Shown here in pieces: positions 1-40,917 of a stretch of 40,917 bases of DNA. Both the position numbers and the translations under genes were made by a program. Location of the stretch: positions 1 through 40,917 of IMG/VR virus record IMGVR_UViG_2721755676_000008. The stretch is one strand, 5' to 3'. The notes under the pieces were generated by a model. The model had not been told where the DNA came from. It was given only the letters and a program-made list of their open reading frames with translations, and did not search any database. This DNA is from a virus. Taxonomy: Duplodnaviria > Heunggongvirae > Uroviricota > Caudoviricetes. Numbering within the stretch: position 1 is the stretch's first letter; each line of letters begins with the position of its first letter.

Positions 1-198
1 ATGGATGGAGAAAGTTTTAATTTTGACAATACTGATATTGAATTCCTTGCTTCAATGTATGCATCAGCTAAATTATCGGCAAACACAAGCCCCATAATGC
101 ATATAATAGTAAGCATTCCAAGAGATAAGAAAAAACATTTTTATAATCGAGTTAAACATTATCTCAACTTATATTCCGATAAAAAAGACACTCCTTAA
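1..198 (+). CDS. AT-rich ORF of unknown function at the window edge (possibly a cargo gene distal to the tail-fibre genes)
   Basis: Open frame from base 1 to TAA at 196-198; Lys/Asn/Tyr-rich, AT-rich codons; no recognisable domain; may be truncated by the window start. Confidence 0.25.
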   Translation: MDGESFNFDNTDIEFLASMYASAKLSANTSPIMHIIVSIPRDKKKHFYNRVKHYLNLYSDKKDTP

Positions 199-241
199 AA
201 AAGAATGTCATCCCTTTTACTATTAATAATAAAGGGATGAC
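196..241 (-). terminator. Rho-independent terminator-like hairpin downstream of tfa
   Basis: Perfect inverted repeat gtcatccctttt / aaagggatgac (207-241) with a run of A on the plus strand (197-202), i.e. a U-run after the stem on the minus strand. Confidence 0.4.
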
Positions 242-340
242 ACACCCTCAAACCATTCTGTTTTTTACTTCTAATGAATTACATTTCGGCCAGCATTTAT
301 CTGACATTGTAAAAAGAGCACTCTATATAAAGTTTTTGTT

Positions 341-922
341 TTATCCTACAGGTGCTGCTGGCCACTCAATATCAGGTGCAGTTGATGTATCAACACGGTT
401 CAGCAATACCCGATACTTTTTCCATGCTTCCAGCAACGAGATTTCTTCCTCCGTTGCAATTTCCAGATCTGCAGCATCCTGAAGCGGCGCAATATGCTCA
501 CTGGCTACCTGCATCAGGTTGTTTTTTGTTTCTTCCGCCTCCCGGATCCGGAACAGTTTTTCTGCTTCCGTATCCTTCACCCAGGCTGTGCCGTTCCACT
601 TCTGAAACTCCCCTTCCGGCGATAACCAGGTAACATTTTCCGGTAACGGACCGAGTTCAGAAATAAATAACGCGTCGCCGGAAGCCACGTCATAAACCGT
701 TTTACCCCGATGATCTTCAACGAGATGCCACGATGACTCATCACTGTTGAAAACAGCCACGAAGCCAGCCGGAATATCTGGCGGTGCAATATCGGTACTG
801 TTTGCTGGCAGACCTGTATGAGGCGGAATATATGCATCACCTTCACCAATAAATTCATTAGTTCCGGCCAGCAGATTATAAATTTTTATGGTCCGTGGTT
901 GTTCACTCATTCTGAATGCCAT
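341..922 (-). CDS. tfa: Tail fibre assembly protein (Tfa-like chaperone)
   Basis: 193-aa ORF immediately downstream of the side tail fibre gene with ATGA start/stop overlap at 922; size and position typical of lambdoid Tfa. Confidence 0.8.
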
Positions 923-3900
923 TATGCAAGCCTCACAATATAGTTAAATGCGATGTTTTTGACGGTGTTTTCCGCGTTACCAGCAGCGTTAACGGTGATG
1001 GTGTGTCCATGTGAACCAATCGCAACGGAGTGCGTATGAGCACCAATACCGACAGTATGTGCATGTGCGCCTGCGCTTGCAGCAGTGCCGGACAGCGAGT
1101 GGGTATGAGCACCATCTGATGATGTCTTCCCTGCATTACGAGTCTGGCCACTACCGCTTGTTGTGCTCATAATCCCCGCGCTTAGATTTGAAATCGCGGT
1201 ATAACCATTAGGGAAAATGCTCGTGTTCGTGCCACCAAATGCACCGGAACTCTTGTGTTGGTGCGCACCGGCACTATTTGCGGTCCCGCTAATACTATGG
1301 GTATGCGCCCCGGTGTTATTCGTGGATTTGGTTCCGTAATCAAACGACGATGTGGTTTTCGTCCCCAAATCCGTACTGGATGCGCTGGCGCTGTGGGTGT
1401 GCGATTTAATGCCGTCCTGTTCCTGAGATAATACGGCCCGACCACTGGCGGGCTTGCCCTTAATCGTCCAGCCACGCATATCAGGGATCACGCCTGACGG
1501 ATAAGCAACTGCAAGTTTCGGGTATGCAGATTTGTCAAAAGTCTGCCCCTGCATCAGGGCATAGCCAGACGGAACGGTATCTGATGGCCACGGGATTGGT
1601 GCACCGACTGGATAAAACTCTGCAGGAGGATGAGCCGAGGTGTAAAGCTGCGCCCACGGCGACCAGTTTGCGTCGGTCGTATCCCGTCGTGAACGAATAA
1701 ATGCCGGAGCATGAGCACCGCTTGTACCACTCCAGCCGATGAGTAACTCACCTTCGCCAACGGCTGTCATCCCTTTCAGGTGAATGATATTTCCATACGC
1801 TGTTGGATATCCGTTGTTATACACCTCGTATAACTCAAGACCTGCTGCCCCCTGCGTATTGTCTGTCAGCGCGGTTATCCGACCTTTTGAAGCCAGATTA
1901 ACTGATGATACTGCTGTTCCACCTGACGGTAACGCCCCGATCTCTGATGCCGTTGGCTTATTTCTGGAGTTATAGTCCCTTCGCCAGCCAGGTGAATAAT
2001 CTGTTCCGTGATTAATATAGGTAAACTGGGCGTTAGTTGTTCCACCACCAGTGGAGGTGGTCGGTGTGGTAATGCGGATCGTCATCGCTGACTTTATCCC
2101 CATTACTTCAATGACAGCTCCGGCGAGATGAATATTACCGCAGTCAGTATCAGTAATGATTTTATTATTGCCATAAGACCAGGAACCCTTGCACATCCAG
2201 TAGGGATGGTTAAATGCTCCCTGAGAATCCAGCCACTCGATAAACTGTGCAGTCGTCCAGTTTCCTGTTGTTGTGCTTACTGACCCACCGAAGGCACGGC
2301 AGGCACCAATATTTTTCGTAAAGGTGTCTTTGCCAGGGATATCCGCACCGTTCTGATCTTTCTGCAGACGTTTCTCAGCATTGTCATTGGCTGCTTTTAC
2401 TGCCTTTGGTGTCGCGGCAAGCGTTTCAGACGTGCTGTTGGTCGCGCTGCTTAGCTGGATTATCCCTTTCTGTGCTGTCGTTGCATCCTGTGCGGTGTAT
2501 TTCCCGTTAGCCAGGTCATACGCGGCCTTAACGGCTTTTGGTGTTGCCGCCAGTGACTCGGAAGTGCTGTTAGTCGCACTACTGAGCTGTACTATCCCCT
2601 TTTTCGTCGTGCTCGCATCCTCAAGCGCCACGGCGGATGCAATATCCTCTGCCCGTTTTGCTGCTGTCTCGGCGCGCGTTGCTGCGGATTCTGCCGTACT
2701 TTTGCTCTGTGCTGCCGCTGCCGCACTGCCAGCAGCCTCTGTCGCCTTCGTGGATGCCGTCGTGGCGCTGCCCCTCGCTGCTGACGCCTGTCTGGTCGCC
2801 TCATCTTTTGAAGCAGACGCCGATGATGCCGATGACGCCGCCGAACTGGCGGACGATGCGGCAGCCGTTTTTGAGGATTCTGCGCTGGTTTCCGACGCTT
2901 TCGCGTTCGTTTCGGATGTCTTCGCTGCGGAAGCAGACCTCGCTGCTGCGCTGGCCTGTTCAGTGGCTTCGCCAGCCTTCGTTGTGGCTGTTGAAGCGGA
3001 TGATGCGGCGCTTTCTGCCGATTTTCCGGCGGCGGTGGCACTGACTGCTGCCTCCTCTGCCTTAATGGACGCCTCACGGGCCGATGATGCAGCTGTTGTC
3101 TCAGAGTCTGCCGCAGCTGAGGCGCTCTGTTCCGCTGCCGTTTCAGAAGACTTAGCATTCGTCTCGGACGTTTTTGCCGCCTTCACGGAATTTCCTGCCG
3201 CCGTTGCCGAGGAGGCTGCACTGCTGGCGCTTGTGGAGGCGTTCGTTTCTGATGATTTTGCCGCCTCTTTGGAGGCCGCCGCATCCCGGGCTGAAGTGGC
3301 GGCTTCTGACGCTTTCGTCGTCGCAGTGGATGCAGAAGTGGCTGCTGATTGTTGTGACGCTGCGGCATTCGTTTCTGACGTTTTCGCCGCACCGGCACTG
3401 GTGGCCGCCGCGCTTTTTGAGGACTCTGCAGCGGCAGCACTTTTTGATGCTTCAGTGGCCTTTGTTGATGCCGTTCCTGCGCTGGAAGACGCCTCCTGAG
3501 CCGACGTCGCGGCCTGTCCGGCTGACGTGCTGGCTGCACGCGCTGAGCCTGCAGCATCAGTCGCATGGGTTGCCGCCTCACTGGCAGATGTGCCGGCATC
3601 ACTGGCTGACTTCTTCGCGGCTGCCGTGTTCTGTGCCACCGCGGACGCGTTACGCGCCACCTCTTCCACCATCAGTTCAAAACGGCGCAGAGCCTCCGGA
3701 CGGGCATCATCCTCCGTCATGGCACCGAGAAAATCATTCAGCGTACCGGGTCGGGAATCTTCATACACGGTGATGGTCCCGGCATGTGACGGCGGGAATC
3801 CTTCCACCAACAGAATAACGCTGTACTGACCGTACTCAACGTCCATGCTGTAACGCCCGGCTTCATCCGGATTTTCTGAGGCCAGCGTGTTCACCACCAC

Positions 3901-4002
3901 CGTGGTGCTGTTACGTTTTGCTTTCAGCTGGATTGTGCAGTTCTGTACCGGTTTTCCTGTGCCGTCTTTCAGTACACCTGAAATCTTTACTGCCATATTC
4001 AC
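922..4002 (-). CDS. stf: Side tail fibre protein (Stf-like), Ala/Ser-rich repetitive shaft and His-rich C-terminal receptor-binding region
   Basis: 1026-aa ORF; long low-complexity repeats (KTSETNA..., AAxSA); duplicated ~30-aa motif GI(V/I)[11 protein letters not shown](S/T)[11 protein letters not shown] typical of phage tail-fibre repeats; C-terminal GAHTHS / GAHAH His-rich repeats; sits between lom and tfa as in lambda. Confidence 0.85.
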
Positions 4003-4016
4003 CCCACAAAAAAGCC

Positions 4017-4044
4017 CGCCTGAACCGGCGGGCTGTCATAACAC
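4017..4044 (-). terminator. Rho-independent terminator downstream of lom
   Basis: Hairpin agcccgcc-tgaacc-ggcgggct preceded on the plus strand by A6, giving stem plus U-run on the minus strand just after the lom stop. Confidence 0.6.
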
Positions 4045-4060
4045 TGTGTTACCTGGCTAA

Positions 4061-4660
4061 TCAGAACTTATAACCGACACCCACGATGAAACCGTCAGTG
4101 CGCCAGTCGCCACTGCCGGAGCCTTCATAAGCAATATCAATGGCCACGGATTCGGTCGGGTTAAACTGCACGCCAGCTCCCCACGCCAGAGACGTGTTGC
4201 TGTGGCGACCGTCATCACTTCCGGTCAGCACGTCGTGCGTTTTCCCCTTGTTGTCAGTTACGCGGAGATAATCCCCGGAGAAAGTCGACACACGGCTGTA
4301 AGCCACACCCGCCATCGCATACGCGCTGAACCATTCATTCACGCGCACAGACGGCCCCGCCATTACGCTGAACCAGCGGTTACGAACGGAATCTTCATGC
4401 CAGCGGGTATCGCTGTAATGGGTCAGCTGGCGATTCTTGTCTCCTGCATAGCTGAATGACGTCACCAGCCCCAGCGTATCCGTAAACTCATAACGGTATT
4501 TCACGTTAATCCCGTTCAGATCATCACTGCCGGGAACGTTGGTCCGGGCATGAAGATACCCCGCGCTCAGCGTGGACTGATGTTCAGACGCCCATGCAGG
4601 CGCACCGGATACGGCCAGACAAATGGCTGCGGACAAAATGGCTGCACAAACTTTACGCAT
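4061..4660 (-). CDS. lom: Lom-like outer-membrane beta-barrel protein (Ail/Lom/PagC family)
   Basis: 199-aa ORF with N-terminal signal peptide (MRKVCAAILSAAICLAVSGAPAWA), alternating beta-strand pattern and C-terminal ...VGYKF; located directly after J as in lambda. Confidence 0.85.
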   Translation of the reverse strand: MRKVCAAILSAAICLAVSGAPAWASEHQSTLSAGYLHARTNVPGSDDLNGINVKYRYEFTDTLGLVTSFSYAGDKNRQLTHYSDTRWHEDSVRNRWFSVMAGPSVRVNEWFSAYAMAGVAYSRVSTFSGDYLRVTDNKGKTHDVLTGSDDGRHSNTSLAWGAGVQFNPTESVAIDIAYEGSGSGDWRTDGFIVGVGYKF

Positions 4661-4684
4661 AATTACCTCTCGCTTTTCTGCAAT

Positions 4685-4708
4685 AAAAAAGGCGTCATTC
4701 CTGACGCC
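4685..4708 (-). terminator. Rho-independent terminator downstream of J
   Basis: Hairpin ggcgtca-ttcc-tgacgcc preceded by A6 on the plus strand (U-run on the minus strand) 23 bp after the J stop. Confidence 0.6.
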
Positions 4709-4730
4709 ATTTATTGGGGTTATAAATATT

Positions 4731-7700
4731 TCAACGAATACTGATGCCTGAAGCCGCTTTTTTGGTCACAATCACCGTACAGTCGGTGATATTACCTGCC
4801 CGCTGATTGCCTTTATGGAAAACCTTAAACTCCAGAGTGACGCTTCCCCTGCCACTCGGCATATCAATAACCGCACTGTAGCTACCGGGAATGGCCCCTT
4901 TAGTTTCTCTGGATGCGATTAATACACCGTTTTTGCGAACTTCAAAACCATAACCCGTGTATCTTGTACCTCCCGGGTTATTACCACTTCCCGGATCGCT
5001 ATACGCTATTCCGTTAAAGATAATGGGCGGAATAATGATTTGACGGTCAAAGTTATGATCATCGCTGATGGTGACTGTAACCGTCCCGTTTGGTGTTTCC
5101 GTATTACCCCACGTACCAGCCTGTTTCGGGAATGATTTGGATACAGCTTTAACGAAGTCACCTCTGACCTGAGTCGCCTCCAGCATGCCCTTAATCGTAC
5201 AGTTTTCATTTACCGTGACATTGTTGAGCGTCCCGGCGTTCGCATTCACACTGCCACTGATATCCGCATTTTTAGCGGTCAGCTTTCCGTCCGGTGTCAG
5301 GGAAAATGCCGGCGGATTTCCACCGCTGGTAATGGTGGGAGCCGTCAGGCGTTTCAGGAACACGTCATTCATGAATATCTGATCACCCTGACCAACAAAC
5401 ATCGGTTTTGTGTTGCCATTTGCAGGATTAATCATCGCAATCCTGTCCGCCGCCAGCAGCACCTGACTCTGCATGCCGTCAGGGGTGTTCTCAATACCGG
5501 CACCGATACCCGCAATATAAAGGCGTCCGTCCTGCATCTGCTGCAGCTTCACTGCCCACATGCTGTTCAGGTTATTATTTGTATCAACCTGAACCTTCTG
5601 TATCTGCTGGATCGCTGCACTCTGGTCTTCCAGTTTCTTATTGACGGTCTGTGTTATTTCATTGCTGACATCCGTTATGGACGTCCTGATTTCAGTCAGG
5701 TCAGGCGCAAGCTGACCGTTATCAATCTGCGTCCACAGCTCCTGAGCCAGATGGGTTTTCCCTATCTCGCCTTTGAAAAAATCCAGATAGCCTGATGCAT
5801 CATCACTCGGCTGACCGACAGCCTCCACGAATGCCGATTTGCCAACGGTGTTCACACTGCGAACGTAAAAATAATAATCATGGCCCGGTTTGATATTGAT
5901 ACTGGCGGCTATCCAGTACAGTGCCGTACCAAGATAACGCGCGCTGGTTTCAACCTGCCTGATATCCGCAATCCGTTTTTCCGAGAACCAGAACTCAAAC
6001 TGTACCGTCGGGTCATAAACCGCAAGATGCGGCGTGGCGGTTATCTGAAAATAGCCCGGCGTCAGCTCAATCCGCGACGGCGCTGCCGGTGCGGCAATCC
6101 GGAACGATACCGACGCCGGATCGCCCTGCTGCCCCCAGGCATTTGCCGCCCGGACTGTCAGCCTGTAGTTTCCCAACGCCAGTTGCGTGAAGCGGTATGT
6201 GGTTTCCGTCGTCCGGGCCGTGCTGACCAGCCGCTCACTGCCGTCATCCGCTGCCACGGTCAGGCGAAGCATAAAGCTCACGCCCTTCACCACCTTCGGC
6301 GTGTCCCAGCGGGCCAGTACCTGATACTCCCCGCTGTCTGCGGTGACTTCGGCAGTCAGGTGCTGCACCGCTGGCGGCGTGACACCATTCACCGTGCCGC
6401 TCTGGTCGCCGTCAAAGTGCGCCCCGTTATCCACGATGGCTTCTTTTTCCGGTACATGCTGCACGGCAGTGATGGCATACGTGCCGTCATCGTTCTCACG
6501 GATACTCACACAGCGGAACAGGCGCTGACGCAACGTCGGCAACTTCAGCCCCCACACGCTGTATCCGGCAACGCCGTCAGGAACCCGGTTCACTTTCACC
6601 TTAAGTCCGTCGGTGACGGACTGAACCTCCACGCTGAACGGATTACCACTTCCGTCAACCAGGCTTATCAGCGTGGTACCGGAGGATGGCAGCGTGATTT
6701 CACGGTCGAGCGTCAGCGTCCGGGTCTGGCTGTTCACCGCCAGCACGCGACCACCGGTGCTGATACCGGCATAGTCATCATCGCAGATTTCAATGACATC
6801 GCCCGGTACATGGCGAAGCCCTTCTGCGCCCACGCTGAAGTCCACGGTCTGCGTCTCCAGCAGTTCCGTTTTAATCAGCCACAGCCCGGCGCGGTGTGCC
6901 TGCCCCCGGCTGGTACAGCCAAAGGCATCCATCTTCGTGACATTACGACCATAACGGGCAATGGCCTGCGTATCTTCAACAAGCTCTGTCGCCGTCTCCC
7001 AGCCGTTGTTCGGGTCAATCCAGTTCACCTCAACGGCATTATGGCGGTCCTTCAGGGCGCTGAAACTGTAGCGGAACGGCGCGCCATCATCCGGCATCAC
7101 CACATTACTGCGGTTATAGGTCCACACCTTATCTGATGGTCGGTCCTGCACGAACGTCAGCGTCTGCCCGTTCCATACCGGCATACAGCGCATCGCCGAG
7201 CAGAAATCACTGAGCACATCCCACGCCTTACGCTGTGTGGTCAGGTACGCATTACAGGTAATGCGCGGCTCCGTGCCGCCAAAGCCGTCCGGCACCGACT
7301 GGTCGCAGTACTGGCCGATGACATACAGCGCCCATTTATCCACATCCGCCGCACCAAGACGTTTCCCCATGCCGTAGCGCGGATGGGTCAGCATATCCCA
7401 CAGACACCAGGCCATGTTGTTGCTATATGCTGGTTTTAACGTTCCGTCCCAGATACCGCTGTATTGTCGCGTCTGCGGGTTATAGTTCGACGGCACCTGC
7501 AGAATGCGCCCGCGAAGATGATAATTACGACTCACCTGCTGGCTACCGAACTGCTCCGAGTCCACCTGTACGCCGACCAGTGCCGTGTTCGGGTAGCACT
7601 GTTTCACATCGATGATTTCGGTGTATGACGACCAGAGCGTTTTGTTCTGCAGCTGGTCTGTGGTGCTGTCCGGCGTCATCCTGCGCATCCGGATATTAAA

Positions 7701-8228
7701 CGGGCGCGGCGGCAGGTTATCCACCACCACCGAGGCCAGATACTGCGAGGTGGTTTTGCCTTTAATGGTGATGTCTTTTTCCGTCACCCAGCCACCATTA
7801 CGCTGTATCTGAACCAGCAGGCGGACTTCCGACGGATTCCGGTCACCCTTTGAGGTGGTTTCCACCAGTGCCTGCACACCGAAGGTAAAGCGCAGACGGT
7901 CGATGTTTGCCGACGTGATGGTGCGGGTGATCGGCGTGTCATATTTCACTTCCGTACCCAGCACAGTCTCGGAGCCGGAGGATTCAAAACCTTCCGGCGG
8001 TGTCTGCTCCTGCTCACCTGCCCGGAACACCACCGTGACGCCGGAGATGTTGGTATTCCCCTCACTGTCCAGCACCGGCGTACTGTTCAGCAGCACGCTT
8101 TTTAATCCATCTACCGGACCTTCAACCGGCCCTTCGCTGATGGCATCGATCACACTCAGCAACTGCGTGGACTTCAGGTTGTCCTTCGCTTCGCGCGGGG
8201 TATGCCCCTTACTGCTTCCTTTACCCAT
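4731..8228 (-). CDS. J: Host specificity protein J (central tail fibre / tail tip)
   Basis: 1165-aa ORF, lambda gpJ-like throughout, in the expected position after tail assembly gene I. Confidence 0.9.
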
Positions 8229-8288
8229 TCCTCACGCTCCATAAATGACAAAACCGCCCGCAGGCGGTTTCACATAAAACATTTTGCA

Positions 8289-8936
8289 TCAGCGACCAAT
8301 CACCACAACCTGACCACCGTCCCCTTCGTCTGCCGTGCTGATCTCCTGAGAAACCACACGTGATCCCACGCGCATTTCACCGTACAGAACGGGCAGAACA
8401 TTGCCCTGGGCAACCATGTTATCCAGTGAGGAGAAATAGGTGTTCTGTTTGCCGTTATCCGTTGTCTGTGTACGGGGAGTTCTGGCTTTCGGTGCCAGCA
8501 TCTGCGCCACTCCGCCCAGGATCATACTGGCCCCTGCCGCATACATGCCCGATACAGCCGCGGCCCCCAGCCAGCCCACAGGGTTCCACCATGCCACCGC
8601 AATCAGCGCCGCCCCAAGCACCACCTGAAACACACCGCCACTTTTAGCTCCCGCCAGACGCGGCACGATGTGGATCACGGCACCATTTGCCAGCGGCTCA
8701 TTAAGACGGGCAGATAATTCATTTTCGCCTGCATCACGCCCGGCAATGCGCACCTGATACCAGCCCTCATTCAGTTTCTGACGAAACACCGGGAGCTGTG
8801 TGGCCAGTGCCCGGATGGCTTCAGCCCCCGTTTTCACACGAAGGTCGATACGGCGACCAAATCGTTGCAAATCCCCGTAAAGGCAGATGCGTGCCATGCC
8901 CGGTGACGCCAGAGGGAGTGTGTGCGTCGCTGCCAT
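8289..8936 (-). CDS. I: Tail assembly protein I
   Basis: 215-aa ORF, N-terminal MAATHTLPLASPGMARICLYGDLQRFG... and C-terminal ...GDGGQVVVIGR as in lambda gpI; 5' end overlaps the 3' end of K as in lambda. Confidence 0.85.
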   Translation of the reverse strand: MAATHTLPLASPGMARICLYGDLQRFGRRIDLRVKTGAEAIRALATQLPVFRQKLNEGWYQVRIAGRDAGENELSARLNEPLANGAVIHIVPRLAGAKSGGVFQVVLGAALIAVAWWNPVGWLGAAAVSGMYAAGASMILGGVAQMLAPKARTPRTQTTDNGKQNTYFSSLDNMVAQGNVLPVLYGEMRVGSRVVSQEISTADEGDGGQVVVIGR

Positions 8937-9577
8937 TTGTCGGTGTACCTCTCTCGTTTACTCAGTTGTTCAGGAATATGGTGCAGCAGCTCGCCGTCGC
9001 CACAGTAAATGGCGGCATGATTCGGCACCGATGAACCAAAACAGCACAGCAGCACGTCGCCAGGCTGCGCCTCTGTCAGTGGGACACGGTAAAAACCCGT
9101 TGCCTCCATATTGTCAAGATAGAGATTCTGACCGTGACGCCACCAGTCATCCCCGCGATGAAAATCCGGCATCTCAATCCCCGCCAGATGATAAGCATCC
9201 CGGAACAGCGTGTAACAGTCCGTCACCCCGTGCTCAAAGCGCCGCCCGGTGAGATGCGGCACACAGCGGAACTTATGAATCGTCCCCCGGCAGACCAGCC
9301 ACCACGGCAAATCACTCTGCACCTGCAGCCGCCGGTCGGCCTCACTCAGCCAGGGCAGACCACCGGGGTGGCTGTGGACCAGCGCCACAATCTCACCCTG
9401 CATTTCTGCCTGCAGCCAGTCCTCCGGCGACATACGGAAATACGCCTCCGGCTCACCGGAGATATTCACGCAGGGGAAATATCTTTCCCCCTCCGGCGTG
9501 CTTACCACGAAGCCGCACGACTCCGCTGGCGCACATCGCCGGGCGTGCGCCAGAATCGCTGATTCTGTCTGTGTCAT
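8834..9577 (-). CDS. K: Tail assembly protein K (NlpC/P60-like / JAB-type)
   Basis: 247-aa ORF lambda gpK-like (HSHP motif, conserved Cys/His), between L and I. Confidence 0.85.
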   Translation of the reverse strand: MTQTESAILAHARRCAPAESCGFVVSTPEGERYFPCVNISGEPEAYFRMSPEDWLQAEMQGEIVALVHSHPGGLPWLSEADRRLQVQSDLPWWLVCRGTIHKFRCVPHLTGRRFEHGVTDCYTLFRDAYHLAGIEMPDFHRGDDWWRHGQNLYLDNMEATGFYRVPLTEAQPGDVLLCCFGSSVPNHAAIYCGDGELLHHIPEQLSKRERYTDKWQRRTHSLWRHRAWHASAFTGICNDLVAVSTFV

Positions 9578-9582
9578 GGGAT

Positions 9583-10280
9583 TTACTGCGAAAGTTTGTT
9601 AATGGAAAGGAAGCCGCCAAAGTTGCCGACGTTATTGCGAAACTTACAGCCGCTCAGGCATTTGCTGCATTTATCCTTCGTGATATCGGACGTCGGCTGA
9701 TCATATTCATCCGCGACCGCCGGACCGTGATAACCGCACTCGTCACCGCGATAGGTCCAGGTGCAGGTGTTGGCCAGCATGATACGTCCCGGAAAAACGG
9801 CACCGTCCGTTTCCGTCGGCGTGGACAGTACAAAAGAGGCACTCACCGCGCTCAGTTCGCTGCACTGCTCGATGCGCCAGCGGCTAATCACCTCCTGCTC
9901 CGGATCGGCGTCACTGTTTCCGTTGACGAAGTTCACCGCATCCAGAAAACGGGCGTAAACCTTACGCCGGACCACCGTTCCGCCGACCAGACTCTGCAGG
10001 TCTTCCGCCATCCCGGTGACCATGCCGTGCAGGTTAGAAACCGTCAGTGTCGGACGGGCAGCACTGCCCTTGCCATTCAGTTCAAATCCCGTCCCCTGAA
10101 TGGGGTATGCCTGATACTGCCGCCCCTGCCAGGTAACCGGCTCACCTTTTCGTTCTGCTCATTACAGAAAAAATAACGTTCACCACCGACCTCTGTCAGA
10201 TCGATTTCCCAGAGCACCACCTGGGCTGACTGAGTGAGGCGTGTCGTCTCATGATGTGTTTCCTGTGGAATATCCTGCAT
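9583..10280 (-). pseudogene. L: Minor tail protein L split by a -1 frameshift
   Basis: The N-terminal L-like fragment (ORF 10077-10280, MQDIPQETH...FFCNEQNEK) and the C-terminal L-like fragment (ORF 9583-10023, MVTGMAEDLQSLVGG...) are in different frames; the frame switch maps to the T4 run at 10147-10150 (A4 on the coding strand); translated in the other frame the sequence continues GEPVTWQGRQYQ... as expected for gpL. Confidence 0.7.
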
Positions 10281-10289
10281 CAGAGCCTC

Positions 10290-10619
10290 CTATGCCACGA
10301 CCTGTTCAAAATCTGCCGTTATGGTTATCCACAGCGCCCCCACGCTTGCCGACCATTTACGACAAACCACCCTGATCGGCTTCCAGTCATAAGGTGGCGT
10401 CCACTGAAATGCGCGGACGCCACCGTGCCGTTCCAGAAAGGCTTTTAAAGATGGGTGTTCACATTTACGAACACGTATCGTCACGCTGTAAATCGACAAC
10501 TGGTTATTCAGTCCCGCCGCACGACGCTGTTCATAACCATCGCCCAGCTTCACTGTCACCACTTTCGGCTCTGATACCACATTCATATCCGGGCGCACTT
10601 TCCAGTGAAACGTCTCCAT
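10290..10619 (-). CDS. M: Minor tail protein M
   Basis: 109-aa ORF between H and L; size, position and sequence as lambda gpM. Confidence 0.85.
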   Translation of the reverse strand: METFHWKVRPDMNVVSEPKVVTVKLGDGYEQRRAAGLNNQLSIYSVTIRVRKCEHPSLKAFLERHGGVRAFQWTPPYDWKPIRVVCRKWSASVGALWITITADFEQVVA

Positions 10620-13600
10620 TACCGATATGCTCCACTTAACCGACCACCATCACGGGCCTGCTGTTGCATAAAGTCCGCTGCCGCTTTTTTCCCAAGGTCA
10701 TAAACCACCTTCAGGGCAGCCGGACCTATCTGCCCGTTCGTGCCATCGTTATTGATCTCAATGTTGTACTGCGGGGCAAACATCGCCATACCTGAACCAC
10801 CAATATCCGCCACAACCCCCAGCTTACCGTCAGCACCACGACGCAGTGGCAGAATGGCTTCAGGCCCAGCTTCCCCCATCACACCTGCACCTTTTGCAAA
10901 AGCAAAAAACGTCGGACGGTTAACCACCGTGCCACTGTAGCGACTCAAATCAGCAGACTGATAAACACCACCATCAGCATTGGGCGTCACACTGGCAGTT
11001 GCTGCACTCCCCCAGCCAAACGCCGAACCAATCCCCTTAACTGCCTGCATCATGGACATCTGAGCCATGATTTTTGCCAGATCAGAAAGGAGCGAGGCGG
11101 TAAAAGATTTGAAGTTCAGTTTTCCGGTGGTACAGAATGTTGCCAGTGCATTACCTGCACTATTAAATGCCGCTGTAAGCATCTGCTCCGCAGTGCCTGC
11201 CGCATTATCCGCATCTGCCGTGAAATTCTGAAACGCCCGCATGGCACCGTTTTTCCAGTTACCCTGAGCAATTTCAAGCTGTTGCCAGTAACGGCGATTC
11301 TCATTCAGTTGCCTGTTCAGGCTCTCCGTCAGCGCCTGCTCGGCCTTTCTGTAGTCATCCGTGTTATATGTCCCTTTCTGCTCACTATCCCGCCTCAACT
11401 GCTCCAGCTGTTGCTGGTATTTCTGGCGAAGACTCAGTTGTACCTGATATCGCTGCCGCTGCTGATCACCCATACCCACCGTGGCGATATCCAGGTCATG
11501 TTGCTGATGCTGAGAGCGCTCTTCTTCAGCCAGTTGACTGGTCAGCTGAATTGTTTTTTTCTTCAGATCGTTGAGTGCCGTCTGTTTCTGAAGCTCCTGC
11601 TGTTTTACATCCAACAGCGTCAGTGCCTGAATCAGTTCATCTTTACGGGCCAGCACACTCTTTTCATCTGCCGTCAGTTTTTTCCCGTCCAGATCGCTGA
11701 TGCGCTGCTGCAGAGCCAGAAGCTGTTTATGCGCTTCTGTCATCCTGTCAGTGGCAATGCCAGCTGACTGTCTTGCAGCAGCAATCTGTCCTTCCACCTG
11801 TGCCTGTTGCTGACTGTACTGCAGCAATAACCGGGTGGCCTCATCATTACGGGTTTCGCGTGTTTTTTTCTTACCGGATGCCAGGGCTTTCTCGTAACGT
11901 TCATTTTCACGTTGTATCGCCGCATCCCTGACAGCCTGGTCGGCGTACTGCATGGCATTAATACGCGCAATTTCACGCTGATGTCGTGCTGCTTCCGTTT
12001 CATTCATCCGGTTCAGTGCAGCATTTTCAGCATTACGTCGTTTCTGTTGCTCCTGATAATTCCGCTCTGCCTGCTCTTTTGCATCCTGCAAATCCTTCTG
12101 GCGTTTTTTCTCCTGAAGATCGTTAAGACGCTGCTGATCGTATTCAACCTGAGAAGATGATGCCGTCCAGGGGAGTCTTTTCGCCCGCGACACTTTCTCC
12201 TGTAAAGTGGCAATCTGTTCATCCAGCGAGTCTTCACGACCAATATTCATGGCCGCATCCCAGAAACGACTCCATAAATCAGACAGATACTTCAGCGTAC
12301 TGCCAAGCGCATTGAGGTTATTATCAATATCCGCAGTACGCCGACCGGTTTCCTCTGCCAGTGCAGACATGGCTATCCGTGCAGCATCACTGGACCGTCC
12401 CTGCTCCCCAAGGACGCGTATCTGCTCAAGCTGAGTGGCAGTAAGAAAATGCAGCTCATTGTCCAGAGCCTTCGCGGCATTTACAGGATCATCCTTCAGC
12501 CGCTTAAACTGATTTATGGTATCGCTGACCGACTGGCCAACCGATCGCTCCATCTGTGCGGCAGCTCTCGCCACCATACCGATATCGTTTCCACGAAATG
12601 CACCACTACCCACCACCTGAGCCAGCGCACCGGCTGCAGCATGTTGCGTGATACCATTCCCGGAAATAGCACGACTGAGCGTCCACAGCTGCCCGGCAGT
12701 GACTCCGGCATAATGCCCCGTCAGCGACAGCTGGCGGTTAAATTCTTCCCCCTCCTTCTGACCGTCATACCAGGCTTTACCCAGACCATAGACAGCCGCG
12801 GCAATACCGCCAATAACCCCGCCAAGCATCATGCCTTTCGGTGACATCAGTGTGTCTATCCACCCGGCACGGTTAGCCAGCGTTATCCCGGATCCCCTCA
12901 GCGCACCTAAATTGCCGCGGGCCAGTTCACCTATCAGAACGCCTATCTCCTGGCGGGCCGCTGCACTTTTCAGACCCAGCGAATGCGTGGCTTTTCCTGC
13001 CTGCTCCATTTTGCGGATATACACTTCTGCAGCACTGCTTACCCCCAGTTGGGCAGCCTTAGCACGAAGCAACTCAGAAGAAGAAAGATTCTGGCGGGTT
13101 GCCTGCTCTTTAAGCTGACGGATAAACGCCACTTTCTGTCGGGTAGCCTCTTCCTCAGCCTGTGTAAGAACACGGGTTTTCGCAGTAACCTCAGAAATCA
13201 GCGCCAGATAATCCTGCTGACCAATCCCGCCACTGTTTCTGGCCTGTCGGATCTGCTGCTGAATACGCTGTAATTCCTGCAGCCCCGCACTGGCCTGTTT
13301 CACACTGTCAATCTGACGATAAAACGCAGCAGCCGCTTTATCCTGAGCCTCCGCCAGAGCCATGGCCTGCGCCTGTTCCTCGCGCATTTTCTGGCTCAGC
13401 GCCTCCATGCGCTGGCGGGTTTTCTCCACCTCGCGGGCCATGCGTTCATGAGCCTGTGCGTTCTTCTCCACCGTCTGCGCATGGACGGATGCGGCTGTTG
13501 CAGCCGAAGAAGCCGCCTGCGTTGTCTGCCGGGCGGCCTGAGTCTGACGCTCCATAAAACGCTGCATACGGGCAGAAGACCGTTCTGCATCGCTGGCTGC

Positions 13601-13723
13601 ACCATTCAGAAGGTTTTTGATACGGGGGATTTCATTTTTAAACTCTGCCGCATCAATCCCCAAATCAATGACCAGGTTGGCTATCTGGTCCATAACGCAC
13701 ACCTCCGGAAATACCTTCCCCAA
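10619..13723 (-). CDS. H: Tail tape measure protein H
   Basis: 1034-aa ORF, coiled-coil-rich (Q/E/R/A-rich) with a glycine-rich hydrophobic segment, located between G-T and M; the called 5' end overlaps T so the true start may be internal. Confidence 0.85.
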   Translation of the reverse strand: MGKVFPEVCVMDQIANLVIDLGIDAAEFKNEIPRIKNLLNGAASDAERSSARMQRFMERQTQAARQTTQAASSAATAASVHAQTVEKNAQAHERMAREVEKTRQRMEALSQKMREEQAQAMALAEAQDKAAAAFYRQIDSVKQASAGLQELQRIQQQIRQARNSGGIGQQDYLALISEVTAKTRVLTQAEEEATRQKVAFIRQLKEQATRQNLSSSELLRAKAAQLGVSSAAEVYIRKMEQAGKATHSLGLKSAAARQEIGVLIGELARGNLGALRGSGITLANRAGWIDTLMSPKGMMLGGVIGGIAAAVYGLGKAWYDGQKEGEEFNRQLSLTGHYAGVTAGQLWTLSRAISGNGITQHAAAGALAQVVGSGAFRGNDIGMVARAAAQMERSVGQSVSDTINQFKRLKDDPVNAAKALDNELHFLTATQLEQIRVLGEQGRSSDAARIAMSALAEETGRRTADIDNNLNALGSTLKYLSDLWSRFWDAAMNIGREDSLDEQIATLQEKVSRAKRLPWTASSSQVEYDQQRLNDLQEKKRQKDLQDAKEQAERNYQEQQKRRNAENAALNRMNETEAARHQREIARINAMQYADQAVRDAAIQRENERYEKALASGKKKTRETRNDEATRLLLQYSQQQAQVEGQIAAARQSAGIATDRMTEAHKQLLALQQRISDLDGKKLTADEKSVLARKDELIQALTLLDVKQQELQKQTALNDLKKKTIQLTSQLAEEERSQHQQHDLDIATVGMGDQQRQRYQVQLSLRQKYQQQLEQLRRDSEQKGTYNTDDYRKAEQALTESLNRQLNENRRYWQQLEIAQGNWKNGAMRAFQNFTADADNAAGTAEQMLTAAFNSAGNALATFCTTGKLNFKSFTASLLSDLAKIMAQMSMMQAVKGIGSAFGWGSAATASVTPNADGGVYQSADLSRYSGTVVNRPTFFAFAKGAGVMGEAGPEAILPLRRGADGKLGVVADIGGSGMAMFAPQYNIEINNDGTNGQIGPAALKVVYDLGKKAAADFMQQQARDGGRLSGAYR

Positions 13724-13994
13724 GATGCATCAGTTCTTCGTCCGTTCGCTCCGGTATCCCGTTCTCTTCCGGTAAAAGGCTGAAATCAGCCACCGCAGCA
13801 TCACTGCTGCCGGACACCATTCTCACGATCAATGCCTTCAGCGAGGCAAACTGCGCATCCATCCACACATCACTGAAGCTCTGCATCCGGAAATAATCGC
13901 CCCACTCACCAAGCTCAGTGGCCGACATTTCCGACAGCATCCGCCGCCAGTCTGCCCGCCGGAACTCCCGGGCAAGCCGCATGACAAACTGCAT
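13665..13994 (-). CDS. T: Tail assembly chaperone T segment (expected to be expressed as a G-T fusion by -1 frameshifting)
   Basis: 109-aa ORF in the -1 frame relative to G and open upstream into the 3' end of G; arrangement identical to lambda G/G-T. Confidence 0.6.
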   Translation of the reverse strand: MQFVMRLAREFRRADWRRMLSEMSATELGEWGDYFRMQSFSDVWMDAQFASLKALIVRMVSGSSDAAVADFSLLPEENGIPERTDEELMHLGEGISGGVRYGPDSQPGH

Positions 13995-14002
13995 TTCCCG
14001 CG

Positions 14003-14392
14003 TCAGGACTTTTCCGGCGTCAGCACCTCATGCTCCAAATCCCCGGCATTCTCAATGGCTCCCATACCGCTCAGCGACAGAACCATCTCCGCCCCCGCTC
14101 CCAGGGCATCATACGACCATGTTGTAATAACGGATGCGCAAAGCGTCTCAACATCCTGAGACTGTTCCGCATTCCACAGTGAGCGGGAAACCAGCCAGGC
14201 ATTGATATCCATCCCCATCCGCAGAAAAGCAATCTGTCGTTCAGCCTCCGGCAGTTCTCCCTCTTCGGCATCAAACTTTGCCGTTCGCTGCTGAACAAAC
14301 GCCAGATATTCAATTCTCTGCAGCCCGGACAGCTCACTGAGCACCACGGACTGCTTTTCATAATTAAACGTGCCCTGTTTCAGAAACATCAT
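14003..14392 (-). CDS. G: Tail assembly chaperone G
   Basis: ORF 14003-14431; likely start at ATGATG (14392/14389) preceded by GGAGA; product begins MMFLKQGTF... resembling lambda gpG. Confidence 0.75.
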   Translation of the reverse strand: MMFLKQGTFNYEKQSVVLSELSGLQRIEYLAFVQQRTAKFDAEEGELPEAERQIAFLRMGMDINAWLVSRSLWNAEQSQDVETLCASVITTWSYDALGAGAEMVLSLSGMGAIENAGDLEHEVLTPEKS

Positions 14393-14405
14393 GTTCTCCA
14401 CCTGC

Positions 14406-14429
14406 AAAAAAGCCCCGGATAACCGGGGC
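14406..14429 (-). terminator. Terminator/attenuator hairpin downstream of the major tail gene V
   Basis: gccccgg-ataa-ccggggc hairpin with adjacent A-run on the plus strand (U-run on the minus strand), between the V stop and the G start. Confidence 0.5.
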
Positions 14430-14449
14430 AAATGATGAGTATCGTCCTG

Positions 14450-15199
14450 TTAACCTGCGGCGCTGACAGCCACCGCAGCCACTGCCACAAAATCGCCGTC
14501 AGAAGTCATGCCCACAATGCTGACACTGCCCTGCTTCACGCCTTTCACCGTGGCCACAAGCCCGTTCAGGGTCACCGTGGCAGTCTGTGGATCTGTCGAA
14601 TGCACACTGATCGCTTTGTCACTGGCTCCGTCAGGTTTTACTGTAAAGGTCAGCGTGGTGGTTGCTCCCACTTTTACACTGGCAGATGCCGGTGCCACCG
14701 TCAGCCCGGTAACGCTCACTGTTTCAGTGCCTTCCTCTGCCAGATACGGACGCCCCACACCGCTGATTTTCACTGTGCGGGTCATCACGTCTTTTGAGGC
14801 AATGGTTTTACCCAGTGAGCTCAGCCAGCCACGGAAAACATCAACAGTGCCGTTGGGATATTTGATACGAAACGCGCAGACTTCACCGGAGTCGAACAAC
14901 TGAACCAGTTTTTTCTGCCCGCTGTCACCCGGACGCCAGGCCAGCGTCGCCGAAGTATCACCGACGGATTTCTGCCCCTGGGTTGTCGTTTTCCAGTCTG
15001 CATCTTCATCATCGAGATAAGAGTCATCTTCTGCATCAGCGGTCATTTCGCCAGGTTGCAGATCCTTCACCATCGCAAGACGCAGCCAGTCAGTGTCCGA
15101 TAAAGGGTTCGCAAACGCATCGCCCTTGCCGGTGTACATCCAGAACGTCGTTCCCGCACCTTTCGTTTTTGCCAGTGGATTTGGTGTGGTCATTGCCAC
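14450..15199 (-). CDS. V: Major tail protein V (with C-terminal Ig-like domain)
   Basis: 249-aa ORF, lambda gpV-like, positioned between U and G. Confidence 0.85.
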   Translation of the reverse strand: MAMTTPNPLAKTKGAGTTFWMYTGKGDAFANPLSDTDWLRLAMVKDLQPGEMTADAEDDSYLDDEDADWKTTTQGQKSVGDTSATLAWRPGDSGQKKLVQLFDSGEVCAFRIKYPNGTVDVFRGWLSSLGKTIASKDVMTRTVKISGVGRPYLAEEGTETVSVTGLTVAPASASVKVGATTTLTFTVKPDGASDKAISVHSTDPQTATVTLNGLVATVKGVKQGSVSIVGMTSDGDFVAVAAVAVSAAG

Positions 15200-15204
15200 C
15201 TCCT

Positions 15205-15618
15205 TTAATTCGTGTACGTGATCTGGTACGTGATTTCCGCCATCGCCCAGGTGGCCATCTCATTATCACGTTGATAGTTAAAACCGAGAGGGATCAGGGT
15301 GTCGATGAGTCCGGAAAGTGCCGGTATATCATTCAGGGCCGGGAAAATGGTGCTCTCCATCCACATATCCAGCTCTGAATCCGGTGCCTGTGCCCGGATG
15401 AAGACAGCAATATGCAGAACAGCCTGCCAGTCATCTTCATCCGTCATTTTTCCGGTGTACTGAGCATCACTCAGCCACACCGCCACGGCAGGCAGTTCCT
15501 GCGCATCAATAAATGCCGGAAGCCCGTCAAAAAACGTGGCGCTGTCTCCACACTGTTCCCGAAGGCGTGCCAGTACGGCCTGGCGGATTTGTGTATGTCG
15601 GTTCATCGGGTCAGCCAT
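15205..15618 (-). CDS. U: Tail terminator protein U
   Basis: 137-aa ORF between Z and V, lambda gpU-like. Confidence 0.8.
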   Translation of the reverse strand: MADPMNRHTQIRQAVLARLREQCGDSATFFDGLPAFIDAQELPAVAVWLSDAQYTGKMTDEDDWQAVLHIAVFIRAQAPDSELDMWMESTIFPALNDIPALSGLIDTLIPLGFNYQRDNEMATWAMAEITYQITYTN

Positions 15619-16181
15619 AACCTCAGTTGTTGTTTCAGTGCATACCCCAGCTGTTTCGGCATTTCCGCAGCAATGATGCGGTCGCGGGCATCTTCAAATG
15701 CCTGTGTCAGCGGTCCGGAAAGCGGGATTTTCACCACATCAATGGGGTAACGATTTTTGCCATCAATACGCCGCATCACATGCCAGCGACCATTCGCCAG
15801 TTGCTGAATAAACGCATCCCGGAAAAGATATTTACCCACCTTCAGCACACTGCCACGGTACTGCAGTTTTCCACCACGCCGGGCCAGTCTGACCCGGGCT
15901 GTCCCCAGCTTAATGGCGGGCAGATTGCCCCGGTTAACGCGGATCCTGGCCGTCATTTTTCCTGACGGACTGGCTTTAAACACCCGGACACGCTGACGTA
16001 CCAGTTTCAGGGGGATCCCTTTCACCTGGTTATCTCCCGCAACGGTATTCCCGGCAACCTGCCGGGTGGCAACCGAGACCGCTTTCTGTGCCACACGGTT
16101 TATCGCCCATGCGCTGGCCTGTGGCACCATACGGGTATCAAGGCTGTTCAGATTGCGGATGGCATTCTCAAGCCCCTTCAT
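15603..16181 (-). CDS. Z: Tail completion protein Z
   Basis: 192-aa ORF, lambda gpZ-like, overlapping the U start. Confidence 0.8.
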   Translation of the reverse strand: MKGLENAIRNLNSLDTRMVPQASAWAINRVAQKAVSVATRQVAGNTVAGDNQVKGIPLKLVRQRVRVFKASPSGKMTARIRVNRGNLPAIKLGTARVRLARRGGKLQYRGSVLKVGKYLFRDAFIQQLANGRWHVMRRIDGKNRYPIDVVKIPLSGPLTQAFEDARDRIIAAEMPKQLGYALKQQLRLWLTR

Positions 16182-16192
16182 CCCACACCTCT

Positions 16193-16468
16193 TTACTCAA
16201 TAAAGATCATTGGCTTACCGTTAAAGCGTTCATGCCGTGTGACCGTCCATTGTTGTCCGTCATAAACAACGCGATCCCCGCGCCGTGGGCGGTATCCCGA
16301 AGAAAACACCACCAGAGAGACCGCAGGTCCGGACAGGGCATTCAGCTCTGCCAGTGTTTCTCCCGGGATCACGGTCATATCGACATCATTAATCGAGGCT
16401 GTCTTTCCCATCTTTCTGACCGTGATAGCATCCATACGCGCTGCCAGCCGGGAAAAGGGATCAGACAT
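16193..16468 (-). CDS. Head-tail attachment protein (FII-like)
   Basis: 91-aa ORF in the lambda FII position, immediately upstream of Z; assignment by position and size. Confidence 0.5.
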   Translation of the reverse strand: MSDPFSRLAARMDAITVRKMGKTASINDVDMTVIPGETLAELNALSGPAVSLVVFSSGYRPRRGDRVVYDGQQWTVTRHERFNGKPMIFIE

Positions 16469-16784
16469 TGAGTTTTACCGGCACTTCTTCTGCACTGGTT
16501 CCGGCATCTGCCCAGACAACCCCGACCAGCGGATCAGAGCCGCTGTTAGTCAGCTGAACTTTTCCGGACTTCAGATAAACCTTCTTACCCGTTTTCATGT
16601 CATCCGTTTTCAGCTTAGGCAGCATAAACACACCTTCGGTCATACCGTCGCCTGTTTCACCTTGTGGAATATCGGTCAGCGCCACCGCAAAAACATCACC
16701 CACCTGCACCAGATCTCCGCTGCTGATGGCTGCACTGGCAACAATCGCCACCGTTTTTCCTTCTTCTACAAAATTCTTTGCCAT
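16461..16784 (-). CDS. Small head-associated protein (DUF2190-like; FI/D position)
   Basis: ORF 16461-16829; probable start at ATG 16784 (MAKNFVEEGK...) preceded by GGAGA; lies between the capsid gene and the FII-like gene. Confidence 0.45.
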   Translation of the reverse strand: MAKNFVEEGKTVAIVASAAISSGDLVQVGDVFAVALTDIPQGETGDGMTEGVFMLPKLKTDDMKTGKKVYLKSGKVQLTNSGSDPLVGVVWADAGTSAEEVPVKLNV

Positions 16785-16826
16785 AACTGTCTCCACACAG
16801 CCCCGTTCAGGGGCTGATTTCAGGTA

Positions 16827-16847
16827 CAAAAAAAGCCCTTACGGGCC
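16827..16847 (-). terminator. Terminator-like hairpin just downstream of the capsid gene
   Basis: agccc-ttac-gggc hairpin with A8 on the plus strand (U-run on the minus strand) directly after the capsid stop; a second small hairpin ccccgttcagggg at 16801-16813. Confidence 0.45.
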
Positions 16848-16870
16848 ATCAGAGTTGTTGTCTGCGATGT

Positions 16871-18829
16871 TTACGCCGTACATTTCACCAGACCGCGGTG
16901 ATCAACTGGCGCGACACCGGCGTCAATACGCACTTTCGTTGTCACGCCATCCACACTGAAGCCCTCCATCTGATCAATATATGGCGTATCCACACCGTTG
17001 AGATAAGCCACTTCAATCGTATCGGAGCCTTTTGACGCAGCCAGGTAGAAGGTGGTCTGGCTGTTATCATCAAGACGAGGCTCTGCAATAACGGTCGCAA
17101 AATCTTTCACCGGGTTAATAATACCGGCGTTAATGTCAGCCCCCTTGACACTTGAGGAGCGAATGACCTGGTTAGCAACAGACTCCATCGCCGTCGGTAC
17201 CAGTACGAACGCAGGACGAATATTCAGATGACGCTCCCCCTCTTTCTGAACACGCATCAACTGGCGGGCTTTATCCAGCGATGCCACGTCCATTGCAGCG
17301 CCCTCCAGTACGTTTGCATGTTTCGCTTTATCGAACAGACTTACATTATCTGTGGAGATTTTCGGGTTAGACGTCAGAATGGCATAAACCAGATCGGCAA
17401 TAGTGGATTTCGCCGCACGGCCCAGCTTCATCGGGACATCGGTCAGCATATTCAGATCATCATTGATAATGGCCTGACGGGTGATACTGAACAGCTCGCC
17501 ATAGGTCGCCAGTGCAATAGTGGCCTGTTTATCTCCGGTGGTGACGTATTTATATTCCGCCCCTTCACGCACCTGACGCAGAGCACTGAAGCCCCCCATA
17601 CCCACGCGATGGGTAATTTTAAAATCAGACAACTGACCTTTCCGCGTCCACTGTTCATAGGTTTCAGGGGCATCCTCCCAGCCCTGCAGAATGGCTTTGT
17701 TCGCAACATCCAGCAGAATATTACCGAAGTCAGACGTACTGTGTGTGAACGCCGCACCGACCATCTGCATCGGGTTATAACCGGAAACCCCAATACCCCG
17801 TTCAGTCAGTGACATACGGGCATATTCACGCAGGGTCATCCCGTTGTAGACATTATCACGCTCGGTTTTTTCAAATCCGGCACGCGCCATCAGCGCCTGG
17901 CGGATCCCGTCCCCCACAAAATTACCGTTACCGGCATAAATATGAGCCGGGGTATTTTTATTGGATGGCGTGGACTCGCGCCCCATCTCGTTCAACAGCT
18001 TTTCGCGGGCCTGCTCCAGCGAACATTCAGGATCGGCAAGACACTGAGCCTGCAGCGTCTGATAACGCCCGCCAAACATGGCAAACAGATCATTAATACC
18101 GTTTACACGCGCTTTTTGCTCTGCCAGTACCTGCGCACGGATACTGTTTTCATCCACCACGGGTGCTGCTGCCTGCACTGGCGTCCGGGAGGCTGCAGGT
18201 TCATTATCCTGTACGCGTGGAGCACTGTTGCGTGGCGGAGTAATCATGTTTCGAATGGATTCCGGCATCTTTTTAAATTCCTCTGTACGTTTTGACTGAA
18301 TACATGCCATTGCCTTAACGGCTGGCGTCACCTGATCAGCAAATCCATGTGCCAGACATTCGGCACCGGACATCCAGGTCTCATCCGCCAGCATGGCAGC
18401 AATTTCATCGGTAGTTTTCCCGGTTTTCTGTGCATAAGCGGGTAACAGAACCGCCTCAACCTTATCGAGCAGGTCGGCATAGGTGCGCATGTCCTCCGCA
18501 TCACCGCCCGTAAAGCCAAATGGTTTATGAATCATCATGAAGGTGTTTTCCGGCATAATGACCGGGTTTCCCACCATCGCAATGACCGACGCCATTGACG
18601 CCGCCACACCGTCGACATAAACGGTAATGGACGCACCATGTGTTTTCAGCGCATTAAAAATGGCGATGCCTTCAAAGACATCGCCACCCGGTGAATTGAT
18701 ATGGAGATTAATGTGGGTGATATCGCCCAGTGCATTCAGATCACTGATAAACTGCTTCGCTGTAACACCCCAGAAACCAATCTCGTCATAAATATAAATA
18801 TCCGCGTCACTCTGGTGACCAGCCTGCAT
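16871..18829 (-). CDS. Prohead protease (ClpP/S49-like) fused to an HK97-fold major capsid protein
   Basis: ORF 16871-19090 (739 aa) but the probable start is ATG 18829 just after the portal stop; N-terminal part has protease-like motifs (INSPGGDV, HKPFG), C-terminal ~400 aa looks like a major capsid protein. Confidence 0.75.
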   Translation of the reverse strand: MQAGHQSDADIYIYDEIGFWGVTAKQFISDLNALGDITHINLHINSPGGDVFEGIAIFNALKTHGASITVYVDGVAASMASVIAMVGNPVIMPENTFMMIHKPFGFTGGDAEDMRTYADLLDKVEAVLLPAYAQKTGKTTDEIAAMLADETWMSGAECLAHGFADQVTPAVKAMACIQSKRTEEFKKMPESIRNMITPPRNSAPRVQDNEPAASRTPVQAAAPVVDENSIRAQVLAEQKARVNGINDLFAMFGGRYQTLQAQCLADPECSLEQAREKLLNEMGRESTPSNKNTPAHIYAGNGNFVGDGIRQALMARAGFEKTERDNVYNGMTLREYARMSLTERGIGVSGYNPMQMVGAAFTHSTSDFGNILLDVANKAILQGWEDAPETYEQWTRKGQLSDFKITHRVGMGGFSALRQVREGAEYKYVTTGDKQATIALATYGELFSITRQAIINDDLNMLTDVPMKLGRAAKSTIADLVYAILTSNPKISTDNVSLFDKAKHANVLEGAAMDVASLDKARQLMRVQKEGERHLNIRPAFVLVPTAMESVANQVIRSSSVKGADINAGIINPVKDFATVIAEPRLDDNSQTTFYLAASKGSDTIEVAYLNGVDTPYIDQMEGFSVDGVTTKVRIDAGVAPVDHRGLVKCTA

Positions 18830-18842
18830 CCTGAACCAGGAA

Positions 18843-20351
18843 TTATTCTTCGGACTGGTCGTCGGTGTGCTGCGGCTCCTGTCGTTTCGTTGCGGCACTG
18901 CTGCCTCCTTTATCACTGGCCGGATCGGTATCAAATACCAGATCCAGCTTGCGGTTTTCATCAATTTCGGCCTTGCGCCGACGTTTGACATCATCCGGAT
19001 TACGACCACCTGCACGTACCCAGTCTGATTCTGTCGCTGCTCCACCACGAATCTGAATTTTCCAGGCCTCAGCCTCCTTAACAGGGTCAATCCACGGCAT
19101 CACCGGTCCGGAATACACCGCGGTATACAGTGAAGAACGGTCAAGATCGCGGGGTAGCCTGATAACACCGGATGCCACAGCCTGTTTCAGCCAGGCACGA
19201 TACATCGGGCGGGTGACAGCACCAATAAACCAGTCCTGCAGGATCAGGTAGCCATCAGTGGATTCAACCAGCTCCTGACGCTGGGCGCTGTAAGTGCCGT
19301 TATAGTTGCGCGCTGTACTGGAAAAACTCAGACGACTGCCCGCCGCCACGGCACGCAACTGACCATTACGAAAAGTTTCAAGGTTAGGATTGGGACGATC
19401 CGACTTCACCATTCCGATTTCTTCGCCGGGTTTCAGATCGTCGTAAATAATGCCTGGCTGAATGGTAAGCTCGCGTTCATTCTCCTTGCTGCCATTACCA
19501 TCCGGTTCATAGCTCTGCCCGTCGCCTTTGCGGATGTACATCCCCAGAGCAGCGGCGATCCTTGCTGCAGTCAGCTCATAATCTTCATAATCTTTCAGGG
19601 CACTGAGGCGGATCAGCACACCGGACAACAAAGACGTCCCGCGCATCTGGTGCAGACGGCGAACAAATTTAAGATGCAGCATTCGCTCTGCATCCACTTC
19701 TTTGGTTTCCATCTGCCGTCCGGATACGGGACGGCTTTTATACACCAGATATTTTTCGGGACGCCCCCAGTCATCAACAAACACGCCCTGATTCAGCCTG
19801 TTGCTCTCATCACTGGTCATGGGAATAAAGTCTGGCTCGAGCGCCTCCAGCCAGAAATGAACACCGGCAGAAGGCGTCAGGCTGTTTATGCGCCCGGAAA
19901 CCATCTGGGCAAACACCTCACCATCGCGCAGCCAGGTACGCAGCATCAGACGTTCCAGCATCGGACGGGTAAACTGCCCGGTGACTTCCGGACTGACAGA
20001 CCATTCACTCCATCGGGTGCGTATCTCCGCTGCCAGATCACGGGCAATGGCCCCATTGCGTAATACCGGATGTGGCTCGACAATAATCCCGTTTTTCCCC
20101 ACCACCCGTTCTTCCAGCTTGTCAAATACACCAATAACCAGATCGTGGTTGTTATCAAGGTAACGGGCCTGCTCACGTAACGACACGGCCCCGTACTGGC
20201 TTAACTGGTCGGCAGTTCGGTTTTCCCGCCGGGCTTTGTGTGTCCGTGTCGTTTTTACGGCCTCATAAGCCTGGATCACCGCACGGGAACGCAGCCTTGC
20301 CGCTTTCCATCCTGGTGAAAAAACGCCAATCACATCATCAAGAATTGCCAT
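18843..20351 (-). CDS. B: Portal protein (lambda gpB-like)
   Basis: ORF 18843-20423; probable start at ATG 20351 overlapping the W stop (MAILDDVIGVF...); size and position between W and the protease-capsid gene. Confidence 0.8.
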   Translation of the reverse strand: MAILDDVIGVFSPGWKAARLRSRAVIQAYEAVKTTRTHKARRENRTADQLSQYGAVSLREQARYLDNNHDLVIGVFDKLEERVVGKNGIIVEPHPVLRNGAIARDLAAEIRTRWSEWSVSPEVTGQFTRPMLERLMLRTWLRDGEVFAQMVSGRINSLTPSAGVHFWLEALEPDFIPMTSDESNRLNQGVFVDDWGRPEKYLVYKSRPVSGRQMETKEVDAERMLHLKFVRRLHQMRGTSLLSGVLIRLSALKDYEDYELTAARIAAALGMYIRKGDGQSYEPDGNGSKENERELTIQPGIIYDDLKPGEEIGMVKSDRPNPNLETFRNGQLRAVAAGSRLSFSSTARNYNGTYSAQRQELVESTDGYLILQDWFIGAVTRPMYRAWLKQAVASGVIRLPRDLDRSSLYTAVYSGPVMPWIDPVKEAEAWKIQIRGGAATESDWVRAGGRNPDDVKRRRKAEIDENRKLDLVFDTDPASDKGGSSAATKRQEPQHTDDQSEE

Positions 20352-20569
20352 CAGAACCTCGCCAGCCGGTACCCGGGATGCCCCCGTCGTCGTGTAATCA
20401 GAGCCGCAAGGCGGCGCTCCCACTCCTGCCGTCCCTGCCGGATCTCAGATAAGTTTTCCATGGTCATCTGCTGACCATTAAAGGTGACGGATTTTCCGTC
20501 CAGCACCGCCATTTCAGCTTCCATATAACGCTGAATCATGGCTTCGATATCATTCTGGTTCATAACCAT
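20351..20569 (-). CDS. W: Head-tail joining protein W
   Basis: 72-aa ORF between terminase large subunit and portal; gpW-like pattern ending ...RRRGHPGY. Confidence 0.7.
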   Translation of the reverse strand: MVMNQNDIEAMIQRYMEAEMAVLDGKSVTFNGQQMTMENLSEIRQGRQEWERRLAALITRRRGHPGYRLARF

Positions 20570-30140: not shown

Positions 30141-30530
30141 TCAGGCGGCTGCACCCGCCGGTTTCTCATACTTACTGATAGTGATCTCGACCTTCCCTTT
30201 CGGGATAACCGGTCCCCACTCCACCAGCATTCTTTTCACCTGTCTGTCGTCTTCCCACACACCCGCGTGGGTCAGGGCGTCAAACAGCGCCTTGTTATAG
30301 TTGTCCAGATCGCGGATCCGGTTATCCGGAGGAAACAACACGATCTCCACTGAAGCAGGTGCCGACGTTGGTTTCGGCAGACGACGTAACTGCTCAACTA
30401 TTGCTGCGCACGCCGCGCTCTGGAATTTTCGCCCCGCCGCGCTTATCAGGCTCTTACCAGCAAACGCCCCTTTGTTGGGGTGTCGCCAGTACGTGTTCAC
30501 ACTGGGCGGGAAAGGAAGGATCAACTTCAT
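30141..30530 (-). CDS. rusA: Holliday junction resolvase RusA
   Basis: 129-aa ORF; MKLILPFPPSVNTYWRH... and conserved acidic residues characteristic of RusA; nin-region position. Confidence 0.85.
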   Translation of the reverse strand: MKLILPFPPSVNTYWRHPNKGAFAGKSLISAAGRKFQSAACAAIVEQLRRLPKPTSAPASVEIVLFPPDNRIRDLDNYNKALFDALTHAGVWEDDRQVKRMLVEWGPVIPKGKVEITISKYEKPAGAAA

Positions 30531-30853
30531 ACTTTCAAGCCCCTCTCATGTAACCAGTGGGCTGCACGCAACCTGGCGTTCTCCTCACCGGCAAGCAGTG
30601 CGCGGATGATACCGACCGCTTCGCTGTCGTCGTCCTTCACTGCGGTATGAAGCGTTATCCCCCGGGCCACGCCACGCTTTATCGTGATGACGCCTTTTTT
30701 CTCCAGTGCGCGAAGATGCTCCACCGCTGCATTCACCGAACGGTATCCCAGCATGGTTGCCACCTCCTGATTGGTTGGCGGGAAGCCACGTTCTTTCTGA
30801 TAAGAAATCAGCATATCCAGCACCTGCTGCTGGCATTGAGTTAACGTCGTCAT
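30527..30853 (-). CDS. LexA-type DNA-binding-domain protein lacking the S24 peptidase domain
   Basis: 108-aa ORF; N-terminal ~70 aa follow the LexA winged-helix pattern (QQQVLDMLISYQKERGFPPTNQEVATMLGYRSVNAAVEHLRALEKKGVITIKRGVARGITL); no Ser-Lys autocleavage domain. Confidence 0.55.
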   Translation of the reverse strand: MTTLTQCQQQVLDMLISYQKERGFPPTNQEVATMLGYRSVNAAVEHLRALEKKGVITIKRGVARGITLHTAVKDDDSEAVGIIRALLAGEENARLRAAHWLHERGLKV

Positions 30854-31536
30854 GCCGCCATCTCCCTGACCAGTTTTTCTGCCTGCTGGCGAACCTGCGC
30901 CAGAAACGCCTCACCACATGCCTCAAGTTCATCGCGCCCGATGTAGCTGATTGCCGGTCCCTTCCAGGTCTTGTCGAAAACAGCAATAGCACCAGCGAAG
31001 AAAGCGCCTGTCGGCACCTGCTTCTCGTCCTTCGGGATAAACCAGGCAGGCAGTTCAAAACCAATACGCCCGCGAATAAAAGCAATATGATCTGCATCTT
31101 CCGGCCACCACACTTCGCTGGTGGCAGCTTTGATCAGGAAAACATAGCGTCCGCCCTTATCACGCATGGCACTGGCATGCTTCATGATGTAACGCATGCC
31201 GGTGATGTATTGCCCTTCATGCTGACTGGCGCGGCTGTATGGGGGATTACCAAAGGCAGCCCCTTTAAGCTCCGCAAGACGTTCTGACCAGTCATGCGCC
31301 AGCGCGTTGTCTTCCGCCGTGTAATACGCGGCACATTTGGCGTTATCACCGTCAGTGAACAGATCCAGAACAAACGGACCAAACAGGGTGTTAATTCCCC
31401 AGAAAATGTTGTCCGGCGTGCGCCACTGATCGCCCACTTCCTTCAGTTCATGGGCTGGTTTGTTCCGCAGTTCCACCAGCGCCTGGCAATATTTATTACT
31501 CATTAAGCCCCCACGTAATTCCCTGACAGATACCAC
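30850..31536 (-). CDS. Phage-type DNA N6-adenine methyltransferase (Dam-like)
   Basis: 228-aa ORF with NPPY motif (FGNPPYS); nin-region location typical of lambdoid Dam-like methylases. Confidence 0.75.
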   Translation of the reverse strand: MVSVRELRGGLMSNKYCQALVELRNKPAHELKEVGDQWRTPDNIFWGINTLFGPFVLDLFTDGDNAKCAAYYTAEDNALAHDWSERLAELKGAAFGNPPYSRASQHEGQYITGMRYIMKHASAMRDKGGRYVFLIKAATSEVWWPEDADHIAFIRGRIGFELPAWFIPKDEKQVPTGAFFAGAIAVFDKTWKGPAISYIGRDELEACGEAFLAQVRQQAEKLVREMAA

Positions 31537-31997
31537 TCTTCACCCGATACAGCGCGCTTGCTGCTTTTCCGTAAACACCGCTCACGACGCGCAAGAAAAT
31601 TGTTTCGCTCTTGCTGGGAGTGGCTTTCACGGAATGCCGCCATCCACACCGTTGCAGCACGACGGTATAAGCCCCTGGACTCCAGTCCTTCCGCCTGGCG
31701 GGTCAGGCACAAAATCACCCGGGGATCGTTAGTGCCGACATAGAAATTGCGCACAGGTCTGGATTCACGAACTGGTTGCGGTTCCGGCTCCTGCGGTATC
31801 TCAGTCAGCCGCGGGAAATGTCTGCGTGTATCCCCTTCACAACGGTGAGCCACACGCCCACTCTGACGTAACTTGCTTGCTGACTGCAGAACGCGCTGCC
31901 GTGAGTAACCTGCAAAAGCATCCGCAATGTCTCCGGAAGTACACCCCGGATGGGCTTCAATGAATTTCTGAACTTCATTCAAAAGACTCATGCTCAC
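31503..31997 (-). CDS. PerC-family-like transcriptional regulator with N-terminal winged-helix extension
   Basis: 164-aa ORF; C-terminal LESRGLYRRAATVWMAAF matches the PerC/Pch signature as recalled; N-terminal HTH-like region. Confidence 0.45.
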   Translation of the reverse strand: MSMSLLNEVQKFIEAHPGCTSGDIADAFAGYSRQRVLQSASKLRQSGRVAHRCEGDTRRHFPRLTEIPQEPEPQPVRESRPVRNFYVGTNDPRVILCLTRQAEGLESRGLYRRAATVWMAAFRESHSQQERNNFLARRERCLRKSSKRAVSGEEWYLSGNYVGA

Positions 31998-32812
31998 CCC
32001 CTGAATCCTGCCGGGATCTGGCTGTAGTCCACGTTGTCGTAACTGGCTTTGAAGTACGGGTCCTCGCGTCTGGCTGCAGATACCGCAGGAACTTCCCAGG
32101 GTTCTTCGAAATGACGATCCGGGCCAAAGAACGTGACAGCCTGTTTCACAAATTGTGTGCCGCTGTTACCCATCGCAGATACCCAGCCCGCGTAGCGTTT
32201 CACACCTTCCAGCATGGTTTCGGGTTTTACCCCCTCATTCAAACGGGCTTTCCAGGCTTTGAAGGCTGCAGATTTTGAATTGCCACCAGCACGTTTGGGG
32301 TATGCCAGCCATGCCTGCTCAAACTCCGGAGAGTATTCCGGTCGGTTTGAACGAACTCGCACAGACTCATCAGCAGATGCACCAACAGCTATTGGTTCAT
32401 TGACTGGTTCTTTGACTGGTTCAAAAGAGTGACTGGTTCTGGGTGAATCTCCTGCACTACCCCCTGGTGCAACTCCTGCACTACCTGGTGAATTTGCTGC
32501 ACCAGATAGTGAATTATTTGCACTACCCCCTAGTGAATCTCCTGCACCATCAAGATGAAGGAGATAGATATTACTTGAGTTACCTTTTTCACCTTTCCGG
32601 GTGACTTTTTTTACCAGCCCGGACTCACAAAGGGCCGCAATATGATTCATCACAGAACGTTTGCTAATCTCGCACTGGTCAGCAATATGCTGGTAGCTGG
32701 GCCAGCACTCACCCTGATCGCTGGCATTATCAGCCAGCTTGATCAGAACCAGTTTTCGCAATGGATTACCCACTCGAATTTTCATCGCTTTAACCATCAG
32801 CTCCATACTCAT
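31994..32812 (-). CDS. Replication initiation protein (N-terminal HTH, Gly/Ser-rich linker, C-terminal domain); O-like
   Basis: 272-aa ORF; N-terminal HTH (SYQHIADQCEISKRSVMNHIAAL); DNA iterons inside the linker-coding region, as for lambda O/ori. Confidence 0.65.
   Translation of the reverse strand: MSMELMVKAMKIRVGNPLRKLVLIKLADNASDQGECWPSYQHIADQCEISKRSVMNHIAALCESGLVKKVTRKGEKGNSSNIYLLHLDGAGDSLGGSANNSLSGAANSPGSAGVAPGGSAGDSPRTSHSFEPVKEPVNEPIAVGASADESVRVRSNRPEYSPEFEQAWLAYPKRAGGNSKSAAFKAWKARLNEGVKPETMLEGVKRYAGWVSAMGNSGTQFVKQAVTFFGPDRHFEEPWEVPAVSAARREDPYFKASYDNVDYSQIPAGFRG
32395..32550. repeat. Iteron array (candidate origin of replication) inside the replication gene
   Basis: Three copies of tgactggttc (32401, 32414, 32431) then about five copies of a ~21-bp unit (c)tcctgcactacc(ccc)tggtg (from about 32449 to 32548), followed by an AT-richer tract. 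Confidence 0.5.
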
Positions 32813-33033
32813 GCTGCACCTCCGAGATGCTTCATGTTTTTTCCGGAGCGAAAGGTTATAAGCGGCATACTGACGCGGTAATTACGGCCCAGCGGTTCAC
32901 AAATCACCTTCTGACATTCACGGTCCACCAGGCTAACACGTAGAACATGCCCTGCAGGTGTGGTGTACCACTGACCCGGACGAGGACAACGGAAAGTCTG
33001 ATTGGTAAACCGTTTGAAAATATTCCGGATCAT
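32809..33033 (-). CDS. Hypothetical small protein, translationally coupled between the Rha-like gene and the replication gene
   Basis: 74-aa ORF with start and stop overlapping both neighbours. Confidence 0.35.
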   Translation of the reverse strand: MIRNIFKRFTNQTFRCPRPGQWYTTPAGHVLRVSLVDRECQKVICEPLGRNYRVSMPLITFRSGKNMKHLGGAA

Positions 33034-34178
33034 TTGCGCCCCCTTACCTCTGAAGGGTTCAGCGACAAATTTATGAGGCAGGCCAGTGCCGAAGCATCAT
33101 TAATATAGTCATACAAGCTAACAGCCAGCGGAGATTCGGCTTTTGCCAACATAGGATAAAGCTGCTGCAGCCAGACCTGATGAATTGATGAAATGTAGGA
33201 ATAGAGAACGCTGGCGTTATGTGCAACGTCGCTCAGTACAGAGGGATTTGAAAGCTGTTTCTCCATCTGGTTAAAGGCATTGATGTATGCCTCTTTGAAC
33301 TGGGCAGCACGTTTACCCGTGAAACCCATAGCAAGAAACGCAAAGCCGTCGCGGGTTATTTGATAGCAAGGTAGTTTGCGGCCTGTGCAATCGGTGTAAT
33401 CACTCACCGAAAAATTGCGGGAAGTGAATGATGCAGAGCATTCAAGCGTGCGGATCTTTTTCAGTACATCGTCATGACGTTTGGAGAAGAAGTTGGCAAC
33501 AGCCAGGGATGAAGTAACAGCCTGACCATCAACGATGGCAATTTCAGGTTGAGTGAGGGTTGGGATCGTAGCCATGATGGCAGCCTCCGATAACAGTGAA
33601 TTACCTTCACCACCGGAAACGCCAATTTCGCTGGTGGTGAACTGAACGGGGTTGGCGTAACCGGCGTTATCGGAAACCGGCGCACCTTTCGGTGCCCCCG
33701 TCCAGCCCACCATAATTTGGGTGTGCACAGACGCAGACGATAAAAAAGACGCTGGCGCGTCATATATCGCCGATAACATTTCCAGGACGCCAATCCCGGC
33801 ACCCGCTTTATAAGGTGCCTGAACAGTGTAACGTCCCGGAATGGCAGAATCAATGTGCTGGTGGTCCTTCACACTCAACAAAATCACGCCTGAATTTCCA
33901 CAAAGGACTAAAGCACTCATGCGGGTAGTCTTTGCGAAGATAGATAACGCGCTGTGTTTCTGGCTCCCAACGAATAACATGGACATAAAGCCCTCTTCCG
34001 TCACGAAACCAGCGGTTAAGTTCCTGCACAACTCGCCCCCCACAGTCAGGTAAAGTTCTCTGTGGTTACTTACAGCCAGGTGATCTGGTAATCTGCATTC
34101 ATGCCGTAACAACAGGTGTTCAGCGACACTGACCACCAGCTGTTGCGACAAACGGTTATTTGCCGTTAAACTGTTCAT
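33030..34178 (-). CDS. Rha-family phage regulatory protein (Rha domain in the C-terminal half; N-terminal ~200 aa of unknown function)
   Basis: 382-aa ORF; Rha-like core around PEIAIVDGQAVTSSLAVANFFSKRHDDVLKKIRTLE; internal ATG at 33575 preceded by GGAGG could be an alternative start; ORF start overlaps the stop of the upstream gene. Confidence 0.55.
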   Translation of the reverse strand: MNSLTANNRLSQQLVVSVAEHLLLRHECRLPDHLAVSNHRELYLTVGGELCRNLTAGFVTEEGFMSMLFVGSQKHSALSIFAKTTRMSALVLCGNSGVILLSVKDHQHIDSAIPGRYTVQAPYKAGAGIGVLEMLSAIYDAPASFLSSASVHTQIMVGWTGAPKGAPVSDNAGYANPVQFTTSEIGVSGGEGNSLLSEAAIMATIPTLTQPEIAIVDGQAVTSSLAVANFFSKRHDDVLKKIRTLECSASFTSRNFSVSDYTDCTGRKLPCYQITRDGFAFLAMGFTGKRAAQFKEAYINAFNQMEKQLSNPSVLSDVAHNASVLYSYISSIHQVWLQQLYPMLAKAESPLAVSLYDYINDASALACLINLSLNPSEVRGRK

Positions 34179-34726
34179 GCGTTAGTTTCTCCACAGACAC
34201 AAAACGCCACGACGCCCGGAGCTGCACACTCGCGGGCGTCACTCTTTTCTGGAGCGCAGAAGATTTTGTAGACCAGTGCTGCATGCTCCTGGAGCTTCGA
34301 AATTGACAGATACAACTCATCATTAATTGCTGTCTGCTCGTGTGGCTCCACGACCCCATCTTCGATTGCCGAACGAATCTGCTTTGAGTAATTCCCGATC
34401 TGTTCGATGACTTCCAGCAGGCGCTGGTTTATATCGGCGTTCTCTACTTCCTCAATTTCAGGAAGCGATACGAACACCCCACCAGCAGATTGTGCGACAG
34501 CATCCGCAATGTAGTGAGTGCCAGCCGCGCGCTGTAAAACCATTGCCCATCCCAGCGGGAAAATCTGATCGCCATCTGCACGAAGGCGGTTGAATAAAGC
34601 GTTCTCTGTTACATCCAGCCAGTTAGCAGCTTCAGCGTAACCCCCAGGCAATGCCGCGATAGTTTTTCTGACAGCTTTCACGTACCACTCAGGTTGTTTT
34701 TCCACTTTCCAATGATGCTTACCCAC
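34175..34726 (-). CDS. CII-like early regulator (in the cII position, directly downstream of cro)
   Basis: 183-aa ORF overlapping the cro-like stop; assigned mainly by position. Confidence 0.4.
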   Translation of the reverse strand: MGKHHWKVEKQPEWYVKAVRKTIAALPGGYAEAANWLDVTENALFNRLRADGDQIFPLGWAMVLQRAAGTHYIADAVAQSAGGVFVSLPEIEEVENADINQRLLEVIEQIGNYSKQIRSAIEDGVVEPHEQTAINDELYLSISKLQEHAALVYKIFCAPEKSDARECAAPGVVAFCVCGETNA

Positions 34727-34979
34727 GGCTTACCTCCTGTTCCTGTGGTTTAAACCCATTCTGGTTTTGGCTAGATTGAAAACGTGCCGGATAAAGAATC
34801 TGCATTTCGCTGATTTCACCCTTAAAAAAATTGGCCAGACGTTCTGCAAGATCGATAGATGGAATTTGTTCCAGTCTTTCAATACGACTCAGCGTCGCTG
34901 GATTGACCTGAACGCCCGCAGCAACATGCTGCAAAGTAAATCCGTGCGCCTTACGCACATTCCGTAATGGTGATTGCAT
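34719..34979 (-). CDS. cro: Cro-like HTH repressor
   Basis: 86-aa ORF divergent from cI; HTH HGFTLQHVAAGVQVNPATLSRIE. Confidence 0.7.
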   Translation of the reverse strand: MQSPLRNVRKAHGFTLQHVAAGVQVNPATLSRIERLEQIPSIDLAERLANFFKGEISEMQILYPARFQSSQNQNGFKPQEQEVSRG

Positions 34980-35076
34980 ATAACCTCCACATATTGCGTG
35001 ATGAGCATATTATTTCACGCAAATATTTTGCGCAAGTTGATTTGCTTAACGCGCAATAAAGAAATGTAATAAACGC
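34980..35076. promoter_or_regulatory. Immunity-region operator/promoter (oR with divergent pRM/pR-like promoters)
   Basis: 97-bp divergent intergenic region with repeated TTGCG / CGCAA half-sites (ttgcgtga, tcacgcaa-atatt-ttgcgcaa, taacgcgcaa) and AT-rich -10-like hexamers. Confidence 0.6.
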
Positions 35077-35769
35077 ATGAACATAGGAAATCGAGTCAGA
35101 CAACTTCGCCAGGCGAAGAACATGAAAATCGCCGATCTCGCTGAAGCAATAGGAGTGGATGCGGCGAATATCTCGCGCCTCGAAACAGGTAAGCAGAAAC
35201 AATTCACTGAACAAGCCCTGAGTAATATTGCCAGGAGCTTAGGTGTTGATATTGCTGATCTCTTTACCTCAGACCTCAAAAGTAATACTGTATGTAAAAA
35301 CAGTATTAGTGAGGATGTTGCGCAGGTGAAGGATGTATTCCGTATTGAAATGCTGGATGTCAGTGCCAGTGCGGGAAATGGCCTTATCCAGGGCGGTGAT
35401 GTCATTGATGTGATTCATGCCATTGAATACAGAACTGATAATGCTGTATCGATGTTTGGTGGACGACCAGCAAATCACATTAAAGTTATCAACGTTCGTG
35501 GGGACAGTATGTGTCCAACCATTGAGCCAGGAGATCTCATCTTCGTTGATATCAGTATCAATCAGTTTGATGGGGATGGTATATATGTATTTGGTTTTGA
35601 TGATAAAATTTACGTCAAACGACTGCAAATGATACCTGATAAACTGCTGGTAATTTCTGATAATCAGATTTACCGCGAATGGGGAATTACCAGCGAAAAC
35701 GAACACCGGTTTATGGTCTTTGGAAAGGTCTTAATCAGTCAGTCACAAACCCTTAAGCGACACAATTAA
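35077..35769 (+). CDS. cI: CI-type prophage repressor (HTH plus S24 LexA-like peptidase domain)
   Basis: 230-aa ORF; N-terminal HTH (IADLAEAIGVDAANISRLETGK); C-terminal S24 peptidase motifs (VRGDSMCPTIEPGDLIFVD, catalytic Lys in FGKV). Confidence 0.85.
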   Translation: MNIGNRVRQLRQAKNMKIADLAEAIGVDAANISRLETGKQKQFTEQALSNIARSLGVDIADLFTSDLKSNTVCKNSISEDVAQVKDVFRIEMLDVSASAGNGLIQGGDVIDVIHAIEYRTDNAVSMFGGRPANHIKVINVRGDSMCPTIEPGDLIFVDISINQFDGDGIYVFGFDDKIYVKRLQMIPDKLLVISDNQIYREWGITSENEHRFMVFGKVLISQSQTLKRHN

Positions 35770-35790
35770 CCCCCTACCTCAACATCAATT

Positions 35791-35814
35791 AGCCACCAGA
35801 AGGTGGCTTTTCAT
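35791..35814 (+). terminator. Rho-independent terminator after cI
   Basis: agccacc-agaa-ggtggct followed by TTTTC, 22 bp after the cI stop. Confidence 0.6.
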
Positions 35815-35819
35815 TACTC

Positions 35820-35880
35820 ACGCTATTGCATGTCTCGCAATAAAATACTTGCACGTTACGCAATTTCATTTTATCTTTCT
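35820..35880. promoter_or_regulatory. Candidate oL/pL-like operator region
   Basis: attgcatgtctcgcaat and ttgcacgttacgcaat carry the same TTGC / CGCAA half-sites as the cI-cro operators, just downstream of the cI terminator. Confidence 0.35.
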
Positions 35881-36324
35881 TTCCAGACCAACAAACAAGG
35901 TCCTGACAAAATTTGGTTGTAACACGGCGTATGGCACATGCGTCGTTAGCGGTCTGGGGACGTTAAAGGGGACAATCCACTCCTTGCTCGGGCAAACAAA
36001 CCAGGTAGCCGGAATGTGCAAGTCAATGAGGATGCTGATAAGACGCCTAACCAGCGTGGCGATTCGGTTTGACGCCTGGGAAGAGACCAGGGTGCAACGA
36101 TGAGGGCATTTATGGAGCCGCGACAAAGTGTGGTGCCATAACTGGCTAAGTGCTCTCAGCGTTGTGGTAATCCGCGAAATGGCGCGGCGGTAAGTATGGC
36201 GGGGTTATCCTTACCCCATTAGTGGCACCGGGTTGTCAGGTTGACCATACGCTTAAGTGACAACCCCACCACAACAGCCACTGCTTTGGCGGTACCAGTT
36301 TGTACACTTGCTTCCGGCTGGTAC

Positions 36325-36423
36325 CGCTCTTTTTACAAAACAGAGAAGAGCATCACCGGACGACGGGCTCATAACCCAATCCACCCGGGCGGCTGCCACC
36401 GCAGGTGTTCTTCTCTGTTTTGT
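36325..36423 (+). promoter_or_regulatory. boxA-like motif followed by a long stem-loop in the early-left leader (candidate nut/put-like RNA element)
   Basis: CGCTCTTTTTACAA (36325-36338) resembles boxA; arms 36335-36352 (acaaaacagagaagagca) and 36406-36423 (tgttcttctctgttttgt) are complementary over 18 nt with one G-U; 53-nt GC-rich loop. Confidence 0.35.
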
Positions 36424-36471
36424 GGAGAAACCAACCGACCTTGCAGGGTCGATATGATGAGGAGCAGCAAA

Positions 36472-36834
36472 ATGGCTAGCGAACGCAGTACTGATGTGCA
36501 GGCATTTATCGGGGAGCTGGACGGCGGCGTATTTGAAACCAAAATCGGCGCAGTTCTCAGTGAAGTCGCTTCCGGTGTGATGAACACGAAAACCAAAGGT
36601 AAGGTCTCGCTCAACCTGGAAATCGAACCGTTTGATGAGAACCGTGTGAAAATCAAACACAAACTCTCATATGTTCGCCCGACTAACCGCGGGAAAATTT
36701 CCGAAGAAGACACCACCGAAACGCCGATGTATGTCAATCGCGGTGGTCGCCTGACTATTCTGCAGGAAGACCAGGGACAATTACTGACTCTTGCCGGTGA
36801 ACCTGACGGAAAACTCCGCGCAGCAGGTCATTAA
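36472..36834 (+). CDS. YfdP-like protein (unknown function)
   Basis: ORF 36241-36834; probable start ATG 36472 (MASERSTD...) preceded by GAGGAG, giving 120 aa; first gene of the operon downstream of cI. Confidence 0.55.
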   Translation: MASERSTDVQAFIGELDGGVFETKIGAVLSEVASGVMNTKTKGKVSLNLEIEPFDENRVKIKHKLSYVRPTNRGKISEEDTTETPMYVNRGGRLTILQEDQGQLLTLAGEPDGKLRAAGH

Positions 36835-36899
36835 TATCGTTCTTAATTAACTGATTATTTATCTCATCACTGAATATCTTTATATAGTGAGGACTTATT

Positions 36900-37724
36900 A
36901 TGTCTCAGAACTTAGACGCAACCGCAATTAATCAAATCCATGCCCTTATTTCTGCTCAGGGTGTTAATGAAATTATCAGTAAGATTGGTGCCGATGCTGT
37001 GGCATTGCCTGAGAATTTCCGCATTCATGATCTGGAAAAATTTAATTTAAATCGCTTCCGTTTCCGTGGTGCGCTTTCCACTGCCAGCATCGATGACTTT
37101 ACCCGTTATTCTAAAGATCTTGCAGATGAAGGCACCCGCTGCTTTATCGATGCCGATAATATGCGAGCCGTCAGTGTGCTTAACCTGGGTACTATTGATG
37201 AACCAGGTCACGCAGATAACACCGCCACCCTCAAACTGAAAAAGACAGCACCGTTTTCTGCTCTGTTGTCTGTTAATGGCGAGCGTAACTCCCAGAAGTC
37301 ACTGGCAGAATGGATTGAAGACTGGGCCGACTACCTTGTGGGCTTTGATGCTAATGGTGACACCATTCAGGCAACCAAAGCGGCTGCGGCAGTCCGTAAA
37401 ATCACAATTGAAGCAAACCAGACCGCTGATTTTGAAGACAATGACTTCAGCGGCAAACGCTCTCTGATGGAGTCTGTCGAAGCGAAAACCAAAGACATTA
37501 TGCCAGTGGCATTTGAATTTAAATGCGTTCCGTTTGAAGGCCTGAAAGAACGTCCGTTTAAATTACGCCTCAGCATTATCACTGGCGATCGTCCTGTACT
37601 GGTTCTGCGCATTATTCAGCTGGAAGCGGTGCAGGAAGAAATGGCTAACGAATTTCGTGATCTGCTTGTTGAGAAATTTAAAGACAGCAAAGTAGAAACA
37701 TTTATTGGTACTTTCACCGCCTGA
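36900..37724 (+). CDS. YfdQ-like protein (DUF2303 family)
   Basis: 274-aa ORF preceded by GAGGA; length and sequence resemble E. coli prophage protein YfdQ as recalled. Confidence 0.65.
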
Positions 37725-37736
37725 TTTCATTACTGC

Positions 37737-37758
37737 AAATGCCCCTGCGGGGGCATTT
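37737..37758 (+). terminator. Intergenic hairpin (terminator/attenuator) between the yfdQ-like and yfdR-like genes
   Basis: Perfect 9-bp stem aaatgcccc / ggggcattt with 4-nt loop; the 3' arm ends in TTT. Confidence 0.5.
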
Positions 37759-37851
37759 ATGGAAACATAATTTACTCAATAATCGCCGGATGGTGAGGGC
37801 TTCCTTTTACAAAAATTCAGCGCGGTGCAGCGCATATACGTGGAGAACAAA

Positions 37852-38388
37852 ATGTCATTTATTAAAACTTTTTCCGGGAAGCATTTTTATTATGACAAGA
37901 TAGATAAAGACGACATCGTTATTAACGATATCGCGGTTTCCCTTTCAAATATCTGTCGCTTTGCAGGACATCTTTCACACTTCTACAGCGTCGCCCAACA
38001 TGCGGTGCTTTGCAGCCAACTGGTACCGCAGGAATTTGCTTTTGAAGCGTTAATGCATGATGCAACAGAAGCGTATTGCCAGGATATTCCCGCTCCACTG
38101 AAACGCCTTCTTCCTGACTATAAACGGATGGAAGAAAAAATAGACGCCGTAATCCGTGAGAAATACGGGTTACCCCCGGTTATGAGCACGCCTGTGAAAT
38201 ATGCCGATCTCATCATGCTGGCAACCGAACGCCGCGATCTCGGGCTTGATGATGGCTCTTTCTGGCCAGTACTGGAAGGTATCCCGGCAACAGAGATGTT
38301 CAAAGTTATTCCACTGGCTCCGGGCCATGCCTACGGGATGTTTATGGAGCGCTTTAACGAGTTATCGGAGTTACGCACATGCGCATGA
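37852..38388 (+). CDS. HD-domain phosphohydrolase (YfdR-like 5'-deoxynucleotidase)
   Basis: ORF 37825-38388; probable start ATG 37852 (MSFIKTF...) preceded by GGAGA, giving 178 aa; HD motif (H...LMHDATEAY) and further His/Asp ligands. Confidence 0.75.
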   Translation: MSFIKTFSGKHFYYDKIDKDDIVINDIAVSLSNICRFAGHLSHFYSVAQHAVLCSQLVPQEFAFEALMHDATEAYCQDIPAPLKRLLPDYKRMEEKIDAVIREKYGLPPVMSTPVKYADLIMLATERRDLGLDDGSFWPVLEGIPATEMFKVIPLAPGHAYGMFMERFNELSELRTCA

Positions 38389-38422
38389 GTCTTTCAACCG
38401 AACAATCACTGGAGGGGCAGCA

Positions 38423-40917: not shown

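What the first reader, a model, noticed from the sequence alone, without database searches (positions are those of the whole stretch)
9583..10280. Minor tail gene L is interrupted by a -1 frameshift in a homopolymer run
The N-terminal and C-terminal L-like segments are in different frames. The switch falls at an A4 run on the coding strand (plus-strand T4 at 10147-10150), after which the other frame reads GEPVTWQGRQYQ... as expected for gpL. Either the prophage is tail-assembly defective (cryptic despite an otherwise intact gene set), or this is a sequencing/assembly indel, or less likely a slippage-prone site.
Basis: seen in the sequence. Interest (0 to 1): 0.5.

Follow-up and report, generated by a model that had tools for sequence, protein, structure and literature searches.

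The report
One-base deletion breaks prophage tail gene L
A lambda-like prophage has lost one A from a run of five in its essential tail-tip gene L; the change is seen only in this assembly, so it is either a very recent knockout or a sequencing error, and is ordinary either way.

Summary
Gene L (minus strand, 10280..9583) reads 45 native codons and then leaves the frame at GAACG-AAAA-GGTGAG (plus-strand T4 at 10147-10150). It stops after 67 aa. The rest of L continues in the -1 frame.

Adding one A restores a 232-aa protein that aligns end to end with phage lambda gpL (PDB 8IYK, E 2.6e-148).

The lesion is private to this assembly:
- Seven independent assemblies of the same prophage all carry A5. 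Four of them have no other difference from the window, over 5.3 to 14.2 kb.
- A contig identical to window 9887..32662 differs only at this base.
- The A4 sequence is exact in 0 complete E. coli records, against 823 for A5. It is also absent from IMG/VR, metagenome contigs and GTDB representative genomes.
- The same 67-aa product occurs in six unrelated contigs. Four of those also have neighbouring genes frameshifted.

No conserved recoding signal exists here. The site is only an A_AAG tetramer, no notable structure lies downstream, and no homologue shares it.

Sequence alone cannot separate a homopolymer under-call (about 50%) from a real, very recent inactivating mutation (about 45%). If the deletion is real, the prophage makes heads without tails unless another prophage supplies L. 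Interest is low.

The parts
10286..10291 (-). Shine-Dalgarno-like AGGAGG, 5 nt upstream of the L start codon; it overlaps the stop codon of M
   Evidence: Read directly from the sequence
10146..10280 (-). L codons 1-45 in the native frame (MQDIPQ...NEQNEK)
   Evidence: identical to the N-terminus of intact relatives
10147..10150 (-). A4 run on the coding strand (T4 on the plus strand). This is the site of the missing base; relatives and lambda have A5
10077..10145 (-). Out-of-frame tail of the truncated product (VSRLPGRGGSIRHTPFRGRDLN) with its TGA stop at 10077-10079
9583..10146 (-). Remainder of L (Gly46 to Gln232 plus stop) in the -1 frame. It includes the four cysteines (lambda numbering 173, 182, 205, 212) that hold the iron-sulfur cluster
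   Evidence: PMC10721106 for the cysteines
10290..10619 (-). Gene M (109 aa, PF05939), intact, immediately upstream of L
8834..9577 (-). Gene K (247 aa, JAB/NlpC-P60), intact. Its ATG lies 5 nt after the L stop and has no obvious ribosome-binding site, so it is probably translationally coupled to L (inference)

Best explanation
The break is a non-programmed loss of one A from an A5 run at codons 44-46 of an otherwise perfect lambda-type L gene, and it is found only in this assembly. My marginally preferred origin is a homopolymer under-call in the sequencing or assembly consensus. In that case the real prophage has A5, L is intact, and the prophage is a complete, probably inducible lambdoid phage. 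As written, the sequence would give a 67-aa peptide (45 native residues plus 22 out-of-frame ones) and no gpL. What is shown: the position and nature of the lesion, that it is private, and that no recoding signal is present. What is inferred: that it arose in the data and not in the cell.
For: (1) It is a one-base length change in a homopolymer, which is the classic residual error of long-read, 454 and Ion Torrent consensus (established knowledge).
(2) It is the only difference between the window and L012 over 14,227 bases, L017 over 12,798, L154 over 6,074 and L157 over 5,307. L144, from the same contig as L157, is 100% identical over 10560..32662. Identity apart from one homopolymer base is what resequencing the same element would give.
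(3) All seven near-identical assemblies shown have A5 and a 232-aa L, or a partial L in one frame.
(4) The exact A4 81-mer occurs in 0 complete E. coli records, against 823 for the A5 82-mer. A 42-nt and a degenerate 22-nt A4 pattern give 0 hits in GTDB representatives.
(5) Of the six other contigs that encode the identical 67-aa product, four (L002-L005) also have frameshifts in J, I, K, H, V, U, capsid or lom. So this A-run is demonstrably miscalled, or decayed, in low-accuracy assemblies.
Against: The rest of the window is clean. The other 146 homopolymer runs of 5 or more bases in 1..32662 show no difference from the identical relatives, and there are no gaps against L151 over 30045..40917. 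So this is not a generally error-ridden assembly, and a short-read assembly would rarely miscall A5. Two other carriers of A4 (L006 from Logan and L007, a k141-named contig from ENA) show no other frameshift in their short contigs, so real A4 alleles probably exist. A near-identical relative (L010) carries a different private one-base indel at window position 97. Such indels therefore do occur among these assemblies at a frequency comparable to SNPs. I have no read data and could not identify the source assembly.
Confidence: 0.5

Rival explanations
1. The deletion is a genuine, very recent loss-of-function mutation. Replication slippage removed one A from the A5 run in this lysogen's lineage. 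Translation ends after 67 aa, so no gpL trimer is made. gpL supplies the hub HDI domain and the iron-sulfur domain of the lambda tail tip. The J-I-L-K initiator therefore cannot form, and induction yields filled heads without tails. K, whose start follows the L stop by 5 nt, may also be under-translated. The defect could be complemented in trans, or repaired by recombination, by the L gene of a co-resident lambdoid prophage.
For: The window is otherwise free of indels against its closest relatives, which argues for an accurate assembly. A4 is the sole frameshift in two clean short contigs with different 3' L haplotypes (L006, L007), so the run does mutate in nature. Relatives show real decay of the same module, with a V-J fusion in L139 and a capsid-to-fibre deletion in L143. 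gpL is a structural trimer of the tip, so a 67-aa product cannot substitute for it (PMC10721106). E. coli genomes that carry L have a median of 2 copies and up to 11, so rescue in trans is plausible.
Against: No substitution accompanies the indel over 32.6 kb, although substitutions normally outnumber indels. No independent assembly or Logan contig with this haplotype shows A4. The change type is exactly that of a consensus error.
Confidence: 0.45
2. The A4 allele is real and is decoded by -1 ribosomal slippage. tRNA-Lys on AAG re-pairs with AAA at C_GAA_AAG_G, so the G at 10146 is read twice. The ribosome then continues GGU GAG and produces the exact wild-type E-K-G-E junction and full-length gpL at a low level.
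For: A_AAG is the most shift-prone tetramer in E. coli (PMC4066793). The slip would restore the wild-type protein with no altered residue. The prophage's own G/T recoding window contains only G_GAA_AAG as a candidate slip site, which is the same GAA_AAG pair of codons. Only three gpL copies are needed per tail (PMC10721106).
Against: The allele is not conserved. It is exact in 0 complete E. coli records (823 for A5) and absent from IMG/VR and metagenome contigs, so it is not a selected recoding site. The heptamer is not X_XXY_YYZ. Tetramers without a stimulator shift at about 0.15%, against a 0.11% background. The downstream RNA folds no better than shuffled sequence (z -0.87 and -0.59). A run of four or five A is too short for transcriptional slippage or phase variation (established knowledge).
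Confidence: 0.03

Closest known systems
Bacteriophage lambda tail tip protein gpL (Pfam PF05100; PDB 8IYK/8IYL/8K35/8XCG/9E7M)
   Same: With one A restored, the protein has 232 aa, the same length as lambda gpL, and aligns over residues 1-232 with E 2.6e-148. The cluster cysteines and the M-L-K-I-J gene order are the same.
   Different: In the window the reading frame is broken after codon 45. About a dozen substitutions lie in the N-terminal third. The flanking tape-measure gene is longer (1024 aa).
Frameshifted tail genes of laboratory and cryptic lambdoid prophages, such as the stf frameshift of lambda PaPa
   Same: A single-base frameshift in a tail gene of an otherwise complete lambdoid genome. 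PMC10721106 notes the stf frameshift.
   Different: stf is dispensable and its lesion is fixed and well documented. L is essential for tail assembly, and this lesion is seen in one assembly only.
Homopolymer indel errors of long-read and other flow-based or pore-based consensus sequences
   Same: A one-base deletion inside a run of identical bases, absent from independent assemblies of the same element. The same miscall is seen in contigs with many other broken genes.
   Different: The window shows no second such error among the other 146 runs of 5 or more bases that could be compared.
Programmed -1 frameshift of the tail chaperone genes G/GT (lambda G_GGA_AAG; here G_GAA_AAG)
   Same: Same direction of shift and the same GAA_AAG codons. 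Both lie in the tail gene block of the same phage.
   Different: The G/T site is conserved in all relatives examined and has an overlapping -1 ORF by design. The L site is unique to this sequence and arises from a deletion.

Membership tests
Lambda gpL / Pfam PF05100 Phage_tail_L | Full-length match to the family profile above the curated cut-off | tested here: met
   The repaired protein scores 331.6 bits (cut-off 25) over profile positions 1-206. The 146-aa C-terminal ORF scores 227 bits. The 67-aa product has no hit.
Lambda gpL / Pfam PF05100 Phage_tail_L | End-to-end similarity to the solved lambda gpL, including the four cysteines that hold the iron-sulfur cluster | tested here: met
   It aligns to 8iyk_L over residues 1-232 with no gaps, and C173, C182, C205 and C212 are conserved (cysteines named in PMC10721106).
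Lambda gpL / Pfam PF05100 Phage_tail_L | Position in the tail-tip block H-M-L-K-I-J | tested here: met
   ORF order in the window and gene calls with Pfam families in near-identical loci.
Lambda gpL / Pfam PF05100 Phage_tail_L | One uninterrupted reading frame, meaning a functional gene as written | tested here: not met
   The frame changes after codon 45 and a stop follows at codon 68.
Programmed -1 ribosomal frameshift site | The two-frame arrangement is conserved in homologues | tested here: not met
   Exact A4 matches: 0 in complete E. coli records, IMG/VR, metagenome contigs and GTDB representatives. A5 is the norm, with 823 exact records and at least 120 contigs in each of two collections.
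Programmed -1 ribosomal frameshift site | Slippery heptamer X_XXY_YYZ | tested here: not met
   The site is C_GAA_AAG. Only the A_AAG tetramer fits (motif rules from PMC4066793).
Programmed -1 ribosomal frameshift site | Stimulatory RNA structure a few bases downstream | tested here: not met
   The 50-nt and 90-nt downstream stretches fold no better than shuffles (z -0.59 and -0.87).
Phase-variable (contingency) homopolymer tract | A long tract, typically 7 or more bases, with both lengths common in the population | tested here: not met
   The tract is 4 or 5 bases, and A4 is essentially absent from populations. The length threshold comes from general knowledge.
Sequencing or assembly homopolymer indel | A single-base length change inside a homopolymer, absent from independent assemblies of the same sequence | tested here: met
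Sequencing or assembly homopolymer indel | Not supported by the raw reads, or by an accurate second technology | not testable with these tools
   No reads are available, and the source assembly could not be identified.

The most novel reading that the evidence does not exclude
The A4 allele is real and leaky. -1 slippage of tRNA-Lys at C_GAA_AAG_G re-reads one base and makes wild-type gpL. These are the same GAA_AAG codons that the phage appears to use for its own G/GT recoding. Enough three-copy tail hubs would then form for a low titre of infectious phage, which would be a natural case of translational correction of an indel in an essential virion gene.
Probability: 0.03. Interest if true: 0.35.

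Novelty: already known. Interest (0 to 1): 0.1.

Why it matters
The main value is for annotation and quality control. This prophage should not be scored as cryptic or tail-defective on the strength of one homopolymer base that no other copy of the element shares. If the deletion is real, it is a very young example of prophage decay. It would predict tail-less heads on induction and dependence on co-resident lambdoid prophages for L, which bears on whether the element can still spread. It opens no new mechanistic question.

Tried and rejected
1. I tried to find the source assembly and failed.
   - Complete E. coli genomes match at best 97.5% over 25 kb.
   - The exact 67-aa product returned six contigs, none of them the window.
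   - The A4 pattern was absent from GTDB representatives, IMG/VR and metagenome contigs.
   - Sequencing technology and read support therefore stay unknown.

2. I counted alignment gaps, including non-3n gaps and homopolymer gaps, to rate the accuracy of the other A4 contigs. This did not discriminate, because divergent but intact relatives also show many compensated gaps. I replaced it with a tblastn frame count per gene.

3. I considered an inherited pseudogene shared by a lineage and rejected it, because all near-identical prophages have A5.

4. I considered a single origin for all A4 records. This is unlikely, because the allele sits on at least four different 3' L haplotypes.

5. I considered restart at the internal ATG 10023, which would give a 146-aa fragment. 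I rejected it as functional because it lacks residues 1-87 of the HDI domain and has no visible ribosome-binding site.

6. I treated the antisense ORF at 9571..10176 as the usual shadow of a coding region and did not follow it.

Full report
**What is in the sequence.** The window carries a lambda-like prophage whose late genes lie on the minus strand. The order is tape measure H (10619..13693), M (10290..10619), L, K (8834..9577), I (8289..8936) and J (4731..8228). L begins at ATG 10280, five bases after an AGGAGG.
- Frame 1 gives MQDIPQETHHETTRLTQSAQVVLWEIDLTEVGGERYFFCNEQNEK. It then reads 22 unrelated residues and stops at TGA 10077-10079, for 67 aa in all.
- The frame displaced by -1 reads GEPVTWQGRQYQAYPIQ...GGFLSINKLSQ* down to 9583.
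- The switch lies at GAACG-AAAA-GGTGAG.

**Identity of the gene.** Inserting one A gives a 232-aa protein.
- It matches Pfam PF05100 (Phage_tail_L) over the whole profile (E 1.8e-99).
- It aligns with lambda gpL of the solved tail tip (8IYK chain L) over residues 1-232 without a gap (E 2.6e-148). The junction NEQNEKGEPVTWQGRQYQ and the four cluster cysteines are conserved.
- Lambda itself reads GAGCAGAACGAAAAAGGTGAGCC at this place, which is A5.
- In lambda, gpL is a trimer. [quoted passage not shown]
- A 67-aa product with 45 native residues cannot do this job.

**How widespread the lesion is.** It is private to this assembly.
- Looking up contigs that encode exactly the window's J or H protein returned assemblies of the same prophage.
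- L012 (Logan ERR3506479) is identical to window 1..14227, and L017 (GCA_025429905.1) to window 1430..14227, except for the one missing base.
- L008 and L014 have that gap plus one substitution. L010 has that gap, one substitution and a second one-base indel at position 97.
- L154 and L157 have only that gap.
- L144 and L157 come from one contig of GCA_029448175.1. That contig is otherwise identical to window 9887..32662.
- L151 matches 30045..40917 at 99.4% with no gap.
- The L deletion is therefore the only indel that distinguishes the window from its nearest relatives. The other 146 homopolymer runs of 5 or more bases in 1..32662 show no difference from them.
- Thirteen other structural-module genes checked read as single frames.

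**Population counts.**
- Complete E. coli genomes (5,426): the A4 81-mer is exact in no record, and the best matches all carry a one-base gap. The repaired 82-mer is exact in 823 records.
- GTDB representative genomes: a 42-base and a degenerate 22-base A4 pattern both give 0 hits.

**Other records with the same break.** The exact 67-aa product is encoded on six other contigs. None is the window; they are 91-98% identical to it.
- Four of them (L002-L005, all NCBI GCA assemblies) also have J, I, K, H, V, U, capsid or lom split over two or three frames. They are low-accuracy or decayed sequences.
- Two short contigs have no other frameshift. These are L006 (Logan SRR16251405) and L007 (an ENA k141 contig).
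- The 3' halves of these L genes belong to at least four haplotypes, so the A4 state has arisen, or been miscalled, several times.

**Is it a recoding site?** No evidence supports that.
- The arrangement is not conserved.
- The motif is C_GAA_AAG, which is not an X_XXY_YYZ heptamer.
- A_AAG is the best -1 tetramer in E. coli. Even so, tetramers without a stimulator shift at about 0.15% against a 0.11% background, and A_AAG reaches 5.6% only with a strong pseudoknot (PMC4066793).
- The 50 and 90 bases downstream fold no better than shuffled sequence (z -0.59 and -0.87).
- One curiosity keeps a small probability alive. A -1 slip of tRNA-Lys from AAG to AAA would restore exactly the wild-type E-K-G-E junction. 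The prophage's own G/GT overlap (0 frame GTG CTG ACG CCG GAA AAG TCC TGA; -1 frame open only from 14027) offers only G_GAA_AAG as a slip site, which is the same pair of codons.

**Mechanism and verdict.**
- Shown: a single-base deletion in an A5 run truncates L as written, is unique to this assembly, and is not a conserved signal.
- Not decidable from sequence: whether the base is missing from the DNA or only from the consensus.
- For an artefact: the type of change, perfect identity to other assemblies apart from this base, and the recurrence of the same miscall in poor assemblies.
- For a real mutation: the cleanliness of the rest of the window, the two clean A4 contigs, and the private one-base indel in L010, which shows that such differences occur among these assemblies.
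- My estimates are about 50% artefact, 45% real recent knockout and 3% leaky slippage.

**If the deletion is real.** Established lambda tail genetics (J, then I, L and K, then H and M; this is from my own knowledge, not tested here) predicts filled heads without tails.
- A polar loss of K is possible. Its ATG follows the L stop by 5 bases and has no ribosome-binding site, but this is inference.
- Rescue by other lambdoid prophages is plausible, since E. coli genomes that carry L have a median of two copies.

**Comparison with known things and novelty.** The gene is an ordinary member of the gpL family with a broken frame. The lesion belongs to the well-known classes of homopolymer frameshift pseudogenes and homopolymer consensus errors. 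Nothing here is new in kind, and interest is low.

Noticed in passing
window 14003-14027 (minus strand), slip candidate at 14009-14015: This is the natural G/GT tail-chaperone overlap. The T frame is -1 to G and is open only over the last eight G codons (GTG CTG ACG CCG GAA AAG TCC TGA). The only slippery candidate is therefore G_GAA_AAG, not lambda's G_GGA_AAG. The junction CCGGAAAAGTC(C/A)TGA is shared by 69 related loci.
   Followed up: partly
window 1-40917; L008 14029-15498; L148 1-10000: The window looks like a whole lambdoid prophage. It runs from the tail-fibre assembly gene (341-922) to an integrase whose start codon is the last base of the window (39694-40917). In relatives the prophage sits between dinI/prfC on one side and the yjjG-rimI-holD side on the other.
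   Followed up: partly
L157 / L144 (GCA_029448175.1 contig DAOCUP010000002.1), contig end = window about 9887: This contig, which is otherwise identical to the window, ends inside L, and L158 ends just before the A-run. Assemblies seem to break here, presumably because L is repeated among several lambdoid prophages in one genome. E. coli genomes that carry L have a median of 2 copies and up to 11.
   Followed up: partly
L139 17469-21332; L143 13765-17155: Two relatives with the same terminase show large real deletions in the tail module. One has a 1287-aa ORF that fuses the tail-tube gene to J, removing G, T, H, M, L, K and I. In the other, a truncated capsid gene runs straight into a tail-fibre gene.
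   Followed up: no
L002 1-20204 (GCA_040188945.1): One of the other A4 carriers is a heavily IS-ridden remnant. It has IS1-type and IS3-family transposase genes on both sides, the head genes are missing, and J, I and lom are split. This looks like Shigella-style prophage decay, so in this record the A4 may be a genuine old pseudogene.
   Followed up: no
window 97 and 13627: These are the only other differences among the near-identical prophage copies. L010 has a one-base indel at position 97, which is intergenic and not in a long run. L008 and L014 share a G/A substitution at 13627, inside the start of H and the end of T.
   Followed up: no
window 25213-26265 and 30850-31536 (minus strand): The prophage carries two DNA methyltransferase genes: an N6_N4_Mtase of 350 aa and a Dam-family protein. 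It also has a Lom/Ail outer-membrane protein gene at 4061-4660. These assignments come from gene calls on identical or near-identical loci.
   Followed up: no

Follow-up and report, generated by a model that had tools for sequence, protein, structure and literature searches.

The DNA considered here (the window) is a stretch of 40,917 nucleotides and represents a lambda-like prophage, in which a cI-like repressor gene of the S24 type (35077–35769, plus strand) faces a long operon on the minus strand. This early lytic, pR-type operon spans positions 27549–34979, and its genes abut or overlap. The first half consists of a cro-like gene, a CII-like gene (Phage_CP76), an Ash/Rha gene, an open reading frame of 74 aa and a putative replication gene of the HTH_36/DnaD_N-like type. 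The second half continues with the PerC-like, Dam, LexA-like, RusA, KilA-N and DUF968 genes and ends with the Q antiterminator. The LexA-like open reading frame is located at 30527–30853 on the minus strand and, according to the listing of open reading frames, starts with ATG and encodes 108 aa. Upstream of it lies the gene of a phage Dam (N6-adenine) methyltransferase (30850–31536, minus; PF05869, E = 1e-45), and downstream that of a RusA Holliday-junction resolvase (30141–30530, minus), which is the neighbour in nearly every family locus examined. The gene is joined to both of them by ATGA overlaps, the first between the Dam stop and the LexA-like start codon, the second between the LexA-like stop and the RusA start codon. 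A search with PADLOC gave no sign of a defence-system role and returned only a marginal CARF-HTH match. The same early operon also carries a PerC-family (YfdN-like) regulator at 31503–31997 (minus) and a 382-aa Ash/Rha fusion at 33030–34178 (minus). Prophage regulators of the PerC type are known to influence the expression of virulence genes in pathogenic E. coli.

The product of the LexA-like gene is, on the evidence of its sequence, a protease-less paralogue of enterobacterial LexA, in which residues 1–68 correspond to the LexA winged helix. In Pfam, residues 1–65 align with the complete PF01726 profile (LexA_DNA_bind, positions 1–65 of 65; E = 2.9e-19) and score 69 bits, the cutoff being 23.7 bits, while the same search of the 108-aa protein finds no match to Peptidase_S24 (PF00717). 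The NCBIfam equivalog model of lexA, TIGR00498, is aligned over positions 1–91 of its 203 with a score of 70.5, below the cutoff of 110.95; for this score and for want of an S24 domain, the protein does not count as LexA proper. A phmmer search of the PDB sequences returns nine matches, all of them LexA repressors, the best being 1lea (E = 6.5e-16). Residues 1–68 of E. coli LexA can be laid over the protein without a gap at about 50% identity, and the LexA N-terminal domain (PDB 1lea, 3jso) is the nearest relative by sequence as well as by structure.

The structural comparison leads to the same assignment. An AlphaFold2 monomer model, built from a family alignment of 19 sequences and reaching a mean pLDDT of 83, places helices at residues 6–22, 28–35 and 40–52 and strands at 56–58 and 66–68, which together form the winged helix. 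The best 12 matches of this model in the PDB, obtained with Foldseek, are all LexA (rmsd 1.0–2.9 Å, mostly at about 50% identity); the best seven LexA chains superimpose with an rmsd of 1.0–1.3 Å over 67–69 columns at about 50% identity. Generic winged-helix regulators are ranked only after LexA, with E > 0.01. The fold is specifically that of LexA and not a generic winged helix, the alternative to which the first-pass annotation had left room. That annotation had described a LexA N-terminal winged-helix pattern encoded without the S24 peptidase domain, and both parts of the description are borne out, the first by Pfam, by the phmmer search of the PDB and by AlphaFold2 with Foldseek, the second by the lack of a Peptidase_S24 match and by the end of the protein at residue 108, which is 40 residues beyond the winged-helix domain. 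The protease domain is truly absent and has not been lost by a frameshift, because full-length homologues of 102–135 aa span the Enterobacterales. As a result, the catalytic pair Ser119/Lys156 is missing, and so is the C-terminal part with which LexA engages RecA*.

The earlier description is right for the domain itself and leaves out a conserved tail of two helices, with which the protein is more than a bare DNA-binding domain. In the AlphaFold2 model, residues 69–74 form a linker of low confidence, followed by helices at 75–88 and 93–103, which are specific to the family. This tail of roughly 35 residues stands where LexA has its hinge and the S24 domain for dimerisation and autocleavage. 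A helix-turn-helix pattern is common to the tails of the full-length relatives; among the close ones, A97 and L101 do not vary, and A93, L86 and L87 hardly do. The conserved amphipathic helical pair predicted by the model plausibly mediates dimerisation.

The tail also contains the pair A88–G89, which HMMER aligns with the scissile bond A84–G85 of LexA in an alignment that runs through LexA residue 86 ('LLAGE' vs 'VAAGE'). The protein could on this basis be cut in trans, with the protease of host LexA, CI or a UmuD-type protein, together with RecA*, removing the tail and so inactivating the protein, which would make it SOS-sensitive. However, close relatives do not keep the Ala-Gly pair (LLANEE, LLVGEE), and no AG is present in members of 40–50% identity. 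In addition, A88–G89 closes a helix in the AlphaFold2 model, whereas the cleavage site of LexA lies in a loop. Intermolecular cleavage of LexA is inefficient. Trans-cleavage, which is very improbable, was rejected since the pair is not conserved, and we read A88–G89 as the probable vestige of a truncated lexA and not as a working cleavage site.

A vestige of this kind and the truncated look of the protein could also be taken to mean that a captured lexA gene is decaying and has lost its function, but this explanation is hardly tenable. The LexA-like open reading frame is a genuine gene and evolves under purifying selection, the dN/dS being 0.13 for the window gene against a Salmonella homologue and 0.11 for the Salmonella homologue against that of Citrobacter. 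Its length and its tail are kept at 40% identity in several genera, it is tightly coupled in translation to its neighbours, and its prevalence is high. By megablast, 2232 of 5426 complete E. coli genomes (41%) carry the gene, which is labelled 'LexA family transcriptional regulator/protein' in them. It also occurs in Stx2a and Stx2c phages and in mEp460, 1720a-02, SfV (as orf42, 'unknown'), SfII, SfIV, cdtI and mEp390.

The protein belongs to PHROG 362 ('transcriptional repressor'), which it matches at full length (E = 1.6e-59; residues 1–108 vs profile positions 1–106 of 106) and with which it shares the place upstream of RusA, DUF968 and Q in lambda-like phages. A phmmer search of 1.84 billion representative sequences retrieves full-length relatives of 102–135 aa down to about 40% identity. 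Profile searching of genome contigs with the sub-family alignment gave mostly host lexA, and the only useful loci from it were L011 and L012. Several database proteins (P0133, P0134, P0148, P0151, P0152 and others) show two matched stretches, that is, two LexA DNA-binding domains in tandem, and these may be single-chain pseudo-dimers.

The DNA contacts of helix 3 of E. coli LexA are made by Ser39, Asn41, Ala42, Glu44 and Glu45 (PMC3091678). Four of these five residues are kept in the window protein (S39, N41, A42 and E45), as is the wing R64-G65-I66; the differences from LexA are Val in place of E44 and Asn in place of R28. The recognition helix is identical to that of host LexA at 9 of 14 positions, which is above the average of the domain. 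Over 51 distinct family sequences, S39, N41, K53, R64, G65 and I66 are invariant, H46 is found in 50 and A42 in 47. Position 44 is never Glu in the same set, and position 45 is Glu in 18 sequences and Leu in 29, the latter forming a Klebsiella-type branch. Because the contact residues and the wing are retained, recognition of the SOS-box type is plausible and can reasonably be proposed for the window protein, but not for the family at large. The exchange of E45 for Leu in the large Klebsiella-type branch means that specificity is not uniform in the family, and it may have drifted away from the SOS box.

The position of the gene bears on when such a protein would be present in the cell. When the sequence directly upstream of the LexA-like gene was scanned with promoter consensus patterns, nothing promoter-like appeared on the minus strand. 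Since the gene lies inside the cro-to-Q operon, is coupled to its neighbours by ATGA overlaps and has no promoter-like site of its own, expression is expected after induction or infection rather than from a silent prophage. It is most simply read as an accessory delayed-early lytic gene, translationally coupled to Dam and RusA, whose product is probably made post-induction or post-infection and not in the repressed lysogen. The suggestion of the first-pass annotation that the regulator acts on the host from the prophage is unlikely for the same reasons.

The order of the LexA-like gene, RusA (with one small open reading frame between them in some loci), an optional ANT/KilA gene, DUF968 and Q is kept at 40–50% protein identity, and this synteny persists across differing immunity, replication and Q modules. 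Such coupling to RusA, seen from 40 to 100% identity, would suit a DNA-binding accessory of the RusA and DUF968/HNH recombination module, which would serve junction resolution or replication restart and have no role in transcription. In line with that possibility, among 80 viral contigs collected by way of RusA, 73 match the LexA-like gene pattern. Of the remaining seven, two are sequence variants, one has no intact copy and four (L267, L314, L327 and L337) lack the gene; in these four it is missing precisely, and the Dam stop directly overlaps the RusA start. The contigs retrieved in this manner carry only near-identical RusA alleles and are unsuitable as a control set without the gene. Because Dam abuts RusA in four natural variants, the LexA-like gene is dispensable; it is an accessory cassette, and the exchange takes place at the borders of genes. 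RusA can therefore stand without it in at least 4 of 80 loci, and conversely a Klebsiella phage has the gene with no annotated RusA adjoining. Moreover, the conserved residues are the base readers of LexA and do not form a structure-specific DNA-binding surface. Taken with these points, a purely recombinational role is improbable.

Two exact ACTGT-N8-ACAGT sites are present in the window, compared with 0.01 expected, and no shuffled sequence held two. The first, TACTGTATGTAAAAACAGTA (35286–35305), is a near-consensus SOS box (17/20) which covers the linker codons N-T-V-C-K-N-S of the S24 cI-like gene. Between the window cI and the 71%-identical allele of locus L002, this box is an island of identity in diverged surroundings, and the upstream boxes checked in related viral contigs (8/8) all fall within the same cI type. 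This region also shows an arrangement like that of sulA (TTTACC-17 nt-TACTGT), which could form an internal SOS-gated promoter reading toward the pL side. The second box, CACTGTTTATTTTTACAGTG (26238–26257), occupies codons 3–9 of an N6_N4 DNA methyltransferase gene (25213–26265, minus) downstream of Q and recurs in L001, L010 and about 27 of 80 related viral contigs. Its placement suggests that the methyltransferase is an SOS-gated accessory gene. This methyltransferase holds the position that the stx genes occupy in Stx phages, and in L010 it is followed by a Cas1 gene and an AcrVA2-like gene (9794–11390).

Both boxes are almost certainly genuine sites of host LexA, and they are also candidate cis targets of the LexA-like protein. 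The notion of a LexA-like DNA binder on SOS boxes, advanced in the first-pass annotation, gains plausibility from the retained contact residues and from these boxes in the prophage itself. In the window phage, no SOS box adjoins the LexA-like gene or lies upstream of it, and in 34 of 80 close relatives the 10 kb around it contain no strong SOS box; both observations weigh against the binding of SOS boxes.

A sister branch of the family (P0137/P0191-like, 102–135 aa) presents a closer association. In about 65 of 80 of its IMG/VR loci, a near-consensus box is located 0.4–1.2 kb upstream of the gene, and in about 72 of 80 a box is found within 3 kb, several of the exceptions being too short upstream to tell. 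The three loci that were read (L007, L010 and L011) share the order of a terminator, a -35 element (TTGCAA or TTGCAT), a 17-nt spacer, a -10 element, the box, a PHROG-1813 open reading frame and the LexA-like gene, with the box at or just past the -10 element. In a Klebsiella phage, dinI precedes the same small PHROG-1813 open reading frame. Further downstream in L094–L173, L007, L010, L011 and L091, the LexA-like gene is followed by PHROG-1212, RusA and/or DUF968, and Q. In L007, an RNase A-like toxin gene and a CdiI-like immunity gene (3863–5232) are located just upstream of the SOS-box promoter.

The layout of the sister branch, with its terminator, promoter, SOS box, optional dinI and small open reading frame downstream of the replication genes, is that of the LexA-gated induction unit of the Gifsy phages, which comprises dinI, an antirepressor and irsA (PMC3121763). 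The PHROG-1813 open reading frame (75–96 aa) holds the place of the Gifsy antirepressor, and the repressor of L007 is short and without an S24 domain, as in Gifsy phages, whereas the window phage has an S24 cI. Gifsy irsA was considered as a member of the LexA-like family and rejected, being a DUF1367/NinB-like gene; Gifsy-2 has this gene at the corresponding position and no LexA domain. Because Gifsy-2 carries an SOS-gated unit without a LexA-like gene, the association of the sister branch with the box may be positional rather than functional.

The only studied phage analogue of such a design, and the closest one, is gp6 of the Bacillus tectivirus GIL01, a truncated LexA homologue which activates the late promoter P3 through a palindrome of its own (PMC6182141). 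Like the window protein, gp6 is a phage-encoded LexA DNA-binding domain without the C-terminal domain, and it is expressed early (PMC6182141). It differs in having 66 aa, no tail, an origin in Bacillus LexA and another recognition helix. Since BLASTP gives no alignment between the two proteins at E <= 100, gp6 can serve only as a precedent, and by their sequences each arose by a truncation of its own, from a different host LexA lineage and in an unrelated phage. By analogy with gp6, the LexA domain of the window protein could have been retargeted to a phage operator other than the SOS box, where it would activate or time a phage promoter, such as that of Q, of the late genes or of accessory genes. 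The residues at positions 28 and 44, which are unlike those of LexA, and the variability of position 45 in the family are consistent with such retargeting, and so is the location of the gene shortly upstream of Q in every locus examined. The recognition helix is nevertheless nearer to that of host LexA, as counted above, and phages exist that precisely lack the gene, which therefore is no essential late activator. As a weak negative, a search for a private operator with a non-canonical half-site spacing or another palindrome found none enriched in the family loci; N8 is the only enriched spacing of ACTGT and ACAGT half-sites in both locus sets. A gp6-type transcription factor with a site of its own is therefore rather unlikely, though it deserves more weight than the recombinational role.

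The reading we favour, whose chances appear about even, is that of a RecA-insensitive regulator which binds SOS boxes and is made after induction. The identity of the domain, the lack of the protease, the purifying selection, the place in the operon, the synteny and the presence of SOS boxes are observed; what we infer is the DNA specificity, the oligomeric state, when the gene is expressed and whether it represses or activates. According to this reading, the conserved recognition helix and wing would read the CTGT-type half-sites of SOS boxes, and pairing on DNA would be achieved via the helical tail and/or contacts between the DNA-binding domains. As the catalytic dyad and the RecA*-engaging domain are missing, RecA* would be incapable of inactivating the protein, which could act as a RecA-insensitive occupant of LexA operators just when host LexA is destroyed. 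Control would in this way be re-imposed, or less probably redirected, on LexA-gated promoters. The targets would be the SOS genes of the host, both boxes of the window and the LexA-gated induction units of co-resident prophages; in the sister branch, its own operon is possibly a target as well. A point against the favoured reading is that the invariant neighbour of the gene is RusA and not a promoter.

The free N-terminal domain of LexA keeps some SOS-box binding and repression, and its removal by ClpXP is needed for SOS activation (PMC10584840). A stable stand-alone LexA domain is expected to be active because this free domain retains binding (PMC10584840), and a dimerising helical tail should strengthen such activity. 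The window protein differs from the cleaved fragment of LexA in being the product of a stand-alone gene and in having the two-helix tail, V44 and N28. The C-termini differ too, the fragment ending with ...VAA and the LexA-like protein with ...GLKV. The ...VAA end reportedly marks the cleaved LexA fragment for ClpXP. Because of its ...GLKV end, the LexA-like protein may be stable against removal of the ClpXP type.

Repression is more likely than activation as the putative effect, because the box is at or just after the -10 element in the three loci read. The more specific proposal, in which the protein is a phage-encoded off-switch of the SOS response, a RecA-proof surrogate of LexA that re-silences LexA-gated promoters after cleavage of host LexA, is tentative and on balance doubtful. 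A comparable state is that of the lexA3 Ind- mutant, by analogy with which SOS boxes would be expected to stay occupied despite RecA*; lexA3 prevents Gifsy induction (PMC3121763). The two differ in that the lexA3 product is a full-length dimer present before damage, whereas the LexA-like protein has no dimerisation domain of this kind and is predicted only post-induction.

As an object, the gene is not new, since it is annotated at large scale already; the earlier description of the feature was correct, and what it lacks is the standing of a fresh discovery. Some of the existing labels are wrong, as the protein has no protease domain, namely 'SOS-response repressor and protease LexA' or 'RecA-mediated autopeptidases' in the records of 1720a-02, 2H10 and cdtI. 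A survey of Stx phages, which offers no functional work on the family, lists it as pham 237 (pfam01726; PMC8136144), and a 'bully phage' preprint on 1720a-02, a carrier of the gene, ascribes the interference to Cro. In a full-text literature search, no functional or experimental study of the enterobacterial protease-less LexA family was found. New here are the placement in the lytic operon, the conserved helical tail, the tight synteny with RusA together with the precise natural deletions, the retention of the LexA contact residues and the connection with canonical SOS boxes, which are found in the phage itself and, in the sister branch, upstream of the gene.

If SOS boxes are occupied by the protein, a very common prophage gene would alter the SOS response of E. 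coli and Shigella after induction, with a possible reach into mutagenesis, antibiotic tolerance, induction of Shiga-toxin phages and competition between co-resident prophages. Should the off-switch proposal hold, rival prophages would have their LexA-gated antirepressor or bacteriocin units shut down together with the SOS functions of the host, feedback would be exerted on the phage's own SOS-gated operon in the Gifsy-like branch, and about 40% of E. coli genomes would carry such a switch, Stx2 phages being among its bearers. If the protein instead uses a site of its own, it would join GIL01 gp6 as a second, independent example of a LexA DNA-binding domain serving as the private regulator of a phage.

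Follow-up and report, generated by a model that had tools for sequence, protein, structure and literature searches.

In bacteriophage lambda the origin of replication is embedded in the gene of its own initiator, O (PF04492), with P as the loader. It lies in the linker-coding part between the N-terminal DNA-binding domain and the C-terminal partner-recruiting domain, and the N-domain and its iterons make up a specificity cassette. Gene 18 of P22 encodes a 271-aa initiator with an annotated rep_origin inside the gene. Its N-domain is of the lambda O type, the iterons are direct GGTAAAAC-type repeats, and the combination with gene 12, a DnaB-type helicase, is an example of an origin-recognition module that works with a helicase and needs no loader. 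The iterons inside O and gene 18 are different, dyad or direct, and are in both phages followed by a shared sequence, CACAAAAGACA.TAT.ACAAAAGA.

Other replicons have related arrangements. In SPP1, oriL is found inside gene 38, which encodes G38P, one of the DnaD-like replisome organizers of Gram-positive phages. Iteron plasmids have a winged-helix initiator (RepA of pPS10, RepE of F and pi of R6K) and phased sites, variable in number, beside an opening segment. Their iterons are direct repeats bound by monomers while dimers bind a separate inverted-repeat operator. Most of these origins lie between genes and contain DnaA boxes and AT-rich 13-mers. In the RepA, RepE and pi systems, iteron-type sites are used for control as well as for initiation.

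Stx phages that have no O and P but HTH_36 proteins near cI have been described (Llarena et al. 2021, PMC8044961; Fagerlund et al. 2022, PMC8951638). One of the types, Eru6, has a Rha+Ash protein beside cI. The two papers classify gene content only and term such phages 'non-lambdoid', their replication functions being given as undescribed, and the words 'iteron' and 'origin of replication' are absent from both texts (PMC8044961; PMC8951638). No earlier description of the origin proposed below was found in the literature searched (SfV/ST64B, HTH_36 and motif strings), although a mention in the review by Weigel & Seitz 2006 is possible.

Results

The window, i.e. the whole stretch of 40,917 nucleotides (40.9 kb) that was analysed, carries on its minus strand a replication initiator gene of the SfV orf39 / ST64B sb42 type (31994-32812, an ORF of 272 aa). 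This is the initiator type of SfV, ST64B, cdtI, mEp460 and Stx2c phages. The gene is 98-100% identical in phages 1720a-02, cdtI, mEp460, SfV and Stx2c phages, the copies in Stx2c and Stx2a phages being 98.7-98.9% identical to it, and about 900 E. coli genomes have a full-length match. No origin is annotated in the records of SfV, mEp460, 1720a-02, cdtI and ST64B. As in the Eru6 Stx phages, the window has a Rha+Ash protein beside cI.

The protein passes the gathering score of HTH_36 in Pfam (PF13730, E=1.8e-11, 44.1 bits, cut-off 25) and matches phrog_270, 'replication initiation protein', over residues 3-271 (E=1.7e-88). The domain score and the full-length match together place it in the HTH_36 / PHROG 270 initiator family. 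Homology to lambda O or P22 gp18 was rejected, because the initiator gave no hit to PF04492 (Phage_rep_O) at E<=0.01 and the best BLASTP match to P22 gp18 had an E value of 2.4; the same model gave 5.7e-36 for lambda O and 6.9e-38 for P22 gp18. A DnaD-like initiator was also rejected: the N-terminal similarity to DnaD (PF21984, DnaD_N) is weak, 24.3 bits against a curated cut-off of 27, and the C-domain has no DnaD/DnaB_2 match.

The N-terminal domain (aa 1-88, 32549-32812, minus strand) is a predicted DNA-binding winged-helix domain. AlphaFold2 models it at pLDDT 79-92 with helices at residues 3-11, 17-28, 40-47 and 51-63 and a beta-hairpin wing at 67-85, the helix at about aa 51-63 (ISKRSVMNHIAAL) being the candidate recognition helix. 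Foldseek searches with the initiator model matched winged-helix proteins, including DnaD-N (2v79) at a marginal E value of about 0.09. The C-terminal domain (about aa 150-272, 31994-32365, minus strand) is an exchangeable module with a helical fold in AlphaFold2 (pLDDT 60-79). Searches in Pfam, NCBIfam, PDB sequences and Foldseek gave nothing specific for it, and no Pfam match; it presumably contacts a DnaC-type loader or the DnaB helicase.

Between the two domains lies an array of five 15-bp dyads, GTGMA-N5-TKCAC, spaced 21-24 bp apart (32443-32547, codons 89-124). In gene order these are iteron 1 at 32533-32547 (GTGAATCTCCTGCAC on the plus strand, GTGCAGGAGATTCAC on the coding strand), iteron 2 at 32509-32523 (GTGAATTATTTGCAC on the plus strand, as for the following units), iteron 3 at 32488-32502 (GTGAATTTGCTGCAC), iteron 4 at 32467-32481 (GTGCAACTCCTGCAC, with the full consensus in both arms) and iteron 5, the last, at 32443-32457 (GTGAATCTCCTGCAC), 2 bp from the conserved element described below. 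The preliminary description had noted about five units of ~21 bp, 'ctcctgcactacc...tggtg'. The five units and their spacing of 21-24 bp stand, but the quoted unit is a phase-shifted view of the dyad-symmetric 15-mers. The positions were reproduced and the enrichment is far beyond chance: the motif occurs 7 times in the window against 0.25 expected, a number not attained in any of 100 shuffles. The array accounts for five of these matches; the other two are at 11146 and at 33596, the latter inside the Rha/Ash gene 1 kb upstream. Tandem Repeats Finder, run on the whole window, gave no tandem array besides this one.

Repeats of both kinds, the dyads and the tgactggttc repeats treated below, occupy codons ~89-138 of the initiator gene. 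They had been placed in the region encoding the Gly/Ser/Ala-rich linker of an HTH replication protein, and this agrees with the HTH_36 match and with AlphaFold2, which leaves residues 94-156 disordered. With five phased candidate initiator-binding repeats among its linker codons, the gene shares this feature of the lambda-type layout. A promoter within or antisense to the array was considered and rejected: TTGACT in the conserved element is -35-like, yet a scan of 31900-33100 gave no sigma-70-like site.

The dyads were compared in about 170 relatives; reading frames were counted in 84 relatives, the recognition helix was compared in 118 non-redundant N-domains and the conserved element in 71 non-redundant relatives. 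The 15-bp motif is found in two frames. Among 218 occurrences in the 84 relatives, 187 read S/G-A-x-x-S/A and 31 read V-Q-x-I-H, and one relative (L089) has both (AGT GCA GGA GAT GCA C and GTG CAG GAG ATT CAC). Of 379 adjacent pairs, 94% have their starts 21-24 bp apart. This spacing is a multiple of 3 in 79%, but 22 or 23 bp in 20%, and the array is therefore independent of codon periodicity; these 22/23-bp spacings come in pairs that restore the reading frame. The arms are kept, including third-codon positions, while the central codons vary non-synonymously. Near-identical genes carry anything between 1 and 9 units (8 in cdtI), so the encoded peptide tolerates variation. Single nucleotide differences between arms and the remaining sequence were also counted among near-identical copies, where variation is too scarce to discriminate. 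Taken together, these patterns show that the iterons are under selection at the level of DNA rather than of the peptide.

Several subfamilies have changed both arms symmetrically: GTGAC-N5-GTCAC in Vibrio phage D67 and in L122, L127 and L164, GGGCA-N5-TGCCC in Min27, GGGGC-N7-GCCCC in L154 and GTGCC-N7-GGCAC in L142 and L159. Among the 118 non-redundant N-domains the class of unit corresponds one-to-one to the class of recognition helix, a co-variation confounded by linkage, in that the two lie less than 100 bp apart and are co-inherited, and based on unit classes defined after the data had been seen. One subfamily, with the helix DRSTVRKHIK and units GTAGGCC...AGCAC, is an exception with poor dyad symmetry. 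Because relatives keep the motif as DNA in whichever frame, the repeats are predicted to be binding sites of the initiator, and those inside the gene studied here are very probably its own DNA-binding sites.

Next to the last iteron, at 32390-32442, is a DNA element that is invariant in the family. Its coding strand reads CC AGAACCAGTCAC TCTTTT GAACCAGTCA AA GAACCAGTCA AT GAACCAATA and encodes PRTSHSFEPVKEPVNEPI. There are three exact copies of TGACTGGTTC, at 32401-32410, 32413-32422 and 32430-32439, and a degenerate fourth at 32390-32398. The three tgactggttc repeats were thus correctly noted, but they are not a second type of iteron: the block is part of a 36-bp element that is near-invariant from E. 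coli to Pseudomonas, synonymous sites included. In all 109 related arrays compared, 2 bp separate the element from the last unit. Identity at third-codon positions is 0.89 in the element against 0.56 in the N-domain (71 non-redundant relatives). GC3 is 0.15-0.46 in the element against 0.34-0.88 in the N-domain, and the low GC3 as well as an AGA codon for arginine are kept in high-GC Pseudomonas. The same 10-mer is read in two frames, as RTSH in copy 1 and as EPVK/EPVN in copies 2 and 3. Searches in IMG/VR found the element essentially only inside this family of initiator genes.

In the family mean the element is the AT-richest stretch relative to the local background (+0.08 to +0.12; about 58% AT), and it has the position of the AT-rich segment in lambda. 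It is proposed to be an unwinding or helicase-entry segment. A hairpin-type single-strand initiation or primosome assembly site was rejected because both strands fold no better than shuffled sequences (z +0.6 and +1.0). A programmed frameshift at TCTTTTG was considered too, but the relatives do not keep the T-run (they have TCTTCT, TCTCTT or TCTTTA) and the idea was dropped.

An AT-richer tract had also been described as following the repeats. There is indeed a dip in GC, to 0.40-0.41 at about 32500-32620 compared with 0.48-0.58 in adjacent 100-bp segments. However, the dip is weak, GC is nowhere below 0.40 near the array, and the tract itself (32550-32620, GC 0.40) flanks the array towards the N-terminus, the reverse of the lambda arrangement; its codons are those for the wing of the winged helix (KGEKGNSSNIYLLHLD). 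In the family mean it is a secondary bump only (+0.07-0.08) and its DNA is not conserved. It was therefore rejected as a conserved unwinding segment, and we do not count it towards the origin core.

Searches with tblastn show that the N and C halves of the initiator recombine independently. The N-domain, the units and the element travel together as one cassette, while the downstream C-domains are swapped together with the genes of their partners, a helicase or a loader. The array lies at the mosaic junction between the N-domain and the C-domain. In P0068 and P0072, two natural chimeras, an identical C-domain is preceded by another N-domain together with the units that belong to it, and the fusion point is the element. 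At least 15 types of C-domain were found, each with its own partner gene; the partners are lambda-P-like (PF06992, 3.5e-36), DnaC/IstB-like, DnaB helicase or primase-helicase genes. As in P22, relatives of the window N-domain in cluster C4 have a P22-gp18-like C-terminus followed by a DnaB-type helicase.

The C-domain type of the window is immediately followed by DnaC-like and DnaB genes in AsXd-1, L113 and L119. In this prophage neither a loader nor a helicase gene was found, in line with the preliminary description, which had seen no P/DnaC-like loader gene nearby; the downstream gene is PerC-like. The idea that own DnaC/DnaB genes are carried only in hosts that lack DnaC is not supported, since the enterobacterial L113 (Phytobacter) and L119 (Kosakonia) carry them too.

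Discussion

The region 32390-32547, which lies among the linker codons of the prophage's own initiator gene, probably serves this lambdoid prophage as its origin of replication. That iterons inside the initiator gene mark a probable origin, as with the lambda ori within O, had been suggested before. This suggestion has strong comparative support in the motif kept in two frames, the symmetric arm changes that match the recognition helix, the spacing of about two helical turns and the position at the mosaic junction. The lack of a strongly AT-rich unwinding segment near the array counts against it, as do the two motif matches outside the array and the subfamily with poor dyad symmetry. N-domain relatives on records labelled 'plasmid' are mostly phage-like circles of 38-48 kb and lend slight support.

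The N-terminal winged-helix domain would bind as a dimer to the five dyad-symmetric 15-bp sites. Because the spacing of 21-24 bp is about two helical turns, the dimers would be aligned on one face of the DNA and might form an O-some-like nucleoprotein complex. Duplex opening and helicase delivery might then take place at the 36-bp element of GAACCAGTCA repeats, 2 bp from the last site, with the exchangeable C-domain bringing in the helicase. Here this would presumably be host DnaB with DnaC, because the prophage encodes neither loader nor helicase; reliance on host DnaC-DnaB is likely, the route by which it would happen being conjecture. Initiator binding, firing at this locus, unwinding at the element and use of host DnaC-DnaB are what we infer from the arrangement as a whole.

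The layout resembles that of lambda in the position of the probable origin among the linker codons of its own initiator, in having four to six dyad sites of 15-19 bp spaced 20-24 bp, in a conserved segment that directly follows, along the direction of transcription, iterons that differ, and in the linkage of N-domain and iterons as a specificity cassette. It differs in that the N-domain is HTH_36 with no detectable sequence similarity to lambda O, that the downstream segment consists of GAACCAGTCA repeats with about 42% GC where lambda has a tract of about 80% AT, and that no P gene follows. P22 shares the intragenic layout and has a helicase gene, which the window lacks. The Eru phages are labelled 'non-lambdoid', yet the origin layout found here is lambda-like. 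SPP1-type organizers also have the origin inside the organizer gene.

The winged-helix initiator, the phased sites beside a candidate opening segment and the variable number of sites recall the iteron plasmids. Unlike in the plasmids, each unit is a dyad and the array is intragenic; no DnaA boxes were found within 8 kb of the array, no AT-rich 13-mers were found and GC never falls below 0.40 nearby, which sets the locus apart from plasmid iteron origins. No IHF consensus was seen near the array. The lambda origin, to our knowledge, does not rely on DnaA boxes, and their absence here is for that reason at most weak negative evidence.

The plasmid systems also raise the strongest alternative, that the units are initiator sites for autoregulation, for replication control by titration or handcuffing, or for a transcription roadblock in the early operon, and that opening takes place elsewhere in the prophage. 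Plasmid iteron initiators use similar sites for both control and initiation, no strong AT-rich segment adjoins the array, and the additional match at 33596 could be a further site of this kind. We consider it unlikely, in that the window has no second repeat array, the sites are intragenic and not at a promoter, with no promoter-like site in 31900-33100, and the layout is that of lambda and P22, whose intragenic array is the origin. The constant 2-bp distance to the invariant element is also more in keeping with a unit for assembly plus opening than with an operator alone.

The mosaic junction between N- and C-domain lies exactly at the invariant element, and lambdoid phages are known to have short conserved boundary sequences at module junctions. 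Block and repeats might accordingly be kept mainly for recombination between modules, or because they are bound by a protein other than the initiator, for example a nucleoid protein of the host or a packaging protein. This is improbable. It could account for the element but not for variable units that track the recognition helix, and the element is essentially confined to one gene family in IMG/VR. Moreover, the element is ~90-100% conserved per site across phages of Pseudomonas, Vibrio, Shewanella and E. coli that have flanks saturated at synonymous sites, which points to direct purifying selection and not to occasional exchange.

That the repeats are merely low-complexity Gly/Ser/Ala/Pro linker codons made by slippage, with no function as DNA, is disfavoured by the data and highly improbable: the peptide is Gly/Ser/Ala-rich and predicted to be disordered, copy number varies as slippage would give and 79% of the spacings are multiples of 3, but the same 15-mer encodes unrelated peptides in two frames, about 20% of the spacings are 22/23 bp and paired to restore the frame, the arms are kept to third-codon positions while central codons vary non-synonymously, and a linker has no reason for a dyad symmetry in which both arms change together between subfamilies.

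One possibility for the element, which we offer tentatively and hold to be rather doubtful, is that the GAACCAGTCA repeats form a sequence-specific helicase-entry or unwinding element that is independent of AT-richness. Its recognition, probably in single-stranded form, would fall to the part of the initiator that the family conserves, or else to some replisome factor that Gammaproteobacteria share. Such a role would explain the freeze at synonymous sites, the fixed 2-bp gap and why the element stays with the N-domain cassette when C-domains and loaders are swapped. The cassette would then be a portable module for origin recognition and opening, able to work with any kind of helicase loading, even where the phage supplies none itself.

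Because toxin yield has been reported to follow phage replication, the probable position of the origin offers something specific to aim at in toxin-converting prophages, whether their replication is to be studied or blocked. The recognition helix together with the type of unit might predict incompatibility and specificity groups. The two-frame motif and the 36-bp element frozen at synonymous sites are a clear natural example of a coding sequence that is constrained as DNA. The question of helicase loading by a solo initiator that lacks a loader is now open to direct tests. The initiator module is very common: of 5,426 complete E. coli genomes, half have a match to it. It is also found in Stx2c-, Stx2a- and cdt-converting phages.

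Prophage setting and initiator gene

The window is a lambdoid prophage with an integrase gene at 39694-40917, a cI-like S24 repressor gene at 35077-35769 (plus strand) and an early operon on the minus strand. This operon encodes, in order, a Cro-like protein, a CII-like protein, a Rha/Ash protein, a 74-aa ORF and the initiator, followed by PerC-like, Dam, LexA-like, RusA, KilA-N, DUF968 and Q genes, and the lysis and structural genes come after Q. The Q antiterminator homologue (27549-28343, minus strand; PF03589, 8.2e-54) scores 31.6 bits against the DnaJ CXXCXGXG zinc-finger model, slightly below the cut-off, which suggests a zinc-ribbon region.

The initiator gene (31994-32812, minus strand) encodes 272 aa. 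Its N-terminus matches the HTH_36 model of Pfam at E=1.8e-11, with a score above the cut-off, and over its full length the protein belongs to the 'replication initiation protein' group PHROG 270 (E=1.7e-88). The same gene is found with 98-100% identity in the phages SfV (orf39), cdtI, mEp460, 1720a-02 and 2H10, in Stx2c phages and in some Stx2a phages, and sb42 of ST64B is a homologue (88% at the protein level). Of 5,426 complete E. coli genomes, about 900 carry the gene at full length, and the initiator family is very common and medically relevant.

Iteron array

The preliminary description placed repeats inside the initiator gene, and they are found there: five units and three copies of TGACTGGTTC. 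The repeats of about 21 bp described there form a real array, but the units are 15-bp dyads. In gene order, the array begins directly after the winged-helix domain, with unit cores at 32533-32547, 32509-32523, 32488-32502, 32467-32481 and 32443-32457. The coding-strand sequence of every unit is GTGCA-N5-T(T/G)CAC, and either strand fits GTGMA-N5-TKCAC. This motif has seven matches in the window against 0.25 expected, a number never reached in shuffled sequence, and five of the seven lie inside the array. No second tandem array was found in the whole 40.9 kb.

The remaining matches are GTGCATTACCTGCAC at 11146-11160 in the tape-measure gene and GTGAATTACCTTCAC at 33596-33610, some 1 kb upstream and within the Rha/Ash gene of the same operon. 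With an expectation of 0.25 for the full window, the latter could be an auxiliary initiator site or a chance match.

The repeat DNA can also be read as an alternative-frame ORF of 44 aa (32389-32523, minus strand; MQIIHYLVQQIHQVVQELHQGVVQEIHPEPVTLLNQ...). Single units are genuinely translated in the alternative frame in relatives (VQEIH), and the frameshifted genes of two related loci (L103 and L126) terminate in ...HPEPVTLLNQ and yield products made up of the N-domain alone; frameshifts thus seem to arise readily in the array.

Selection on the units

Relatives were gathered from about 80 IMG/VR loci with identical N-domains, 80 diverse loci from one-genome-per-species contigs (N-domains 65-86% identical; including Pseudomonas, Aeromonas, Shewanella, Marinomonas, Vibrio, Erwinia and Xenorhabdus) and phage records. 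All of them have 2-8 units, always at the same place. Single genes use two frames to read the 15-mer: of 218 occurrences, 187 encode S/G-A-x-x-S/A and 31 V-Q-x-I-H. Adjacent units start 21-24 bp apart in 94% of pairs; spacings of 22 or 23 bp make up about 20% and compensate one another in pairs (for example 23+22), so that helical phase is kept where codon phase is lost. The arms are invariant, third codon positions included, while the central codons vary non-synonymously. Both arms switch together between subfamilies (GTGAC-N5-GTCAC, GGGCA-N5-TGCCC, GGGGC-N7-GCCCC and GTGCC-N7-GGCAC). The encoded peptide is permissive because near-identical proteins have anywhere from 1 to 9 units (8 in cdtI) and residues 94-156 are predicted by AlphaFold2 to be disordered.

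Among 118 non-redundant N-domains there is one unit class per recognition-helix sequence; for example, ...SVMNHI is paired with GTGCA/GTGAA units, ...MRHI with GTGAC, RSTVKxHIR with GGGSM and SKSxVRxHI with GTGCC. Such co-inheritance is in itself expected because helix and units are physically linked; the functional signals are that the changes preserve the dyads and that the sites are kept irrespective of reading frame. Five results point to selection at the DNA level, and the reading of the repeats as purely a protein linker is effectively excluded. The array is a unique, non-random set of dyad sites under this selection and matched to the recognition helix, and the units are very probably initiator sites.

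A subfamily in Pseudomonas prophages (L129, L133, L135 and others) has the helix DRSTVRKHIK and 19-bp units (TGTAGGCCCAGAAAGCACA) of poor dyad symmetry, with one near-perfect palindrome (TGTAGGCCCACAGCCTACA) per array. The binding mode may be different in these phages.

Invariant element

After a 2-bp gap the units are followed, in gene order from 32442 to 32390, by AGAACCAGTCAC TCTTTT GAACCAGTCA AA GAACCAGTCA AT GAACCAATA, the plus strand of which contains the three TGACTGGTTC copies. These had been described as part of the repeats; all three are present but belong to a separate 36-bp element, CCAGAACCAGTCAC TCTTTT GAACCAGTCA AW GAACC, which is almost invariant in every relative. Third-codon-position identity has a mean of 0.89 in the element, with many positions at 1.00, compared with 0.56 in the N-domain. 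GC3 is 0.15-0.46 in the element and 0.34-0.88 in the N-domain, where it follows the host, and the rare AGA arginine codon of the element is retained even in Pseudomonas. The GAACCAGTCA motif is used in two frames, the first copy encoding R-T-S-H and the next two E-P-V-K/N. The 2-bp gap is found in 109 of 109 arrays, and in IMG/VR the element occurs essentially only within this gene family. No single-strand structure, promoter, or DnaA or IHF consensus was found at the element.

The number of EPVK/EPVN repeats varies among near-identical genes, with EPVKEPVKEPVNEP or EPVNEP alone (database proteins P0018 and P0016), while the first copy (AGAACCAGTCAC) is never missing.

In the family average the element is the AT-richest stretch relative to the local background (+0.08 to +0.12). 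The AT-richer tract noted earlier (about 32500-32620) is real but slight, with a GC content of 0.40, and appears as a secondary bump in the same profile; it is incidental and codes for the wing of the winged-helix domain. Inside it, antisense to the initiator, lies a terminator-like hairpin with a T-run (32589-32604, plus strand; TCACCTTTCCGGGTGA CTTTTTTTAC), in line with chance (1 found, 1.2 expected).

Modularity and partner genes

Comparisons with tblastn show that the N-part (aa 1 to about 140) and the C-part recombine independently. P0068 and P0072 are natural chimeras in which the C-domain is identical and the N-domain, together with its units, is of another type, the two being joined exactly at the element. 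At least 15 C-domain types were found among 76 IMG/VR loci, each with its own downstream partner gene, encoding lambda-P-like proteins (PF06992, 3.5e-36), DnaC/IstB-like loaders, DnaB helicases or primase-helicases. Some C-termini resemble those of lambda O or P22 gp18, and here too the downstream gene is the corresponding partner. The array is in fixed register with the invariant element at the junction of this exchangeable recruiting domain.

The C-domain type of the window precedes either a PerC-like gene, as here, or DnaC-like and DnaB genes, as in Aeromonas phage AsXd-1, a Phytobacter locus (L113) and a Kosakonia locus (L119). That no helicase loader gene is evident nearby holds for the prophage as a whole: neither a loader nor a helicase gene was found elsewhere in it, and an E. 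coli copy with 100% identity likewise lacks both. The PerC-like gene (31503-31997, minus strand; 164 aa, PerC domain 2.3e-09) fills the slot of the DnaC-like loader in relatives, overlaps the initiator stop by 4 bp and has a weak MarR-like N-terminus; yfdN of E. coli K-12 is a homologue.

Comparison with known origins

Lambda has four dyad iterons inside O with 20-24-bp spacing, followed by CACAAAAGACACTATTACAAAAGA..., and in P22 the repeats of the annotated rep_origin within gene 18 are different ones and precede CACAAAAGACAATATACAAAAGA. The established family therefore follows one plan, the same as in the window: an N-domain and iterons that are both type-specific, next to them a segment conserved across the family, and a C-domain specific for its partner. 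The window shares this plan, yet its initiator lies outside the protein family: PF04492 is matched at about 1e-36 by lambda O and P22 gp18 but not by the initiator of the window, for which BLASTP comparison with P22 gp18 also gave nothing. The initiator has the fold of a generic winged helix and resembles DnaD-N only marginally.

The proposal of a lambda-style origin within the initiator gene is upheld by the DNA-level selection and the shared plan, and the segment is probably the replication origin of the prophage. That the sites serve control, with the origin elsewhere, is the main alternative and is improbable. As a lambda-style origin inside an initiator gene it is ordinary in kind, with the invariant element located where lambda has its AT-rich segment. 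The winged-helix domain would bind the five dyads as dimers on one helix face, forming an O-some-like complex; the element would be the site of duplex opening and helicase entry, and the C-domain would contact a DnaC-type loader or DnaB, here supplied by the host. The invariant element and the question of the solo initiator are the parts that merit experiment.

A published description of the origin of this initiator family was not found, and the GenBank records of SfV, mEp460, 1720a-02, cdtI and ST64B have no origin annotation. Two papers on Eru types of Stx phages lacking O and P mention HTH_36 proteins, and one Eru type has Rha and Ash beside cI, as does the window; neither paper mentions iterons or an origin (PMC8044961, PMC8951638).

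Some database proteins (P0027, P0048, P0025 and P0041) are HTH_36 initiators fused to PerC, RusA, Dam or other downstream domains, probably through deletions or frameshifts in decaying prophages. Ten Arsenophonus nasoniae plasmid records (H127-H136; 28-104 kb, most 38-48 kb) encode an N-domain of this family with 60% identity, and may be phage-plasmids or circular phage genomes using this type of initiator.

Follow-up and report, generated by a model that had tools for sequence, protein, structure and literature searches.

What occupies the stretch of about 650 bp that separates the immunity repressor gene from the first early-left gene of a lambdoid phage with no recognisable N gene? We addressed this question in a 40,917-nt stretch of caudoviricete DNA (IMG/VR record IMGVR_UViG_2721755676_000008, positions 1–40,917; hereafter, the window). 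The interval (35815–36471) is genuine non-coding DNA and forms the leader of a PL-type operon. An earlier note, made from the sequence alone, had described a boxA-like motif and a large stem at this site and had proposed a put-like RNA antiterminator, a riboregulator of the downstream operon or an independent small RNA (sRNA).

The early-left operon and its leader

The immunity region is of the cI/cro/cII type and has operators on both sides. The repressor gene cI (35077–35769) precedes the leader and is followed by a plus-strand terminator (35791–35815), a 7-bp hairpin (AGCCACC/GGTGGCT) with a T run identified by a terminator scan and inspection of the sequence. A pattern search for TTGC-N7-GCAA returned five sites in 40.9 kb, three of them in the immunity region: one at 35042 (oR) and two on the plus strand at 35826–35840 and 35849–35863, which make up oL. 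The putative PL promoter (35849–35877, plus strand) has a −35 element TTGCAC (35849–35854), a 17-nt spacer and a −10 element TATCTT (35872–35877), and would start transcription near 35885. It was assigned by reading the sequence and was not picked up by a consensus scan; its position is analogous to those of dicBp and lambda PL (PMC10448788). The first protein gene of the operon is yfdP (36459–36834, plus strand, 120 aa; from the ORF list and Pfam and PHROGs matches), with a Shine-Dalgarno (SD) sequence GAGGAG at 36459–36464 and an ATG at 36472. The gene carries its RefSeq name, belongs to a PHROGs family of unknown function (phrog_204) and is followed by yfdQ (DUF2303) and yfdR (HD domain). 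We favor, as the probable arrangement, an untranslated leader of about 585 nt at the head of a repressor-controlled early-left (PL-type) operon.

From 5′ to 3′, the leader contains a pseudoknotted domain (module A), a cloverleaf-like domain (module C), a terminator hairpin and an 89-nt hairpin with a three-way junction. The rich local complementarity described in the earlier note is borne out by the fold of the whole leader, which is more stable than its shuffles (z = −4.7), and by covariation in three of its structures. The same layout recurs at the mEp460, Stx2a_1447, Citrobacter, Erwinia and Izhakiella loci. Parts of the leader are present in 4813 of 5426 complete E. coli genomes, and its modules also occur in P1, in Stx-converting, Shigella and Salmonella phages, and in Citrobacter, Erwinia and Izhakiella prophages.

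Comparison with these relatives agrees with the earlier view that the roughly 650 bp hold no convincing open reading frame. The ORFs at 35849–36103 (plus strand) and 35866–36126 (minus strand) are interrupted by stops or frameshifts already in Citrobacter, and the 66-aa ORF at 36257–36457 loses its frame through a frameshift in Izhakiella and an early stop in Trabulsiella. Unlike them, yfdP is uninterrupted in all relatives. The 84-, 86- and 66-aa ORFs were rejected as genes because their frames are broken in relatives.

GenBank records of mEp460 and other phages annotate hypothetical proteins in this interval, and a possible mini-ORF on the plus strand (36422–36457; GUG GAG AAA CCA ACC ... 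UGA, MEKPTDLAGSI*) could be read in the same way. It begins just inside the 3′ end of the long stem and stops 1 nt short of the yfdP SD sequence. Its first five codons, (A/G)UG GAG AAA CYW AC, are kept in Citrobacter, Erwinia, Izhakiella, L050, L197 and L212. However, the mini-ORF lacks an SD sequence, its start lies inside a 20-bp stem, its length varies from 6 to 14 codons and its conservation is limited to the first 14 nt. The longer ORFs are broken in close relatives, yet the nucleotide sequence and base pairs are preserved. We thus regard a small-protein function for the leader as highly improbable.

Three covarying RNA structures

Modules A and C and the long hairpin are three RNA structures supported by covariation. 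Module A (35920–36160, plus strand) was defined with a covariance model and covariation. Its helix H1 pairs 35925–35932 with 35938–35945, and its conserved strands are AGCGGUC and GGUAGCCGGAAUGUGCAAG. The module also contains the hairpin CCUGG-GAAGAGA-CCAGG and the hairpin ACGC-CUAACCA-GCGU, whose loop AACC pairs with a downstream GGUU in an H-type pseudoknot. A long-range helix, H6 (36099–36107 with 36147–36156), is predicted as well (z = −4.4). The covariance model of module A (R2) matches 35920–36100 with 152 bits. Across 23 diverse sequences, 96.5% of the cells are paired and 11 pair changes are two-sided, compared to 0–5 in slid controls.

Viral contigs hold 104 unique variants of module A, which is present in P1 and epsilon15-like phages and often lies beside tRNA genes. 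It adjoins a tRNA gene, not a promoter, in 34 of 107 unique contexts. The slot after the module holds a tRNA-Arg(UCU) in 21 of the 107 contexts; elsewhere it is filled by module C or other cassettes with the same closing stem (GUUGUGG/CCACAAC).

Module C (36161–36273, plus strand), identified by homology, a covariance model and covariation, folds as a four-way junction. A closing stem (36161–36168 with 36266–36273) encloses P2 (36172–36176 with 36183–36187), P3 (GGGG/CCCC with a UCCU loop motif) and P4 (36235–36243 with 36263–36271, mapped from the A3 columns), and the segment GUAUGG (36194–36199) pairs with CCAUAC in the P4 loop to form a pseudoknot. The RNAalifold consensus of the MAFFT alignment was poor, with the variable P3 hairpin misaligned. 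The helices were therefore defined by hand and tested against slid controls, yielding 95% paired cells and 9 two-sided pair changes versus 1–3 in the controls. Furthermore, the minimum free energy fold recovers the same four helices, and the covariance model (R1) scores 146.6 bits.

The long hairpin (36335–36423, plus strand), defined by its fold and covariation, is an 89-nt three-way junction. The 18-nt arms noticed earlier (36335–36352 and 36406–36423) are perfectly complementary as reported and extend to a basal stem of 20 bp (36335–36354 with 36404–36423) that includes two G.U pairs. The GC-rich 53-nt loop ascribed to this stem contains instead two more helices. Arm 1 (36356–36360 with 36384–36388) is capped by GGG-CUCAUAA-CCC (36365–36377), and arm 2 pairs 36389–36392 with 36399–36402. 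The hairpin folds with −43.5 kcal/mol (z = −7.1 versus shuffles). Its pairing is conserved with compensatory changes: 93.6% of cells are paired across 16 sequences, and 9 pair changes are two-sided against 0–3 in slid controls. With about two turns of double helix and few interruptions, the basal stem has the form of an RNase III substrate and is a putative cleavage site. From the end of the hairpin to the yfdP ATG there are 48 nt, close to the distance of about 50 nt given previously.

Homology to the dicBF locus

The segment 36161–36334 is homologous to the ydfC-dicB spacer of the Qin prophage of E. coli K-12. Within this spacer lie the slot of the DicF hairpin and, 5′ of it, the 5′ domain of the DicF species of 190 nt that is known from experiments; in the window, the slot is filled by a divergent DicF-like hairpin. 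Sequence identity to K-12 Qin and an O157 prophage is 87–90% over 123 nt (36161–36283), in a colinear segment that lies directly 5′ of DicF. In Qin, the dicBp transcript yields DicF species of 53 nt (via RNase E) and 190 nt (via RNase III), and ydfABC-dicF transcripts that stop at the DicF terminator coexist with longer ones that have passed it (PMC10448788). A 72-nt form of DicF results from RNase III cleavage 3′ of the terminator (PMC5069750). The start of the 190-nt species, as we computed it (around 2496–2500 of the Qin locus L004), falls on the 3′ strand of a long helix predicted just 5′ of module C. H6 in the window is the same helix.

The hairpin that follows module C in the window (36284–36334, plus strand; UUUGGCGGUACCAG...CUGGUACCGCU) was defined by its fold and its alignment to Qin, and is an intrinsic terminator. 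A 13-bp stem (36288–36300 with 36316–36328) precedes CUUUUU (36329–36334); the hairpin folds with −21.2 kcal/mol (z = −5.2) and combines the stable GC-rich stem and U-tract of such terminators. A simple terminator scan skipped it (36288–36334) solely on account of a loop of more than 8 nt. Like DicF, the hairpin ends as a 3′ Rho-independent terminator and has the same genomic slot: repressor, PL-type promoter, 5′ domain of the 190-nt precursor and next gene. The two hairpins have UUUGGCGGUA.CAGUUU and CCGC.CUUUUU in common.

The likeness to dicBF extends to the overall plan. A repressor-controlled PL-like promoter is followed by a long untranslated stretch, in which a structured domain of about 110 nt (87% identity) lies 5′ of a hairpin that starts with UUUGGCGG and ends in CCGCC-UUUUU. 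A long-range stem then separates the terminator from the first downstream gene; in Qin, it ends just 5′ of the dicB start region, as the window stem does before yfdP. The differences are also clear. The loop of the window hairpin is altered, the first 11 nt of DicF are missing and no pairing to ftsZ is predicted. Module A takes the place of the small ydfABC genes of Qin, the downstream gene is yfdP rather than dicB, and the stem after the terminator carries an arm resembling tRNA-fMet.

The Rfam search that the earlier note had suggested matched no family at gathering score in the leader. The leader falls under no family at permissive thresholds either, and the sole weak match is DicF (RF00039). 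The DicF model scores 76.7 bits on K-12 Qin (L004, 2633–2684) but only 11.8 bits on the window hairpin (positions 12–52; E = 1.9 in a 91-nt search), below the gathering score of 48, and wider searches gave no match in the window. For ftsZ pairing, 97% of shuffled targets form a duplex with the window hairpin at least as good as that with ftsZ (−60 to +30), whereas the K-12 DicF duplex with ftsZ beats 97% of shuffles. ftsZ is not supported as a target of the DicF-like hairpin, the duplex being no better than those with shuffled targets. In the relative L050, the hairpin loop is perfectly complementary to GGAGAGAAACU. Our literature search on yfdP and DicF-like sequences returned nothing relevant. 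A DicF-type regulatory function of the window hairpin is thus putative.

The hairpin slot is hypervariable across 71 loci with module C, and module C lies directly 5′ of the terminator hairpin in every family member. This includes P1, where it follows Pban. The comparison shows that what these loci conserve more is the structured domain at the 5′ end of the 190-nt DicF species, whereas the sRNA hairpin after it is a hypervariable slot.

A conserved pseudoknotted domain immediately 5′ of a terminator throughout a family would also suit an attenuator, in which an aptamer-like module C senses a metabolite, tRNA or protein and gates the DicF-type terminator and, hence, the yfdP operon. The sequence GGCGGUA at the junction of module C recurs at the start of the 5′ arm of the terminator, giving the 3′ arm two possible partners, and GUUG (36161–36164) can pair with CAAC upstream, lengthening H6, or downstream, in the closing stem of module C. 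However, the alternative anti-terminator pairing has no covariation support, no riboswitch family of Rfam matches the would-be aptamer in the leader, and P1 keeps module C in front of an unrelated terminator hairpin that lacks the GGCGG repeat. Furthermore, the RNA composed of module C and DicF (190 nt) accumulates as a stable species in K-12, as would be expected of a product more than of a switch. Sensor-controlled attenuation is, for these reasons, very unlikely.

Possible antitermination signals

The leader occupies the position of nutL in lambdoid phages, between PL and the first early-left gene, and is untranslated and highly structured, as the earlier note had recognized. It also includes a sequence that resembles boxA (CGCTCTT). 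The boxA-like string CGCTCTTTTTACAA is indeed present at 36325–36338, but its bases 1–4 are the end of the terminator 3′ arm, the next six are the CUUUUU tail and ACAA begins the long stem. Being composed of a terminator arm and U-tract, which are homologous to those of the DicF terminator, CGCTCTTTTTACAA is not an independent boxA. Lambda nutL, by contrast, has a 15-nt boxB hairpin and is served by an N protein. The leader has neither a boxB (a 5-bp stem with a GNRA-like pentaloop) nor an Arg-rich N: the gene at the operon head, yfdP, lacks an Arg-rich N-terminus, consistent with the earlier failure to recognize N. A non-exhaustive search detected no N-like antiterminator at the operon head and found only a Q-like late antiterminator. 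A lambda-type nut site was accordingly rejected, since the boxA overlaps a terminator and the next structure is an 89-nt three-way junction rather than boxB.

The lack of N at the head of an operon with a strong terminator between PL and the first gene, a layout shared by related N-less phages, raises the possibility of processive antitermination by RNA alone. As described for the put sites of HK022 and HK639, module A and/or module C would bind the polymerase and replace the missing N. The window resembles these phages in being N-less and having structured RNA soon after PL and before terminators. Module A starts about 10–40 nt past the predicted start site in several phages and, in some of these with HK022-like operator sequences (L166 and L173), sits at the position of HK022 putL. 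Compared by eye, H1 and put stem I share the short words ACGGCG...CAUGCGUCG, including the same G.U pair, and the invariable location of module C directly before the terminator hairpin, P1 included, also suits such a role.

We compared the modules with put using the HK022 and HK639 GenBank records and published data (PMC9378689). The covariance models of modules A and C found nothing at the put sites of either phage, even with filters off for module A. At the position that follows helix H1, where put has its essential G35, module A carries C, U or A, and CAUG is paired in module A but bulged in put (PMC9378689); neither the A9-G35 platform nor the C26-G29 bulge with U28 is found in module A. 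Both modules are larger than put, which takes up about 70–126 nt, and their folds differ from its two or three stem-loops and triplex. Homology of the modules to put was rejected on the basis of the model searches and key residues.

Genomic context argues in the same direction. Both modules are upstream of the terminator and near the early promoter in the window, but module A also lies far from promoters and beside tRNA genes, as in 34 of its 107 contexts. In the leader of the P1 ban operon (annotated with a dicF-like region, trnA, trnT and trnI), both modules are present with tRNAs mixed in. Module C comes right after Pban and has a terminator hairpin behind it; module A is between trnI and ban, 2.3 kb past the promoter and behind the first terminator. 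The two modules thus stand in the opposite order, separated by 2.3 kb that include tRNA genes and tciABC. P1 also has an unrelated terminator hairpin and no counterpart of the tRNA-fMet-like hairpin. In the rightward operon of the window, neither module recurs as a putR analogue. The put-like role proposed earlier for the 18-bp stem fails on position: the long hairpin lies downstream of 36334 and therefore cannot be a put or nut element for this terminator. On balance, a put-like module that replaces N is unlikely, and we are equally doubtful that a polymerase modified in this way passes the DicF-type terminator and later ones.

Likeness to the initiator tRNA

The tip of the long hairpin, CGGGCTCATAACCC, is identical to the anticodon stem-loop of E. 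coli metZ tRNA-fMet. The shared 14 nt, CGGGCUCAUAACCC, comprise three G:C pairs and the loop CUCAUAA. We gathered 30 unique variants of the hairpin with an anchor that lies outside the 14-mer; 23 have the exact motif and 4 more differ by one change. The 14-mer is the most conserved part of the hairpin. The anticodon stem-loop of tRNA-fMet is recognised by methionyl-tRNA synthetase (MetRS), initiation factor IF3 and the P site of the 30S subunit.

The identity of the best-conserved part of the hairpin to metZ tRNA-fMet fits a decoy, in which the hairpin tip and cloverleaf module C would titrate or divert host tRNA-recognising factors early after induction. Module C shares its slot with a genuine tRNA-Arg of related phages and combines a four-way junction with a junction-loop pseudoknot. 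Furthermore, enteric bacteria have VapC toxins that cut tRNA-fMet within the anticodon stem-loop (PMC7180214). The 14 nt are, however, embedded in an mRNA-leader hairpin that lacks acceptor, D and T arms, so that three G:C pairs and a loop are all it has in common with tRNA-fMet. ARAGORN predicted no tRNA in the window, and a permissive Rfam search of 35700–36600 had no match to the tRNA family (RF00005). The Citrobacter, Erwinia, Izhakiella and Trabulsiella loci likewise have no tRNA genes, despite T-arm-like words. The 14-mer could also be the relic of a former tRNA-Met cassette, and our literature search found no precedent for initiator-tRNA mimics in prophages. Binding of the decoy by a nuclease or factor is conjectural, and tRNA mimicry by the two elements seems quite improbable to us. 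We hold out similarly slim prospects for its candidate targets, whether tRNA-fMet-cutting anticodon nucleases (VapC-type toxins) or MetRS, IF3 and the 30S P site.

These elements could also be viewed together across phages. The leaders of a large class of N-less lambdoid prophages, and related ones in P1 and epsilon15-like phages, might be arrays of tRNA-like or tRNA-mimicking RNAs, with a cloverleaf in a tRNA slot and a hairpin that presents the anticodon arm of the initiator tRNA. Being the first RNAs made upon induction, they would target the tRNA-recognising machinery of the host, for instance as anticodon-nuclease decoys. Alternatively, module A or C might be a new class of RNA-only antiterminator whose sequence is unrelated to put. 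Either way, we consider the proposal a doubtful one.

A model for leader function

The reading that we consider most probable is a dicBF-type leader that gives rise to one or more processed sRNAs through termination and cleavage by RNases III and E, with read-through into yfdP. The leader is homologous to its Qin counterpart, has covarying structures and a terminator, and lacks conserved ORFs. The processing enzymes and the split between termination and read-through are modeled on the Qin experiments, and we infer the promoter, terminator efficiency and cleavage sites of this phage. Of the options in the earlier note, the sRNA or riboregulator came close to this explanation but missed the DicF homology, the upstream domains and the tRNA mimic.

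Once repression by cI is lifted, RNA polymerase would initiate near 35885, and part of the transcripts would terminate at 36334 to produce a non-coding RNA of about 450 nt. RNase III may then cut the long helices, chiefly H6 just 5′ of module C, and RNase E may trim the RNA further. The products would be stable small RNAs, counterparts of the 190-nt and short DicF species. Transcripts that read through the terminator would bear the 20-bp stem right after the U-tract as an RNase III-type substrate. Cleavage of the stem would part the sRNA from the yfdP-yfdQ-yfdR mRNA and fix the 5′ end of yfdP, and probably sets yfdP translation as well. The low DicF model score, the missing first 11 nt of DicF and the ftsZ duplex count against the dicBF-type leader. 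A further point against it is that the loops and junctions of the two modules, like the tRNA-fMet-like loop, are very highly conserved, beyond the needs of a passive processing scaffold.

Implications

The 53-nt DicF is the only family that public RNA libraries hold for loci of this type. A conserved 5′ domain joined to a variable slot changes how DicF-type loci should be sought and interpreted, and the three structures supported by covariation could enter RNA family libraries. The anticodon-arm mimic of the initiator tRNA lends itself to direct tests with toxins that cleave tRNA-fMet and with factors of translation initiation. Furthermore, the leader is a concrete system for how N-less lambdoid phages pass a terminator before their first early-left gene.

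The leader of a PL-type operon

The window contains a lambdoid immunity region with Cro-like (34719–34979) and CII-like (34175–34726) genes on the minus strand, where a 382-aa Rha/Ash ORF also lies (33030–34178; Pfam call, Ash plus Rha), and an S24-type CI repressor gene (35077–35769) on the plus strand. The rightward operon carries an O-like replication gene and RusA farther along and a Q-like late antiterminator gene (27549–28343, minus strand). Three operators (TTGC-N7-GCAA) are located at 35042 (oR), 35826 and 35849 (oL). Just 3' of the cI terminator (35791–35815), a candidate PL promoter (TTGCAC, 17 nt, TATCTT; 35849–35877) overlaps the second oL operator, and its sequence suggests a transcription start near 35885. 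The first protein gene of the operon is yfdP (ATG at 36472; Shine-Dalgarno GAGGAG at 36459–36464), followed by yfdQ (DUF2303) and yfdR (HD domain). The immunity genes, operators, promoter candidate and position of yfdP identify the interval flagged by the earlier note (35815–36471) as the leader, approximately 585 nt long, of a PL-type operon. Its predicted fold is far more stable than that of shuffled sequence (z = −4.7).

The 382-aa Ash/Rha ORF also contains Rfam matches to the C4 antisense RNA (82.8 bits; 33630–33717, minus strand) and the Hfq-binding RNA isrK (63.7 bits; 33742–33818, minus strand). The N-terminal part of this ORF, where the "Ash" match falls, may represent translation of an RNA region belonging to a P1/P22-type antirepressor control module. 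The prophage also carries, at its opposite end (381–579, minus strand), a full-length match (223.6 bits) to Rfam IS009, a predicted E. coli sRNA family.

Homology to the dicBF locus of Qin

BLAST placed parts of the leader in 4813 of the 5426 complete E. coli genomes and the entire leader in about 1000. Matches in phage records are mosaic, with separate segments matching separate phages. Positions 36161–36283 share 87% identity with the ydfC-dicB spacer of the E. coli K-12 Qin prophage, in the segment that directly precedes the small RNA DicF. Transcripts from dicBp either stop at the terminator of DicF or continue into dicB-ydfD, and yield DicF species of 190 nt (5' end by RNase III), 53 nt (5' end by RNase E) and 72 nt (RNase III cut 3' of the terminator) (PMC10448788, PMC5069750). 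The 190-nt species corresponds to the counterpart of our module C plus DicF, and its computed 5' start (approximately 2496–2500 of L004, the Qin locus) lies in a long helix predicted just upstream, on its 3' strand; the corresponding helix in the window is H6 of module A (36099–36107/36147–36156). Furthermore, a long-range stem directly follows the DicF terminator in Qin and extends to just before the dicB start region, paralleling the long hairpin 5' of yfdP in the window. The locus belongs among the DicF-type prophage leaders, an already known kind.

Module C and the DicF slot

A pattern scan of one-genome-per-species contigs and viral contigs retrieved 71 distinct variants of module C (36161–36273) from Escherichia, Shigella, Citrobacter, Trabulsiella, Erwinia, Izhakiella and P1-like phages. 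The module folds as a four-way junction (a closing stem plus three hairpins) with a pseudoknot in which GUAUGG in the junction pairs with CCAUAC of the last hairpin loop. In 23 sequences, 95% of cells were paired and two-sided changes affected 9 pairs, versus 1–3 in slid controls; P1 shows covariation at the pseudoknot (GCAUGG/CCAUGC), and one position of the third hairpin is G-C, C-G, A-U or U-A depending on the sequence. The covariance model detected module C once in the window and not at all in HK022 or HK639. Outside Enterobacterales, the Pasteurellaceae phage vB_Apl-pPE4 of Actinobacillus has a match with 84.5% identity (PP818812.1, 6147–6262). The third-hairpin loop (36201–36217) and its homologs keep a pyrimidine motif (UCCU/CCUCC), reminiscent of anti-Shine-Dalgarno seeds, with variable stem and loop length. 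Alternative pairings are possible for GUUG (36161–36164), either with CAAC at 36094–36097, extending H6, or at 36270–36273, in the closing stem, and for GCGGUA in the junction (36188–36193), which recurs at the beginning of the terminator 5' arm (36289–36294).

Among the 71 variants, a hairpin with a U-tract and a hypervariable loop always follows module C directly. In the window, the DicF position is taken by a terminator hairpin (36288–36328) of 13 bp (36288–36300/36316–36328; −21.2 kcal/mol, z = −5.2) followed by CUUUUU. The sequence read by the earlier note as boxA-like, CGCTCTTTTTACAA, turned out to combine the end of this stem with its tail and the four bases that open the long stem. The hairpin has UUUGGCGGUA.CAGUUU and CCGC.CUUUUU in common with DicF, but the initial 11 nt of DicF are absent and the loop differs; it reaches only 11.8 bits with the Rfam DicF model (gathering score, 48), and pairing of this DicF-like RNA with ftsZ is not predicted. 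Elsewhere the slot is occupied, for example, by canonical DicF, a short O157 form, large-loop forms or, in P1, an unrelated hairpin. In the viral contig L050, the loop CAGUUUCUCUCCC provides 11 nt of perfect complementarity to the ribosome-binding region of ftsZ (GGAGAGAAACU), a better match than that of K-12 DicF itself. This suggests that the DicF slot evolves new target specificities. Loci of Trabulsiella, Erwinia, Izhakiella and a viral contig (L018, L020, L021 and L065) have enlarged terminator loops with AGGAG, 8–10 nt and ATG TTC T(A/G)C CG..., which extends into the 3' arm. These look like a leader-peptide attenuator, with an unconserved frame.

Module A and antitermination

Module A (35920–36160) matches P1 (78%) between trnI and ban, and epsilon15-like phages (83%) just 5' of a tRNA-Arg gene. 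Scanning viral contigs with its most conserved 19-mer yielded 104 unique variants (47 clusters below 93% identity). Its core comprises hairpin H1 and the invariant strands AGCGGUC, GGUAGCCGGAAUGUGCAAG and GGCGAU.CGGUGUGAC. The core hairpin loop CACC pairs with a downstream GGUG, replaced in the window by AACC and GGUU, a compensatory change. A hairpin with a GAAGAGA loop and the long-range helix H6 complete the module. Covariation supports the structure (23 sequences, 96.5% of cells paired, two-sided changes in 11 pairs versus 0–5 in slid controls). Among 107 unique contexts, module A is followed by tRNA-Arg(UCU) in 21 and by module C in 18, and is preceded by a CAU-anticodon tRNA in 13 (annotated as tRNA-Ile2 in the P1 record). 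Depending on the phage, the slot after ...AGUGCUCUCAGCGUUGUGG holds a tRNA-Arg(UCU), module C, or a cassette of mEp460 type (a structured insert of ~115 nt that differs from module C) or L170 type. Non-tRNA cassettes have the closing stem GUUGUGG/CCACAAC; the slot tRNA is closed by its acceptor stem (GUGGCAU/AUGCCAC), and the two stems overlap at GUGG. Cassette-slot loci are L001 (mEp460; 3395–3530); L170, L188 and L238; and L002, L156, L158 and L215.

The earlier note listed a put-like antiterminator among its options, which we compared with HK022 putL and the annotated HK639 putL from the genome records. The first hairpin of module A shares ACGGCG and CAUGCGUCG with put stem I, and in some phages that carry module A, the operators resemble those of HK022 and module A takes the position of putL. 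Two such viral contigs, L166 and L173, carry the operators TACTnTTGGTAC... and module A downstream of PL, where HK022 (L006, 6300–6400, minus strand) has putL. However, the module A model did not match either put site, even with filters off; the essential put G35 (PMC9378689) is not conserved; CAUG is paired rather than bulged; and module A is often distant from promoters. Homology to put is thus rejected on model searches and key residues. The leader has no boxB-like hairpin and, as the earlier note had remarked, the operon head encodes no N-like protein, an N-less layout shared by mEp460 and an Stx2a phage.

The long hairpin and its similarity to initiator tRNA

The arm pair noted earlier (36335–36352/36406–36423) is real and grows to a 20-bp helix within a three-way junction (36335–36423; −43.5 kcal/mol, z = −7.1). 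Its pairing is also conserved: across 16 sequences (E. coli, Citrobacter, Erwinia, Izhakiella and metagenomic phages), the paired fraction of cells is 93.6%, with two-sided changes in 9 pairs versus 0–3 in slid controls. One arm is tipped by GGG-CUCAUAA-CCC, and 14 nt of the hairpin, CGGGCUCAUAACCC, exactly match the anticodon stem-loop of the initiator tRNA-fMet of E. coli (metZ). When hairpins were gathered through an anchor that lay outside the 14-mer, 23 of 30 unique variants contained it unchanged and another 4 were one base off. Enteric VapC-type toxins cleave tRNA-fMet within the anticodon stem-loop (PMC7180214). We found no literature report of an initiator-tRNA mimic in prophages.

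The interval lacks a convincing ORF, as first observed: its longer ORFs are not conserved, and yfdP is intact across relatives (56–74% amino-acid identity). We rejected as genes the 84- and 86-aa ORFs, with stops or frameshifts already in Citrobacter, and a 66-aa ORF, which loses its frame in Izhakiella and is cut short in Trabulsiella. A possible 11-codon ORF (36422–36457; GUG GAG AAA CCA ACC ... UGA) begins at the very end of the long stem, within its final bases, has no Shine-Dalgarno sequence and stops 1 nt 5' of that of yfdP. The first 14 nt of its start region, (A/G)UG GAG AAA CYW AC, are conserved across genera, with variable length. GGAGAAAC, at this putative mini-ORF, also resembles the ftsZ leader.

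Proposed function

A dicBF-type leader is the best-supported reading, with the homology, structures and terminator present in the leader and the processing enzymes and the split between terminated and read-through transcripts modeled on Qin. Transcription from PL would begin after derepression, and some transcripts would stop at 36334 to give a non-coding RNA, which RNase III (at the long helices) and RNase E may trim to one or more stable small RNAs. The remaining transcripts would read through into yfdP, with the 20-bp stem as a putative RNase III site splitting the sRNA from the mRNA. The unpaired nucleotides of modules A and C and the tRNA-fMet-like loop are strongly conserved, beyond what a passive scaffold would need. 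We therefore keep three alternatives under consideration alongside the dicBF-type leader: an RNA antiterminator, a sensor-controlled attenuator and tRNA-mimic decoys. The observations of the earlier note largely stand and its interpretation does in part. None of the three leader RNA structures matches an Rfam family at its gathering score. What is new in this prophage leader is three conserved RNA structures, one of them with an initiator-tRNA mimic.
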